Assembly (NCBI GenBank): GCA_963716725.1
Contig: CAVQUB010000021.1
Span: 32,001-96,000 of the forward strand
Source: an uncultured delta proteobacterium
Lineage (GTDB): Bacteria > Myxococcota_A > Polyangia > Polyangiales > Polyangiaceae
DNA length: 64,000 bases
Reading direction: 5' to 3'
Shown: piece by piece, positions 1 to 64,000 of the stretch
How positions within the stretch are numbered: the first letter of the stretch is position 1
Layout: each line of letters starts with the position of its first letter
Translations under genes and position numbers: made by a program
The notes under the pieces: model-generated
The model's input: the letters and a program-made list of their open reading frames with translations, nothing else
Database searches by the model: none
Told to the model about the DNA's origin: nothing

Positions 1-621
1 CTCGCCGCCGACCGTGATCGTCTCGAAGCTGTGCTCGCTGCCCACCAGCAGCTCTTCGGCGAGAGCGGGTCGGGTCGGCGACGCGGCAATCGCAGTGAGT
101 GCGGCGCGAAGTTCGTCGCCGGTGCGCACGCGCCAGGTCGCAGCGCAGGCCATGCCCGCCGGGGGCTTGAGCACCATCGGTAAGCCGACCTCGCCGACGA
201 AGGCCTCGGCGTCCGCCCAGGAGTGGATCAGGCGGTGTCGCGCGCAGGGCAGGCCGTGCCGGCGGAGCTCGTCCTTCATGCGGGCCTTGTCGCGGAACAA
301 ATCCGCGGTGGCGGGGTCGGTGCCGGGCACCCCCAGCGCTCGGCGCACCTCACCGAGCTGAACCTGGAGCGGCTCGAGGATCCCAAGCACCCGGTGCAGC
401 TTGCCGTGCCGGCGCTGGAGCAGCTGCGCGGCCTCGATCAGCTGTCGGCTGTCGAGCCCGTCGGCGACCTGGACCTGGTCGGCAAAGAGGGCGCGGCTCT
501 GGCCCGCCACCAGCTCTTGACCGATGCCGAGCAGACGCACACCGCTGACGGCCGCCGCCGCGCGGGCGAAGCGCAGGGTGGTTTCCAGTGGAAAGGGCGC
601 GACGAACACCACATTTCGCAT
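1..621 (-). CDS. ATP-grasp domain protein; 3' end lies beyond the window edge
   Basis: Absent from the ORF track because there is no stop in the window. Manual translation from ATG 621: MRNVVFVAPFPLETTLRFARA...FRDKARMKDELRRHGLPCARH...VGLPMVLKPPAGMAC...LAEELLVGSEHSFETITVGGE, carrying ATP-grasp RDK..MK, P.VLKP..G and E.SF motifs. Confidence 0.85.
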   Translation of the reverse strand, partial: MRNVVFVAPFPLETTLRFARAAAAVSGVRLLGIGQELVAGQSRALFADQVQVADGLDSRQLIEAAQLLQRRHGKLHRVLGILEPLQVQLGEVRRALGVPGTDPATADLFRDKARMKDELRRHGLPCARHRLIHSWADAEAFVGEVGLPMVLKPPAGMACAATWRVRTGDELRAALTAIAASPTRPALAEELLVGSEHSFETITVGGE

Positions 622-644
622 GCGTTGCCTTGTACCATCAGCCC

Positions 645-1862
645 ATGAAGGTCGTCTTCCTTGCACCGAGCTACCCGCCCGAAATGCAACAGTACACGCG
701 GGGTCTCGCCGAGGTCGGCGCGGAGGTCTACGGAGTCGGCGACACGCCACGGACGTCGCTGCCGTCATCGCTGAAGCAGCACCTGGCCGACTACCTGCAA
801 GTGCCCCGCATCCTCGACGAAGAAGACGTCGTGGCGCGCGTGAGCGCGTGGCTGCGCGGACGCGAAGTGGATCGCGTGCTGGCAAACTGGGAGGTCGCAG
901 TGCTGACCGCCGCGCGGCTCCGCGAGCGCTTTGGAATGCCAGGCATGAGCGTGGACACGGTGCGTGGCTTTCGTGACAAGCAATTGATGAAGGAGCGCGT
1001 CAGTCGCGCCGGGTTGCGGACGCCGCGGTCGGAGCGAGTGCGCACGTCGACCGAGACGCGCGCCGCGGCCGCGCGCATCGGCTACCCGCTGATCTCGAAG
1101 CCCATCTCGGGCGCTGGCAGCGCCGACACCTTCAAGGTGCGGGACGCGAGCGAACTCGAGAGCGCGTTGGTCAAGATGCAGCATGTAGAGGTCGCCAGCT
1201 GTGAGGAGTACATCAGCGGCGAAGAGTTCACCTTCGACACGGTTTGCGTGGGCGGCGTGCCGCTCTACACCAACGTCGCGCAGTACCTGCCGCCTCCGCT
1301 GCTCGCGCGTAGCGAGGAGTGGATCAGCCCCATCATCATCACGGTGCGCGACATGGACCAGCCGAAGATTGCCGCCGGAGTAGCCCTGGGCAAGCAGGTG
1401 CTCGGCGCGCTGGGCATGGGCGACGGCTTCACCCACATGGAGTGGTTCCGCAAGCCCGATGGCGAGGTGGTGTTCGGTGAAATCGGCTGCCGGCCCGGCG
1501 GAGCGAACCTGGTCGACCAGATGAACTACACCGGCGACATCGACCTGTTCCGCGAGTGGGCTCGGGCCGTGTGCTGGGGCCGCTTCGATGCGCCCACCCG
1601 CCGCAAGTACAACGCAGCCATCATCTTCAAACGGGCCAAGGGCCAGGGCCGAATCACGCGCATCGACGGGCTCGGCTCGTTCATGCGCAAGTACGGCGCT
1701 CACGTGGTGGAAGAACGGTTGCTCAGGCCCGGCACGCCGCGCCGCAACTGGAAGCACACCCTGATCTCGGACGGGCATATCATGCTGCGTCACCCCGATT
1801 GGGAGTCGACCTACGAGATGGCCCAGGCCGCAGCGACCGAAGTGACACTCTGGGCCGAGTGA
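645..1862 (+). CDS. ATP-grasp domain protein (carboxylate-amine ligase)
   Basis: FRDKQLMK, GYPLISKPISGAGS, EEYISGEE, THMEWF, GEIGCRPGG. Start moved to ATG 645 (MKVVFLAP), which matches the N-termini of the paralogs. Confidence 0.9.
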   Translation: MKVVFLAPSYPPEMQQYTRGLAEVGAEVYGVGDTPRTSLPSSLKQHLADYLQVPRILDEEDVVARVSAWLRGREVDRVLANWEVAVLTAARLRERFGMPGMSVDTVRGFRDKQLMKERVSRAGLRTPRSERVRTSTETRAAAARIGYPLISKPISGAGSADTFKVRDASELESALVKMQHVEVASCEEYISGEEFTFDTVCVGGVPLYTNVAQYLPPPLLARSEEWISPIIITVRDMDQPKIAAGVALGKQVLGALGMGDGFTHMEWFRKPDGEVVFGEIGCRPGGANLVDQMNYTGDIDLFREWARAVCWGRFDAPTRRKYNAAIIFKRAKGQGRITRIDGLGSFMRKYGAHVVEERLLRPGTPRRNWKHTLISDGHIMLRHPDWESTYEMAQAAATEVTLWAE

Positions 1863-1872
1863 CGCGCCAACG

Positions 1873-2634
1873 TCACGCCCTTGGCGGCCCATGCGGCCGG
1901 CCTTCGACCCAGCGTCGGTAAGCTGGGGGCGGAAAGAACGCCAGGCCGATGCACAGCGCCGAGATCGTCGCGAGCAGCGAGACGGTGCTCAGCGCCCACA
2001 CGTGCGCGCGGAGCCCTGTGCCGTAGACCAGACGATGCACGATGCTGACGGAGAAACCCAGGGAGGAGCTGCCGATGCCGATGCCCCAGAGCGCCACCCG
2101 GTTGACGACGAGGGGCTGGGCCAAGCCGATGCGCTGGCGCAGGCGCAGGTTGTGGTGCAGCCGAAGGCATTCGATGGCCATCCAGGTCGGCGCCGCGCCG
2201 CGGGCCGCGAGAGCGAGCGGCACGTAGGGGCCGGTGATCGGGGTCAGATCCGAGTAGCGGAGCAGCTCGCCCGACAGCGCTTCCCCGACGAATGCCAGCG
2301 CGATCAGGGCGGTCAGCGTGCCCGCGAGGGCGCCGGCCCACGCTTCGCGCGGACGAAAGACCCGCCATGAGAACGCGATCAGCGCGACGTCGCCAATGCA
2401 CTCGATGGAGAGCCCGATCATGGTGAGGACTTCCCGCTGCTCCACGGTGCCTTCGACGAAGAGCTTGCCGGCCGTCCCGACTGCGTAGGCGAGAAAGCCG
2501 ACGCAGAGCATGGCGACGGCCAAGAGCAGCTCCGGGAGCTTGCGCGTCCGCCACCAAAGCGCGAGCACTCGCAGGCCCACCAGCAGCGACGTGAGCATGA
2601 AGAGCACGAGCCCGCTGACGCTGATGACGCTCAC
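1873..2634 (-). CDS. Multi-pass membrane protein of unknown function
   Basis: About seven hydrophobic segments; start overlaps the stop of the upstream ORF. Confidence 0.7.
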   Translation of the reverse strand: MSVISVSGLVLFMLTSLLVGLRVLALWWRTRKLPELLLAVAMLCVGFLAYAVGTAGKLFVEGTVEQREVLTMIGLSIECIGDVALIAFSWRVFRPREAWAGALAGTLTALIALAFVGEALSGELLRYSDLTPITGPYVPLALAARGAAPTWMAIECLRLHHNLRLRQRIGLAQPLVVNRVALWGIGIGSSSLGFSVSIVHRLVYGTGLRAHVWALSTVSLLATISALCIGLAFFPPPAYRRWVEGRPHGPPRA

Positions 2635-2966
2635 TTTCGGCCCCGCCTGGTGGTGTCGGACTCGAGTCGGTCGAAGAGCTCGTAGGCGGTGTCCTCGTGG
2701 GTGTCCGGACGGGAGGCGCCAACCACGACCAGGTCATGGCAGAGCGCCCGGCAGAGCGACGCGGCGTCGTCCACCTTGCGTTTGGCGAGGGCGGCGGACA
2801 TCAGGCGTTCGAGCACCACCAACATCTGCCGGGAGGTCACGCTGCTCGGGTCGAGGCCCACGTCGCGCAGCACCAGGCGCACGGTGCCGCGGGCCTCGAG
2901 CGCCGACATTTTGGTGCGCGCTTCGAGTTCCGCGCACACCCACTCGAATGTGTTCGAACCGGTCAC
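2631..2966 (-). CDS. Small hypothetical protein
   Basis: 111 aa, helical-looking, overlaps the next gene by 4 nt (GTGA). Confidence 0.65.
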   Translation of the reverse strand: MTGSNTFEWVCAELEARTKMSALEARGTVRLVLRDVGLDPSSVTSRQMLVVLERLMSAALAKRKVDDAASLCRALCHDLVVVGASRPDTHEDTAYELFDRLESDTTRRGRK

Positions 2967-2994
2967 GGGCTTGAAGCCGGAAGCGTAACCCGAG

Positions 2995-4665
2995 TCAGCC
3001 TCTCGGAGCGACCGCCGTGACCGACCCGTCAGGGGAAATGCGGAGGCCGAGGACGCCTCGCTCCCCGGACAGTTCGAGCAGCAAAACGGCAGCGGAACGC
3101 CGCGCGACGAGGTTCATGGAGACGACGCTTCCGGCCAGCACCCGGCGCCCCGACGACACACCGTCGTCGAACACGAGCAGGTCCGTCGCGGCCGGCAGGC
3201 CCCCGGGATCGGCGAGCCGCGCTCGGATCCCCCGGCTGGCCGAGCGCCAAACCACCAGCAGCTTGCCCTCGAGACCGGCGGCGACGACCTCGCCCGACCG
3301 TTTGCCGGTCGGACGGATCGCGTCCGGCGCGCCGTCGAGCATGGCGTCGACTTCGATCTCGCTGCTCACGCAGCCGAGCTTGGTGCAGATGGCGTGCTGC
3401 GCCACGTAGCCGATCGTGTCGGTGTCCGAACGCTTGCGTGATACCTCCACGACCCGAGTCAGCGTGACCGCGCTCCCGCTGCACGAGAGAGCGCGCGCCC
3501 CAGCCTTGGCGTCCGCGCGCAGCTTCGCACGATGCACGGCCGAGGCGGTCTCGCCGGACAAGAACACGACGCGGGAATCCGAGCCGCGCGAGAGCACCAC
3601 GGCCAGCTCTTCCTTGGTACGACAGCCTTCGATGCTGTCGGGCACCAGCTCGATCACTCCGTGATCGACGGGCTTTCCGAGCCCGAGCGGCTCGCGCGTC
3701 AGCGCAGCGGACATCAAGTGATCCCAGTCGTCGTCGTGACCCCGCGCCACCCACACCATTCGGTCCGAGAACAGGCCGAGCCGCTTGAACGACAGGTCGA
3801 GCTCGAGGGGGGTGTCACGCTTCGCGCCCGTCCACGACGAGAGCCTCCACCCCCGATCGGGCTGCTCCGAGGGTTCGAGGGTGACGAAGGAGTCTGCTCC
3901 GTGCGTGTGGGCGTACACGGCGCGATCCGGACTTTTGGCATCGAAGAGCGTGCCGGTGTCGGCGCGGAAGAAGCGCTGCACTCGGCTGTCAGGCAGCAGG
4001 TGATCGCTGATCCATAGCGACCCGGCCTCGTCTCCGGGGGGCCAGAGCACGAAACCCTGGGCGCCAACCGGCGCGTGCTTTGCCAGCGATCCACAGCTCG
4101 CAGCGTCGAGCCGCTCCGAGAAGGAGCAGAGCTTGCTGCGTCCGATGACCAGGTTGAGGCGCGCGCTGGGCACGGGATCGCTGGTGGTCCCCGCGAGCGT
4201 TGCCCGCTCGGCGATGAGCGGCAAACTATCGTCGGGGGCAGCTGCGGCTGGCGGCGCTCTAGGCACGTCGGGCGCTGGCTCGACTCCGGCCACGAGCGCC
4301 GGGATGCTCAGCGCCGTCGGCTCGCGTTCGAAGCGCCCGAGGTCGAAGCCTTTGCCCCAGGCCGCGCGCACCTCGGAAGCGTCGGCCTTCTGCCCCGCGC
4401 GCTCGAGCGCTTCGGCAAGACGGGTCGCCACCGCATCGCATCGCGCCGGCCAATCCGCGGGCGGTCCGCCGATCATGATGCGGTGCAGGCGAAGCTCCGC
4501 GCCTTCGCCCGCCGCGAGGGGCGCGCCCAAGAGACAGTGCGCCAAGGAAGCGGCGGCCACCTGCGCGGCACGAGTCGCTCGCTTCGCCATGAACAGCCAA
4601 GCACCCACGCCGCAGGCGGCGAGCAGCACGACGGCGACGACCCCAGCCACGACTCGCCTCGACAT
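2995..4665 (-). CDS. Membrane-anchored or exported hypothetical protein
   Basis: 556-aa ORF with N-terminal hydrophobic segment; TATCAT box 7 nt upstream of ATG. Confidence 0.65.
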   Translation of the reverse strand: MSRRVVAGVVAVVLLAACGVGAWLFMAKRATRAAQVAAASLAHCLLGAPLAAGEGAELRLHRIMIGGPPADWPARCDAVATRLAEALERAGQKADASEVRAAWGKGFDLGRFEREPTALSIPALVAGVEPAPDVPRAPPAAAAPDDSLPLIAERATLAGTTSDPVPSARLNLVIGRSKLCSFSERLDAASCGSLAKHAPVGAQGFVLWPPGDEAGSLWISDHLLPDSRVQRFFRADTGTLFDAKSPDRAVYAHTHGADSFVTLEPSEQPDRGWRLSSWTGAKRDTPLELDLSFKRLGLFSDRMVWVARGHDDDWDHLMSAALTREPLGLGKPVDHGVIELVPDSIEGCRTKEELAVVLSRGSDSRVVFLSGETASAVHRAKLRADAKAGARALSCSGSAVTLTRVVEVSRKRSDTDTIGYVAQHAICTKLGCVSSEIEVDAMLDGAPDAIRPTGKRSGEVVAAGLEGKLLVVWRSASRGIRARLADPGGLPAATDLLVFDDGVSSGRRVLAGSVVSMNLVARRSAAVLLLELSGERGVLGLRISPDGSVTAVAPRG

Positions 4666-4695
4666 CGGGGCGATGATAGCGCCGAACGCCGAAGC

Positions 4696-5820
4696 TCAGG
4701 GTGAATCGCAGTCGCTCAGCTCGCTGAGCGGGACCAAGAGCTGCGCATCGTCCGCGAGCTTCAGCCACCGCGCCTGGGGAACGGACACCTGGACGAGGGC
4801 CATCCGCTCTTGACGGCCTGGCGGATCGGCGCCCGGAGGCGCCGCCGGCGGCTCGAGGCTGTTGAAGAACGTGCCCTTGCGAATGATGCCGATCTTGGCG
4901 CGCGCCCCGCCGGCCTCGGCGACGAGCGTGAGGTCGCGAGCGCACTTGCGATTGCCTCGCGCGCTCGAGGAGCGAGACCCGAATCTTCCAAGCCCGATGC
5001 CGTAGCCGCTGCCGCCTCGCCGAGGGCCGAGGTCTGCCGAGGCGACCCAACCGAAGAGCACGAAGCTCGAAGCATCGACCAAGATCCTGGTGTGGAGCCC
5101 GCGAACCTCGACGACCTCGACTCCGATGCCCTGCCGAAGCCGCGCCGAAGCCGTCCCAGCGCGCTCCGCCGAGAGCTCGGCGCCAGCCCGGGCGACGTCG
5201 CGTTCCGTCAGGTTCTTCCGCCGGGTGACGTGCTCGCGCGCCGAGTATTCGACGGCGTTCAACACGATGAGCTCGCAGGCAAGGCGATCCGTCACCAGCT
5301 CCGGCGATTCGAGCAGCTTGCTCGCGTCGAGGCCCACATCGAGTGAACCCGCCGCACCACCCACCCAGGTCAGCGCAGCCGACGACTTGGGGACTAGGAT
5401 GCCTGCCAACGCGTGGGCCTTCGCAGCGCGCAGCGTCACGTCCGCTTCGCGCGCGAAACCCCTCACGATCAGCTGTCCGTCATCGAACACCGCCGTCGGC
5501 GCCGCGGGCGCACCCGCGGGCATGACCAAGGTGACCGGCGCGTTGGTGACGCTCGCAAACGCGGGTCCACCCTGGCGGATCAGCAAGCTCGACAGTGACC
5601 ACTGCTTCTCGACGATGCGGCAGGCGACGCTCGCGGGCTCGTGCACCACGGGCAGAGTCGGCACGGCGTCGACGGGGGACGTCTCGGCCCCGGCGCTGGC
5701 GGCCGGAAGGGGGATCTCGATCTTGGTGGGACCCGGTTCGCCGCTCGGAGCTGGCGCTGGCCCTCGCGCCGCGCAACCCGAGATCGCGACGGCGGTGAGC
5801 GTCCACGCCGCGCTCCGCAT
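4696..5820 (-). CDS. Putative lipoprotein
   Basis: Lipobox-like AISGC followed by a Pro/Ala linker. Confidence 0.65.
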   Translation of the reverse strand: MRSAAWTLTAVAISGCAARGPAPAPSGEPGPTKIEIPLPAASAGAETSPVDAVPTLPVVHEPASVACRIVEKQWSLSSLLIRQGGPAFASVTNAPVTLVMPAGAPAAPTAVFDDGQLIVRGFAREADVTLRAAKAHALAGILVPKSSAALTWVGGAAGSLDVGLDASKLLESPELVTDRLACELIVLNAVEYSAREHVTRRKNLTERDVARAGAELSAERAGTASARLRQGIGVEVVEVRGLHTRILVDASSFVLFGWVASADLGPRRGGSGYGIGLGRFGSRSSSARGNRKCARDLTLVAEAGGARAKIGIIRKGTFFNSLEPPAAPPGADPPGRQERMALVQVSVPQARWLKLADDAQLLVPLSELSDCDSP

Positions 5821-5825
5821 GGTCT

Positions 5826-6746
5826 TCAGTCCACCGCGCGCCCGACGAAGAATCCGTCGGAACCCAGCGCCTGATAGAGCGGCAGGAGCACCAGGCAGTC
5901 GTTGGGCGCTCGGATTTCTCCGCTGCGGTCCCGCGCGATGAGCGTGCCCGCGGTGGTGGGATGAATGGTGGTGAACCCGGGCTCCATCCTGAAGTCGTGA
6001 TCCGGCGCCACGGCGTGGCGCGAGAGCACCTCGATCAGCTTGGGCAGAGCGCCCCGGGCCCGCTCGAGTACCGCGTTTGCGTCGTCGATCTCGGGCAGGT
6101 GCTGCTTCGCAAAGACCCCGCTCGCCACCAAGGCGACGGTCACCGCGGCGACCAGGTGGTCACGCGCCTTGGCGCCATCGTGCTGTCCGCCCTCCACCGC
6201 AAAGGTCACGCAGCCACGCCGGCCGAGGTAGCTCGTGAGCACACCGGGGAGCTGGCTCTCGAGGCCCACCATGCACGGCAGCGCAAAATGCGAGGCGAAG
6301 GCCCGATGCTCTTGGGTGGGACCCACGACGCCGAAGGGCGTGCCTTCGGAAGAGGTCGTGTGCAGGTCGAGCACGTACACCGGACCGCGGGCGCGGGCCA
6401 TGATGGCGTCGATGGCATCCGCTAGCTCTACGGTCTCGTGGAACTCGGCCTCAGCCGGATCGTCCGTGGCGGCAGCAACCATGCCGCGCGCCTCGACGAC
6501 GCGGTCTTCGGTCCATTGGCGGTTCAGATCGCGGTCGAGATAACGTCTCCGCGCGACCAGCGCCCGAAGGTTGCCCGCGAGCGCGATGACCTCACCCACC
6601 AGCGGCGTCTTGTCGTGCCGGAGGCGCGACAGCACGATGCGCGCCGCTTCCATGCCGGCGGGCTCGTTGCCGTGCAGCCCACCGACGAGGATCAGCGTTG
6701 GCCCCGGCGCGCTGCCAGCGATGCGATTGATCTGTCGAGCGGTCAA
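5826..6746 (-). CDS. Succinylglutamate desuccinylase/aspartoacylase family (M14-type Zn deacylase)
   Basis: GGLHGNEPAG, RDLNR, LDLHTTS and VEGG motifs; coupled to the upstream gene (TTGA overlap). Confidence 0.88.
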   Translation of the reverse strand: MTARQINRIAGSAPGPTLILVGGLHGNEPAGMEAARIVLSRLRHDKTPLVGEVIALAGNLRALVARRRYLDRDLNRQWTEDRVVEARGMVAAATDDPAEAEFHETVELADAIDAIMARARGPVYVLDLHTTSSEGTPFGVVGPTQEHRAFASHFALPCMVGLESQLPGVLTSYLGRRGCVTFAVEGGQHDGAKARDHLVAAVTVALVASGVFAKQHLPEIDDANAVLERARGALPKLIEVLSRHAVAPDHDFRMEPGFTTIHPTTAGTLIARDRSGEIRAPNDCLVLLPLYQALGSDGFFVGRAVD

Positions 6747-8739
6747 AGATCGTCCTCCTGGCTCGGACCGAGCAGACTACCAGCGTCCACGAAGCTCTTG
6801 AGCTCCGGCTCGCGGACCGGGCTGATCCCCAGCTTTTGCTCGATCAGCTTGTGAGCGATGGGCAAGAAGTCCTCGGTGTTGACGATGCCGACCAGGCGCT
6901 CGTTCTGCAAGACCGGCAGGCAGCCGATCCGGTAGCGCTGCATCAGTTTCAGCGCGTCGAGAGTGTCCGTCTCGGGCGTAATGGTCTTGACCTCGCGGCG
7001 CATGATCTTGGACACGGGAGTGTCTTTGGTGGAGCCGCCGGCCGCAAGAAAGCGCAGCAGGGACCGGTAGCTGACCAGCCCGATCAAGCGGTGGTCCTTG
7101 TCTTCCACGGGGATGTGCCGCAGCCGCTCCCAGTCCATCAGAATGTTGACCATCTCGACCGGGTCATCCGCGTGGACCGTGAACAGATCCGTGGTCATGT
7201 ACTGATCCACTTTGAGATAATTGTGGTGCGAGGCCGACGCCTCGTCGAGGCGAGCGCGTTCCCATTCGGCGACCGGACGCCGAGTGAGCTGTCGCTTGAC
7301 CGTGGCCGCGACCAGGGCGTTGGCCTTCTCGCCGGGGGTGCCCTTGTCTTTCAGCGCGTTCCACGACAAGAGCTGCCAGCGCGCGCCGGTGCGCGTGCTG
7401 CGAACACGCGCGTCGACGACGCCAAGGTAGCGCTTGATATCTGCCTCGTCGACCTTCTGGCGCCGGAGCCCGGACTCCGCGATGGGCAACAGCTTGTCGA
7501 GCACGAGAGGAACAGCAGCGACGTCCTTGCCGTCGAGCCAGCTGAAGGTCGAGCCGAGCCCCTCGCGGGCGGCGGTGTAGAAGTTCGAGCCCGCCGCGTC
7601 GAAGTCCATCCGTTTGTCGGCCTCGAAGCCCCGCGCCCCGAGCTCCGCCATCATCCCGAACCAGAAGGCTCCGTTCGCGACCTCGTCGACGACGCTGGGC
7701 CCCGCGGGCATCACGCGGTTCTCGATGCGCAGGTGCGCCTTGCCGTCGGTGACGCCGAAGCAGGCGCGGTTCCATCGGTAGATGGTGCCGTTGTGCAGAC
7801 GCAGGGCCTTGAGCTGCGGCAGCTCGCCGCGGTCGAGGACCGCCATCGGGTCTTCGTCGAGGTCCGTGCCGACGAGCGTGCGGAAGCGCGCGATGTCTTC
7901 CTGGAAGATCTCGACGATGGACTTGCGCACCCAGCGCGTGCCGAAGCTGACCCGGGCCTCGCTCTCGCGCAGGTGCAGGTGTGGCTGCGCGTGTCGACCG
8001 CCTGTCGGAAGAGCGCGATGCGCGTCTCGGCCCACAGCCGGCGTCCGAACAGGAGCGGCGAGTTGGCCGAGATCGACATCATGGGCCCGGCCAGGAGCTG
8101 CGCCAGGTTGTACATGCGCGCGAACTCCGCCGGCTCGACCTGAAGGTGGACCTGGAAGCTCGAGTTGCAGGCCTCGACCATCACCGAGTCGTGCTCGATG
8201 ATGAGCTCGTCGAGCCCCTTGATGGAGATCTCGAACTTGCCGTCGCGCAGCTCGTGCATCGACCTTGCCGAGGGTCTGGTAGCGCGGGCTCGGCACCATG
8301 TTGTCCAGGCCGAGGTCGCTCTTGCGCATGGTCGGCAGGATGCCCATCAGCACCGGCTGCAGGTCGATCTCCGCGGCGGCCTTGCGCGCCTTCTCCATCA
8401 GCTCGTCGAGCTGCCTCTCCATGCGCGAGAGGCCATCGCCCGCCAGCGGCTGAGGATCGCAGTTCGCCTCGAGCTGGAACAGGCCGAGCTCGGTGGTGAA
8501 GTGATCGTCGTCCAGACGCTTCGAGCATCTCGAGGGCGCCCGGCGCCGGGGCCCAGGCCTGATCGACCAGGAACATCTCCTGCTCGGCGCCGATGCGCCG
8601 CACGCCGGTCTCGAACAGACCCTCCTTCAGCATGCGCTCGAGCGCGCGCAGATCCCCGAGAATCGCGTGCGGTGAACTCCCGGCGCTGCTGCGCGTCACT
8701 CTCGGGGTCCACCGCTTTGTGTGATCTCGTAGTCGTCAT
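6743..8739 (-). CDS. Glutamate--cysteine ligase (GCS2) family protein with C-terminal CBS pair; frameshifted in this sequence
   Basis: Pieces in three frames: RIGAEQEMFLVD; GILPTMRKSDL; EACNSSFQVHLQV..SANSP; NGTIYRWNR..LRIENRVMPAGP; CBS MTTDLFTV..RHIPV..GCLPV. Confidence 0.85.
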
Positions 8740-8752
8740 CCCCAGCCCCGTC

Positions 8753-9493
8753 TCACTTGGTCCATTCGGTCGAGGTACTGCGGCAGCATCTTGCGCCAAG
8801 TCACCCAGTCGTGGTGCCAGTCGCGGCCCCACGAGTCGACTCGGTTGGGGATGCCCTGCGACCCAGCGTGTTCGCCATCGCCCACGACTCGCCGATGTCC
8901 TCGGCGCGACCCTCGCCGCTGCACATCAGGATGAAGCGCGTGCGCAGCACGTCGAGGTGCCGGCCGGCCAAGCGTCGGCACGAAGTGGAGCGGCGACGAC
9001 ACCCAGAACTCGTCGCTGAAACTCGCTCGGCGTCGTAGAAGCGACGAAGGTCGTAGGTCCCGCTCATGGCGAGCGCGCGGGAGAAGACGTCGGGGAAGCG
9101 GCACACCATCGCGACCGCGTGGAACGCGCCGATCGACGCGCCGGCGGCCCAGATCTCGATGTCCGGCGTTCTTGCAGTCGGCTCGGATGGCCGGCACGAC
9201 CTCGTGTCTTGATGTAGTAGTGGAACTGGTTCTGCATCCACATCTGGTGGCGGGCGGAGCCCGCGGCGCCCGAGCAGCGCTTGCCCGGCCACGCTGTCGC
9301 ACGAGTAGACCTTGATGCGTGCCGGCGTCGAGCAGCGGCGCGAGCGCGTCGATCATGTGGAAGCGCTCGATCTCCTCGGCGTCGCCGCCGGCGGTGGGGA
9401 AGATCAGCACGGGCTGCCCGAAGCTGCCCCACCGCAGCGAGCGTGACCTCGCGCTCGACAGCGCGGCGAGTACCAGCGCTCGACGGTCTTCAT
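8753..9493 (-). CDS. Putative esterase (alpha/beta hydrolase); frameshifted
   Basis: WGSFGQPVLIFPTAGGDAEEIERF; nucleophile elbow GASIG; AMSGTYD; WGRDWHHDWVTWRKMLPQYL across frames. Confidence 0.8.
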
Positions 9494-10762
9494 GCTCGCG
9501 GCTGCCTGCCTGCGTCGGCGCGCCACGTTCTGGACCCGATTCCAGAACAGCTCGGTGAACTGCTCGACCTCGTGCGCCGGGAAGAGCGCCGCGACCTTCT
9601 TGCGGACGGCGTCCTTCGCGTCGGGCGTGCCGAAGAACTCCCAGGCGACCTCGTCGAGGTGCGGCAGGTGCTGCTGCGCAGAACTCCTCGAAGCGCGCCG
9701 TCTCGAAGCGCTCCTCGGCGATGCGCCGCGTAGGCGCGCGAGCTTGTCGCGGTAGGGCATGCTCCGCATCGGCCGCGACCTCGTAGAAGGGCGCCCAGTC
9801 CAGGTTCATGCGCAACGGGCCGCTTCGTCACCGCGCAGAAGATCGCACCAGCGGATGTTGGCCTTCACGCAGCCACGGGAAGTGGTAGTGCAGCGACGTC
9901 ACCTGCGAGTCCGGGCAGGGGTTGGCGAAGTCGATGGGGTACCAGACGCCGTCCTTGCGCAGCGACTCGCAGGAGTTGAAGTCCCAGCCGAAGAACGCGT
10001 TGATGGTCAGCGTGATGTCGCGCAGGGGCTGCGCGTCGTCGCCGGCGAGGAAGTCGCCTCTTGGTCCATGGTGTAGCGGTCGTGGAGCGGCGCGTCGGGG
10101 TCGTAGCGCACGATGCGGGTCTGCGGGCCGAGGCCGATGCAGCGCACGAAGCGGTCGAAGGGCTCGCACCGCCGCCTGCAGGTGCATCACCAGCTTGCCG
10201 CTCTCGTCGTAGCGCCTTGCGCAGCGCCGCCTCGTCGTCGATGCGGCTCACCGCCCTCCAGCCGCCGCCGTCGTAGGGCTTCATGAACATCGGATAGCCG
10301 AGCGTTCGCCCGATCTTGCCGAGGTCGAAGAGCTTGGCGTAGCTGCTGGAGCGTCGGCTTGCAGGTCCGGCAGCGGCTCGTAGCTCTTCGGCGGCACCAT
10401 CCAGGTCTCGGGGATGGGCATGCCGAGGTGCATCATGGCGCAGTAGGTCGTGTGCTTCTCCATGGACTGCACGGACCACGGGTTGTTGAACACGTAGAGG
10501 CCGTCCATGAGGATGGCCTTCTTGATCCACTCGCGGCTGGTGTGATACCAGTGCGTGAGCCGGTCGAGCACGACGTCGTAGCGGCACGGCTGGCGCAGAT
10601 CGAAGGGCTCGATGGTGACGCGCTCGACCTCGAAGCCGACGCGTGTCGCCCTGCCAGTCGGGATGGCGAGGTCGAGCTGCTGCAGGATCTGCTCGTAGCA
10701 GAGCGGCCAGCAGATGTCGGCGCCGAGCGAGAGGCCGATGTGCGCGTGACGATCGTCGCCAT
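9490..10762 (-). CDS. RimK/glutathione-synthetase-like ATP-grasp protein; frameshifted
   Basis: LDRLTHW, VFNNPWS, LGMPIPETW, GYPMFMKPYDGGGW, DFNSCE, IDFANPCPD distributed over several frames. Confidence 0.8.
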
Positions 10763-10776
10763 CGATCGTGTTCCCT

Positions 10777-11920
10777 CTACTCGTAGACGAACAAGCAGCG
10801 GACCGGGGAAGAGCCAGGACAGGCCCTCGCGCAGGCGGTCGCGCCAGTTCTCCCAGTTGTGACCGTCGCGCGCCTCGACGAAGCGCACGTCCATGCCGGT
10901 GGCCTGCGAGCAGCGGCGACGAGCGAGCGGTTCTCGTAGATCAGCGACTCGTAGATGCCGCAGCTCACGAAGATGCGCTCGGAGATCGGCGATCGGGCCG
11001 CGCCCGGAGCTGGTTGACGAACTCGACCACCGGGTCGAAGAGCGGGCCGCGGTGGTTGCGGTCGCCGATGTCGGTGAAGGCGAACGAGCCCGACTGCAGC
11101 AGCAGCCGCCCGAAGAAGCCCGGGTAGCGGCACGCGGTGGAGAGCGCGGCGACGGCGCCGAAGCTCGCGCCCATCAGGCAGCGCGCCTGCGGTCGACGTC
11201 GAGCGGGAACGCGCGCTCGAGCTGCGGCACCAGCTCGTCGGTCGAGGAAGCGCGCGTGGCGCTCGTCGTTGGCGTACTCCACGAGCCGGTCGGGCGAGCT
11301 CGTCAGCGCCACGATCATGTCGGGGATCTCGAGGCGGTGCGATCAGGTTGTCGAGGATGGTGCCGAGCGCCGCGTAGCGCAGGTAGTCGTGGCCGTCGTG
11401 CACGATCAGCAGCGGGTAGCGGCGAGTCCTGCGGAAGCGCGCGGGCAGGTAGATCTCGAGCCGGCGCCGGCCGAAGACCTTGGAGTCGAGCACGAGCTCG
11501 TCGATCTGCCGGGTCGCGACTCGGGATCGGGGTAGATCCAGGTCGGGACCTCGTAGCCCTCGCCGTGCGCCACCGAGTTCGCGCCGAAGGGGTCGCGGGC
11601 TGGTTGCGGGGTTGAGCGGATCCTCCATCCACTCGCCGTTGCCGCCCGCGAACGACCTCGAGCTTGTACTCGACCCGCGAGCTGGGCGGCAGCTCGAGCG
11701 TCAGGTACCAAACGTCCGTGCCGTCGACGCGGGTGAGCTGCTGGGACGACGGCAGGCCGAAGACCCAGTGCTTGAGGTGGATGGCGTCGGCGTCGCCGCG
11801 GAAGACGAAGGTGATGGCCGGCCCCTCGACGATGGGGAAGGACCTGCCCGCGAAGAAGGCATCCACCGCCTCGGCGGTGCGCGGGCCCTGGGCGAGCTCA
11901 GTGATGGCGCGGGCGCTCAT
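10777..11920 (-). CDS. Enterochelin-esterase (Fes)-like alpha/beta hydrolase with N-terminal Ig-like (E-set/CBM48-like) domain; frameshifted
   Basis: ITFVFRGDAD..DVWYLTLELP..RVEYKL..DPLNP; IYLP..YPLLIVHDG; GASFG; LQSGSF; EARDGHNWENWRD. Confidence 0.8.
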
Positions 11921-12867
11921 CCGGACCATCCCCGCTCGATGGTGCCGTCGCCCCGAGTCGGCGGCAGATGGCGCTGGCAGACGCGGCCCTCTGCGACGTG
12001 CACGCGGGCGCCCGTGTCCATCGCCACGCAGGTCGCCGGCGCGATGCGCTGCACGAAGCGCGCGATGCCCGCCGCGTCGTCGAGTCCGAATTCGACGCCG
12101 CGGATCGGGCAAGCACAACCAGGTCGTTCACCAACCCAAGACCACGGTCGAGGATCTCCGCGATGCCGGTGCCGTGGGGTGGAAAGTCATGGAACAAGTA
12201 GATGCGTTCGGTCAGCACCATGGCGCCGGCCGCAGCGGCGAACCAGCGCTTGTCCTTGGCGAGGCCGACCAGGTCGAAGAGTTTCATCCGATTCAGGAGC
12301 GAGACGACGTGGCCGCCCATGACCACGATGGCCTCGACGCCCCGCAGAATGTCCGCGAGCTCGGCGCGGTGCTGGGCGACCGCGGGGCGCTCGGCGAGGC
12401 GCCACTGCTCCTCGAATCGCTCGTGAGCGGTCTGACAACGCTCGAGGTGATCGCCGTCGAGTTGTTCGAGGGCCTCGACTGACTCGTGACGCTCCTCGGC
12501 CAGGAGATCTTCGTCGACGTGTCGGACCGAGATGGCGTGTGCCGCTTCGAACTGCGTGCTCCAGCCGGATGCGGTAGAAGTCGTTGACCAAGCGCAGGCG
12601 CGCCTGCTTGCGACTTGTGCGCCGCGGAAAACTCGGGATCGGCCGCGAAGACCTGCTCCGAGCGCGCGTGCAGCGTGAGGTTTACGAGCTTCGATCGCCG
12701 ATGCTCTCGATCAAAGCTTGGTCGTCGGCCTCGCGCTCCTGCCAGCCGGCGGTGACCAGCGCCACCGGCCCACGAACGCCAGCGATCGCGAGCGCCGCGC
12801 CGACGTCGGGGACGGGTTGCTGCGGACCGAGCAGAACTACGTTGGGAACGACGCTCAGTTGGCCCAC
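11917..12867 (-). CDS. Class I glutamine amidotransferase-like / peptidase S51 (cyanophycinase-like) protein; frameshifted
   Basis: VALVTAGWQERE, VMGGHVVSLLNR, AGAMVL..HD..PHG..E..GLGL. The nucleophile region is garbled by indels. Confidence 0.6.
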
Positions 12868-14082
12868 ACTTTCACCGTCTGACCGACGATGTCGAACATG
12901 CGCCGGAGCTCGTCGTAGTTCTCGTGCTTCAGCCGCAGCCAGGCGTTGGCCATGTAGCCAGCCTCGACGGGCTGCGTGCTGCGTGCCTGGCGGCGGGGTA
13001 TGCGCGTCGATGATGTGCTGACCGAAGGACTTTCCGATGGCTTCCAGCCCTTCGTAGCCGCTGATGCGACCATCTTGGCTGGGGCGCAGCGCGATGATGC
13101 CGGCCGACAGTCTCCGCGACGGGCGCTGGCTCGGCCGCCCGTGGCAGATGGTCATCGCCCACTCGCGGTAGAGGTCCATGTCGTTGCCGACGTTGTAGAG
13201 ATCCCACGCGCGCACGCCCGGCGGGCGGCAGCCGATCTCCGAGAACTTGAGGCCCTTTGGCCCGAAGAACCACTCCATGTGCGTGGCCGAGGTCTCGATG
13301 CCGAGCAGCTCGATGACCTTGCGACCCATCGCCTTGACCTCGTCGTAGCCCGAGGCCGAGTCGATGCGATTGGTGGCGATGAACTGCGGCGAGATCCAGC
13401 GCGTGCGCATGGCCTCGAGCACGTTCGGGTAGTAGTGCGTGACGAACTCGTGCACGACCTGCCCGCTCGATGCTGAGCGTGTCGTAGAAGCCCTCGTGGC
13501 CCTCGATGAACTCCTCGACGGCGATGGAGCGGCCCGGCTGCCCAAGGCGAGAAGCCGCCCAAGATCTTGCTCAAGTCGGCCAGGCTGTCGGCTCGGTAGG
13601 CCCCGGAAGCTCCGGCCGCGTCGCGCGGCTTCAAGATCACCGGGAAGCCGATCTGCTCCACGAAGGCGCGCACCTCAGCCACGCTCGACGCGCCGGTGGA
13701 TGCGCGCAAGACACCCCGCCAGCGCGCAGCGCCTCTTTCATCGCCGGCTTGTCGCGGCACAGGAAGGCCGTCCGCACCGAGGTGCCGGGGATGCCTGCGG
13801 CCTCTCGCACCTTGGCGATCGGCATGATGTGCGCCTCGACGGTGGCCTCGAGGCGATCGACGTGGGCCCGCTTCTGGATGAAGCGCAGCGCTCGCAGCAC
13901 CGCGCCCTCGTCGCAGACGATCCGACCTCTTCGTAGTGCAGGAGCCAGCGCTTGAGCTCGTCGTCGAGCGAGTCCTTGCTGCCCTCGCCGATGGCCGTGA
14001 CCGTGGCGCCGACCTCGGCGAGCGCTCGCACGAAGAGCTTCTGGTTGCCGGGAAAGCGGGGCTCGATGAAGACGACGTGCAT
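12855..14082 (-). CDS. ATP-grasp domain protein (third paralog); frameshifted
   Basis: MHVVFIEPRFP, CRDKPAMKE, GFPVILKPRDAAGA, THMEWF, SEIGCRPPG. Confidence 0.85.
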
Positions 14083-14127
14083 GGCGGTTTCTTTCACGAA
14101 GGAGTCGCGACGATCAAGGGCTTGATT

Positions 14128-15584
14128 TCACAACCTCTGGAGTCGCTCGTAGAGCTGTTCGTACTGTTTGGCCTGCACCGCCCACGAGAAGTCCTGCGCC
14201 ATGCCGTTTTGCATGAGCCTTCCTCCAGGTGGCGGGGTCTTTGTAGTGCGCAAGGGCGGCCTCGATGCCCCAAGTGAGACCCTGAGCGTCGTGGTTGCTC
14301 GAAAGGGAAGCCCGTGCCGCGCCCCGTGCGTGAGTTGAAGAGCTGCACCGTGTCGGCGAGCCCGCCGGTCTTGTGCACGATGGGCACGGTGCCGTAGCGC
14401 AGACTGTAGAGCTGGTTGAGACCACAGGGCTCGTAGCGCGAGGGCATCACGAACATGTCCGCGCCGGCCTCGATCAGGTGCGCGAGCTCGTTGCTGAAGC
14501 CGCGGTAGAAGCAGACCTGCCGGGGGAAGGTGCGCTGGAGTGCGCCGAACATCTCTTCGAGGTGGTGCTCGCCGCTGCCGAGCAGGACGAACTGAAAGCC
14601 TGGCGCCGCAGCAGACGGCCGAGCACCCCCGCCAGGAGGTCGAGCCCTTTCTGGCCGACCATGCGCGTCACCGAGCCGATGACCGGCGTGCCGCGCCGGT
14701 ACTCGAGGCCGAGCGCGCCGAGCAACGCCGCCTTGTTGCGCTCTTTGCCGGACAGATCCGTCGCGCCGTAGGCGGTGCGGAATGAAGCGGGTCGTGCTCG
14801 GGGCTCCACTCGTCGTAGTCCACACCGTTCAGGATGCCGACCACCGTCGATTTGCGCATGCGCAAGAATGGATCGAGGCCGGCGCCGTGCTCGGGCGACT
14901 GGATCTCTCGCGAGTACCTCGGGCTCACCGTGGTGATCCCGTCGGCGTAGAGCACCCCGTGCAGGAGGAAGCTCAGGCGACCCTCGCTTCAGGTAATCCT
15001 GATGGAACAGGTGCGCGGCGCGCCGCCAGGCCGGTTTCGGGCAGCACATGTGCCGGGAAAATGCCCTGGTATTGCAGGTTGTGGATGGTGAGCAGGCTGC
15101 GCGCACGGGAGAGCAAGGGATCCCGCGCATAGCTGCTCTTGAGCGCGAGCGGGACGAGGGCGGTCTGCCAGTCGTGGCAGTGCACCACGTCGGGCGCGAA
15201 GCGTAGCCGGCGGCAGGCTTCGAGGGCGGCAAACGAGAGCACGAGGAAGCGCAGATGCTCATCCCCGTCGGCGGTGTAAATGCTGGAACGGGAGAACAGC
15301 TCGGGGCTGTAGACGAAGTAGATCTCGAGGTCGGTCCCGGGCAGGATAACGCTGGCGATGCCCACGCTGAAGCGGCGGGACCCGAGCTGGATCTGCACGG
15401 GTCCGAGTCCAGGCAGCGGCCTGAGGCGGTATTTGCGTTGATCGATCTGCGCGTAAGCCGGCAAGAACACGCGCACGTCGTGGCCGAGCCTGTGCATCTG
15501 CCGCGGCAACGCGCCGAGCACGTCTGCGAGCCCCCCCGTCTTGGCGAATGGCGCCATTTCTGGCGCGATGTACAGGAGCCGCAC
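14128..15584 (-). CDS. glgA: Glycogen synthase (GT5); frameshifted
   Basis: APFAKTGGLADV, HCHDWQT, TIHNLQYQG, TTVSPRYSREI, GILNGVD, MPSRYEPCGLNQLYSLRYGT, KTGGLADTV. Confidence 0.92.
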
Positions 15585-15766
15585 GGGAGCCGCACGATGA
15601 CACAAGACCGAGCGCGCGTCCCATCCGTCGCGGCTCGAGGGCTGATTCTCCCCGGGAACAGCGCTCGCACCGGCGCGAGTTGCGGGCGAAGGGGCGGGCT
15701 CGAGCCCGCGCTCCCCGCACTGCCGTTGATGGGCACGCCACGCCGAGGCAGAATGCGCCGGGGTAG

Positions 15767-17305
<1,539 letters not shown>

Positions 17306-17317
17306 GCCACGCGGCGC

Positions 17318-17779
17318 TCACTTGTCGAGCCGCGCCTTGAGCGCCGCCAGCTCGTCGTCGACGGAATCGTCGGGCGCCGGGCTCGGAGCTCGCGCGGGCG
17401 GCGCCGGCACGCGGAGCTTGGCGGAGGGGCTGACCGCAGCGGAAGCAGTCGCCGCTGGCCTGAGCTTCCGCGCGGCGCGATTTCGCCAGCGGTGGCGTCC
17501 GTACAGGGCCGCGAGGCCGACCAGCCCGGCGAGAAAGAAGTACTGCCAGTAGGAGAGCACCATGCCGACGACGCCGAGCACGAGCAAGAGACCGACGGCG
17601 CCGAGCACCAGCAGCTTGGTGCGCTTCTTCCTCTTCTGTTCGGCTTCGCGTTCGGCCCGCTCCGCCCGCTCTTCGTCCGTCGACAAGGCGTCCTCGAAGG
17701 CGCGCTTGGCGGCGCGCTTGGCTTGGCCGAGTGCAGCCGTGGCCGTCAGCTCTTCCGCCGCTTTCTTCAGGTCTGCCAT
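17318..17779 (-). CDS. Small membrane protein
   Basis: Two hydrophobic segments; C-terminal VDDELAALKARL resembles a PspA-like tail. Confidence 0.65.
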   Translation of the reverse strand: MADLKKAAEELTATAALGQAKRAAKRAFEDALSTDEERAERAEREAEQKRKKRTKLLVLGAVGLLLVLGVVGMVLSYWQYFFLAGLVGLAALYGRHRWRNRAARKLRPAATASAAVSPSAKLRVPAPPARAPSPAPDDSVDDELAALKARLDK

Positions 17780-17797
17780 GCGCGCTCGCCGACGCCT

Positions 17798-18703
17798 CTA
17801 CAGCCGGAGCAAGTCGCCGAGACCCAGACGGTCCATCCACGGGAAGGGCAGCCGCACCTGGGAGCCGAAGTGCTCGGTGGACATCGGCTCGAAGACCACG
17901 GTGATGGTCGAGAACATGACCAACTCGGCGAGCAACTTCAGCTTGCCCCGCATGCTCTCGAGCGAGATGGTCACACGCTCGAGCTCTCGCTGAACCTCCA
18001 GGGACTCTTCGACGGTCTTGGCCTTTTCGAGCAGGTCTTCGAGGCGCTTCTTCACGACCTCGAGGTTCTTCATGCGGGTCTGCATGTCGAAATAGAGATC
18101 GGTCACGTCCTCGATACTGACGTTTCGGTGCACCAGATCACCGAGCCGCACCAGCTCGTCGAGCGCGTCGTCGAACCTGGCGCTGGGAACCCGCACGGTG
18201 ATGCGACTGTCCTCGCGCACGACCAGATAACCGCCTCGTCGTTTGGCGAGCTTTTCGACGGCGTCAATGGCCTTCGGAACTTCGCGCACGCGCAGCCGCA
18301 GCTCGGCGGTGTACACGAGCATCTGCGAGGCGACGGTCGGCTTGGCTTGCCCATCGGTGGCGGGCTTCGAAGACTGTCCGGCGACGGGCTGCTGGGTCGG
18401 AGGCTGTGGTCGCTTGTCGGCCTCGGGGCGCGCCTTCGCAGGGGCCGGTGCTCCGGTCGCTTCGCTTCCGGCCGAGTCTGTCGCGGACTCGGGCGAGGGA
18501 GCGGGCGGCGGCGGCGGGGACTCGGACGCCGACTCGTCCATCATCGCCACCTCGTCCACGCTCTCCGCGGAGCGCCCGGCGCTCACCGACTGCGCGTAGG
18601 CGCCGCCGCTGGGTCCACGGTCGGCGCTCTTGGCCGATGCGCCGCAGCCCACGAGGGTGAGCAGCAACAGACAGAAGAGACCCCAACGCAGCGCCTGGTT
18701 CAT
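17798..18703 (-). CDS. DUF4349-family lipoprotein
   Basis: Lipobox LVGC; ITVRVPS..F, EDVTDLYFD, coiled coil, STITV. Start placed at ATG 18703. Confidence 0.8.
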   Translation of the reverse strand: MNQALRWGLFCLLLLTLVGCGASAKSADRGPSGGAYAQSVSAGRSAESVDEVAMMDESASESPPPPPAPSPESATDSAGSEATGAPAPAKARPEADKRPQPPTQQPVAGQSSKPATDGQAKPTVASQMLVYTAELRLRVREVPKAIDAVEKLAKRRGGYLVVREDSRITVRVPSARFDDALDELVRLGDLVHRNVSIEDVTDLYFDMQTRMKNLEVVKKRLEDLLEKAKTVEESLEVQRELERVTISLESMRGKLKLLAELVMFSTITVVFEPMSTEHFGSQVRLPFPWMDRLGLGDLLRL

Positions 18704-18758
18704 GGCGGGCCGAGCGTACCACGCGAACAGGCCGGCGGCGGCCCAGGTCGAGACCTCA

Positions 18759-19227
18759 GAGCCTGTGAAAGAATCCCCGCCGCCCACGAAGGAAGGAGCA
18801 CCGGCAGCGCTTCGGGGTCGCCGGCATGGGGGCGAGGCGCGCGAGGACGCTGGGTCGGGTCTGTGCGGAGCCGCGAGCAGCAGTGTCGCGGACTGGGCGC
18901 GAGCGCTTCCGACCTGGACGCCTTCCCGCCCGGAGCTCTACCGCGCTCGAAGGCGAAACGGTCCTGCCAAGCGTCAGTTCCGGACCCACTGCGCTGCCGC
19001 TGACAAGGACCTGAGGGGGCGTCCCGTGCACGACCCTTGGAAGTCCCTGGCGAGGGACGACCCTTGGAAGTCCCTGGCGAGGGACGACCCTTGGAAGTCC
19101 CTGGCGAGGGACGACCCTTGGAAGTCCCTGGCGAGGGACGACCCTTGGAAGTCCCTGGCGAGGGACGACCCTTGGAAGTCCCTGGCGAGGGACGACCCTT
19201 GGAGGGGGGCGTGCAAGCACCGTCCCA
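18759..19227 (-). mobile_element. Inverted, internally deleted relative of the neighbouring IS1182-family element (MITE-like)
   Basis: 19205-19227 and 19018-19040 are each 19/23 inverted matches to 20740-20762 and 20765-20787. 18991-19002 is an exact 12-nt inverted match to 20802-20813. 18759-18775 matches the IS right end in inverted orientation at 12/17. Confidence 0.55.
19030..19203. repeat. Perfect 27-bp tandem repeat, six full copies plus a partial
   Basis: CGACCCTTGGAAGTCCCTGGCGAGGGA starts at 19031, 19058, 19085, 19112, 19139 and 19166, with a partial at 19193; no spacers. Confidence 0.97.
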
Positions 19228-19458
19228 CGCTCGGCGTCACGAGGGAAAGAGCACCGCATCCCCATTTCTTTCTTGACGCGGTTCCAGGCGACTCGGGCTC
19301 GCACTTCGCCGGGCATGTCACCGAAGGCCTCTCTGTTGCGCGACGAAGCTCGCCCATCGTGTTTCGCTCGAGCGACGACGCGCGACGCGTTTGGACGCGT
19401 GAAACGCGCTCACCGTGTCGGCCGCGAGGCCAAAAAACAGCGTGTTATGCCAGAAAGC

Positions 19459-20742
19459 ATGCACGCTCTCTCTTCGGTCTCCGATCGCGAGCTTCGCGAG
19501 CGCCTCTCCTCCGCCGTGAGCGCCGAGCAGCTGGCTTCTGCCGACGTCATCTTCCACCTGGCGGAGCTCGACCGCCGAAAGCTCTACCTCGAGGACGCCT
19601 GCTCCTCACTCTTCGCGTACTGCGTGGAGCGGCTCGGCTACTCCGAGGACGGCGCGAGCAAGCGAGTCCGTGTCGCCCGCTTGGTTCTGCGTTTTCCCCA
19701 GGCCCTCGACGAGCTCGCGAGCGGCGCCATCCACCTGACCGGACTGTTCCTGCTCTCCGGGCACCTCACGGAAGACAACGCCGATCGACTCATCGCCGAG
19801 GCTCGCGGCAAGTCGAAGCGGCAGCTCGAGGAGCTGCTCGCTCGGTGGGCGCCCCGGTCCGACGTACCGGCGACCATCACCCCGAGCGGGCCCGAGCCAG
19901 CTCGAGCGGAGTTATCAACAATGTCCGGGACAGGTGGCTCCGAGCTGTCGGCGCCGCCGCCATCGGCGCACCGTCCTCGTGTCGAGCCGCTCTCGGCCAC
20001 GAGCTTCCGCGTGGAATTCACCGCCAGTGCCACGCTCCGCGACAAGCTCGAACACGCCCGGAACCTCCTCAGCCACGCCGTGCCGAGCGGGGATCTCGCG
20101 ACCCTGATCGAGCGAGCCATCGATCAGCTCATCGCCGTGGAGACGAAGCGCCGCGCGGGCGCGGGCCAGCCACGCAAGCGCCGTGAAACTCGCGCCGGCT
20201 CGCGCCACGTGCCGGTGGAGGTCCAGCGCGCGGTGCGGGAGCGGGATGGCAACCAGTGCACCTTCGTCGATGCCGAGGGACGCCGCTGCTCCGAGAATAG
20301 ACCGTCCGGCCGGGCCGGAGGAGCGCCGTCCGCTGATGCGAACAGTCGCAAGGAGCCATCTCGAGTCAGGACGCTGAACACGAGTGGTTTCCTGACCATC
20401 GAGCACGTCGACCCGTACGCGATGGGAGGACCAACGACAGTGGATAACTGCTGCCTGCTTTGTTCGGCTCACAACGCCCACCGGGCGCGACAGGTCTACG
20501 GCGAGCAGCACGTCCGGAAGAAGGTCTCGGAGGCTCGCGCGGGCCGGGAAGCGAGCGGTGTGTCTGCGGGGACTGCGGCCGAGCTGAAGAGCGAAGTGTT
20601 CGAGAAGGTGCTGGCGGCTCTGCTTCACTCGGGGTTCAAGCGGCACGAGGCGCGGCGAGCCCTCGAACAGGTGCGCTCGCTCGGAGTCGAGCCGCAGCTC
20701 GAGCCCGTGCTGCGCGGAGCGCTGGCGGTACTCACTCCCTGA
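19459..20742 (+). CDS. HNH endonuclease (DUF222-like N-terminus, RuvA-C-like tail)
   Basis: N-terminal HLAELDRRKLY..SSLFAYCVERLGYSE; RHVP..V.ERDG.QC..C..IEHVDPYAMGG..DN..LLCSAHN; C-terminal AALLHSGFKRHEARRAL..LRGAL. Start is 19447 or 19459. Confidence 0.85.
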   Translation: MHALSSVSDRELRERLSSAVSAEQLASADVIFHLAELDRRKLYLEDACSSLFAYCVERLGYSEDGASKRVRVARLVLRFPQALDELASGAIHLTGLFLLSGHLTEDNADRLIAEARGKSKRQLEELLARWAPRSDVPATITPSGPEPARAELSTMSGTGGSELSAPPPSAHRPRVEPLSATSFRVEFTASATLRDKLEHARNLLSHAVPSGDLATLIERAIDQLIAVETKRRAGAGQPRKRRETRAGSRHVPVEVQRAVRERDGNQCTFVDAEGRRCSENRPSGRAGGAPSADANSRKEPSRVRTLNTSGFLTIEHVDPYAMGGPTTVDNCCLLCSAHNAHRARQVYGEQHVRKKVSEARAGREASGVSAGTAAELKSEVFEKVLAALLHSGFKRHEARRALEQVRSLGVEPQLEPVLRGALAVLTP

Positions 20743-20749
20743 GACGGTT

Positions 20750-20780
20750 CGTGCACACCCCCGACAAAGGGGGGTGCACG
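20750..20780 (+). other. GC-rich hairpin just after the HNH stop, inside the IS left end
   Basis: CGTGCAC-A-CCCCC / GACAAA loop / GGGGG-GTGCACG. Confidence 0.55.
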
Positions 20781-21709
20781 GGATGCCGCCTTTGGTCCCG
20801 GCAGCGGCAGCGCCGCGGGCACGGGACGCGGCGCCCGACTTCGACAGGCCCATCGTGAGCAACTCGGCTGGGGGCGCATCGATCTGGACGCGCAGGTACC
20901 TCACGACCACCCCGTGCGTGCCATCGCCGCGGTGATCGACCGCCTGGACCTCTCGAAGCTCTACGCTCGCATCGATGCACGCGACTCGAACCCCGGAGCG
21001 CCGGCCATCGACCCCAAGCTCTTGCTCAGCCTGTGGGTGTACGCCACCAGCGACGGCGAGAACAGCGCTCGGGAGATCCAGCGCCTGACCGAGCTGCACG
21101 CCGCCTATCGGTGGCTGTGCGGCGGGGTGAGGCTCAACCACCACACGCTCAGCGACTTTCGCAGCCACAACGCCGAGGTGTTCGACGACCTGATCACGCA
21201 GGTGCTGGCCTTGCTCATGAGCCACGACCTGGTGGACCTCATGCGTGTCGCGCAGGACGGCACGCGCGTACGGGCCAGCGCCGGAGCGTGTTCTTTTCGC
21301 AAGGGCACCACGCTGGAGGCTCTGCGCCAGGAAGCTCGTGCACATCTGGCCGCGGTCACGGCAGACACCGAGAGCGGCTCGCGGCGAGCCGCGGCGCAGA
21401 AGCGTGCGGCCCAGGATCGCCTGGACCGGCTCGACGCGGCGCTCGCGCAGTTGCCCGGGGTCACGAAGACCAAGAGCAAGAGCGGCGCCAAGGACCCGAC
21501 CCCTCGAGTGTCGACGACCGATCCGCAGGCACGGGTGATGAAGATGGGCGACGGAGGATTCCGGCCCGCCTACAACGTGCAGCTCGCCACGACCGCCGAC
21601 GACGCGCGGGTCATCGTCGGTGTCGCCGTCACCCACCGCGGCAGCGACATGGGCGAATCGACTCCGATGCTAGAGCAGATCGAGAAGCGGACGGGCGTCC
21701 GGCCACTAG

Positions 21710-22345
21710 TACCGCGCGGCAGAAGTTTCGCTGGCTTCTTTTCCGTGTGCGTGTCGTCGGCGTAGTGGGGTGACATGATCGACTACAGCGCGTTCGCGGG
21801 CCGAGCGCACGGTGGTCGTCCGACGGTTCCGCTCGCACGGGGATGGCACAGGAAGGGCGAAAGCTCGGAAGATTTGGGGATGGGACGGACGAGGTGATCG
21901 GTGCGCTGATCGAGGTGCATCGGCATCTCGGTCCAGGGCAGATGGAATCCGCATACGAGGCCTGTCTATCTGCCGAGCTGTCCGAACGACGGCTCAGGTT
22001 CGAGCGGCAGCGACCGCTACCAATCCGCTACCAATCCGCCAAAAAGGCGTGCACCTTGACTGCGCCTATCGCCTCGACCTGGTCGCTTCCAGATCATATC
22101 CTCCTGGAGCTCGGGGCGGTCGAGCGGCTGCTCCCGATTCACGAAGCGCAGGTCATCACCTATCTGCGCCTTTCGCAGTTGCCTGTCGGCCTGCTCGTCA
22201 ACTTCAACGTGACCGCGCTCAGAAATGGCCTGCGGGGGCTCACGCCTGACCCCCCCCAATCCTTCCGCTCTTCCGCCCTTCCTGTGAGAGCCCAAATGAG
22301 CGCGGGTCTCAGGCGCGAATCCACTCGAACTTCAGCCGCGCGGCA
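21710..22345. mobile_element. Non-autonomous MITE-like element with terminal inverted repeats and CTAG target duplication
   Basis: CTAG at 21706-21709 and 22346-22349; ends TACCGCGCGGCAGAAGTT and TGCCGCGCGGCTGAAGTT (16/18). Confidence 0.9.
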
Positions 22346-22349
22346 CTAG
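21843..22349 (+). pseudogene. GxxExxY protein (PD-(D/E)XK nuclease family), degenerate
   Basis: VIGALIEVHRHLGPGQMESAYEACL, PIHEAQVITYLRL, GLLVNFN; the YRLDL segment is out of frame and ELK reads ELG. Confidence 0.8.
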
Positions 22350-22839
22350 AGCTCCTCGTCGATGGGGGATACGCGAAGCATGAAGCCATCGACGAAGCGG
22401 CCGCGCGCAACGTCACCGTCTACGCTCCGCTGCCCAAGCCCCGCGACGACGACGGCTCTGACCCTCACCGGCCGAGGGATACCGACAGCGCAGCCGTTGC
22501 CGCCTGGAGACAGCGCATGGCCACCGACGAGGCCAAGCAGATCTACCGGCAACGGGCCGCGACCGCCGAGACCGTCCACGCGGACGCCAAAACGCACCGC
22601 GGGCTCGACTCGCTGACCCTGCGGGGACTCGACAAGGCACTGGCCAGCGTGACGCTCTTCGCGCTCACCTACGACATCCTGCGCGCCATCACACTCGGCG
22701 TCTGACCCCGCCACCGCTCTGCTTCCGCGCTCGGACCACCCGAATCGCGTCGCGCCCCACGCGCTCCCGCCCTGCGCCTGGGACTCGCCCTCGCTCGATT
22801 TCCCGGCGGCGCACGCTCAACCGATTTCTTCTCACCCTC

Positions 22840-23781
22840 TCAGTTGGGCAGCACGACTTTGTCGTAGATCTTGAAGTCGTCGAAGTCGCCCATGCCGTGC
22901 GCGGCGTGGTTGCACTGGTAGTTGCCGATGTACATGTACTGCGGAAGGCCAGCGTCGGCCGCGGGGTAGGCTTGGGTGGTCATGCCGAGTTCGACGCCAT
23001 CCAGGTAGATCTTGGTGGTGAAGTTGCCGGCGAAGTTGCTCCAGGTAACCGTCACCCGGGTCCATTGGCCCTGCACGAAGGTCAGCTTTGCGGTTGAGAT
23101 CGAGGCAAGTGGGGTGCCCTTCATCCCAAGCACCAGGGCGTTCTCGGGTGCTCCCGACTTCTTGAGCTCCATGAACATATCGCTCAGAGTGAACAGGTAG
23201 TGCACCTGATTGTCAGCCTTCTGGAAGTTCGGACGGAAGTAGAAGTCGATCGTGCCCAAGTTGAAGCCGATGTTGCCCGGCGCGGGGAACTTCGCGCAGT
23301 CGGTCTTTTCGTCGACGCGGAGCGCGCCGCCGCATTGACCGTCCACATGGGTATTGCCGGGACCTGGATAGCCGCTTCCGTTGCCGGCGATGATCGCGGG
23401 CTGCTCGATAGACTCCTTGTCGTTCAGCGTCGTGTACAACAGGACCGCGCTCATCAGGATGTCGCCACAAGTTGCGACGCTCCCGCCGGCACCGCCGCTC
23501 GCGCCGCCGGAACCGCCGCCCGCGCCGCCCGTGCCACCCGTGGTCGTGCCCCCGACGGCGCCGACGCCGCCGGAGCCACTCGCGCCGCCCGCACCACCCG
23601 TGGTCGCGCCCCCGACGGCGCCGACTCCGCCTCCACCGGACGAGCCGCCGACGCCGCCACCCGCGCCCGCGGCACCACCCGACGCCGCGCCGCCGGTGCC
23701 ATCGGTCGCGAACTCCTCCCCGCTGCAAGCCGTCAGCCAACCCAAGACGCCCAGCAGCGCACCGACTCTCCGTGCTCGCAT
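22840..23781 (-). CDS. Lipoprotein with Gly-rich linker and LamG/concanavalin-like domain
   Basis: LTAC lipobox; GTIDFYFRP, WTRVTVTW, IYLDG, YIGN, GDFDDFKIYD. Confidence 0.8.
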   Translation of the reverse strand: MRARRVGALLGVLGWLTACSGEEFATDGTGGAASGGAAGAGGGVGGSSGGGGVGAVGGATTGGAGGASGSGGVGAVGGTTTGGTGGAGGGSGGASGGAGGSVATCGDILMSAVLLYTTLNDKESIEQPAIIAGNGSGYPGPGNTHVDGQCGGALRVDEKTDCAKFPAPGNIGFNLGTIDFYFRPNFQKADNQVHYLFTLSDMFMELKKSGAPENALVLGMKGTPLASISTAKLTFVQGQWTRVTVTWSNFAGNFTTKIYLDGVELGMTTQAYPAADAGLPQYMYIGNYQCNHAAHGMGDFDDFKIYDKVVLPN

Positions 23782-23960
23782 GATCGCTCATCTTAGCAGC
23801 ATCCAACGGCGCCGCGGCTCGAACCCGTAGGGCGGCAGCAGACGGCGGCCCGCGAGCCCGCCAGAAGCGCGCCAACAATCGCCGCGCTAGGGTCGGTGTC
23901 GCCGCCGAGTTTCACCCGGTCAAATTGACAGCTACTCCGGGACTCGCGCATGCTCGGCCC

Positions 23961-24524
23961 ATGAAGGGTACGGCGATGGGTGTGGGGATCTGCGTGCTGG
24001 TCCTGCTCTTGGCGTGCAAGCAGGAAGCGAAGAAGGAAGAGCTCGCGCCCCCGCCGCCGATCGCCACTGCAACCGCCGCGGCGCCGACTCCCACCGCACC
24101 GCCCGCGCCGGCCGAGCCCGCCGCGACGGGTCCCGAGTCCAAGACCGGCATGCCCAGCGGGGGAACCTCGAAGCCCCCGACGGTCGCCGAGTGGGGAGCG
24201 GTCGGTGAGATCACCGTTCGCCACAGCACGCCCTTGGCCTGCGAGACGAAGCTCGTCCGCGAGTGGCTGCGGGTCTCGTGCCGCACACCCGACAGTTCCG
24301 CGAACCAAATCCAAGGCGTGAAGCTGACCCGCGGGGCCGACTCCGGTGGCATTCCGCCCTTCGTGAAGAAGGGCGTCGCCAGCATCGTCACGCGGGTGAA
24401 GCCGGGCATCGACGCCGATTGGACCTTCGACTGGAGCCAGTGGGGCAGGCGGGTGCTGACGGTCAAGTGGCCCAACGGAGCGCCGGCGCCGACCTACGAG
24501 TTCGACCAGACCGCGCCGAAGTGA
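23961..24524 (+). CDS. Putative lipoprotein
   Basis: LLLAC lipobox, Pro/Ala linker, small Cys-containing domain. Confidence 0.7.
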   Translation: MKGTAMGVGICVLVLLLACKQEAKKEELAPPPPIATATAAAPTPTAPPAPAEPAATGPESKTGMPSGGTSKPPTVAEWGAVGEITVRHSTPLACETKLVREWLRVSCRTPDSSANQIQGVKLTRGADSGGIPPFVKKGVASIVTRVKPGIDADWTFDWSQWGRRVLTVKWPNGAPAPTYEFDQTAPK

Positions 24525-24530
24525 GCGAGA

Positions 24531-26246
24531 TCACCACCAGGGCTCGCGACAACCTGCGAGCTCGGCGGACTTCTCCGCCCCCGAGCGCTGCTCCTTGGGC
24601 AGACTCGCAACGGCGGTCGCGGCCTGGGGCCAGGCGAGTTCCGCGTCACGGCGCGCGGCGTCGGACTTTTGGGTCTCCGCTTGGCGGGTCGCGTCGTCGC
24701 AAGTCCGCACGCCGAACGCGCAGGCGAGCAGCACGGCCTCCGCAGCCTCGAAGGCCTTCATGGCCTGACCACAGCGCGACGCCGCACCGTCCGACGCGAG
24801 AGCGAGCTTGCCGACCGCAGCGTCCCCCAGCTTCCGCTTGTCGAGCAGCTTGACCCGACTCGAAAGCGCTTCGCGGTATGCTGCCACCGACTTCGGCAGC
24901 ACGCTCGTGAGCCCCAGTGACGCGGCCGCCGTCACTGCTCCAAGGCGCACGCGGCCCGATGCGTCGACGTCGGCCAGCGGCAGCGCCATCGCGCGATGCA
25001 GTGCTGGGACGAGACGATCGCTCGGCAGATCGAGGTGGATGGCCTCGAGCTTCGCGGCGCCCAGCGCCGAGAACAGCGGGACCATGCTGGCGTCGCGTGC
25101 ACGCAGCGCGGTCTCGAAGTCGATGGAGTTCCGGATGGCGTCGATGTTCTGCGCGATGACCGCCACCAACACGCTGAGCCCGTCGTCGACAGGTTGCGCG
25201 TCGCGTTCTGCTCGAGCCACCGACGCCATGAACGCGGGAAGCGCCGCCAGATAACGCGCCTTGGGCTCGCCTGCGACGCGCAGCGAGGGGTAGCGCGCGA
25301 GAAACTGTCGGTCGTCTCGGTGCGGGATGCGACCCACGCGCATCACGGGCCCCGTCGGCCCCTCGAAGCGCCGAGCGACCACGACCTCACCCTCTGAGCA
25401 CGCCTTCCGGATACCCAAATAAGCGTCGATGGTCGTGGCTCGTTTTCCGCAGGCCATCAGCACGGCGCCGCTGCCGCTCTCAAGCGCCAACGGCACCAGC
25501 TTCGCCTCGAGCTTGCCACCCGCTTCGACCGCCAGGGGCTCGACGCCTGGACTCGCGGACGCCTGTACGGCGAGAGTGATCACCGACGCAGTCAGCGCCC
25601 ACGGCTGCGCCGTCGATACACATCGTCGCTGGTAGGTCTCGATGGCGGGCAAGGCCTCCTGACAGTCGAACTGATGGACGCACACGCCGGCCTTCGCCAC
25701 CTCGGCGAGGAGAGCGGGGCAACCGCGCCCGTCAATGCGCACGCGCTCGCCGAGTTTGCGCTGGGCCATGACCTCGAGCATGCGGACCACCAGCGGCGTG
25801 CTCCAGACCGAACACCGCGTCGCCCAGCCCTGCGCCACGCTCGCGCAGTCAGCCTCGCCGTCGCAAGCCTCGAAGAGCAGCCGCTTGGCCTCGGCCTCGC
25901 AGGGAGACGGAGGCTGAACGGCCTTCGCCGACAGCGCCGCCTCCCGCCGCTCGACCTCCGCGCTGAGCTCCGTGGCCAGCGGCTTGCAGACCCTCAGCCA
26001 ATCCCGAGCCAGCGACGCACCGTAGGAACACAGCGCGCCCTTGCACGGCTCTTCGCCCTTCAGCGTCTCGACCAGCGCAACGCACTCGGCCATCCGACCG
26101 CCGCGGATGCCTTCGGCCGCATAGAGCCACTCCGCGCTCTTCGGCTGCGGCGCCCTGGGCCCGGCTGGCGCCGGCGGCGCTTCGGGCGGTGGGGGTGGCG
26201 CAGCGCATGCCAACGCCGCCACGGAGATCAGCAAGGTTGCCCTCAT
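24531..26246 (-). CDS. Putative lipoprotein with paired cysteines
   Basis: AALAC lipobox, 571 aa. Confidence 0.7.
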   Translation of the reverse strand: MRATLLISVAALACAAPPPPPEAPPAPAGPRAPQPKSAEWLYAAEGIRGGRMAECVALVETLKGEEPCKGALCSYGASLARDWLRVCKPLATELSAEVERREAALSAKAVQPPSPCEAEAKRLLFEACDGEADCASVAQGWATRCSVWSTPLVVRMLEVMAQRKLGERVRIDGRGCPALLAEVAKAGVCVHQFDCQEALPAIETYQRRCVSTAQPWALTASVITLAVQASASPGVEPLAVEAGGKLEAKLVPLALESGSGAVLMACGKRATTIDAYLGIRKACSEGEVVVARRFEGPTGPVMRVGRIPHRDDRQFLARYPSLRVAGEPKARYLAALPAFMASVARAERDAQPVDDGLSVLVAVIAQNIDAIRNSIDFETALRARDASMVPLFSALGAAKLEAIHLDLPSDRLVPALHRAMALPLADVDASGRVRLGAVTAAASLGLTSVLPKSVAAYREALSSRVKLLDKRKLGDAAVGKLALASDGAASRCGQAMKAFEAAEAVLLACAFGVRTCDDATRQAETQKSDAARRDAELAWPQAATAVASLPKEQRSGAEKSAELAGCREPWW

Positions 26247-26359
26247 GGCTCGTCGCCTCCCTGGGGCGAGCCCGTGTTCTTAGGGCCGAAGGCCCCCGAG
26301 CCGCAAGGGTCGCCGCTTTCGCGAGACAGCCGCGCCAGCGGGATCTATAGACCGACCCC

Positions 26360-26980
26360 GTGAATCGCCCTTACATCGTCGGAGTCGCCGGTGGCACCGG
26401 CTCGGGCAAGACCACCGTCGCCCGCGCGATCGCCTCGGCGCTTCCCCAAGGCACCGCAACGCTCCTCGAGCACGACAGCTACTACCGAGATCGTCAGGAC
26501 ATCAGCTACGAAGCCCGCTGCGAGGTGAACTTCGATCACCCGGACTCCCTGGAGACGGAGCTGCTGGTCGAGCACCTCGACGCGCTCCGCAACGGCAAGC
26601 CCGTCGACGTGCCGATTTACGATTTTTCGACCCACCGACGCCGTGACGACCGGCAACGGGTCGAGCCGGCACCGGTGATCGCCGTCGAAGGCATCTTGGT
26701 GTTCACCGACGCGCGGCTGCGCGAGCGCTTCGACCTCAAGGTCTTCGTAGACACCGACGCCGACATCCGGGTGTTCCGCCGCATCCGCCGGGATCTCGAG
26801 CAGCGCGGGCGTTCCTTTCAGTCGATTCGCGACCAGTACTACAAGACAGTGCGCCCCATGCACTTGATGTTCGTGGAGCCGAGCAAGCGCTGGGCTGACA
26901 TCATCGTGCCCGAAGGCGGAGAAAACAGCGTCGCAATCGAGCTCCTGGTCAGCAAGCTGCAGAGCGTGATTCGGGGTTGA
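26360..26980 (+). CDS. udk: Uridine kinase
   Basis: GVAGGTGSGKTT, NFDHPDS, PIYDF, EGIL, RRIRRD..RGR, V.PMH..FVEPSKRWADIIVP. Confidence 0.95.
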   Translation: MNRPYIVGVAGGTGSGKTTVARAIASALPQGTATLLEHDSYYRDRQDISYEARCEVNFDHPDSLETELLVEHLDALRNGKPVDVPIYDFSTHRRRDDRQRVEPAPVIAVEGILVFTDARLRERFDLKVFVDTDADIRVFRRIRRDLEQRGRSFQSIRDQYYKTVRPMHLMFVEPSKRWADIIVPEGGENSVAIELLVSKLQSVIRG

Positions 26981-27023
26981 TCTCGCGCCCACGGAGTAGC
27001 TTGCGACGAGTCGGGCGAGCGCT

Positions 27024-27341
27024 ATGCATCCACCAATGGCGAGTCGGGTGTGCAGCTGGGCGATGGCGGCGGCGTTGCTCGTGGGCTGCGCTTCGAGCGA
27101 CGACTCCGGCGGCGCCGAGGGCGTGCCCATGGATCATCCCTTCCATCAGCATGGGTTCTTCTTCCAAGCGCGCTCCTCCGCTGGAGCATCGCCGCTGGTC
27201 TGGAAGGACACGGTCATCGTTCGCAGCGGCTCCAAGCTCGAGCTGGTGTCGCGCTACGACGAGCTGGGGCACTGGATGTATCACTGTCACATCCTGGAGC
27301 ACGCCGAGGGCGGCATGATGGGCGCCATCACCGTGCACTGA
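27024..27341 (+). pseudogene. Lipoprotein signal joined directly to the C-terminal domain of a multicopper oxidase (probable deletion remnant)
   Basis: LVGC lipobox, then HPFHQHG, WKDTV and GHWMYHCHILEHAEGGMM. Confidence 0.65.
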
Positions 27342-27485
27342 TCGTGGCACCACATGCGCCCCCGCTGCGTCGTTGCCGCCACGCCGCGCAGGTGCTAGCT
27401 GGGCGCGCGTTTCGCGCTCCATCGACGGGCGCCGGAGGGTCGGGCTGCAGCTGTGATTGCGGCACCGTGCCCGGGAGCATGTGCC

Positions 27486-30185
27486 ATGAAGAAAGCCCTC
27501 GCGTTCTCTGTTCTCGCCTTCGCTTCGAGTCTGGCGTTTTCGTGCGCCGAGAGTGAGACGGGCGCCACTGCGGTCGGCAGCTGCGGGGACGGCAAGGCCG
27601 CCGGCGTCGAGTTCTGCGATGGCGCCGACCTCGGAGGTCGCTCGTGCGTGACCGAGGGCTTCACCTCGGGACAGCTCGGGTGCAGCGCCAGCTGCACGAC
27701 TGACACCACCAAGTGCTGCAACGACCAGTGCATCAACGTGGGCGATACGACCTGCGAAGGCAACGCGCTGCGCACGTGCATGCAGGTGGCCGGGGCCTGC
27801 CGCACCTGGATCGAGAGCGAAGACTGCGCGAAGAGCGGAAAGACCTGCGCCAGCACCGGAGGCACCGCGACCTGCAAGAGCTCGAGCTGCCAGGACGCTT
27901 GCCCGACGGTCAACCAAACCCACTGCAACGGGACGGCGATCGAGCTTTGCACCGCTGGACCCGAGGGCTGCACGCTCTGGGCAGAGGCGAGTGACTGTGC
28001 CGACAAGAGCGAGACCTGCGACGACACCAGCGGGACCGCCCAGTGTTCGGGGACCTGCGTGGACGCCTGCAAGGCCGGGCAGCTCGAGTGCAGCGGCAAC
28101 GTGTTGCGCGAGTGCGCCACGACCGGCAGCGGTTGCCTGGGCTGGGTGACCAAGACCGACTGCGCACAGTCCGGGGGAGCCTGTTCGACGACCGGCGGAA
28201 CCGCCGCGTGCAGCTCCGGGTGTCCCGCCAACTGCAACAAGGCCGGCCTGCAGATCTGCTCGAACAACTCGGTTCAGACCTGCACCAAGGGCACGACTGG
28301 CTGCCTGGACTGGGTCAAGAGCCAAGACTGCGGGAGCTTGCTGTGCAAGCTCGGGGCCGGGGGCACCGCCAAATGCGAAGGCGTGTGCACGAACCCCTGT
28401 CCGACGCTGGCCGCGAAGCAGTGCAACGCCAACGTAGTCGAAGAGTGCCAAGCCACGACCGGCGGTTGCCAGGAGTGGAAGATCACCACGACTTGCCCGA
28501 TCGGCCAGGCCTGCGACGACACCGGCGGCACCTACAGCTGCAAGACGGCGACTCCGACGGGCGAAGACTGCGGACACGTCATCGTCGTGCAGAAGGGACT
28601 CAACACGATCAATTGGACGGCGAGCAAGAACGACTACCTCACGACCACGCCCGCGTGCTCGTTCTACGACGTGGACGGACCCGACGTCGTGCTGGTGTAT
28701 CAGCCGACCTTCACCGGCACCGTCGACTTCACCTTCGAGAAGCCCGCGGACAACCGCTGGGTTGCGGTCGTGGGCAGCGGCGTGTGTGGCAGCCTCGCGA
28801 ATCAGCTCTCCTGCGCCTCGGAGTACAGCGAGCCCTCGATGGGAGACAGCTTCCCGGTCACGGCCGGCACGACCTACTTCTTGTACGTCGCCGACACCAA
28901 CAGCGGCGCCGCGCCGCTCTCGAAGCCGCTGAAGCTGCAGATCGCCGAGATCAACTGCAGCACCTTCACCGCCAGCGCAGTGACCCTGAGCCCCGCCAAC
29001 GGCGCCACGACAACGTCGCTCAAGCCAAAGCTTCAGGTCACCTTCGAGACCGCCGTGAGCAACAGCGCCGGCACCGTCAAGGTGACGGGCAACAAGGGCA
29101 CGAACCTGACCTACAACGTCGCGTCCGCGAGCGAGATCAGCTTCTCGACCGACGACAAGACGATGCTGATCGAGCCGGTGAGCCCCTTCCCGCCCGGCGA
29201 GATCGTGACCGTGACCTGGACCGGCCTGGTCGATGCGAAATGCTCGAAGCCCGTCGCGGCGGCACCCTGGTCCTTCACCGTGGTCACTCCGCCCTGCACG
29301 CCGGGCAGCGCTGGCATGGTCGGCAAGACCGTGACCAAGCTGCCCACGGGCACCGCCTCGAGCTACCCGGTGGTCTACTACGTGGTGCCGGATCAGAACC
29401 CCACCGGCAACGTGTACTTCGGCGGCTCGACGGAGCTGTGGCGAGTGCCCAAGACCGGCGGCACCGGCGTCGAGATCACGAACACCGCGGGCCTCTCGTC
29501 GCTGCACCTGGGCTACGACCTGGTGATGAGCGGAACCGACCTCTTCACGGTCGAGTCCAAGTCGTCGGGCACGACGGGCTTCGTCTGGCGCATCTCCAAG
29601 GACACCGGCGCGACTTGGAACATCACTGACTTCGCGATCTTCCCCTCCGCTCCCCTCGACACCTTCGACTCGGCCAACTTGTACAAGGGCCGCATCTACA
29701 TGGTCACGACCGAGTCGGCGTCGTCGGCCAACCCGACGCAGATCTGGTCCGTCGACGCGCTGACCGCGGCCCCACCCGCGACCGCCAAGCTCGAGGCCAG
29801 CGTGCCGGGCGAGTCGTTTTGCATGGGTATCGCCGCGGACGACAAGCACTTCTACCTGACCTGCGGCACCGGCGACCGGCTGATCCGCGTCGACCGCGCG
29901 ACCTCGGCCGTCACCGTCCTCAGCGACGCCCTCGATCTGTCGACCACCCAGAACTACCTGCAAGCCAAGGACACGAACAACGACGGCAGCGCCGACTTCC
30001 TGTACTTCAAGGCCGGCGACGACCTCGTCTACTTCACCTGCAACCCCGCCGGCGCCACGCCCTACAGCGACGTGCTCGCGTCCTACGGCACGGGCTGGGG
30101 CAGCTACGGTCTCGGTTTCGACTCGGCTGCCAACAAGCTCTACGCCTGGGACGACGCCAGCTACGAGATCGTCACCATTCACTGA
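27486..30185 (+). CDS. Large Cys-rich lipoprotein with Ig-like and beta-propeller-like regions
   Basis: AFSC lipobox; CGDG..E.CDG.DLGG; repeated C.GN...C...GC..W....DC units; SPANGAT Ig-like segment; beta-rich C-terminus. Confidence 0.8.
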   Translation: MKKALAFSVLAFASSLAFSCAESETGATAVGSCGDGKAAGVEFCDGADLGGRSCVTEGFTSGQLGCSASCTTDTTKCCNDQCINVGDTTCEGNALRTCMQVAGACRTWIESEDCAKSGKTCASTGGTATCKSSSCQDACPTVNQTHCNGTAIELCTAGPEGCTLWAEASDCADKSETCDDTSGTAQCSGTCVDACKAGQLECSGNVLRECATTGSGCLGWVTKTDCAQSGGACSTTGGTAACSSGCPANCNKAGLQICSNNSVQTCTKGTTGCLDWVKSQDCGSLLCKLGAGGTAKCEGVCTNPCPTLAAKQCNANVVEECQATTGGCQEWKITTTCPIGQACDDTGGTYSCKTATPTGEDCGHVIVVQKGLNTINWTASKNDYLTTTPACSFYDVDGPDVVLVYQPTFTGTVDFTFEKPADNRWVAVVGSGVCGSLANQLSCASEYSEPSMGDSFPVTAGTTYFLYVADTNSGAAPLSKPLKLQIAEINCSTFTASAVTLSPANGATTTSLKPKLQVTFETAVSNSAGTVKVTGNKGTNLTYNVASASEISFSTDDKTMLIEPVSPFPPGEIVTVTWTGLVDAKCSKPVAAAPWSFTVVTPPCTPGSAGMVGKTVTKLPTGTASSYPVVYYVVPDQNPTGNVYFGGSTELWRVPKTGGTGVEITNTAGLSSLHLGYDLVMSGTDLFTVESKSSGTTGFVWRISKDTGATWNITDFAIFPSAPLDTFDSANLYKGRIYMVTTESASSANPTQIWSVDALTAAPPATAKLEASVPGESFCMGIAADDKHFYLTCGTGDRLIRVDRATSAVTVLSDALDLSTTQNYLQAKDTNNDGSADFLYFKAGDDLVYFTCNPAGATPYSDVLASYGTGWGSYGLGFDSAANKLYAWDDASYEIVTIH

Positions 30186-30280
30186 TCTCGGCGAAATTTC
30201 AGCGGCGGCTCGCGGCGGCAGCCTCCCGACCCTGAGCGGTCGCCGTGAGGGCCGCGAGCGCTGCTAGACTCAGCAGCGTC

Positions 30281-30841
30281 ATGGCCGCTCCAGCGCGAAA
30301 GCGCGCCACCTACGACGATCTTCAGGGGACTCCGGACCACCTGGTGGCGGAGATCCTCGACGGCGAACTCGTCACTAGCCCGAGGCCAGGGTCCCCGCAC
30401 GCCCGAGCGGCATCCAGCTTGGGCGGCGAGCTCTACGGTCCCTTTGACAGAGGCCGCGGCGGGCCGGGAGGCTGGATCATTCTGGACGAACCGGAGCTGC
30501 ACTTGAACGGTGACGCGCTCGTGCCCGACCTCGCTGGCTGGCGGCGCGAACGCATGCCCACGCTCCCTCGAGTGCCAGCCTTCGAGCTCGCGCCCGATTG
30601 GGTGTGCGAGGTCTTGTCGCCATCGACCGCGCCCATCGACCGCACCCGCAAGCTGCCGATCTATGGTCGCGAACGAGTCGGCCACGTCTGGCTCGTGGAT
30701 CCCACCCTGCAAACGCTCGAGGTGTTGCGCCTCGACGGCGCCGGCTATCGCATCGTGGGAGCGTGGCAGGGCGATACGACTGTGCGGTGCGAGCCCTTCG
30801 AAGCGCACGCCATCCATCTCTCCGACCTGTGGTCCGCCTAG
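30281..30841 (+). CDS. Uma2 (DUF820) family endonuclease
   Basis: AEILDGEL..PRP..H, EPELH, VPDLAGWR, PDWVCEVLSPST, K..IY...V.H.WLVDP. Confidence 0.92.
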   Translation: MAAPARKRATYDDLQGTPDHLVAEILDGELVTSPRPGSPHARAASSLGGELYGPFDRGRGGPGGWIILDEPELHLNGDALVPDLAGWRRERMPTLPRVPAFELAPDWVCEVLSPSTAPIDRTRKLPIYGRERVGHVWLVDPTLQTLEVLRLDGAGYRIVGAWQGDTTVRCEPFEAHAIHLSDLWSA

Positions 30842-30952
30842 CGCTTCCGGCACGCTGCCGACCAGGACCTGGGCGAGGCCCGAGCGGCCGTGCGTCTTCA
30901 GGCCCTTCCGAGGTGCGCGACAGGGAAGGACGTCGCCGTCTTCGAGCTGCGC

Positions 30953-31552
30953 TCACGCCGCAGCGGCTGCGCTCACTCGCGCGACGCCCGCGATCTCGTA
31001 GGTGTCGGTGTACTCGTCACGCACTCGGCCCTGGTCGTCGATGAGCCACGGCGGCGCGTGCCGCCGCGGGACGCGGATCCGACCGTGATCGACGTAAGTG
31101 CCGAAGACCAGATCCCAGATCGGGCTGGTGACCCCGTGGTTGGTGCCCGGGTTCGAGAAGTGGTGCGACAAGTGGTGCCTGCGAGTCCAGCGGCTGTAGG
31201 GCCCGCGGGGCGCGTGCGTGTGCGTGCGACGGTGGGCGATCTCGTAGCTCGCATAAGTGACGGCGAAGCCCGCCACGAAGGACAGCGCGCGCCGGGGTCC
31301 GAACACCAGCGAACCGAGAGTGCCAAGGGCCGCGGCTGCGACTGCTGCGGTCTTCAGCTTGCGCTCGGTCGGCGTGAAGTAACGCGTGTCGGTGTGGTGG
31401 GCCTGGTGCTCGGTCCCGAAGTCTCCGTCGAAGAGCGTGGCCTTCTGGTCGCTCTTGCGTTGCTTCGGAGCGTGACCAGCGAATCGGTGAAGGGCGTACT
31501 CGGCGAAGCTCCAGGTGGCGGCGCCGGCGACGAAGGAGATGGGAGAAATCAT
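30953..31552 (-). CDS. Fatty acid hydroxylase / sterol desaturase family
   Basis: EYALHRFAGH, HQAHH, YEIAHRRTH, HLSHH, NHGVTSPIWDLVFGT. Confidence 0.88.
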   Translation of the reverse strand: MISPISFVAGAATWSFAEYALHRFAGHAPKQRKSDQKATLFDGDFGTEHQAHHTDTRYFTPTERKLKTAAVAAAALGTLGSLVFGPRRALSFVAGFAVTYASYEIAHRRTHTHAPRGPYSRWTRRHHLSHHFSNPGTNHGVTSPIWDLVFGTYVDHGRIRVPRRHAPPWLIDDQGRVRDEYTDTYEIAGVARVSAAAAA

Positions 31553-31627
31553 GATCGACCTCGAAGGCCTACCTGTAGCGCGGGACAGCCGCCGTGTCGC
31601 GTGCGCCTCGCTTTGCGGGGCTCCGCT

Positions 31628-32248
31628 TCAGAGCGTGAAGCCCAAGGCCGCGCCGAAATACGGCATGCTGAGCGCGCTACCGGGGGTGCACTCCGCTTGG
31701 CTGCTCGCGGGTGTGCACTCGATCGCACCCGCGTTCAGAACGTGACCCGCGCCCCCGTAGACCTTCCATGAGAAGCCGCTTTCGCCCCGGCCTTCGATCG
31801 CCAGCAGCCCCCCGCCGACGATGGCCGGTTTCCACGTTCGGTGCCGTCGGGTCGCTTGGTCCTCTCCACAGATCAGGCAGTCGTTGTCGGCGTCGTAGTT
31901 CCCGACCCCGAGGAAGGGTCCGCCCCCGACGGCGAATCCGCGCGTCAGGGGCACGCGGGCGCGGGGCCAAAGCGCGCCCTGGGGACCGTCAACGTTGTAA
32001 CCGCCACCCGCTTCGATGGCGAGCCAACGGGCCGGCGAGTAGTCGGCCGTGAACCCCAGGAATCCGAAAGGACCCAGGGACAGGGCGTGGAACCAGAATG
32101 TGAAGGGGAGTCCCCAGCGATCGGCAGGGTGTGCCGTTTCTTCTACGTAGCGGGTGCCCACCTGTGGCGGGGCGGCATCACTCGCCGAAGAGCAATTCGG
32201 GTAGCTCACGAGGAGAGCCGCGGTCGACAACAGCGAGAAGAGCCTCAT
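31628..32248 (-). CDS. Exported protein, possibly a small outer-membrane beta-barrel
   Basis: Signal-like N-terminus, alternating aromatic strands, terminal YFGAALGFTL. Confidence 0.6.
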   Translation of the reverse strand: MRLFSLLSTAALLVSYPNCSSASDAAPPQVGTRYVEETAHPADRWGLPFTFWFHALSLGPFGFLGFTADYSPARWLAIEAGGGYNVDGPQGALWPRARVPLTRGFAVGGGPFLGVGNYDADNDCLICGEDQATRRHRTWKPAIVGGGLLAIEGRGESGFSWKVYGGAGHVLNAGAIECTPASSQAECTPGSALSMPYFGAALGFTL

Positions 32249-32348
32249 GCGCACCCAGTAGAGCAAATCGGGTGCCACCCGCGCCAGGTAACGACCATTG
32301 CAGCGCCGCAGGCGTGCCAGAAACGCGCTCGCTGCACCGGGTCTGCTC

Positions 32349-32600
32349 TCACTCGCTGAACCAGGGCGGGAGCGGATCCTGAAAGCTCCAATCGACGCCG
32401 ACGACGTCCTCGTCGACGTCCTCGATCGCACGACTCGCCAGCTTGAAGGCGGCGTACGCGTCAGCCGCCGTGATGCGTCCGCCCGGTCCGTCCGAGTCTC
32501 CGGTTCGCCAGGTCCCGACCCAGGAGCCGTCCACGAGCTCGAGCACCAGCTCGTAGGTCAGCCCGGTCCGTCCGTTGTCGAGGGTCATGACGTGCCGCAC
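32349..32600 (-). CDS. Small hypothetical protein
   Basis: 83 aa, acidic, co-oriented with both neighbours. Confidence 0.4.
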   Translation of the reverse strand: MRHVMTLDNGRTGLTYELVLELVDGSWVGTWRTGDSDGPGGRITAADAYAAFKLASRAIEDVDEDVVGVDWSFQDPLPPWFSE

Positions 32601-32618
32601 GAGCCCGAATGTAACCGA

Positions 32619-34310
32619 TCACACCGGTAGGCTCCCGAAGGCGAGCTCGCCCCCGACGATTGTGCACGACACCCGAGCAGCATCCAAATCGGGACCACTC
32701 GCCAGCGGGCCGCCGAGCACGACGATATCAGCGCGCTTGCCGCGCTCGAGGGTGCCAGTCCGATCGGCACAGCCGCTGACCTCGGCAGCGACCCGCGTGT
32801 AGCTCACGATGGCTTCGTCGACGTCGATGCATTGATCCGCGCCGCGGATCTGACCGAAGGAGGTCCGACGAAACACCGCTGAGCGAATGCCGTCGAGCGG
32901 CTCGAAGCCGGCCACGGGAAAGTCGGAGCTGCCCACGACGCGGACCTTCTTGTCGAGCAACGAGCGCAACGCAAACTGCTCGAGCCCGGGGATGTTCGGC
33001 GCGCAGGCCATGCCCGGCATCTGCAGGAAGAAGGGCTGCACCACGACGGCAGCGCCGGCGTTGGCGACGCGCTCGATCAGGTCGCCGGCGAGGAAGGTGG
33101 CGTGCTCGATGCGAGGGACGCCCGCGTCGGCGACCTTGGTGCCGCAGGCCTCGTAGGCCGCCAGCGCCACATCGATGGCGGCGTTCCCGATGGCGTGGAT
33201 GGCGAGAGCAAAGCCGCGCTCCGTCGCAGCTTTGACGACCTCGAGGGCCTCCTCGCGAGCATAGATCTGAATGCCGGTGCGGATCTTTCGACCGAATTTC
33301 GGCGAGGCGGAGAACGCGGTGCGGATTGGATCCAGGGTGCCGTGGCGAATGCCGAGCGCGAACGAAGACAGCATGACCCCGGCGGTCTGCCACCAACCGA
33401 GGCACATGGCGCAGCCCGGCGCACCATCGAAGGTGAGTTTGAGCGGACCGATGCTCAGCTTGCCAAGCGTCTCTCCTGTCACCGGACCATCGAGGGCGTC
33501 CCAGGGCGTCTCCAGGTAGCCCGTGACCGAGACGGGCATCATCACGGTGGGAACGAGCAGCAGCCCGCGACGATCGGCTTCTCGATACAGATCCGCCAGA
33601 TCGCGCGGCACCGCCGCGTCCACCACACAGGTGATGCCCGCGCGAGCAAGGCTGTGGTTGTGGTCGCTCAGCCGCTGGAGAAAGCCCTCGGCATCCCGCG
33701 CGACGGCGCTGGACCGCGCGAGCGATTCAACCCGGCTCATGCCGCGCTCGATCAGCACTCCGTCCGGCAGGCCCTTGCGGTCGCGCGAGATGGCGCCACC
33801 CGAAGGATCCGGCGTGTGTCGATCGATGCCGGCGAGCTCGAGCGCACGGCTGTTGGCCGCCACACGATGGCAGGTGTAGTGCATGGCCATCAGCGGGTGA
33901 TCGGGGACCGCGTCGTCGAGCTCTTGCCGCGTCGGAGCCCGCCGCTCGGCCAAGAGCAGCTCGTCCCAGTCGGTGGCGATCAACCACTCGCCCTCGGGCA
34001 GCGCCGACGCGGCATCGCGCAAGACGCGCTGAAGGCCCGCGATGTCCGTCACCGCCGGCGGCGCCAGCCGTAGCTGGCCGCCGTAGAGCGCCGTGATGCA
34101 GGGGTGATGGTGCGCGTCGATGAAGCCCGGCAGCACGGCCGCGCCGCCCGCGTCCCACGTGGTGGCGTCACCACCCGCCGCTGCCTCGACCTCGTCCTGG
34201 CGACCGACGGCGATCACGTGGCCGTCGCGCCAGGCGATGGCGTCGGCGCGGGTGAGGGCGTCGTCCATGACCCGCACGTCGGCGTTGACCAGGAGGTAGG
34301 TTGCACTCAT
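32619..34310 (-). CDS. Amidohydrolase family 3 (YtcJ-like)
   Basis: LPGFIDAHHH, NSRAL..AGI, HAIGN, RIEH, GSSDFP, GTLERGKRAD. Confidence 0.92.
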   Translation of the reverse strand: MSATYLLVNADVRVMDDALTRADAIAWRDGHVIAVGRQDEVEAAAGGDATTWDAGGAAVLPGFIDAHHHPCITALYGGQLRLAPPAVTDIAGLQRVLRDAASALPEGEWLIATDWDELLLAERRAPTRQELDDAVPDHPLMAMHYTCHRVAANSRALELAGIDRHTPDPSGGAISRDRKGLPDGVLIERGMSRVESLARSSAVARDAEGFLQRLSDHNHSLARAGITCVVDAAVPRDLADLYREADRRGLLLVPTVMMPVSVTGYLETPWDALDGPVTGETLGKLSIGPLKLTFDGAPGCAMCLGWWQTAGVMLSSFALGIRHGTLDPIRTAFSASPKFGRKIRTGIQIYAREEALEVVKAATERGFALAIHAIGNAAIDVALAAYEACGTKVADAGVPRIEHATFLAGDLIERVANAGAAVVVQPFFLQMPGMACAPNIPGLEQFALRSLLDKKVRVVGSSDFPVAGFEPLDGIRSAVFRRTSFGQIRGADQCIDVDEAIVSYTRVAAEVSGCADRTGTLERGKRADIVVLGGPLASGPDLDAARVSCTIVGGELAFGSLPV

Positions 34311-34364
34311 GAGGATCCGGAGTATCCGCCGTGGCAGACAGGCGCAAGCGCCGCCGACCGGCCT

Positions 34365-35573
34365 TCAGTTCTTCACGCAGCTCACCTGATACGAGCTGCA
34401 CGAACCGCAGGAGCAGCTCGTGCCGGTGGACTGCACGTGGTAACCGCTCGGACAGCTCGACCCACAGACCGAGAAGCTGTTGCCGCTGTTGATACCGCAG
34501 CTCGCCTGGTACGAGCTGCACGAACCGCACGAGCAGCTCGTGCCCAGCGACGACACGTGGTAACCGCTCGGACAGCTCGACCCACAGACCGAGAAGCTGT
34601 TGCCGCTGTTGATAGCGCAGCTCGCCTGGTACGAGCTGCACGAACCGCACGAGCAGCTCGTGCCCAGCGACGACACGTGATACCCGCTCGGACAGCTCGA
34701 CCCGCAGGTCGAGAAGCTGTTGCCGCAGTCCGGCGCGCAGGTGGCCTGATACGAGCTGCACGAACCGCACGAGCAGCTCGTGCCCAGCGACGACACGTGA
34801 TACCCGCTCGGGCAACTCGAACCGCACTGGCTGAAGCTGGTCTTGTTCGTGTGCTTGACGCCGGTGACCGGATCGCAGGAGTCCGTGGTGCAGGCGTTGC
34901 CGTCGTCGATGTTCACGGGCGTGTGCGAGATGGCACCGCTGGTGGGGTCGCAGGAGTCCGTCGTGCAGGCGTCGTTGTCGGTGACGCTCACCTGGGTGTG
35001 TTTTACGCCGTTGGTGGGGTCGCAGGAGTCCGTGGTGCAGGCGTTGTTGTCGTTCACCTGCGGAGGCGTGCCCGGCTTGCAGTTGCCGCTCCCGTCACAG
35101 GTCTCGACGCCGTCGCAGACGGTGTTGTTGCCACAAGACGTTCCCGAGGTCGCGAAGGTCTTCACGCATTTGCCGTTGGTGCACGCTTCGTTGGTGCACG
35201 GATTGCCATCGGCGCAGTCGGCGGGGCTCGAACACGAGGTTCCTCCTCCAGCGCCCGTGCCGCCGCTGCTCGCGCCGCCGCTGCTCGCGCCGCCGCTGCT
35301 CGTGCCGCCGCTGCTCGTGCCGCCGCTGTTCGCGCCGCCGCTGTTCGCGCCACCGCTGCTCGTGCCGCCGCTGCTCGTGCCGCCGCTGCTCGTGCCGCCG
35401 CTGCTCGTGCCGCCGCTGCCGCCAACCCAGCCGCCGTCGCCGACGCCGGCGCCGCTGCCGCCCGCTGCTGCGTCCCCGGCGTCCGAGTCGCTCAGCGCCT
35501 CGGCGTCGTCGAATGCGGCACAGCCGACCAGGATCGGCAGGCACAGCAGCGCGCGCACGAACGAGACCATCAA
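34365..35573 (-). CDS. Cys-rich lipoprotein with Dictyostelium CTDC-like repeats and four 40-aa six-Cys repeats
   Basis: LVGC lipobox; SSGGT linker; three D.NACTTDSCDP-like units; C-terminal tandem repeats. Confidence 0.85.
   Translation of the reverse strand: MMVSFVRALLCLPILVGCAAFDDAEALSDSDAGDAAAGGSGAGVGDGGWVGGSGGTSSGGTSSGGTSSGGTSSGGANSGGANSGGTSSGGTSSGGASSGGASSGGTGAGGGTSCSSPADCADGNPCTNEACTNGKCVKTFATSGTSCGNNTVCDGVETCDGSGNCKPGTPPQVNDNNACTTDSCDPTNGVKHTQVSVTDNDACTTDSCDPTSGAISHTPVNIDDGNACTTDSCDPVTGVKHTNKTSFSQCGSSCPSGYHVSSLGTSCSCGSCSSYQATCAPDCGNSFSTCGSSCPSGYHVSSLGTSCSCGSCSSYQASCAINSGNSFSVCGSSCPSGYHVSSLGTSCSCGSCSSYQASCGINSGNSFSVCGSSCPSGYHVQSTGTSCSCGSCSSYQVSCVKN
34375..34840 (-). repeat. 120-bp coding tandem repeat x4
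   Basis: Near-identical sequence at 34381, 34501, 34621 and 34741. Confidence 0.9.
35257..35418 (-). repeat. 15-bp coding tandem repeat, about ten copies (SSGGT/A)
   Basis: GTGCCGCCGCTGCTC and close variants. Confidence 0.9.
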
Positions 35574-35976
35574 TCCAAGAGCTTAGCTCACTCGATCGCC
35601 CGCGGCGAACGCTGGCCTGAGCGCGCGAGAGTTCGAGGCTCCCGGTGCCGGCGGGCCGAGCCCACGTTTCGAAGAATGCGGCTGAACCACCGAGCGCAGC
35701 GTGTCGTCGGGGGTCAGGCTCCCCGGGACCGTCAGAGCTTGGGCGGGACGGCCACGACGACCGACTGGGTTGCGGCGACCGCCGGGCGGTCCGCTACGAC
35801 CGTCAGCGTGGCCTTGAAGAATTGCACGCCGAGTCGGCCTTCGTGGCCCCCGTCTCTCCGACGTCGGCCTGCCCGTTGCAGGTCGCGTCCTCCGATCCGT
35901 CCGCGAGGCCATCTCCGTCCCCGCGATGGTGACATCCATCAGGCGTGGCAGCCGGCGTTGGCGATATGGTGGGCCC

Positions 35977-36390
35977 ATGCGTCAGCTCGCGTTTGGTTTG
36001 GTCGCCTTGGCAACCCTGATGATCGCGTGCGGTTCCGACGACGAGAAATCGAGCCCCGATGCTGGAAGCGGTGGCGGCAGCGGCGGCAGCGCTACGGGTG
36101 GCACGTCAGGCGCGGGCGGCGCGGCGGGTTCGGGCGGAATGCTCTGCTCAGCGGCCACGAAGCCCTACGAGCCCTCGACAATCGATTGCCAGACCGCCTG
36201 CGCGAACTTCACGGCGTATTGCGCTCAGGGGTCCGGCTGCCAGAACCCCTACTGCAACGATCCTCAATGTCCGCTCGCCTGCGACACGATCAAGGGCGGC
36301 CTCACCTACAGCAACGCGCTGTTCGGCTGCGCCGCCGAGAACCCCACCTGCGCCGGCTTTTCGCAGTGTCTGAAGGACAAGTGCGGCTGA
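35977..36390 (+). CDS. Small Cys-rich lipoprotein
   Basis: MIAC lipobox, Gly linker, Cys-rich domain; TATGGT 6 nt upstream of ATG. Confidence 0.75.
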   Translation: MRQLAFGLVALATLMIACGSDDEKSSPDAGSGGGSGGSATGGTSGAGGAAGSGGMLCSAATKPYEPSTIDCQTACANFTAYCAQGSGCQNPYCNDPQCPLACDTIKGGLTYSNALFGCAAENPTCAGFSQCLKDKCG

Positions 36391-36405
36391 CTCCGCGCTC
36401 GGTCC

Positions 36406-37902
36406 CTACTTGACCGGGTTGCCCTGGGCGTCGAAGAACCGGATCTTGCGATCGAGGCCCTCGAGCGTGGGCGCGACGACTTTGCGATCACCGGCCAGGA
36501 CCACCACGTATTCGTCCGGGTTGCAGTAGCCCTTGGCCAGCTCGTTGGCCTGCTCCACGCTGACGGCCTTGACGTGGTCGGACCACTTCTCGAGCCAGTC
36601 GTCGGGACGTGAGTAGAGAGGCAGGTTGGCGAGCTGCGCAGCAACGTCGCCGCCGCGCTCGAAGCGACCGGGAAAGCCGAGCAGCAGCCCGCCGACCGCT
36701 TCGGCGCGCTCCTGCGCCGAGATCGGGCGAGACGCGCAGAGGTCGCGCAGCTCCTTGAACGACTCGTCGATGCTGGCTCGGGTCGTCTCGCGCTTCACGC
36801 TGGCGGCGAGGGCGAACAGGCCCGTCTCTTTGTAGCGCTGGAAGCTCGAACGAGCGCCGTAAGTATAGCCCTTGGCCTCGCGCAGGTTCAGGTTCAGCCG
36901 GCTGGTGAAGGCTTCGCCAAACACGCGGCTCATCACCATGGCAGGGAAGTAGTCCGGCGTGCCCTCGCCAGGAGCGCGCCGGGCGATGGCGAGAGCGGTC
37001 TGCGTCGAATCCTTGTAGTCGACGAAGAAGATCGCCTTGTCGGGCTTCTCGCTGGAGACGGATGCGCTCTTCGACTTGGCGGAGCCCTTCCAGCTGCCGA
37101 AGCTCGCCTCCAGCGCCTTCACCGCTCGCGCCTGATCGACGCCGCCCACCACCACGAAGGCCGCGCCTTCGGGCACGACGAGCGCCGCGTAGTGGGCCTT
37201 GACGTCCGCCAGCTGGAGCTTGCCGAGGGTCGGCCGCGTGCCGCCAGCGAGGGCTCCTGCGTAGCCGTCACCGAAGAGCGCCTTGCGCAGCGCGATGCTC
37301 CGGGCCGAGGTCGGTTCACTCTCCGCAGCGAGAGCGTCCGCGATGCGCTGGGATTTGCGCCGCGCGAACTCTTTGGCGTCGAAGGCGGGCTTCTGGGCGA
37401 TGTCAGCCAGCAGCGTGACGCTGGCGTCGAAGCTGTCCGCGATGGTGTTGATGGCCAACATCACGTAGTCGACGTCGGCGTTGCCCCCGTAGTCGGTGCC
37501 GAGACGCTGTAGCTCTTCGGAGAGCGCGAGGGCGTCCTTGCCGCCCGCGCCTTCGTCGAGCATGTCGATGGTGAGCGCGGTCAGGCCGGCCTTGCCCTTT
37601 GGATCGGTGGAGGCGCCCCGAGGCACCACCAGGAGCACGCTCACCAAGGGAGTCGGGCCTTGCTCGACGAAGTAGACCTTCATGCCGTTGGAGAGCGCCG
37701 AGATCTTCGGGCGGGGGAGCGCGAAGCTCGGCGCCGGCGCCGGCGTGGGCAGCTTGCTGCGGTCGGGCGCGCCAGCCGCGACGGTCGGCGCGCTGGGCGG
37801 AGCGACCACCGGAGGCAGGGGCGGGAGCTTGGCGGGCTCGGGCGGCGGCCCACCGCAGGCGACAGCTGCGAGAGCAACGAGGGTAGAAGCGCGGCGGATC
37901 AT
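36406..37902 (-). CDS. M16 (pitrilysin) peptidase, non-catalytic subunit, lipoprotein
   Basis: LSNGMKV, DPKGKAGL without HxxEH, FTSRLNLNLREAKGYTYG; AVAC lipobox. Confidence 0.9.
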   Translation of the reverse strand: MIRRASTLVALAAVACGGPPPEPAKLPPLPPVVAPPSAPTVAAGAPDRSKLPTPAPAPSFALPRPKISALSNGMKVYFVEQGPTPLVSVLLVVPRGASTDPKGKAGLTALTIDMLDEGAGGKDALALSEELQRLGTDYGGNADVDYVMLAINTIADSFDASVTLLADIAQKPAFDAKEFARRKSQRIADALAAESEPTSARSIALRKALFGDGYAGALAGGTRPTLGKLQLADVKAHYAALVVPEGAAFVVVGGVDQARAVKALEASFGSWKGSAKSKSASVSSEKPDKAIFFVDYKDSTQTALAIARRAPGEGTPDYFPAMVMSRVFGEAFTSRLNLNLREAKGYTYGARSSFQRYKETGLFALAASVKRETTRASIDESFKELRDLCASRPISAQERAEAVGGLLLGFPGRFERGGDVAAQLANLPLYSRPDDWLEKWSDHVKAVSVEQANELAKGYCNPDEYVVVLAGDRKVVAPTLEGLDRKIRFFDAQGNPVK

Positions 37903-39270
37903 TTCTGCGCGCCTCCGGCCTTGGGGCCCTTCACGATGTCGATGCGTACGTGACGGGTCAGATCGAGCCACCGTTGCGCGGCCGAGTGCACACCCTGAGG
38001 CGTGGCGCCGGTGTAGCGCGCGAGATCCTGCTTCATGAAGTCGCCCTTGCCCGTCGAGTGATAGTAGGTGCTGAGGGTCGTGGCCCGCGACACCGCGCCC
38101 TCGACTCGCTGGTAGAAGTCCTTCTTGTACCCGTTCACCGCGCGCTTCATTTCGTCGTCCGAAGGCGGCGTCGCCAAAGCCTTCTTCAGCGCGTCCATCA
38201 GGGCGGTCTCGAGCTCCTTCAAGGTCTTGCCCGGAGCCGCGGTGGCCTGCACCACGTAGAAGCTCGAGAGCTGCATCGACACCTGGAAGGCCTCGACGTC
38301 TTTGGCGACCTTCTTGTCGTAAACGAGGGGTTTGTAGAGGCGGCTGGTCTTGCCGCTCGCGAGAATGCTCGAGAGAAGATCGAGCTCGGCGTCGCCCGCC
38401 GCGAAGATCGCCGGCGTGTGCCAGGCCAGATAGATGCGCGGCAGCTTCACGTCGTCCGTCTTGGTGACGTGCACGATGGACTCGAGCTTTGGCATGCTGG
38501 CAGCGGGCGCCGCGGCTCGCTTGACCGGGCTGCCCTCGGCGCCGCCGAAGTACTTCTTCACCAGCGCTTTGGCTTCGGCGGGTCGAAAGTCTCCGACGAT
38601 GGTCACGACCGCGTTGGCTGGACCGTAGTAGTCACGAAAGAAGCCCTTCACGTCATCCAGAGACGCGGCAGTCAGATCCGCGTGCGAGCCGATGACCGAG
38701 TGCCCGTAGGGATGACTCTCGGGGTAGAGCGACTCGGTCAAGTAGATCCAAGCCATGCCGTAGGGCGGGTTCTCGTAGCGCTGGCGGCGCTCGTTCTTGA
38801 CCACGTCGCGCTGGTTGTCGAGACGGTCTTGGGTCAGCGCCGGCAGCAGGTGGATGCATCCGATCGGATTCCATCCACAGCGTGAGGTCCAGATAGTTCG
38901 ACGGCACCCGCTCGAAGAAGTTCGTACGATCTTGGGTGGTGGTTCCGTTCGCGTTGCCGCCGATGGGCTCGAAGGGCTTGAAGTACTCGTCGTCGAAATG
39001 CTTGCTGCCCTGGAACATCAGGTGCTCGAAGAGATGGGCGAAGCCGCTGCGACCGCTGCGCTCGTGGGCCGAGCCGACCAGGTAGCGGATCTCGGTGGCC
39101 ACCACCGGCAGCCGGTGGTCTTCGCTCAAGAGCACGGTGAGGCCGTTGTCGAGCTGGTACTGCTCGACGGGTAGGCTCAGGGCCGCGGGTGGTTTGGGAG
39201 GCGGCGTGGCCTGGGCAAGGCTGGTGGCTGCACACACGATGCCGGTACAAAGCAGGGCTCGAAGTCGCAT
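37899..39270 (-). CDS. M16 (pitrilysin) peptidase, catalytic subunit; one frameshift near 38855
   Basis: LDNGL, SGFAHLFEHLMFQGS, NGTT.DRTN, WMESDRM; continues as VVKNERRQ..HPY in another frame. Confidence 0.9.
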
Positions 39271-39303
39271 CGTCGGGGGTTTTCCGAGCGACGGGCGGGG
39301 ACG

Positions 39304-40512
39304 TCAAGGGAATAGCGATGGGACGTCGACGAGGAACAGGTCCATGGGCTCGTCGGTGCCCGCGACGACGCGCCGCGGGTGATGCGGAAACACGTAGTTG
39401 CCGTAGAGCGGGCGGTGGGCCGCGAAGCGCTTCTGCCGGCGCTCGAGGTCGTAGACCCAGAGCCCGCTGCCGCTGCCGATGGTGAGCAACTTCGCTCCGG
39501 TGGTGAGCGCGAACATACTGCCGCTGGTGCCCTTCACGCCGCGGAGCGGCGCTACGGTCTGGGCCTCGAACGAGACCAGGGCGAACGCATCGCGCACTCC
39601 GTCGGCGCCGTCGGCGTAGCTGATCATCGCGTGGGATCCGCTGCCGTCGAACACGATAAAGTCACTGGTGGGCTTGTCCCAGACACGTTCCGTGCGCTGG
39701 TCGGGTTGACGCAGACACGACAGACCGCGGTCGTCTCCGGTGCAGACGCGGTTGCCACCCGGCGAGAGGCTCCCACCACGATCGGGAGGAGCTATGACGC
39801 GCGCGCCGCCGGTTCGCCCGTCGATCACCGAGCGCTCTGCGTAGCTCTCGACCAGCCAGAGCGAGCCATCTGCTGCTGCCTGACAGGTCTCGGCCTTGCG
39901 CGCAGCGCCGAGCGCCGTCGGCTGGGGTGCCCCCGGCGCCCAACGCCAGAGCCGCGCGTCCGCTTCCTTCGACTCTTCGTGGAACACGATCTCGCGAGCC
40001 CCAGAGAAACGCGCGCCGCAGATCGCACCGTCGCGGCTCGCGAGGAACTTCCCGGTGGCGACCTCGATCACCGCGAGGCCGCTCATGCTCCAAATCAACA
40101 CCTGGGTCCCATCGTCCGAGAATCGTGCGCTCGGCACCCAAACCGATTGCGACACGGGCTGAGGCAGCCCCGGCGAGACGAGCAAGGCGGTGTTGTTCGG
40201 GCCGTCGATGACCCAGCTCTTCGCGTCGGGCGACAGCGCGTGGATCGCGGTCTGCTTGGCGATGGGGACCGGCTTCAGCGCCGCGCCTGCGCGAAAGTCG
40301 ATGGCTGGACCGAGCTTGAAGCTGACGGTGGTGGGCGAGGCCACTGGAAGATCGAGCGGGACCGGCACCGGCGCTACTGCCGACGACGTGGGCTGCAAAG
40401 TCGGCGGAGTCGAAGCGATGGGTGGGTAGCGGCGCGCGGGTCGCCCGCCGCGATCCGCGCAGCCCGACACCAAGAGGATCGCGGTCGCACCCAGCCAGCG
40501 CGACGATCTCAC
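39304..40512 (-). CDS. Lipoprotein, probable beta-propeller
   Basis: VSGC lipobox; ALSPDA, FSDDG and LSPGG blade-like motifs. Confidence 0.65.
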   Translation of the reverse strand: MRSSRWLGATAILLVSGCADRGGRPARRYPPIASTPPTLQPTSSAVAPVPVPLDLPVASPTTVSFKLGPAIDFRAGAALKPVPIAKQTAIHALSPDAKSWVIDGPNNTALLVSPGLPQPVSQSVWVPSARFSDDGTQVLIWSMSGLAVIEVATGKFLASRDGAICGARFSGAREIVFHEESKEADARLWRWAPGAPQPTALGAARKAETCQAAADGSLWLVESYAERSVIDGRTGGARVIAPPDRGGSLSPGGNRVCTGDDRGLSCLRQPDQRTERVWDKPTSDFIVFDGSGSHAMISYADGADGVRDAFALVSFEAQTVAPLRGVKGTSGSMFALTTGAKLLTIGSGSGLWVYDLERRQKRFAAHRPLYGNYVFPHHPRRVVAGTDEPMDLFLVDVPSLFP

Positions 40513-40519
40513 GGCGCGC

Positions 40520-41926
40520 TCAGCTCCCGAACCAACGCCGCCAGAACGGACCGTCCTTCTTGGGCTCGGCCTCCACGCGCTCGCGCGGCGCCGGGGGTGC
40601 GTCCGGTTCGGCGGGTGCCGGAGCCGGGCGCCCCCCGTCGGGGACCACGGAGCGCGTCGCGGGTGGAGCGGCGGCTGCCCGAGGCGGTGGTGCTGCGCGC
40701 GGTGGCGGCGCGGGACGCGCGGGTTCGATCTCGACGGGCTCGACTTCGACGGGCTCGACCTCTACGGCCTCGGCCTCGACCTCGGAGCGGCGCGCCGACT
40801 TGGACGCCTCCTCGAACACGGCGTCGAGGCCCCAACCGCTCGGATCTTCGAAGCCGCCTCCCCCCGCCTCGATGCCAGGGGTGCCCAGGCTCGCGTGCAG
40901 GGCCTCGGACGCGACGCTGCCCGGGGAGCCGGAGAACTGGTGGAGAGTGTCGATGATCAGATCGCCAATCTCCCCTGCCTTGTTCTTGCCCTCGGCCTTG
41001 CGACGCGCGAGGCGGGCGTCGGCGGCCAAGCCGACGATCTTGGCGATGTCGAGGTAGGTCACTGGACGAGCGAGGCCGCGCAAAACCAGCCCGAGATCTC
41101 GCGCGTAGTCGTCGGCGCAGAGGTAGCGCTGCGCTGGATCCTTGGCGAGCGCCTTACCAAGCACGCGTAGGACTTCTTCGGGGATGTCCCCGCGGAACTT
41201 GCGCGGGTCGGGGATCTCGGCCGCGCGAACCAGCTTGAAGGTCTCGACGTCGCTCTCACCGAGAAACAGCCGACGGCCCGCGAGCATCTCCCAAAGCAGG
41301 ATGCCCGCCGCGAAGATGTCGACGCGTTTGTCGGTCTTCTGACCCAGGGTCACCTCGGGTGCGAGATAGCCGAACTTGCCTTTGACGATGTCCTCGTCTT
41401 CGTCGGTCAGGTGCGAGCTCGCCTTCGCCAGTCCGAAGTCCACCAGCTTGACCTCGCCGCAGCGCGTGATGAGCACGTTGTGCGGCGAGATGTCGCGGTG
41501 CACGATGTCCAGCGGCCGACCCGAGTGGTCACATGCCGCGTGGGCGTAGGACAGCCCCTCGCACACGTCCATGGCGATGCGACACGCCACCTCGACCTGC
41601 ATCTGCTGCTTGTGCGCGGAGAGGTAGTCGAGGACCTCCTTCAGATCCGCACCGTCGACGAACTCCATCACGATGAAGTGGGCCCCGGCACCTTGTCCGA
41701 TGTCGAAGACCTGCACGCACTTGCTGTGGCTCAGGTAGGCGCCGAGGCGCGCCTCGTCCAAGAACATCTGGATGAACTCGCGGTTGGCGCTGAGCTTGGG
41801 CAAGACGCGCTTGATGGCGACTTTCTTGCGGAAGCCCTCGATTCCGGCGCTCTCGCCCCGAAACACCTCGGCCATGCCGCCGGCGGCGATGCGTTCGATG
41901 ACGTGATAACGCTGGCTTTCACTCAC
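40520..41926 (-). CDS. Ser/Thr protein kinase (cytoplasmic)
   Basis: IAAGGMAEV, VAIKR, HRDISPHN, DFGLAK, KGKFGYLAPE. Confidence 0.95.
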   Translation of the reverse strand: MSESQRYHVIERIAAGGMAEVFRGESAGIEGFRKKVAIKRVLPKLSANREFIQMFLDEARLGAYLSHSKCVQVFDIGQGAGAHFIVMEFVDGADLKEVLDYLSAHKQQMQVEVACRIAMDVCEGLSYAHAACDHSGRPLDIVHRDISPHNVLITRCGEVKLVDFGLAKASSHLTDEDEDIVKGKFGYLAPEVTLGQKTDKRVDIFAAGILLWEMLAGRRLFLGESDVETFKLVRAAEIPDPRKFRGDIPEEVLRVLGKALAKDPAQRYLCADDYARDLGLVLRGLARPVTYLDIAKIVGLAADARLARRKAEGKNKAGEIGDLIIDTLHQFSGSPGSVASEALHASLGTPGIEAGGGGFEDPSGWGLDAVFEEASKSARRSEVEAEAVEVEPVEVEPVEIEPARPAPPPRAAPPPRAAAAPPATRSVVPDGGRPAPAPAEPDAPPAPRERVEAEPKKDGPFWRRWFGS

Positions 41927-42006
41927 GATCGACCTCTTGTGCGAGCAGCGAATATCCCACGCTCGGCGGCCCGAAGGCCAGGCCGCCGTGGTAGCTTCCA
42001 CTTCGC

Positions 42007-44220
42007 GTGCGCCAGGCGGTTGTTTTCGTCTCTTTGCTGTCGCTGACCGGCTGCTCCGACGGCGAGGAAGAGGTCCAGCCAGAGCCGGCTCGGGCGGACC
42101 TCTTCGCCGCCATCGATCCGCGGATCGGTACCGCAGGAGTCGGCTTCGGGGTCGGATCGACCTACCCCGGCCCGGCCGTGCCCTTCGCGATGATCCATCC
42201 TAGCCCGGACACGCGGACCGAGACTGGAGCCCCGAGCTTCTATCACTGCGCGGGCTACTACGCCGAGGACCCCTTCATCAGCGCCTTCTCGCTGCTGCAC
42301 TTCGAGGGCACCGGCGTGCCGGACTACGGGACCATCGGTATCTTGCCCACGCTGGGCATGAGCGAAAAGAAGCGCAGCCAAGCTGGACACATGATCGGCT
42401 TCGACAAAGCCAGCGAAGTGATGAAGCCGGGCTACTACGCGGTGACGCTCGCAGACGGCATTCGAGTGGAGCTGACCTCCAGCGAGCGAGCGGCGATCTT
42501 CCGTTTCACCTTTCCAAGCGACGCGAAGCCGGTGCTGCTCTTGGATCTGGATCACCGGCTCGAGGGTGAGATCGCAGCGGCGGACGTCACGCTCGCCGAA
42601 AGCGGCTTCGACGCCCACGTGCGCCACCTCGGCAACATGTCGGAACGAGCGGGCGGCTACGACCTCTTTGCGCGCGGCCTGCTCGACGTGACGCCGACGG
42701 CGGTGGGCACCTTCGACGCCGGGGGCCTCTCGCCCGGGAAGCCCATCGCCACCGGCGTTCCGCTGGGCGCGTGGTTGGAGTTGCCCGCGGGCACGACGAC
42801 GGCGACGCTGCGGATCGCGGGGAGCTTCGTGGACGCCGCCGGCGCCCAGAAGAACCTCGCGACCGAAGCGCCGAACTTCGATTTCGAAGGCATGCAAAGC
42901 GCTGCCGAGGACCGTTGGCGCGCCGTCACCGACCGCTTCGAAATCTGGGGTGCTTCGAGCTACGACACGACCGTGATGGCCACCGCGCTCTATCACGCGC
43001 TGCTCATGCCGACGCTGATGAGCGACGTCGACGGGCGCTTCGTCGACGTGCACGGCAAGGTGGCCAAGAGCAACCGCCGTCGCTACAACGACTTCTCCCT
43101 CTGGGACACCTACCGCACGCTCCACCCCTGGCTGCTGCTCTCCGAAGACGAGCGCAACGAGGACTTCGCGGCGTCGCTGGTGAACATGGCCAAAGAGGGC
43201 GGCGCAGTGCCGGTCTGGGGCATCGCGCACGGCGACTCGCACACCATGGTCGGATCGCCCGGCGAGATCGTGCTGGCGGAGTCCGCGCTCAAGGGCGTGG
43301 CCTTCGACGACGAAGCCGCAGCCTTCGATCTGGCTCGGGTCGCGGCCTTCGGCCCGTCCCCGGGTCCGGTCGGCGGCCGCGACGCCGATCTCGGCTCGTA
43401 CCTCGAAAAAGGCTTCATCCCCTCGGAGGTCTCCAACGGATCGGTGTCGAAGACCCAGGAGTACGCCGTGGCCGACGCCGCCCTGGGGCTCTGGGCCGCT
43501 CGCCTCGGCAAGACCGCCGACGCGAGCACGCTGTCGAAGCGCGGACGCAACTACGCAAACGTGTACGACCCCGGGATCGGGTTCTTCCGGCCGCGCAAGG
43601 GCGACGGCAGCTGGGGCGCACTCGGGGATCCGACCGCGCTGGACAAGGCCTACGTCGAAGGCAACGCTTGGCACTACCTGTGGATGGTGCCGCACGATCC
43701 CGAAGGTCTGGCGGAGACCCTGGGCGGCGAGAGCGCAGCGCTCGAACGCCTGCGCGATTTCTTCGCCGCGAGCAAAGAGGACGTGCCCATCTTGGGCGTG
43801 CGCGCGCACTACTGGCCGAGCAACGAGCCGGACATCAGCGCGCCGTGGTTCTTTGCAGCGTGGGGCTCGCCGGCCGAGACCTGGTCCACGGTTGACTGGG
43901 TGGTCACCGAGCTCTACGGCGACGGCGTCGACGGCCTGCCGGGCAACGACGACGGCGGCACGATGAGCGCGTGGCTGCTCTTCGCGGCGACCGGGCTCTA
44001 TCCTCTGCCGGGCACCGATCGCTACATCGTCTCGCCGCCGCGCTACTCGAAGGTGGTGCTGCGCCGACCGAGCGGCGACCTGACCGTGAAGGCGTCACCC
44101 GCGCCAAAGCCAGGCCTGAAGGTCGAAGCGGTGACTCTCGACGGCGTGCAGGTGTCGACCCGTACGCTCACCCACGCCGAGCTCGAAGGAGCCCGCGTAC
44201 TCAGCTTCGAGCTGCGCTGA
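42007..44220 (+). CDS. GH92 alpha-1,2-mannosidase family lipoprotein
   Basis: DPRIGT, PGPAVPF, SLWDTYR, SKTQEYA, EGNAWHY, NEP, PGNDDGGTMSAW. Confidence 0.93.
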   Translation: MRQAVVFVSLLSLTGCSDGEEEVQPEPARADLFAAIDPRIGTAGVGFGVGSTYPGPAVPFAMIHPSPDTRTETGAPSFYHCAGYYAEDPFISAFSLLHFEGTGVPDYGTIGILPTLGMSEKKRSQAGHMIGFDKASEVMKPGYYAVTLADGIRVELTSSERAAIFRFTFPSDAKPVLLLDLDHRLEGEIAAADVTLAESGFDAHVRHLGNMSERAGGYDLFARGLLDVTPTAVGTFDAGGLSPGKPIATGVPLGAWLELPAGTTTATLRIAGSFVDAAGAQKNLATEAPNFDFEGMQSAAEDRWRAVTDRFEIWGASSYDTTVMATALYHALLMPTLMSDVDGRFVDVHGKVAKSNRRRYNDFSLWDTYRTLHPWLLLSEDERNEDFAASLVNMAKEGGAVPVWGIAHGDSHTMVGSPGEIVLAESALKGVAFDDEAAAFDLARVAAFGPSPGPVGGRDADLGSYLEKGFIPSEVSNGSVSKTQEYAVADAALGLWAARLGKTADASTLSKRGRNYANVYDPGIGFFRPRKGDGSWGALGDPTALDKAYVEGNAWHYLWMVPHDPEGLAETLGGESAALERLRDFFAASKEDVPILGVRAHYWPSNEPDISAPWFFAAWGSPAETWSTVDWVVTELYGDGVDGLPGNDDGGTMSAWLLFAATGLYPLPGTDRYIVSPPRYSKVVLRRPSGDLTVKASPAPKPGLKVEAVTLDGVQVSTRTLTHAELEGARVLSFELR

Positions 44221-44230
44221 CCGAGAAATC

Positions 44231-44392
44231 TCAGGCGGCGTGCTTGCCGGGCACGAGGGTCGTGTTTCGCTGCGCCTCGGGCGGACGTGTGCGACGCGCG
44301 CGCTCACGGGCGCGGATGAAGACGACCCGAAGCTCGGCGGTGGACAGGGTGGCTAGCCAGGGAGTCTTCGGAGAGTTGCTGCGCCGGGTCAT
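44231..44392 (-). CDS. Candidate 53-aa basic protein (below the ORF-track cutoff)
   Basis: MTRRSNSPKTPWLATLSTAELRVVFIRARERARR...; GAGG 8 nt upstream; occupies an otherwise empty gap. Confidence 0.35.
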   Translation of the reverse strand: MTRRSNSPKTPWLATLSTAELRVVFIRARERARRTRPPEAQRNTTLVPGKHAA

Positions 44393-44565
44393 GACAGATG
44401 CCTCAAAGGGAATCAGTGCATGCGCCGTGCCGGCGGCCAGCCGCTGGGGCTTCGGGCGTTTTCCACGGCTTTTCGGGGTTCAGCCCCACGGCGGCGTGTG
44501 CGGATCCTCACACCCCCCGTGTCCTGGCGATCAGACCTGGGGTTCCCAGTGCCATACTTCGCCGG

Positions 44566-45150
44566 ATGCGGCGTGTCGCTGGCCTATCCCTGATGCTGGT
44601 CGCCTGTGGCGGCGGCGAGGGTGACGGGCCGCCGAACGTCGATGCGGGCGCGGGCGCGGGCGGCGGCGGCGGCGCCCCGCCCTCGAAGGTCGCCTTCGTC
44701 AGCTCGACCGAGTACACGCCGGACTTCGGATTGGCGGAAGCAGCGGACGCGCTGTGCACCGAGCGCGCGAGCTTCGTCGGACTCCCCGGCAGCTTCCGTG
44801 CCTGGCTGAGCGACGCTAGTTCGTCTCCGAGTTCGCGCTTCTCGAGGCCCCTCGGCAACTACGTTCGCGTCAAAGGCGCGGTCATCGCCAAGGGTTGGGT
44901 GGGCCTCACTACCGAAGTCCTGAAAGTCCCCCTCGACTACGACGAGTTCGGTGACGAGACCTTGCTCGGCTTCACGGCTTGGACGGGGACAGACGCCGAC
45001 GGGGCAGCCACGAGTCAAGATTGCTCGACCTGGAGCGGCAAGGGTCAGGGCACCTTTGGGGACATTCGCGCCTACGATCAGAGCTGGACCAAGATGCCGA
45101 GCCCGGCAGGGTGCGGTGGGTTTGGACACCTCTACTGCTTCGAGCAGTGA
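44566..45150 (+). CDS. Lipoprotein with DUF1554/endostatin-like C-type-lectin-fold domain
   Basis: LVAC lipobox; AFVSS, ADALC..A, FRAWLS, WTGT..DG, C..W, LYCFEQ. Confidence 0.8.
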   Translation: MRRVAGLSLMLVACGGGEGDGPPNVDAGAGAGGGGGAPPSKVAFVSSTEYTPDFGLAEAADALCTERASFVGLPGSFRAWLSDASSSPSSRFSRPLGNYVRVKGAVIAKGWVGLTTEVLKVPLDYDEFGDETLLGFTAWTGTDADGAATSQDCSTWSGKGQGTFGDIRAYDQSWTKMPSPAGCGGFGHLYCFEQ

Positions 45151-45152
45151 GC

Positions 45153-46115
45153 TCAGATCCGAAGGCCGAGCACGGACCCGGTGAGCGCCGCAGCCACGGC
45201 CGCCGCCAGGGGAACGGACAAGTTGTCGTCGATGCGAACGCTGGCGGCTTCGGCCACCGCGCCTGCTGCGCCCGCGGCCACCGAGACGGCGATCAGCGCG
45301 GGGATTGGCGCAGCGCCGTGCCAGAGCAGGAGCACGGCGAAGGCGGCAAGAGAGCCGAACAGAGCAAACGCCAGGGTGCCTTCGAGCGTGCGACCACCGG
45401 CCAGTTGCCGGCGCCCCCAGCGACGGCCGACCAGGCCCGCGGCCGGATCACCGACGCCGAGGACCGCCAAGGCTGCGGCCGACGCGAACGACGGACTGAC
45501 GAAGGCCAGGATCACCAGCGCCGTGCCGTACCAGGTCGCAGAGTTGACGTGATGGTGCTCGTGGGGATGGATGATGGCCCGAAAGAAGCGCACGCGCATC
45601 AGCCGCTCGTTCCAACGCTTGCTGATCACGCGCCCAGTCTCGTTCACCCAGCAGTAGACGGCGAACGCGCCGGTGGCCCACAGCGTCCCGGTGCGGGACA
45701 GGAACACCTCGAGCAGAAGCAGCGCGCCGACGGCGGAGCTGACGTGGAAACCGATGCGCGGCCAGTTGGTGGGGCGCAGCGTGGGAGCGCGCACCGAACG
45801 ACGTCGAAGCTCGCCGGCCAGGCGCTCATAGACGGCCATCAGGTGCGGGCGGAGCCGGAGCCAATAGCTGGCGGACTCGGAGGTCTCGATGGCCGCCTCA
45901 TCCATCAGGGCTCGCAGGGTCGCGACGGACTCGCTGATGGGCGGCGGCGCTGCGGTCTCGGTCGAGAGTTCTTCGACCGACGCCCGGATCCGCGACCAGC
46001 GCTCCTTGGCGCGGGTGCTCATCGCGTGGGTGAAGCTGGCCGGATCCGTCTCTCGGAGCAACGCGAAGAGCTCGCTGGCGAGGTCTCCGGTCTGAGTCAG
46101 CGTCGCCGTGTTCAT
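45153..46115 (-). CDS. Phytol/dolichol/diacylglycerol kinase-like membrane protein (CTP-dependent)
   Basis: R..FH, VLGVGDPAAGLVGRRWG, RTLEG, AE..DDNLSVP. Confidence 0.8.
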   Translation of the reverse strand: MNTATLTQTGDLASELFALLRETDPASFTHAMSTRAKERWSRIRASVEELSTETAAPPPISESVATLRALMDEAAIETSESASYWLRLRPHLMAVYERLAGELRRRSVRAPTLRPTNWPRIGFHVSSAVGALLLLEVFLSRTGTLWATGAFAVYCWVNETGRVISKRWNERLMRVRFFRAIIHPHEHHHVNSATWYGTALVILAFVSPSFASAAALAVLGVGDPAAGLVGRRWGRRQLAGGRTLEGTLAFALFGSLAAFAVLLLWHGAAPIPALIAVSVAAGAAGAVAEAASVRIDDNLSVPLAAAVAAALTGSVLGLRI

Positions 46116-46213
46116 CCAAGGGTTCACCTAGCGCAAAACGGTCTCCGCGGCGAGATTGTCGATGGTCGCGCGAACGGACCTTCGCACTCTTGTCAGGAAT
46201 TGGTCATTTTGGA

Positions 46214-46846
46214 TCACCGCTGCTTCATGCGTGCCGTCGTGACCCACTCGTCCCAGGTGCTCGACCAGCCGTCGTAGTGGATCAAATATTTGTCCGCTTT
46301 GACGCTGAGCACGCTGGCGGGCCACCACTTGCCTTTCCAGAGGACCGCGACCTTCGCGCCGGCTGCGTAGGCGGCCTTCTTTGGCGCCGGCGGCCCCGCG
46401 TCGATCGGCGGCGCGAGCATCACCCCCGACGCGGTGGGCATGAGGTTGGGCACAGGCCTCGCGGCCACACGGGTCGGCGAGGCACTGCCGGCGGGAGCGC
46501 CGGTGGCAACGAGCTCCGGGGTCGGAGGCGTCAGCTCTGGACCGACCAACGGCTTGGACGAGTCGATGTAGTACGGCGCGAAGCTGGTCTCGGTCAGCCA
46601 CGCTGCCAGCATCGGCTTCCACTCGGCTGCGTCGAGTCCGGTGTCCCGCAGCGACGCCTCGACCGCGAGGCTGGCGACCTTGGCGCACGAGTGCTCGCCC
46701 GGTCGCACCCCGGCTTCTTCGGTGAGCTTGCGGCAGGTCGCGAACACCTTCTCGTACTTGCCGAGCAGGCGCTGGGCCCGCATCTTGGGCGTGCACCCGC
46801 CCGCGAAGAGCGCGACCACGAGCAGGAGCCCTCCGATTCGCCGCAT
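46214..46846 (-). CDS. Lipoprotein with C-terminal Tudor-knot/Agenet-like domain
   Basis: AGGC lipobox; VAVLWKGKWWPASV..YLIHYDGWSSTWDEWV. Confidence 0.75.
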   Translation of the reverse strand: MRRIGGLLLVVALFAGGCTPKMRAQRLLGKYEKVFATCRKLTEEAGVRPGEHSCAKVASLAVEASLRDTGLDAAEWKPMLAAWLTETSFAPYYIDSSKPLVGPELTPPTPELVATGAPAGSASPTRVAARPVPNLMPTASGVMLAPPIDAGPPAPKKAAYAAGAKVAVLWKGKWWPASVLSVKADKYLIHYDGWSSTWDEWVTTARMKQR

Positions 46847-47049
46847 CTCGTATCAGCGTGGAGCCGACCCGCGAGCTTCGTCAAGCGACCGCGGCTGTAA
46901 GGCCGCTGTGTTGCCCGGCGTTGACGGGGCACCGCCGTGTCATTTCGCGAGAGGCTCCCGAAGAACTTGGTCGTCGTCGCACTCGGGCTCACGGCCGCGC
47001 TGGGACCCGCGTGCCGCAAGTCCACGGACGGCGACGCGCTCTCCGGGTC

Positions 47050-47333
47050 ACGAGCACCTCGTCAACGGGTCCGCGTCGGTGCTCTTTCTGCGCAATGACC
47101 TGCTCCGGTTCAGCGAGCTGGGCACCCTGGGCGCGCGGCCCGACGGCAACGGCGACGACGGCTGTCGCGCCTCGTGCGTGGACTGGTACGGCAACGCTCG
47201 GCCCTTGTTCCTGCGAAACCGCGTGTTGGCCCTGCTCGGATACGAGATCGTCGAGGGAGAGCTCGACGGCGGCCGCATCAAAGAGACGCGGCGGGTGAGC
47301 TTCGCGCCACGACGCACGCAGATCGCGCGCTAG
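47050..47333 (+). pseudogene. Orphan C-terminal fragment of a secreted beta-propeller-type protein
   Basis: DDGCRASCVDWYGNARPLFL..LLGYEIVEG with no credible N-terminus. Confidence 0.5.
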
Positions 47334-47451
47334 CTGCAAGGGCGGAGGGCAACTGCGCAGCGCGCAATCCGGCGCCCCTGCTCACGCGTGACGCAGCGCG
47401 AGATGCGCTTTGTCAGGTGCCTTCGGGCGTTCCCGTGGCAGGCTCGGGACC

Positions 47452-48759
47452 ATGACGACCGACCTCACCGAGTTCGTCCGTCCCGCCGCCGGCGTGACGC
47501 GCGTTTCCAGCATGGCTTCCGGCATCGTCGGATCGGAGATCTTGAAGATCGCCGCAGACATCCGCGCGATGGTCCAGAAGGGGCAGAAGATCTGCAATTT
47601 CACCGTCGGCGACTTCGACCCGCGGGAGTTTCCCATCCCCGACGCGCTCCAGAAAGGCATCGTCGAGGCCTACGAGGCGCACGAGACCAACTACCCGCCG
47701 TCCAATGGCATGCCGGAGCTGCGAAGCGCGGTGCAGCGCTTCTACGCGCGTGAGCTCGGGCTCGAAGTGCCGATCGAGTCCATGCTTGATCTGCGGCGGC
47801 GCGCGGCCCGTCATCTACGGCGTGTATCGCACGCTCGTCGATCCCGGCGACGTGGTCGTGTTCCCCGCTGCCGAGCTGGAACAACAACCACTACGTGCAG
47901 ATGACGGGCGCCCGCGGGGTCGCCGTCAAGTGCGGCGCCGAGACGCGCTTCCTGCCGACGCGCGAGAGCATGCTCGTCGAGCCTGGGCGAGGCGCGTCTC
48001 GTGTGTCTCAACTCGCCGCTCAATCCGACCGGCACGGCCATGAGCCGCGACATGCTCGCCGGCATCTCCGAGGCCATCTTGAGCGAGAACGAGAAGCGGG
48101 AGAAGACCGGAAAACGCCCGGTGTTCCTGATGTACGATCAGATCTACTGGATGCTCACCGCGGACGGGGCCAGCCACGTGACTCCGCCGGGCATCGACCC
48201 CGAGATGGCGCGCTACACCATCTTCGTGGACGGGATCAGCAAGGCGTTCGCCGCCACGGGAGTGCGGGTCGGCTGGGCCGTGGGCCCGGTCGACGTCATC
48301 GACCGCATGAGCTCGATCTTGGGTCACGTCGGGGCGTGGGCGCCCCGCGCCGAGCAGGTCGCGACCGCAAAGTTTCTCGACGACACGGCGAGCATCAAGA
48401 CCTACGTCCGCGAGATCAAGCAGGGCATCGTGGGTCGCCTGAACGCTCTGCACGAAGGCTTCCAGGCGTTCAAGGCCCAGGGACTTCCGGTCGACAGCTT
48501 GTCTCCCGAAGGCGCGATCTACCTGACGGTGCGCGTCGCGCCCTTCGGCAAGAAGACCCCGGACGGCACGCTGCTCTCCAGCAATGAAGACATCCGCAAG
48601 CTGCTGCTCGATCGAGCGGGAGTGGGCGTCGTTCCCTTCCAGGCCTTTGGCTACCCGGACGACGACGGCTGGTTCCGCCTGAGCGTGGGCGCGGTGTCCC
48701 TGCGCGAGGTCCAGGACGCGCTGCCACGCATCGGCGAGGCGCTGCGCGCCCTGGCCTGA
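47452..48759 (+). CDS. PLP-dependent aminotransferase class I/II; frameshifted at about 47780-47990
   Basis: NFTVGDFD, YPPSNG..LR, NSPLNPTG, DQIY, DGISKAFAATGVRVGW, FRLS. Confidence 0.9.
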
Positions 48760-48854
48760 CTGGTGGGAGCTGCTCCCACACCCACCCCGTCATTTTCCGT
48801 CCGATCCTTGGCCCGGCGCCCCGATTTCGACTCTTTGTCGGCCGGGGACGTCCC

Positions 48855-49388
48855 ATGGACGACGGAAGCTTCTACTTCGAGCCCGAGCTCGACAGCGGTG
48901 TGTTCGCCCGACAGCAGGGTGACGCGGCGGGCCTGGCAGCGCGCGCGCGCTACGCGGTCGATTGCGAAGTCGCCGCCGTCGTCGATCTGACGGGTGCCGT
49001 GGCGAAGCTCGGAGTTTCGGGCTCCCCCCTCGAGCTCAGCGACGAAAAGCAGGCTGTGCTCATGGCCTGGTTGCAAGAAGTCGACTCCTGCGCCCTGCGC
49101 CCGACACCGCCACGGTTGGCGCTGGCCTTCGGGTGTCACGAGCTCTTGGTGGTGCCGATCTGGTCGCCCGTCGCACTGGTCGGCGTGATCGCAGTCTCGA
49201 CGCCCGCTGCCGTGCGGCGTCCGGCCACCATCTTGGAGGCGCTCGCCGCCGAGTGGGCGTTGACGCTCGAGGAAGAGGAGCGCCGATCGTCGCGGGTGGA
49301 ACGCGCGCGCTCCGAATGCGAGACCGAACGAGCGCCCGCGCCGGAGTCCGAGCTCGATTACGCAGTAATTCACGCCGGCCGCTGGTGA
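48855..49388 (+). CDS. Hypothetical protein
   Basis: 177-aa ORF co-oriented with neighbours; no motif recognised. Confidence 0.5.
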   Translation: MDDGSFYFEPELDSGVFARQQGDAAGLAARARYAVDCEVAAVVDLTGAVAKLGVSGSPLELSDEKQAVLMAWLQEVDSCALRPTPPRLALAFGCHELLVVPIWSPVALVGVIAVSTPAAVRRPATILEALAAEWALTLEEEERRSSRVERARSECETERAPAPESELDYAVIHAGRW

Positions 49389-49466
49389 TTGTGCTCGCAC
49401 ATCGGGCGCCGATGAGTATGCTCCCGCCCCCTGAACGGCCCTCGGGCCCACGAGACGAGGTACGCG

Positions 49467-49934
49467 GTGCTGGTTCGAGAAGTGATGACGCACAAGGTGC
49501 TGACGGCCGGCTCTGACTGGACGTTGGCAGAGCTCAAGACCTTCCTGCTCGAGCACAGCATCAGCGGCGCCCCGGTGGTCGACGCCCACGGCAAGCTAGT
49601 CGGGGTCGTATCGGCGACCGACGTGATGCGCTCCGAGGACACGCCAGAGATGACCGAGGGCGGCTACTTCGCGACCTCGCTCGATTGTCCGCTCGGCGAA
49701 GAAGAGCTGAGCTCGCTCATCATCGAGGGTGCGCCGTCTCAGATCGTGGGCGACGTGATGACCCCGGTGGTCTTCCAGATCGCCGCCGACGCGCCCGTGG
49801 ACGAAGCCGCTGACACCATGGCGCGGGGGCGCATCCACCGCATCGTCGTCACCGAAGGCGACGCCGTCGTGGGCATCGTCACGGCGCTCGACCTGGTGCG
49901 AGTGCTGCGCGACGTCTTGCGGCAGAACCGCTGA
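49467..49934 (+). CDS. CBS domain protein
   Basis: VREVMT, ISGAPVVD..GKLVGVVS..D, VGDVMT, IHRIVV..VGIVT..D. Confidence 0.92.
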   Translation: MLVREVMTHKVLTAGSDWTLAELKTFLLEHSISGAPVVDAHGKLVGVVSATDVMRSEDTPEMTEGGYFATSLDCPLGEEELSSLIIEGAPSQIVGDVMTPVVFQIAADAPVDEAADTMARGRIHRIVVTEGDAVVGIVTALDLVRVLRDVLRQNR

Positions 49935-49948
49935 GTGGGCGCTCGCTG

Positions 49949-51304
49949 ATGTCGTCCGGCGAGGGCAATCGCGCGGTGCTCATCGCGGTGAGGCACCCCG
50001 ACGTCAGCGAGGCCGAGCTCGACGCGAGCCTCGCCGAGCTGGGGCGCCTGGTGAAGACGCTGGGCTACCGCGTGGTGGATTGGGTGACACAGCCCCGCGC
50101 CACCCTCGCCCCGGGAGCCGTGCTTGGGGAAGGAAAGCTAGCGGAGCTGGCCGAGCTCACCGGCGGCAGCGGGAAGTCGGGCACGCCGCTTCCGCTCCGG
50201 AAGTTGAGCAAGGCTCGGCGCCGACGCGAGCCCGAAGCAGACGCCAGCGGGCCGGAAGAACCCGCCGAGGACAGCGAGCCGAAGATCGCCCTGGTCGCGG
50301 TCGATCACGACATTTCACCCAGTCAGGCTCGCAACCTCGAGCGTGCGACGGGATCGGCGGTTTTGGACCGAACCGGGGTCATCATCGAGATTTTTCATCG
50401 CCACGCCAAGAGCCGCGAAGCGCGGTTGCAAGTCGAGATCGCGCGACTCGCCTACACCGCCCCGCGCCTCCGGGAATCGCCCGCCGGAAGAGAGCGACAA
50501 GCCGGTCGCGGCGCGGGTGAAGCCGCGCTCGAGCTCGATCGACGCAAGATCCGCGACCGCATCGCCGAGCTCAGAGCCGAGCTTGCGGCTATCCAGCGCG
50601 ACCACGGCGTGCGGCGCGCCCACCGGCGCGATGCTCGTCGTGTGGCCTTGGTGGGGTACACCAATGCCGGCAAGAGTTCCCTCATGCGTGCGCTGACTGC
50701 CAGTCAGGTCCACGTAGAAGACAAGCTCTTCGCCACCCTCGACACCACGGTGCGTGCGCTCTCGCCCGAGACGAAACCCCGCATCTTGGTCAGCGACACG
50801 GTCGGCTTCATCAAGAAGCTGCCCCACGACTTGGTCGCGAGCTTCAAATCCACGCTCGACGAAGCCCTCGAAGCGTCGCTGTTGCTCCACGTGGTGGACG
50901 CCAGCGATCCGAGCTGGGAGAGCCAGCTCGAGGTCACCCGGGCGGTGTTGGCCGAGATCGGCGCCGAGGGGCTGCCGATGCGCGTGGTGATGAACAAGAT
51001 CGACAAGCTGGGCGCCGAGGAACTCGAGGAGCTGCGGCGCCAATGGCCGAATGCTTGGTTCTCGTCAGCGCACGATCCGGCCGACGTGATCCGGGTGCGC
51101 GACGCGTTGGTAGCCTTCTTCGAAGAGGACTACCTCGAGAGCGAACTCTTCGTGCCCTGGACGGCCCAGCGACTGGTCGCCGAAATGCACGAGGTCGGTC
51201 GCGTGCTCGAGGAACGCTACGGCGAAGATGGAGTGACCGTTCGCCTGCTCGCCGACGCTCCAACGCTCGCACGGCTGCGCTCGGCGCTCGCGGATGGATC
51301 GTAG
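49949..51304 (+). CDS. hflX: GTPase HflX
   Basis: SPSQARNLE, DRT..I.EIF..HA, LVGYTNAGKSSL, DKLFATLD, SDTVGF, NKID. Confidence 0.96.
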   Translation: MSSGEGNRAVLIAVRHPDVSEAELDASLAELGRLVKTLGYRVVDWVTQPRATLAPGAVLGEGKLAELAELTGGSGKSGTPLPLRKLSKARRRREPEADASGPEEPAEDSEPKIALVAVDHDISPSQARNLERATGSAVLDRTGVIIEIFHRHAKSREARLQVEIARLAYTAPRLRESPAGRERQAGRGAGEAALELDRRKIRDRIAELRAELAAIQRDHGVRRAHRRDARRVALVGYTNAGKSSLMRALTASQVHVEDKLFATLDTTVRALSPETKPRILVSDTVGFIKKLPHDLVASFKSTLDEALEASLLLHVVDASDPSWESQLEVTRAVLAEIGAEGLPMRVVMNKIDKLGAEELEELRRQWPNAWFSSAHDPADVIRVRDALVAFFEEDYLESELFVPWTAQRLVAEMHEVGRVLEERYGEDGVTVRLLADAPTLARLRSALADGS

Positions 51305-51331
51305 CCCCGGGCGGCGAGGGCGACGAGACGC

Positions 51332-51529
51332 TCAGCCTTGGTGACGAAGTAGGGTCGTCACCTTGCCGAGCTCGCCCTCCCAGGTCTCGGTGTGGCGCGA
51401 ATCGCTGTGCGACCCGTCGTGTCCGGCGGGCGCGTCGCAAACCAGCTCTGCGCGGCGCTGCGCCACGTTGGTGGACGTGCCGGTGACGCTCCTCGTGACG
51501 ATGAGAACTGCTTTGGCTCCGCAAGTCAT
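51332..51529 (-). CDS. Candidate 65-aa protein with Cys/His residues
   Basis: MTCGAK...LVCDAPAGHDGSH..H..W, the C-terminal part of ORF 51332..51907. Confidence 0.4.
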   Translation of the reverse strand: MTCGAKAVLIVTRSVTGTSTNVAQRRAELVCDAPAGHDGSHSDSRHTETWEGELGKVTTLLRHQG

Positions 51530-51679
51530 CTGTGGACGCCATGGCTTACCCCCGCTCGCTGCTTGGGAGAAGCCCCCAGCGGTTTCCAGGGCCATTACCC
51601 GCGGAGACCACCGCCACCTGGCCCGATCTGGATCCGGCGTGATAGCCTTTGTCGACCTAAGTCCTCTCTTACTTGCGCC

Positions 51680-53050
51680 ATGAAAGAGACGGAAACCCTC
51701 CCCCCCGGAAAGCTCATCGCGGGTCGTTACCGAGTCCAAGAACGCCTCGGCGAAGGCGGGATGGGCTCGGTGTACGCGGTGGAGCACGTGCACACCGGAC
51801 AAGAACTCGCGCTCAAGGTCCTGAACGCGAAGATGGTTCAAGATCAGATCGCGCTGGAGCGATTTCGCCGGGAGTCGCGCGCCCCCGCGCGCATCCAGAG
51901 CGATCACGTCGTGCAGGTGACCGACGCGGACGTCGCGCCCGAGCTCGGCGGCGCGCCCTTCTTGATCATGGAGCGGCTGCGGGGTCAGAGCTTCGACCAG
52001 CTCTTGGCGGGGGCGGTGATGTCACCCGCCGCGACCCTCCTCTACCTGGGACAAGTGGCGCGCGCCTTGGACAAGGCCCACGGCCTGGGCATCATCCATC
52101 GAGACATCAAGCCCGAGAACATCTTCCTGACGAAGCGCGAGGACGGAACTCCGCTGGTGAAGCTGCTGGATTTCGGCATCGCAAAGCTCACCGAGGGCAC
52201 GGACATGTCCTCCAAGACCGCGACGGGCGCGATCTTCGGCACACCCCTGTACATGGCGCCGGAGCAAATCCTCGGGCAGCCCGATCGCATCTGCGCCCAG
52301 ACCGACATCTGGGCGTTGGGCGTCTTGGCCCATCGCATGTTGACCGGCGCCGAACCCTGGACCGCGCAGACCCTGCCGCATCTGGTGGCTCAGATCGCCT
52401 ACGAGCAACTGCCGACCCCGAGCCAGCGCGGCTCCGATCTCGGTCCCGGTTTCGACGCTTGGTTCGCCCGCGTCTGCGCGCGGCAACTGGAAGACCGCTA
52501 CGCCTCGGCCTCCGAAGCCGTCTCGGCCCTCGCGACTGCCCTCGGCGTCGAGGCCTCGGCGCTCAGCGTGAGCGGTGAGGTCAGGTCGAGCCACCACGTC
52601 ATCCGCTCGAACCGCGACGTCGCGCTGGCCGAAACCGCGGTGGCCCCCACCGACACCGGCATCGGCTCGGACACGCTGGCCGCGCAGGTCACGCTGCGCA
52701 AAGGCGGAGGCCGCGTGGTGATGGTCGCGGCCGTTTCGGGCATCGCGGGGCTGCTCGGGGTCGGTTTGTGGCTCGCGCTGCGCTCGCCGGTCCCGGCCAG
52801 CGAGCCCGCGGGCACGGCGGCCGCCGCGATCTCGACCGCTCGGTCGGATCCGACCGCGCCGACCACACCCAGCGGGCCTCCCAGTGTCGAGGTCGCCATC
52901 ACGCCGCCGACGTCGGCGTCCGCCGCAGGCTCCGAGGCTCCTCGAGTCCTGCCGCTTCCGAAACCGGTCGGCAAGCCGCCGAGCCAAGGCAAGACGCCTC
53001 CGAAACCGAGCGGCGCTAACGTCGACCCGCTGGACATGGGAAGGAAATGA
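51680..53050 (+). CDS. Ser/Thr protein kinase with one TM helix and a Pro-rich tail
   Basis: LGEGGMGSVY, ALK, HRDIKPEN, DFGIAK, GTPLYMAPEQ. Confidence 0.95.
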   Translation: MKETETLPPGKLIAGRYRVQERLGEGGMGSVYAVEHVHTGQELALKVLNAKMVQDQIALERFRRESRAPARIQSDHVVQVTDADVAPELGGAPFLIMERLRGQSFDQLLAGAVMSPAATLLYLGQVARALDKAHGLGIIHRDIKPENIFLTKREDGTPLVKLLDFGIAKLTEGTDMSSKTATGAIFGTPLYMAPEQILGQPDRICAQTDIWALGVLAHRMLTGAEPWTAQTLPHLVAQIAYEQLPTPSQRGSDLGPGFDAWFARVCARQLEDRYASASEAVSALATALGVEASALSVSGEVRSSHHVIRSNRDVALAETAVAPTDTGIGSDTLAAQVTLRKGGGRVVMVAAVSGIAGLLGVGLWLALRSPVPASEPAGTAAAAISTARSDPTAPTTPSGPPSVEVAITPPTSASAAGSEAPRVLPLPKPVGKPPSQGKTPPKPSGANVDPLDMGRK

Positions 53051-54075
53051 GACTCACTCCTCGCCGGATCCGCTCCGCGCTATTCATGGTTGCCATCGCG
53101 CTCGCATCGAGCCACTCCCCTGCGCAAGGCGACGCGGCCGCGGCAGAGCAGCTGTACAAGCAAGGCAAGGCCCTCGCGAAGAAGGGCGACTATGCCGCCG
53201 CGTGCCCCAAGTTCGAGGCGAGCTACGGTCTCGACCGAGGCCTGGGTGCGCTGCTCAACTTGGCCGACTGTCACGAGCGACTGGGCAAGCTAGCCTCCGC
53301 GTGGGCGGAGTGGAACGAGGCCCATGACCTGGCCAAGCGGTCCAAGGACGACCGCGCGAAGTACGCCGGCGATCGCCGCGACAAGATCGAGCCGAAGCTG
53401 CCCAAGCTGCAGATCAACGTGAAGAACCCCGTGGACTCGCTGGCCGTCTACCGCGGCGACGCCCAGATCGAAGCTGCGACCTACGGTGCCGCGCTGGCGG
53501 TGGATCCCGGCGAGGTGCTCGTCAGCGTGCGGCGCGGGGATCAGACGCTCAAGAGCGAGACCGTCACCGCGAAAGAAGCCCAGACCGCCACCGTCGAGCT
53601 CGACCTCGCCGCTATCGACGCGGAGTTCCCGGCGCCCAAGCCCGCGCCGACCGCGACCGCGACCGCGACCGCGACGGCGCCACCGCCGCCCGCTCCCCGC
53701 GCGCCACCGCCTTCGAGCTCGCAGAAGACCATCGGCTACGTCGTCGGCGGCGTGGGCGTGGCGGCGCTGGTCACCGCAGGAGTGCTCGAGGGCCTGGCCC
53801 TGAGCAAGAAGTCCAAGGCCGACGAGCCCGATCAGTGCGTCAACGGGTACTGCAGCCCCAACGGGTTTCAGACCATCGAAGACGCGAAGCGCCTCGCCAC
53901 CATCGGCCAGTGGGTGGGCATTGGCGGCGTTCTGTTCACGGCGGTCGGAGCGACGCTCGTGCTCACGGCGCCGTCGTCCAGGGAGACCGCCCGGGCGAAG
54001 CGCCCGGCACGCGTCGGCGCCGGCGGATGGATCGCGCCTTCGGGGGGCGGCATCACCATCAACGGGTCGTTGTGA
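53047..54075 (+). CDS. TPR + PEGA-like exported/membrane protein
   Basis: AEQLYKQG..AAACPKFEAS..LLNLADCHE.LG..ASAW; beta region; two C-terminal hydrophobic segments; ATGA overlap with the kinase. Confidence 0.82.
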   Translation: MRLTPRRIRSALFMVAIALASSHSPAQGDAAAAEQLYKQGKALAKKGDYAAACPKFEASYGLDRGLGALLNLADCHERLGKLASAWAEWNEAHDLAKRSKDDRAKYAGDRRDKIEPKLPKLQINVKNPVDSLAVYRGDAQIEAATYGAALAVDPGEVLVSVRRGDQTLKSETVTAKEAQTATVELDLAAIDAEFPAPKPAPTATATATATAPPPPAPRAPPPSSSQKTIGYVVGGVGVAALVTAGVLEGLALSKKSKADEPDQCVNGYCSPNGFQTIEDAKRLATIGQWVGIGGVLFTAVGATLVLTAPSSRETARAKRPARVGAGGWIAPSGGGITINGSL

Positions 54076-54443
54076 TGGCGCCGCGACACTTGGTCGCGCT
54101 GGGATTGCTCGCGGTCGTTGCAGCGCCGAGCTGCGTGAGCACGCTGGGGCTCAACGAGGAGTACCGTTCGGCGGTCGAGCAACTGTGCGCTTGCCCGAGC
54201 ATATCTCCCCCGTTTGCAACCACGAGAGCGTGCGTCGCCGAGCTCGAGTTTCGGCTCGAGCGCGCCAGCGCGTCCGGGCGCTCCGCGTGGATGAAGAACT
54301 TCACGGAGAAATGCGACACCTGCCCCGCCGATCCCATTCAGGAGTGCGTTCGGGTGACTCCGACTTGCGAGGGTACGGGTGAGTGCCCAAGCGCTGGGTG
54401 CCAGCTCTGCTGCCAGGAGTTGCCGGAGAAGAAGTGCTTCTGA
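54075..54443 (+). CDS. Short Cys-rich lipoprotein
   Basis: AAPSC lipobox; TGATG coupling; N-domain resembles those of the next two Cys-rich proteins. Confidence 0.7.
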   Translation: MAPRHLVALGLLAVVAAPSCVSTLGLNEEYRSAVEQLCACPSISPPFATTRACVAELEFRLERASASGRSAWMKNFTEKCDTCPADPIQECVRVTPTCEGTGECPSAGCQLCCQELPEKKCF

Positions 54444-55634
54444 GGCGCGCCCCCCTCGCCGCGGCGCTCGGCCTGCTGATCGCCATCCCGAGCTGCAGCG
54501 GGCTGCTCGAGCTGGACGGCTACTCCGACGCCACCGGCGAGCTCTGCGATTCTGTTTCGCACCTGCTACCAATTCGACTGCGCGGCGCAGGTCGGCAATG
54601 CGCTCGGCAACGCCGACGCCAGCGGGCGAGCGTCGTGGCTCGCGGCGCTCTCGGACCAGGGCTGCCTCGAGCAGTGCTCGGCGGCGAGGCGCTGCCTGAA
54701 CATCGAACCCGTGTGCCTGCCAGAGAAGGCCAGCTGCACGCGCACCGAGCAGTGCTGCGGTTTCTTGAACGGCGCCACCGAATGCGGCGCGCCGACCGGG
54801 GGGGATAGCGTCTGCTGTCGCGCCCAAGGCGCGACCTGCGCGAGCAACGACGATTGCTGCGACGGAAACTGTGATCGCTCCACCAGCACTTGCGGCGGCA
54901 CCGTGTGCGCCAGTGTGGGCGAGGTCTGCAAGAACGCCTTCGATTGCTGCTCGGGAAAGTGCGGCGCCGACCATCGATGCGAGCCGAACCTGTGCAGCCA
55001 AGAGGGCTTTGCCTGCGCCGCACAGGCCGAATGCTGCGTCGGGCTCTCCTGCACCGCGGGCGTGTGCGGCAAGGGCATCGTGTGCCGCGCCGACGGGGAA
55101 GAATGCGAGCCAACTGGCAATCCCCCGTGTTGTGACCAGCTGCCCTGTGTCCCGATCGGCAATTCCAAGGGACTTTGTCGGAGCTGCCTGCAAGGCAACG
55201 AGCCCTGCGACCCGGACGACCCCAAGTGTTGCGAGGGCCAGTATTGCGATCCATACAAGAAGCTCTGCGGGAACAGGTGCGTCGGCCCGGACCAACCATG
55301 CGAGAACAACTTCGACTGCTGCAGCACGCAGTGCGACCGTGCCGCCGGCTCGGCGCAGGGAACCTGCGCGTGTTCGAAGGGTTCTTGCGTCGACGACACC
55401 GACTGCTGCGACAAGACGGCGGGCCAGTGCGTCGGCGGCAGCTGCCAGCTCGACTGCAAGGTGGGCACGTCGTGTCACAACGCCTGCGTGGCCGGACCGG
55501 CGATGAAGAAGGACTGCTCCCCCTGCGTGGCGACGGTCTGCGCCGACGACCCGTTTTGTTGCTGCCAGCTCTGGGACGACCTGTGCGTCGACCGCGCTTT
55601 CAAGACCTGCACCGCAGCCTGCAAGGACCCCTGA
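54434..55634 (+). CDS. Cys-rich lipoprotein; frameshift near 54550-54570
   Basis: IPSCSGLLELDGYSDATGELC, then in another frame SDQGCLEQCSAARRCLNI; CC..C repeats; paralog of 57180..58361. Confidence 0.8.
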
Positions 55635-55644
55635 CGGAGAGCCC

Positions 55645-57141
55645 ATGATGAAACTGCGAGCACTGAGCGTGATCGGTCTCATGGCCTGCGCCGCCGGTTG
55701 CGGCGCCTCCTCGTCGGAGGACGCGGCGGGAGGTCTCGGCGGCGCGGGCGGCGGCCCCGGGTTGACGAACTTCGGAGTCGAGCCGGCCGAAGACGGTCCG
55801 GAGGCGGACTCGGCGAGCGACTCTTCGAAACTCGGCCCGGCCTCCTGTGTCAGCGACCTGCCGCTCGAGCAGGTCGAGCTTTCGCTCGGTGACATTCAAG
55901 GCGCGGCCAGCGCGGCTCGCGCCCGCGAGGTCTTGCTGCGCAGCCCGGCCGAGTCCCCGTGGCCGAGCCGGATCCGCGTCAGCGATTTCCTGAACTACTA
56001 CCGGGTGAGCGTGGACGCACCCGCCACCGAGGCATCCATCACGCTGCAGGCGAGGCCCCGGATGCTCTACAGCGACGTGGGCCAGAGCACCCAAGCCACC
56101 GGCCAGTGGGACGTGGTCGTCGCGCTGCACGCGCCGGTGGCGAACGTGCGCAAGCAGCACGCGTTGATCGCGATCGTCGATACTACGCCGAGCATGGCGG
56201 GGGTCGGCATTGGCAGGGCCAAGGCCGTGCTCAGCGCGCTGATCAACAGCGCCGCGGCGGGCGACCACCTCGTCGTCCTGACCACCGACCCCGAGCAGGG
56301 CAACCCCATCGAGCTGGATCTCGTGGGAGCTGCGGAGCGCGAACAAGCCGCCCGCGCCGTGGGCGAGCTGGAGCTGGGGGGCGAGAGCGCGATCACCGAG
56401 GCCATCGCCCGGGCCTACGACTTAGCCGAGCTCAAGCAGAGTCTCGGCATGCCGGCGCGGGTGATGCTGGTGAGCGACGGAGGTGGCGACGTCGCTGGCC
56501 TGGACGAAGGCCGATTGACGACCGGATCACAGCCCGGCGAAAACCCCATCGCGCTCACCGCCGTCGGCACTGGCTCGTCGAGCTGGTATCGATCCACGTT
56601 GTTGCGCCGGGCCGCTGAGCTGGGTCGCGGACCCTACGTCTACGTGGATTCGGAGGACGAGGCCGAGTCGTTGTTTGGATCTCGGCTCCCCGAAATGACC
56701 GAGATCGCCCTCGACGGGCTCTCAATCCAGCTCGAGGTTTCTTCCTTCTACACGGTCCACGAGGCCGGCGAAGGCATCCCCTCGGGCAGCTCGCCCCCGC
56801 AGTACCTGGCGCCCGGCGCCTCGACCACGAAGCTCTTCCGCCTCGTTCCCTGCAAGTTTGGCGCTACCCCCAGCGACACTACGATCGCGGTGACGGCCAC
56901 GCATTCCGGCGGCACGGTCGGCTGGACGGGTGACCTGCTGGCGTTGAAGAAGCAGCCGGCCGCCGCAATGCTCGACAAAGCCCTCGCCATCGACGCCTAC
57001 GCATCAGCCCTGCGCGCTCGAGAGGCTACCCGGCTCGCGGCCGCACAAACCCTGATTGCGGCGGCGCTGAAGGCCGGCCCGGATCCAGATCTCTTGGAGA
57101 TGAAGGAGCTCGTCGCACGTCATCCGCTCCTGAATCCCTGA
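55645..57141 (+). CDS. VWA domain lipoprotein (YfbK-like)
   Basis: IRVSDFLNYY, IVDTTPSM, MLVSDG, AVGTG, LRRAAELGRG.Y, PQYLAPG. Confidence 0.82.
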   Translation: MMKLRALSVIGLMACAAGCGASSSEDAAGGLGGAGGGPGLTNFGVEPAEDGPEADSASDSSKLGPASCVSDLPLEQVELSLGDIQGAASAARAREVLLRSPAESPWPSRIRVSDFLNYYRVSVDAPATEASITLQARPRMLYSDVGQSTQATGQWDVVVALHAPVANVRKQHALIAIVDTTPSMAGVGIGRAKAVLSALINSAAAGDHLVVLTTDPEQGNPIELDLVGAAEREQAARAVGELELGGESAITEAIARAYDLAELKQSLGMPARVMLVSDGGGDVAGLDEGRLTTGSQPGENPIALTAVGTGSSSWYRSTLLRRAAELGRGPYVYVDSEDEAESLFGSRLPEMTEIALDGLSIQLEVSSFYTVHEAGEGIPSGSSPPQYLAPGASTTKLFRLVPCKFGATPSDTTIAVTATHSGGTVGWTGDLLALKKQPAAAMLDKALAIDAYASALRAREATRLAAAQTLIAAALKAGPDPDLLEMKELVARHPLLNP

Positions 57142-57179
57142 TCTCGTCGAGCCGCCAACTACGCTAGGTTGGTCCAGAA

Positions 57180-58361
57180 ATGAAGCTTCGATTCGCGTTC
57201 ACCACCGCCGGTCTCCTGGCGGTCGTCGGCTGCGCATCCCTGTTCGGCGTCGATGGCTACAGCGACTCGACCGAAGAACTCTGTGAGCTCCTCGAGCGCT
57301 GCTACCAAGTCAAAGATTGCCGCGACCGGCTCGGTCCTCGACTCGATGCGGCGTCGGCTTCGGAGCGTAGCGACTGGCTGAGCGCCATCAGCGACCAGGC
57401 CTGCCTCGAGCAGTGCAGCGCGGCGCGACGCTGCCTCAACATTGCTCCCGTCTGCGGGGCTCAGGCGTCGCAGTGCTCGAGCCCGCAAGAGTGTTGCGGC
57501 TTCCTGAACGGAGTGCGGTCCTGCGGACAGGACGGGACCTGCTGCCTCGCGAAGGGCGCGGCGTGCGGGCCCGAGTCGCAGTGCTGCAACAACGATTGCA
57601 AGAACGGGTTTTGCGGCGGAGCGAAGTGCGCGGAGCCCGGAGCGCCCTGCCTCAACCCCTTCGAGTGCTGCACCAACATCTGCATCGCGGGAAAGTGCTC
57701 CGAAGGCATTTGCATCGAGCTCGGGGGCGGCTGCGAGGCGACCGAGGACTGCTGCGAGGGCAAGTGCCTCGGGGGCCGCTGCGGGTACGAGGAGTGTCGT
57801 GCGGAGAACGAGGCCTGCACGGACGGCGTTCAATGCTGCGACGGGCGGCCATGCGTCGAAATTCCCGCAAGCCCCGGGGTGAAGCTCTGCCAGGGCAGCA
57901 AGCCCTGCGCGCCCCTCGACTTTCCTTGCCAGGAGAACACCGACTGCTGCGTCGACGGGGACCAGCCGCTCGTCTGCGATCCCAAGGCCAAGCGCTGCGG
58001 CGAAGCCTGCCGAGCTCTGGGAATATCGTGTTCGACCCCCGGCGAGTGCTGCAGCAAGGTTTGTGAGAGCGGTATTTGCGGCTGCTCGAACGACGCTTGC
58101 ACTGGGTTGGGCGACTGCTGCGGCGAGGCCGTGTGCGTGGGCGGCGTGTGCGAGACCAACTGCGCCCCCGCTGTCTGTCACGACGAGTGCGTGCCCGGCG
58201 GACCGCTCTCGCCATCGTGCTCCAAGATCGGCCCTCCGGCAGTGGACGGCGCGTGCGTCCAGAAGGTGTGCGAGAAGGACGGATATTGTTGCTGCAAAGC
58301 CTGGGACGCCGCGTGCATTCAGGGCGCCCTGGATCTGTGCCCCAAGACAGTCTGCCAGTGA
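57180..58361 (+). CDS. Cys-rich lipoprotein
   Basis: VVGC lipobox; DGYSDSTEELC; many CC..C repeats; terminal CHDEC..G..C..CV..VC..D.YCC..WD..C domain. Confidence 0.85.
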   Translation: MKLRFAFTTAGLLAVVGCASLFGVDGYSDSTEELCELLERCYQVKDCRDRLGPRLDAASASERSDWLSAISDQACLEQCSAARRCLNIAPVCGAQASQCSSPQECCGFLNGVRSCGQDGTCCLAKGAACGPESQCCNNDCKNGFCGGAKCAEPGAPCLNPFECCTNICIAGKCSEGICIELGGGCEATEDCCEGKCLGGRCGYEECRAENEACTDGVQCCDGRPCVEIPASPGVKLCQGSKPCAPLDFPCQENTDCCVDGDQPLVCDPKAKRCGEACRALGISCSTPGECCSKVCESGICGCSNDACTGLGDCCGEAVCVGGVCETNCAPAVCHDECVPGGPLSPSCSKIGPPAVDGACVQKVCEKDGYCCCKAWDAACIQGALDLCPKTVCQ

Positions 58362-58449
58362 TCCGTGCCACAGTGTGCCAGGGCCGGGGCGGGATCCTGC
58401 GGGATCCCCGGGGGCCGGCCAGGCACGCTGCGTGCTAGGCTTTGGGGTC

Positions 58450-59976
58450 ATGAACCGCTGGTGCGCGTTGGCTCTGGTCCCGTTGGCGGTTGCGTGTGGG
58501 TCGAACGCGTCCGACGGGGCGCTGGATGAGGGCGGCAGCGGAGGGGGCATGAACATGGGGGGCGGAGGCGGGCTGAGCGGAGGCCCCCCCATCAGCGGCA
58601 GCGGAGGCTCCGGCCTCACCGGATCCGAAGCCGCCACGCTCGAGCCCAATCTGGCATCGAAGAGTGGCGGGGCGCAGAATGCGCCCGGCTGCCCTGGGTT
58701 CACCGGCGCTACCCAGCTCGACCTAACGGTCGCTGACGCCCGCGGGATGGCTAGCGGACCGCGTGTGCGCGAGCTCGTGGCCGCCGGGCAGGCCGGGCCG
58801 GCGGCGGTCCGAACCAGTGAAGTGAACAACTACTACCGCTTGAGCTGGCCGAACACGCCGGAGCCCGGCGGCTTCCTTTCGCGAGTCGGCGTCCGCCCGC
58901 GCAAGGTCGGCACCACCGTGTTGCCAGGCCACTACGATCTGCTGGTTGCGGTCCGTGCTGACCCAAACGTGCATCTTCGCCAGAAGGTGGAGATGGTCGT
59001 GGTGGTCGACACCTCGGCTTGGATGACCGAGGAGGGCTTGGCCCGGGGCCGTAAGGTGGTGCGAGCCCTCGCGAACTCGATGCTGCCGGGCGACTACTTT
59101 GCGTTGAAGTCCCTGGCCGGGACGGTGCTATTCGAGTCCGTGCTGCTCGCGCCGAGTGCCGAGCTCGCCGACGTCGAGGCCAAGCTCGTCCGGGAAGACG
59201 GCGGCTCGGTTCGAAGCTCGGTGGAAGGCGCCTTGGCCAAGCTCCAGGAGACCCCGCCGGAGCCTGCGGTCTGGAAGCGCGTCGTGTTTGTGGGTAACGG
59301 CGCGACTGACGACGGCCCCAATCCGGCTATCATCCAGAAGGCCGCGACAAGTGCACACCAGGTGTTCGTCTCGGCCGTCGGCGTGGGACAGGACGGCTAC
59401 AACGGCGGCATGCTCGCCGGACTCGCGCGGGCTGGCCGGGGCGCGCACTTGTACATCGACAACCTCGATGAGCCGGCCAAGCTCATCGAGGCACGCTTTG
59501 TCGAGCTCTTCGGCATAGCCGCCGACGACGTGCGCTTCGCGATCAGCTTGCCCTGGTTCATGCAGTCGCTCGACCCGGTGCCGCCTCCGGACTCCAGCGC
59601 CCCAGCGCCGCCGCAGTACCTCTCCCCGGGCGGCACGATGCTGCATGTCTTCCGGCTGTTCGTCTGCGAGGCCGCGCTGACCTCGGCAACAAACGATGTC
59701 ATCGGCATCTCCGTCGACTTCAGGCTGCCGGGGGAGACGACTTCGCAATCACTCCCGCTGGCGATGAAGCCCGTGGCCAAGGCGCTGCTTCAGCCCGTGC
59801 CCGAGCTCGACGAGCTCGAGGCCATCGACGCCTGGGTGTCGGCCTTCCGGTCGCCGAACTCGACTCGCTACGCACTCGCGAAGCAGCTGCTCGACTCGAC
59901 CGACTTGCAGGGCAAAGCCCCCTTCAGCGACCTGCTCACCATCCTCGACAAGCACCCGAACGCCCCCAAGAACTGA
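58450..59976 (+). CDS. VWA domain lipoprotein (YfbK-like), paralog of 55645..57141
   Basis: AVAC lipobox; VRTSEVNNYY, VVDTSAWM, FVGNG, AVGVG, LARAGRG, PQYLSPG. Confidence 0.82.
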   Translation: MNRWCALALVPLAVACGSNASDGALDEGGSGGGMNMGGGGGLSGGPPISGSGGSGLTGSEAATLEPNLASKSGGAQNAPGCPGFTGATQLDLTVADARGMASGPRVRELVAAGQAGPAAVRTSEVNNYYRLSWPNTPEPGGFLSRVGVRPRKVGTTVLPGHYDLLVAVRADPNVHLRQKVEMVVVVDTSAWMTEEGLARGRKVVRALANSMLPGDYFALKSLAGTVLFESVLLAPSAELADVEAKLVREDGGSVRSSVEGALAKLQETPPEPAVWKRVVFVGNGATDDGPNPAIIQKAATSAHQVFVSAVGVGQDGYNGGMLAGLARAGRGAHLYIDNLDEPAKLIEARFVELFGIAADDVRFAISLPWFMQSLDPVPPPDSSAPAPPQYLSPGGTMLHVFRLFVCEAALTSATNDVIGISVDFRLPGETTSQSLPLAMKPVAKALLQPVPELDELEAIDAWVSAFRSPNSTRYALAKQLLDSTDLQGKAPFSDLLTILDKHPNAPKN

Positions 59977-59980
59977 GCGT

Positions 59981-60817
59981 TCAGCACTCACAACCGCCGA
60001 AGACGCAGAGCAGGCTCAGCGTCAGAGTGAAGTCGCCAGCGTCATTGGCGGTCTTGCCGTCGACGACCACCACGTACCATCCGTCTTCCGGCGCCACGAA
60101 GCTGGTGCTCCAGGTGCCCGCGCCGGTGTTCCCGCACAAGAGCTTCTTGCCGCACCCCTGATCGGTGCAGCCCGTGCCGGAGTAGATCTTGAAGACCCGA
60201 TCCCACGTCGGAGCGCTCGAGCACTTCGCGCCCTGGGTGAGCAGCACGTCGAGCTTCTCGAATTTCTTCAGGTACAGGCGCCAGGCTCGATCACGCCCGT
60301 CGTCTTTGCAGCTTGTCGCGTCGTAGCCGCTCAGGTCGTTCGCTACGCTGCAGGTGCTCGCCGTGACCTGAAAGCCGCCGGCCTTGGCAGCGGTGAGGCG
60401 CCCCACCACGCGAGCTCCGGAGCAGCCTGCGCCGCTCTCGCTCCCGTCCCCGCAGCCGAGCACGTTGCACGACGTGCCCCCTCCGCTGCCTCCGCTGCCT
60501 CCGCTGCCTCCGCTGCCTCCGCTGCCGCTGCCGCCGCCGACGCCGCTCCCACCCGTGCCTCCGCCCGTGACCGCACCGCCCACCCCGCCGCCGCCCGTCG
60601 GCAACGTCCCGCCGGTGCCGGCGCTGCCGCCCGCACCCGAGCCCGCGCTACCTCCCGCGGCCCCGGTACCGGCGCTGCCGCCGCCGCTCGCTCCGCCGGA
60701 TGACGCTCCCCCGGAGCCCCCGGGCGCGCCGCCGCCGCCCTCGCCTTCGCCGACGCCTTCGGCCGTTGCGCACGACAGCGCAAACCAAATCAGGGACAAA
60801 TGGTGAAAGCGCGACAA
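59981..60817 (-). CDS. Lipoprotein with Gly-rich linker and PPC-like beta domain
   Basis: ALSC lipobox, GGS repeats, GWYVVVVDG..GDFTL. Confidence 0.75.
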   Translation of the reverse strand: MSRFHHLSLIWFALSCATAEGVGEGEGGGGAPGGSGGASSGGASGGGSAGTGAAGGSAGSGAGGSAGTGGTLPTGGGGVGGAVTGGGTGGSGVGGGSGSGGSGGSGGSGGSGGGTSCNVLGCGDGSESGAGCSGARVVGRLTAAKAGGFQVTASTCSVANDLSGYDATSCKDDGRDRAWRLYLKKFEKLDVLLTQGAKCSSAPTWDRVFKIYSGTGCTDQGCGKKLLCGNTGAGTWSTSFVAPEDGWYVVVVDGKTANDAGDFTLTLSLLCVFGGCEC

Positions 60818-60849
60818 GTCGCGGAACTATAGCGCGCTCGCGCAGCCGG

Positions 60850-61431
60850 GTGAGTCGTGATCCGACGTATGCTGACCAGGTGGACGCCGAGGGCTTTCGA
60901 CCGCCGCCGCCAGTCCCCGTCGCCGCCACGCCACCGGTGCCGAGTAGTGGACTCAAGCTGCTCGGGATCGCGCAGTGTGCGCTCGGGGCCTTTGGCATCG
61001 CAACGGCGCCGCTCGCGCTCATCACTCGAGCATTGGTCCAAGATCCCGGCTCCCGTCAGGTCCAAGATCTGCTCTGGGATGGCTGGCTGGGAGCTTGGAC
61101 CTACGCCTCGCTCACGCTCGGCACCGCGCTGGCGGTCCTGCTGATCGTCGCCGGCGTCGCCGTCACGCGCGGTCGCGCGCTGGGGCGCAAGCTGTCGGTC
61201 GCGCACGCGCTCGCGACCCTCGCGCTGGTCGTCGTGGGCCAGATCGTCACCGCGCTGCTGCTCTATCCTGCTTTGCTGGAGCTCGCGGCGAGCGGAGGCG
61301 CCGCCGAGCGGGGCGGCGCGGTCGGCGGCATCGCCGGCGGTCTGCTCGGTAGCGCCGTCGCGCTGGTGCTGCCCGCCATCGAGCTGGTGGTGATGTCACG
61401 GCCGCAGGTCAAAGAGCAGCTCTCGCAATGA
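60850..61431 (+). CDS. Membrane protein with about four TM helices
   Basis: Four hydrophobic segments after a Pro-rich N-terminus. Confidence 0.65.
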   Translation: MSRDPTYADQVDAEGFRPPPPVPVAATPPVPSSGLKLLGIAQCALGAFGIATAPLALITRALVQDPGSRQVQDLLWDGWLGAWTYASLTLGTALAVLLIVAGVAVTRGRALGRKLSVAHALATLALVVVGQIVTALLLYPALLELAASGGAAERGGAVGGIAGGLLGSAVALVLPAIELVVMSRPQVKEQLSQ

Positions 61432-61579
61432 CGCCGCTCGCCCCCGGGGCTGAGCCGCCCGCTTCGCCCCGCCTCGCACTCGGCATTGGCGTCGGCGTCG
61501 TAGTGCTGGTGGCTCCTCGAGTTGAACGCGACGACGGATGCACCACGGATCTCGCTCTGGACGACCGCTCACGAATCGG

Positions 61580-63919
61580 TCAGCGCTTCTTCGCGGTGAG
61601 CTTGCCTTGCAGCTCGAGCGCGGTCGCTCTGAAGCGCGCAGCCTCCGTCGGGCAGCCCGCGGAGCAGGGATGCTTCTTCTTCGGCCCGCATCCGCGCTTG
61701 GCGGCAGTCGAGAGCCCGATCAGCGCCGATACCGCGCGGGCGTCTCCGGTCTCGAGCGCCCTGCGAAGCAGCGGTACGCGCTCCGCGCAGGTGCGTGCGG
61801 TGCGCAGCTCGAAGGCAACGGCGAGTGCGGGAGAAAACTGCTTGCGCACGGCTGCGTCGTCGAGGCGCTCACGCGCGGCCTGCCGCAACGGGATGCTGGT
61901 CAGCATCAGGTCGTAGAGCATGTCGGGGCCAAGCGACCCCATCCGCGTACCCATCAGGTCGAGTGCGCGAGTGGAGGCCTCCCCGGGCGACAGCGCCGCT
62001 TTGACCACGAGCGCCCCGACGGTCTTGTCCCGGCCACGCTCGGGGTCGATGCGCAATAGCGTGTCGAGCTCACTCATCGCCCGCGGGAGCCCCTCCGCGG
62101 TGGCGCCCAGGGCGATGACCAGTGGCTCGATCACCGCCGGATCGCCGGGAAAACGCTTGGACAGCTCGAGCAGACCCTCGACGCCGCGGGCCGAGGCCGC
62201 GCGCACGTCGTCAGCGGAGGCCTGCGGCCCGGGCGCGATGCCCGGCGAGGGTGACGGAAGCATTGCCAAAGGCGCGGCCGGCGGATCCGGGTCGCCGGCG
62301 GCGGTGGCGGTCGGCACGACGCTCGGCTCGGCCGAGGGCACTGCCGCGGCAAGCGGCGGCGGCGCGACGCCGCGGGCGCGAGCGCGCTGTCCCAAGTGCA
62401 GGCAGGCGATGGACACCGCGATCGCAGCCACCGCGAGCACGGGGCCGGCGAACAGCCTGCCGAAGCGGCCGATGTCGGACTCGAGGATGCGCCGTCGCAG
62501 AAAGATCGTCGTGCCTGCGGTCAACGCGATCAACACGTGGATGGGGGCAAACCCGGGCCAGCCGGAGTAGCCCGGTCCGGAGGCGCCAACATGCTGTGCC
62601 ACGGCGTCGGCGCTGCGCCCGAAAAGCACCACGATCCCGTAGCTGGCAAGCGCTCCGACGATGGGCCCGCGCAGTCGCGGCAAGAACTCCAGCATCTTGA
62701 CGCTGTTGTTCCAGAACCGACGCCGGAACCAGCGCACCAGGAGGGCGCCGGGCGTGAGCAGCGTTCCGCAAACGACCGCAAGCACCAGCCAGAACTCGGA
62801 GGCCGACAGCGCTCTTCGGCCCAGCAGCGCGGGCAGACCCTGGAGCACGGTCATCACGCCGAGCACCGCTGTGAGCAAGGCGAGTGCTGCGACGAACAAG
62901 ACCTGCGGACGCGCCGAGCCGACCTCGTCATCGTCGGTCATCGAGTGGGTGGCCGAGAGCAACTGCCGACGCGGGGGCGGGTCCTGGCGCTCGGAGGCCT
63001 CGAAGTGCGAAAACGCCAGGTCGAGGTCATCGGCGCTCTGGAAGCGCTCGTCGGGGGCCGCCGCCATCGCCCGCTGAACCACCAACTCGAACTCCTCCGG
63101 GATCTCGGGGTTGATCGAGCGCGGCCTCACGGGCTCTCCGCTCATCACCGCGAGCATGGTCTGTTGCACGGACTCGCCCGCGAAGGGCGGGCGTCCCGTC
63201 AGGCAGGTGTAGACGATGGCGCCGACGCCGTAGATGTCAGCCCGCTGGTCCACACGCTCCCCACGCGCCTGCTCCGGCGCCATGAACGACGGTGTCCCCA
63301 TGGCGATACCCGTGCGCGTGACGCTGTTGCCGGTGGCTTCGATGAAGCGCGAGAGTCCAAAATCGAGGACCTTGACGCTGGGGTAGGGCGCCGGGCCGAT
63401 CAGATGCACGTTGTCGGGCTTGAGATCCCGATGGATCACGCCCTGGGCATGGGCCGCCGCCACGCCGCGCGCGACCCTGCTCCCGACGTAGGCCGCCTGA
63501 TCAGGGCTCAGCCAACCGCGCTCTTTGATGTAGTCGCCGAGGTTCTGCCCTTCGAGAAACTCCCACACGATGTAGGGCCGTCCGTCGTCGGCGTATCCAA
63601 AATCGTGCACCGCGACCACGTTGGGATGCGAGATGCTGGCGGCCGCGTCTGCCTCGCGCTGGAATCGTGCGCGAACCTCCGGGCTCCCTGCCATCTCCGC
63701 GCGGATCACCTTCACCGCGAAGCGCTTGCCCGCGATGCGGGTGTGGTGGGCCTCGTAGACCCTGCCCATGCCCCCCTCCCCGACGATGCGCACGAGCCGA
63801 TAGGTGCTCTGGAGGGTCACTCCGACGAGGTCGTCAGCGCCCTCGCCTTCGGGGACGACGCTCACGCCCGCGTGGGGTGACTCGTGGGCCGTGGGCCGAT
63901 CGTGGATGGAGTTGGCCAT
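61580..63919 (-). CDS. Ser/Thr protein kinase with multi-pass membrane region and helical C-terminal domain
   Basis: VGEGGMGRVY, AVK, HRDLKPDN, DFGLS, GTPSFMAPEQ; about five hydrophobic segments. Confidence 0.93.
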   Translation of the reverse strand: MANSIHDRPTAHESPHAGVSVVPEGEGADDLVGVTLQSTYRLVRIVGEGGMGRVYEAHHTRIAGKRFAVKVIRAEMAGSPEVRARFQREADAAASISHPNVVAVHDFGYADDGRPYIVWEFLEGQNLGDYIKERGWLSPDQAAYVGSRVARGVAAAHAQGVIHRDLKPDNVHLIGPAPYPSVKVLDFGLSRFIEATGNSVTRTGIAMGTPSFMAPEQARGERVDQRADIYGVGAIVYTCLTGRPPFAGESVQQTMLAVMSGEPVRPRSINPEIPEEFELVVQRAMAAAPDERFQSADDLDLAFSHFEASERQDPPPRRQLLSATHSMTDDDEVGSARPQVLFVAALALLTAVLGVMTVLQGLPALLGRRALSASEFWLVLAVVCGTLLTPGALLVRWFRRRFWNNSVKMLEFLPRLRGPIVGALASYGIVVLFGRSADAVAQHVGASGPGYSGWPGFAPIHVLIALTAGTTIFLRRRILESDIGRFGRLFAGPVLAVAAIAVSIACLHLGQRARARGVAPPPLAAAVPSAEPSVVPTATAAGDPDPPAAPLAMLPSPSPGIAPGPQASADDVRAASARGVEGLLELSKRFPGDPAVIEPLVIALGATAEGLPRAMSELDTLLRIDPERGRDKTVGALVVKAALSPGEASTRALDLMGTRMGSLGPDMLYDLMLTSIPLRQAARERLDDAAVRKQFSPALAVAFELRTARTCAERVPLLRRALETGDARAVSALIGLSTAAKRGCGPKKKHPCSAGCPTEAARFRATALELQGKLTAKKR

Positions 63920-64000
63920 TCCCTGAAGCGGCGCCCATCCTAGCGCCCTTCGACCGGCAACTGGCGGCGCGTGACGAAATCCCGAAGGATTAGGGGGCGA

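Follow-up and report, generated by a model that had tools for sequence, protein, structure and literature searches.

The window, i.e. the whole 64,000-nucleotide stretch of DNA that was analysed, carries one copy of a widespread cytoplasmic module conserved in many bacterial phyla. The module core consists of an S51-like hydrolase, a Fes-like esterase and U416, an unclassified ATP-grasp ligase, joined by a second small esterase (Est2). A sub-module of three L-amino-acid-ligase (LAL)-type ATP-grasps travels with its own GT5 glycogen synthase lineage, and a GCS2-CBS ligase and an AstE/AspA-type deacylase are lineage-restricted accessories, added in Myxococcota and a small number of further phyla. 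We propose, at a probability of roughly 0.38, that the module as a whole may run a write/erase cycle storing or masking amino acids on glycogen, with enzyme substrates assigned from family membership. No paper describing the module was found in the literature searched, and within that literature the initial annotation was right that the gene set has no assigned product.

The features below were placed by tblastn matches of intact proteins from a genome of the same genus (G005). A clean reading of the genes was possible only via such unbroken orthologues from the same genus (locus L016/L140 of G005, which is about 83% identical at the nucleotide level).

1–621, minus strand: AG3, LAL-type ATP-grasp paralogue, N-terminal half; the gene continues beyond the window start
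401–1859, plus strand: AG2p, LAL-type ATP-grasp paralogue; Pfam ATP-grasp families on 549–1859, 87% identical to G005
1876–2634: U253, genus-specific, not part of the module
2998–4665: U556, genus-specific, not part of the module
4699–5820: U374, genus-specific, not part of the module
5829–6746, minus strand: AstE/AspA-type M14 deacylase, accessory, intact; PF24827
6746–8736, minus strand: GCS2-type carboxylate-amine ligase with two CBS domains, accessory; Pfam CBS, and GCS2 on intact G005
8756–9437, minus strand: Est2, small PF00756-type serine esterase, about 245 aa; Pfam Esterase on G005
9527–10742, minus strand: U416, unclassified ATP-grasp ligase, previously termed RimK-like; tblastn with the G005 protein
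10790–11950, minus strand: Fes-like PF00756 serine esterase with N-terminal E-set/starch-binding-like domain; Pfam on the G005 orthologue
11920–12849, minus strand: S51-like/class-I-amidotransferase-like hydrolase, three pieces; Peptidase_S51 below cut-off
12858–14118, minus strand: AG1, LAL-type ATP-grasp, four pieces; Pfam ATP-grasp families on the G005 orthologue
14131–15605, minus strand: glgA, cluster-type GT5 glycogen synthase, at least six frame pieces; Pfam Glyco_transf_5 and Glycos_transf_1 on three pieces

This map of positions 1–15605 bears out the minus-strand gene content and order of the initial annotation (glgA, AG1, S51-like, Fes-like, U416, Est2, GCS2-CBS, deacylase) and its count of five ligases and four hydrolases, and corrects the glgA start from 15584 to about 15605. 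The two further ATP-grasp paralogues reported nearby are indeed present at 1–1859, AG2p on the plus strand, but three genus-specific genes intervene between them and the deacylase (U374, U556 and U253, 1876–5820). None of the three is met again in any of 80 related loci, and their N-termini, judged by eye, look like a lipoprotein signal or membrane anchor. Most module frames in the window are broken, the frame of the deacylase (PF24827 70.8 bits, cut-off 25; 87% identical to G005 in a single frame) being intact. ORF 6743–8422 appears open, but approximately residues 54–150 are read in the wrong frame, the switch within GCS2-CBS being visible in the GC3 plot at 8001–8200 and in split matches. 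Because rpoB of the window's own assembly (G000) is equally fragmented, with 12 matches spread over several frames, the frameshifts represent genome-wide assembly indel errors; the broken frames are sequencing errors, not decay. Good glgA pieces are 89–92% identical to the G005 orthologue by tblastn, and intact orthologues of module genes are found in G001, G002 and G005.

Neighborhood counts were taken over 40 related loci with at least 9 kb on both sides of U416. U416 is the most conserved gene of the module, with 63–80% identity across phyla, and its signature gene. It is flanked by the S51-like hydrolase in 33/40, the Fes-like esterase in 35/40 and Est2 in 29/40 full loci, AG2p and AG3 being present in 21/40 and 22/40, respectively. 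A GT5 glucan synthase is located within 10 kb of U416 in 18/40 loci, from several phyla, with the other 22 lacking a nearby GT5. Nearby GT5 genes are confined to loci with LAL ATP-grasps (18/30 versus 0/10 without them), and AG1 and the GT5 gene lie at most 700 bp apart in 25 of the 34 loci possessing a GT5. Twenty gene orders occur across Myxococcota, Planctomycetota, Acidobacteriota, Binatota and Gemmatimonadota; the AG1 start overlaps the glgA stop in G005, and glgA is divergently transcribed from the ligases in other lineages. One fixed nine-gene operon, as first envisaged, is therefore not what is conserved: the core is invariant, GCS2-CBS adjoins the module in 13/40 and the M14 deacylase in 8/40 full loci, and glgA is tied to the LAL ATP-grasps. 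As the ligase genes are recurrently found near glucan genes in other genomes, a functional link is favored.

Placing the GT5 on a tree versus canonical GlgA, as the initial annotation had suggested, revealed a separate clade made up of 31 linked GlgAs and the one of G040 (SH-aLRT 100 in a 53-row and 90 in a 56-row tree), the linked clade spanning four phyla. Outside it are GlgAs from the same order that are not linked to the module, together with the second GlgA carried by cluster-bearing Planctomycetota and Binatia. A clade profile scores members at 677–808 bits, eight of them absent from the profile, and every other GlgA at 531 bits or less. Of 41 relatives, 10 have cluster-type GlgA, and each of these 10 also has U416; the 30 genomes without U416 all lack it. 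The GT5 slot is held by three lineages, namely the cluster clade, a divergent GT5 (L055, L066 and L083) and the canonical type (L106 and L110). Five of nine further module genomes without a nearby GT5 have a cluster-type GlgA elsewhere in the genome; among module-bearing genomes, which may be incomplete, G046 and G050 yielded a canonical GlgA only and G047 and G052 no GT5. In G051, G053 and G054, cluster-type GlgA is the sole GT5 found and may thus be a plain housekeeping enzyme. Many broken frames, and the fact that same-genus synteny by itself is uninformative on functional linkage, could be taken to mean that glgA adjoins an unrelated operon by chance or that the window holds a decaying pseudogene array. 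This is highly improbable, as it is contradicted by linkage that recurs, rearranged, in several phyla, by the GlgA clade, by the joint presence of cluster-type GlgA and U416 (10/10 versus 0/30) and by the split rpoB, with orthologues intact in three genomes.

Cluster-type GlgAs score 523–545 bits on the glycogen/starch synthase model TIGR02095 (523.6–528 bits for the same-genus orthologues, cut-off 328.45), equal to canonical copies, and the KTGGL, SRxxxQKG and EPCGL motifs are invariant columns, KTGGL being seen in G005. Only five clade-specific residues separate them from canonical GlgA, all in the N-terminal half, the one expected to bind the acceptor. The position of these residues would suit a GT5 that glycosylates a small soluble metabolite, not glycogen, for example yielding a di- or tripeptide that is glucosylated or acylated and serves as a compatible solute or signal. 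Serial ATP-grasp and GCS2 enzymes also recall step-wise peptide synthesis as for glutathione, and the CBS pair suggests metabolite sensing. We consider such a product unlikely given the canonical-like synthase scores and invariant motifs, the three genomes in which cluster-type GlgA is the sole GT5 found, and the three or four hydrolases, which are many for a solute pathway.

U416 of G005 has no Pfam match. Its profile aligns with AG1 at an hhalign probability of 97.5%, Dala_Dala_lig_C is detected in 26 of 43 members, and the families closest to U416 are Ddl and VanA. Roughly 110 residues in its C-terminal part have no match. The ATP-binding core is common to U416 and Ddl, VanA and LysX; as a RimK, U416 fails the family cut-off (24.1 versus 143.4 bits, TIGR00768). 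Its relatives comprise 6315 proteins at E ≤ 1e-20, and nearly all named ones are called "hypothetical protein". AG1–3 are clear sequence relatives of stand-alone LALs (RizA, BacD/YwfE and BL00235), the AG1 profile matching the LAL 4WD3 at E = 1.3e-21 and BacD at 7e-15 in the PDB. The part of AG3 in the window corresponds to residues 9–215 of G005 AG3 (tblastn, 88%), a protein that matches ATP-grasp and LAL_C2. Known LALs belong to antibiotic or dipeptide pathways, whereas the LAL-type genes of the module are located near a glycogen synthase. GCS2-CBS gives 89 bits for Pfam CBS in the window and 40.2 bits for GCS2 on intact G005, and occurs without module neighbors in G037, G009, G012 and G028.

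The S51-like hydrolase matches Peptidase_S51 with E = 4e-4 and 20.5 bits, under the cut-off of 23.9. Its nucleophile column holds Ser in 42, Cys in 12, Ala in 6 and Gly in 1 of 61 sequences, and the Ser/Cys exchange at the elbow identifies it as the true nucleophile position. The window, G001, G002 and G005 carry FAAAAGAM, compared with FAW[S/C]AGAM elsewhere, so the window's genus has Ala at this position. The G005 orthologue of the Fes-like esterase matches Esterase (63.6 bits) and Enterochelin_N (29.9 bits), and GxSxG and His are retained in 95% or more of 67 sequences. At E ≤ 1, its N-domain matches CBM_20 in 19/27 and CBM_48 in 12/27 cases, below Pfam cut-offs and with Enterochelin_N scoring better; in the PDB it comes closest to the glucoamylase starch-binding domain 1AC0 (E = 0.0028), with enterochelin esterase reaching only E = 0.68. 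The aligned residues W87, Y101-K102, W113 and D116-P117-N119 are kept in 56–67 of 67 sequences. The starch-binding-like fold may point to glucan binding, of which it alone would be no proof. Est2 matches Pfam Esterase with 29.7 bits on G005, and G116-x-S118-x-G120 and H227-D228 are retained in 95% or more of 56 sequences. The one structure prediction obtained had a pLDDT of 35 and is not usable.

Based on these families, we tentatively suggest that the product may be ester-linked amino-acid or peptide groups on an alpha-glucan. The dedicated GlgA would synthesize alpha-1,4-glucan, and the ATP-grasp ligases would convert amino-acid carboxylates to acyl phosphates and assemble a short substituent, probably acidic and made of an amino acid or a peptide, with one or more of its bonds being an ester to a glucose hydroxyl. 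Removal of the group would fall to a putatively glucan-binding Fes-like esterase and the small Est2, and the S51-like enzyme would degrade the released peptide, together with the M14 deacylase in loci that have one. GlgA linkage, the dedicated GlgA lineage and its co-occurrence with U416 are counted for a glucan-attached product, and the conserved esterases, the starch-binding-like N-domain, the Ser/Cys exchange in the S51-like enzyme and the nearness of U416 to VanA, a known ester-making ATP-grasp ligase, hint at an ester and a glucan. LAL-type ATP-grasp enzymes normally form amides, not sugar esters. The 22/40 loci without a nearby GT5, the module genomes that yielded a canonical GlgA only or no GT5, the possible housekeeping role of cluster-type GlgA in three genomes, the Ala nucleophile of the genus, the failure to find glgC in G000 and G005 and the mere five residues that set cluster-type GlgA apart argue against this mechanism.

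Mycobacterial methylglucose lipopolysaccharide (MGLP) is made by a dedicated glucosyltransferase and is distinct from bulk glycogen. MGLP is an alpha-(1->4)-glucan located inside the cell, to which acetate, propionate, isobutyrate, succinate and octanoate are bound as esters (PMC4555173); cytoplasmic alpha-1,4-glucans bearing ester-linked acyl groups on glucose units therefore have a precedent. MGLP acylation involves acyl-CoA-dependent transferases alongside O-methyltransferases, whereas the candidate writers of the module are ATP-grasp ligases, and the phyla differ; no recurring methyltransferase or acyl-CoA transferase was found in module neighborhoods. Iyer, Abhiman, Burroughs and Aravind reportedly described in 2009 predicted amidoligase neighborhoods that combine ATP-grasp and GCS2-like COOH-NH2 ligases with peptidases to "make and break an amide". 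The enzyme superfamilies are those of the module; we know of no such neighborhood with a glycogen synthase. Compared with the classical glycogen pathway (GlgC, GlgA, GlgB, GlgP and GlgX), cluster GlgA passes the glycogen/starch synthase model with its catalytic motifs intact, but forms a clade of its own whose occurrence follows that of the ligase module. The absence of glgB, glgC, glgP and glgX, first noted for the window, extends to its whole contig. In G000, glgB is located on C7, glgX on C7 and C30 and glgP on C11 and C20; glgC had no match in G000 at E ≤ 1e-10 and was not found in G005 either.

A real, if doubtful, possibility is that the glucan stays unmodified and that the ligases synthesize a free oligo- or poly-amino-acid, possibly depsipeptide, reserve or buffer. 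The S51-like enzyme and the esterases would then degrade this compound, a coupled C/N store co-regulated with glycogen synthesis. LAL-type enzymes and S51 peptidases use free peptides, the accessory GCS2 and AstE/AspA families act on small acidic amino-acid derivatives, and the core lacks a nearby GT5 in more than half of the loci, also in genomes without cluster-type GlgA. Cyanophycin metabolism (CphA synthetase and the S51 cyanophycinases CphB/CphE) shares with the module an ATP-grasp-built non-ribosomal amino-acid product, an adjoining S51-fold hydrolase and the logic of reserve material, and AG1–3 weakly match the ATP-grasp portion of CphA (E between 1e-8 and 1e-9). However, the module has no fused synthetase of the CphA type, which carries a Mur-ligase-like domain, its S51-like protein differs in its sub-cut-off score and Ser/Cys/Ala nucleophile column, and its two serine esterases and glycogen synthase have no counterpart there. 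True cphA (1137–1147 bits, cut-off 850) lies away from the module in G002, G005 and G012 and is fragmented on G000:C2, so that a canonical cyanophycin synthetase is already encoded elsewhere in these genomes. A separate reserve also leaves unexplained why the GlgA that accompanies the module is a distinct lineage and not the canonical copy already in the genome, why three GT5 lineages were recruited beside AG1 and why the main esterase has a starch-binding-like domain. If the write/erase cycle on glycogen proposed here is true, bacterial glycogen may carry, or form with, an amino-acid-derived partner.

The genes beside glgA in the window belong to a real and widespread module, within which a sub-module of L-amino-acid-ligase (LAL)-type ATP-grasps is tied to a glycogen synthase lineage of its own. 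Three genomes of the same genus (G001, G002 and G005) are collinear with window positions 5-15600 at about 78-85% nucleotide identity and carry the genes as open frames. In G005, used as the intact reference, the gene order is as follows.

Gene order in the same-genus reference genome G005
glgA, glycogen synthase of family GT5, 490 aa, KTGGL motif present
AG1, ATP-grasp ligase, 421 aa
S51-like protein, 310 aa
Fes-like esterase, 394 aa
U416, unclassified ATP-grasp ligase and module signature, 416 aa, no Pfam match
Est2, second esterase, 245 aa
GCS2 domain with two CBS domains (GCS2-CBS), 665 aa
AstE/AspA (M14) deacylase, 306 aa
U374, U556 and U253, three genes without a family match, 374, 556 and 253 aa
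AG2p, plus-strand ATP-grasp ligase, then AG3, minus-strand LAL-type ATP-grasp ligase

The initial annotation had counted five ligases and four hydrolases, and this gene list proved right when read through the intact G005 orthologues and the window coordinates. In the window itself (68% G+C), a GC3 plot shows the minus-strand coding frame shifting every few hundred bases between 5.8 and 15.6 kb. Pfam was run on every stop-to-stop piece (105 on the minus strand, 106 on the plus strand).

Pfam features of the window pieces
14976-15863, 14671-14988 and 14097-14828, minus strand: starch-synthase GT5 domain in three separate pieces
minus strand: esterase fragments and an Enterochelin_N fragment
minus strand: CBS pair
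5829-6776, minus strand: AstE/AspA domain, intact
549-1859, plus strand: ATP-grasp gene

A pseudogene reading of the locus was ruled out, as rpoB of the source genome G000 (C3:13588-17665) is likewise fragmented into 12 matches across several frames and the window pieces are 89-92% identical to G005 proteins. The fragmentation of rpoB indicates that the frameshifts are a property of the whole assembly (35 contigs) and not of the locus, and frequent indel errors throughout it explain its completeness estimate of 84%. Indel counts from blastn against G005 were discarded as a measure of the error rate because paired alignment artefacts dominate divergent stretches. The GCS2-CBS ORF (6743-8422, minus strand, 559 aa) is apparently intact, yet about residues 54 to 150 are read in the wrong frame; the GC3 maximum switches frame at 8001-8200, inside the ORF, and here the same-genus genomes align in another frame than on either side. 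This ORF is kept open by a pair of compensating indel errors. Twenty DNA sequencing runs containing the DNA were listed, from biofilter and wastewater metagenomes (best share 0.33), and no RNA runs appeared in that same listing.

By ORF coordinates, the gene junctions in the same-genus genomes mostly overlap or are shorter than 30 bases. The Fes-like/U416 junction is abutting in the window (10750-10777), spans about 370-790 bases in G001 and G005, and in G002 is interrupted by 6.6 kb of inserted DNA that contains several ORFs (positions 4015-10664 of its module locus, L013). Scanning window positions 1-17500 for promoters and terminators gave one promoter-like and three terminator-like sites, and shuffled sequences gave as many. 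Divergent from glgA, a Ser/Thr protein kinase is encoded in a region comprising 15767-17302 (plus strand), 17801-18937 (minus strand) and 19015-22702 (plus strand); after the kinase come a DUF4349 protein, an ORF with an HNH motif, fragments of DUF772 and DDE transposases, and a PD-(D/E)XK nuclease. On the other side, the genus-specific 253-, 556- and 374-aa genes follow the M14 gene at window positions 1876-5820 (minus strand) with gaps below 35 bases. Their products have lipoprotein-like or membrane-anchor-like N-termini, and the 374-aa protein is 45% identical between the window and G005, against 71-87% for its neighbours.

Neighborhood conservation was assessed by searching an alignment of U416 (A1) against a species-level genome collection, which returned at least 571 confirmed relatives. 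The best 80 loci were retained with flanks of up to 10 kb; they fall into Myxococcota (41), Planctomycetota (16), Acidobacteriota (6), Pseudomonadota (5), Eiseniibacteriota (4), Gemmatimonadota (2) and Binatota (1), with 5 lacking a phylum assignment. We ran tblastn on these loci with 13 G005 proteins, accepting matches at E<=1e-8 that covered 40% or more of the query and keeping the best assignment without overlaps.

Gene occurrence by tblastn in the 40 loci flanked by 9 kb or more on either side, among the best 80 of at least 571
Fes-like esterase, 35/40
S51-like protein, 33/40
Est2, 29/40
AG1, 24/40
AG3, 22/40
AG2p, 21/40
GT5 gene, 18/40 (16 at 40% identity or more)
GCS2-CBS, 13/40
M14 deacylase, 8/40
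three unnamed genes, 0/40

The core of the module consists of the S51-like protein, the Fes-like esterase, U416 and Est2, with GCS2-CBS and the deacylase as accessories. De novo clustering of the 3801 ORFs of the best 80 loci gave no recurrent family beyond the ten named genes, and the other large ORF clusters look like antisense or alternative-frame shadows of these, judging by strand and position as a group. The GT5 gene occurs solely at loci with LAL-type ATP-grasps (18/30, versus 0/10 at loci without them, the genomes being related and hence non-independent) and, in 25 of the 34 GT5-bearing loci among the best 80, is less than 700 bases away from AG1. Conservation of the ligase neighborhood with glgA, which the initial annotation had put forward for checking, is borne out by these 34 loci: they show 20 different gene orders, with divergent, convergent and downstream positions all represented. 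Two candidates for membership were rejected. U374, U556 and U253 are present in 0 of the best 80 of at least 571 related loci, and GCS2-CBS is not a core member, as it stands alone in four genomes (G037, G009, G012 and G028); the modules of G033 and G040 also lack it.

The GlgA proteins linked to the module form a lineage of their own. Linked GlgAs of other phyla are 43-63% identical to that of G005, whereas identity drops to 27-43% for unlinked ones of the window's own order. A tree of 53 GlgAs, built without HSPs covering less than 80% of the query and one stop-containing row (L120), groups 31 linked sequences and that of G040, whose module sits on another contig than its GlgA, in one clade with an SH-aLRT support of 100. 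When second, unlinked copies from module carriers (two Planctomycetota, one Binatia) were included, the same 32 rows stayed together with a support of 90. The placement against canonical GlgA that had been proposed thus separates the cluster-linked copies at both supports, and the unlinked housekeeping GlgAs found in related genomes lie outside their lineage. On a profile built from the clade, members reach 677-808 bits, including 8 not used in building it, and all other GlgAs 531 or less. Membership in the GT5 family is clear, with 523.6-528 bits on TIGR02095 (cut-off 328.45), scores that come from the same-genus orthologues since the window's own copy is in pieces. K22, G24, G25, R313, K318 and E391-P392-C393-G394 are invariant in 26 cluster-type GlgAs; only five positions, all in the N-terminal half, are clade-specific compared with canonical GlgA, and the catalytic motifs are kept.

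Among 41 relatives, cluster-type GlgA (at least 760 bits) is found in nine genomes and as a broken copy in G000, and all ten carry an orthologue-level U416. In an eleventh genome with U416, G036 (1220 contigs), the module contig begins at the S51-like gene, and the remaining 30 relatives have neither protein. Counted by genus, five have both, one has U416 only and 29 have neither. Nine further module genomes, of unestablished completeness, lack a GT5 gene within 10 kb: five encode cluster-type GlgA elsewhere, two have the canonical type only and in two no GT5 was found. In three of these five, which belong to other lineages, cluster-type GlgA is the sole GT5 match (G051:C147, G053:C14, G054:C46) and may be their sole glycogen synthase. 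Three loci (L055, L066 and L083) have a divergent GT5 after AG1 and two Longimicrobiales loci carry a canonical-type GlgA, so that three GT5 lineages occupy the same slot. Loci and genomes without a dedicated GlgA fit the main rival to a product borne on glucan, namely a separate amino-acid-based reserve that is co-regulated with glycogen. We rank this rival a close second, with the odds against it.

By sequence, AG1, AG2p and AG3 belong to the LAL group. The AG1 profile matches 4WD3 (E=1.3e-21), BacD (7e-15) and BL00235 (7e-13) in the PDB; the LAL_C2 match on AG3 is weak. U416 is a member of the ATP-grasp superfamily, as indicated by an hhalign probability of 97.5% to AG1 and by Dala_Dala_lig_C matches in 26 of 43 members. 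It does not belong to the RimK/LysX families (TIGR00768, 24.1 bits, cut-off 143.4; TIGR02144, 23.8 bits, cut-off 275.6), and its likeness to its nearest families, Ddl, VanA and LysX, is limited to the ATP-binding core. Relatives of U416 number 6315 at E<=1e-20 among 8000 scored, with 1464 representatives at E<=1e-3 and an Atlas cluster of 8601 members; the named ones among 120 listed are, with one exception, called hypothetical protein. Longer relatives checked for fusions (P0006, P0023, P0062, P0102 and others) revealed no new domain, P0102 being an esterase end that runs into U416. For U416, AlphaFold2 run on three aligned sequences produced a model too poor for use, with a mean pLDDT of 34.7. 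GCS2-CBS of G005 scores 40.2 bits on PF04107 (cut-off 21) and 91 bits for the fused CBS pair, and only 23 bits on the YbdK model TIGR02050 (cut-off 176.4).

The Fes-like protein is a member of the general PF00756 esterase family (63.6 bits, GxSxG and His conserved) and falls short of the enterochelin esterase equivalog NF007758, with 105.9 bits (cut-off 222); ORF clustering of the best 80 of at least 571 loci found no siderophore genes recurring near the module. GxSxG and a His are kept in at least 95% of the sequences of both esterases (67 and 56). The N-terminal domain of the Fes-like protein matches Enterochelin_N in 26 of 27 sequences and, below cut-offs, CBM_20 in 19 (best 1.4e-4) and CBM_48 in 12 (best 2.1e-3). 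Its best PDB match is the glucoamylase starch-binding domain 1AC0 (E=0.0028), compared with E=0.68 for enterochelin esterase. Between 56 and 67 of 67 sequences retain the W, YK, W and DPxN positions of this alignment, which we take to be counterparts of the glucoamylase starch-binding residues.

The S51-like protein reaches 20.5 bits on Peptidase_S51, below the cut-off of 23.9, and PF03575 is found in 21-44% of the members of its Atlas neighbours. Across 61 sequences, the position of the nucleophile elbow is Ser in 42, Cys in 12, Ala in 6 and Gly in 1. In the window's genus (window 12111-12356, minus strand, and loci L015, L013 and L016) the motif reads FAAAAGAM, against FAW[S/C]AGAM in most relatives, so the presumed nucleophile is Ala. 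The protein of this genus would accordingly seem either to be inactive or to work differently. The genus with this Ala also has the extra GCS2-CBS and M14 genes. The intact M14 ORF of the window has an AstE/AspA catalytic domain (PF24827, 70.8 bits, cut-off 25) and falls far under the cut-offs of the aspartoacylase and AstE equivalogs; in some lineages it seems, together with GCS2-CBS, to form an extra pair of enzymes that write and erase an acidic amino-acid derivative. N-termini of the core proteins, read by eye, showed no obvious signal peptide.

The absence of glgB, glgC, glgP and glgX beside the cluster had been pointed out, and none of them is on contig C21, to which the window belongs; in G000, glgB lies on C7, glgX on C7 and C30, and glgP on C11 and C20. 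glgC is present in G002 (C1:2698933-2700063) and had no match at E<=1e-10 in G000 or G005, whose assemblies are 84% and 94% complete, respectively. G000 also has a divergent second GT5 on C15. Cyanophycin systems encode a CphA-type synthetase (ATP-grasp plus Mur-ligase-like domain) with a hydrolase, whereas the cluster proteins match TIGR02068 with a best E of about 1e-8 over about 100 residues. Since genuine cphA is found at other loci (G002:C3:2441848, 1146.8 bits; G005:C50; G012:C20; and, in pieces, G000:C2), the module is not the cyanophycin system. Far from the module, at G000:C2:83559-88050 and G002:C3:2441848-2446334, a second CphA-like gene, shorter than the first, comes after the cyanophycin synthetase, and the G000 copy of this locus is again split by frame errors. 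An MGLP-type pathway, which would cluster methyltransferases and acyl-CoA acyltransferases with a glucosyltransferase, differs as well, since ORF clustering of the best 80 of at least 571 loci found neither family recurring. Mycobacterial MGLP is nevertheless a precedent for an ester-decorated cytoplasmic alpha-1,4-glucan (PMC4555173).

Our first choice for the product, at a probability of somewhat under 0.4, is ester-linked amino-acid or peptide groups on alpha-glucan, a reading of protein family likeness and gene context. We hypothesize that the dedicated GlgA would make an alpha-1,4-glucan, that the ATP-grasp ligases would attach amino acids or short acidic peptides to it through ester bonds, and that the putative starch-binding esterase, the second esterase and the S51-like peptidase would remove and recycle the glucan-borne groups. 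An ester-decorated glucan is preferred over a separate reserve because of the two conserved serine esterases, one with a starch-binding-like domain, the kinship of U416 with Ddl and VanA, and the recruitment of three GT5 lineages to one slot. The broader proposal, that many bacteria have a second glycogen esterified in this manner by ATP-grasp ligases as an undescribed carbon-nitrogen reserve polymer, is less likely than not. A literature search found no paper describing a glgA and ATP-grasp cluster; it did not cover the 2009 amidoligase survey of Iyer and colleagues, which might list the neighborhood.

Glycogen is textbook metabolism, and a conserved partner system of eight to ten genes that has a glycogen synthase lineage to itself would be an overlooked common feature of bacterial storage. 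The module reaches across Myxococcota, Planctomycetota, Acidobacteriota, Gemmatimonadota, Binatota and Eiseniibacteriota, and public data contain more than 6000 relatives of U416. A product borne on glucan would be a new biopolymer and its sugar ester a new ATP-grasp reaction, and esterifying glucan would be a class of reaction new to LAL- and Ddl-like enzymes; if it is separate, it would be a new amino-acid reserve alongside cyanophycin. Either way, the four ligases and three hydrolases are open to direct testing.
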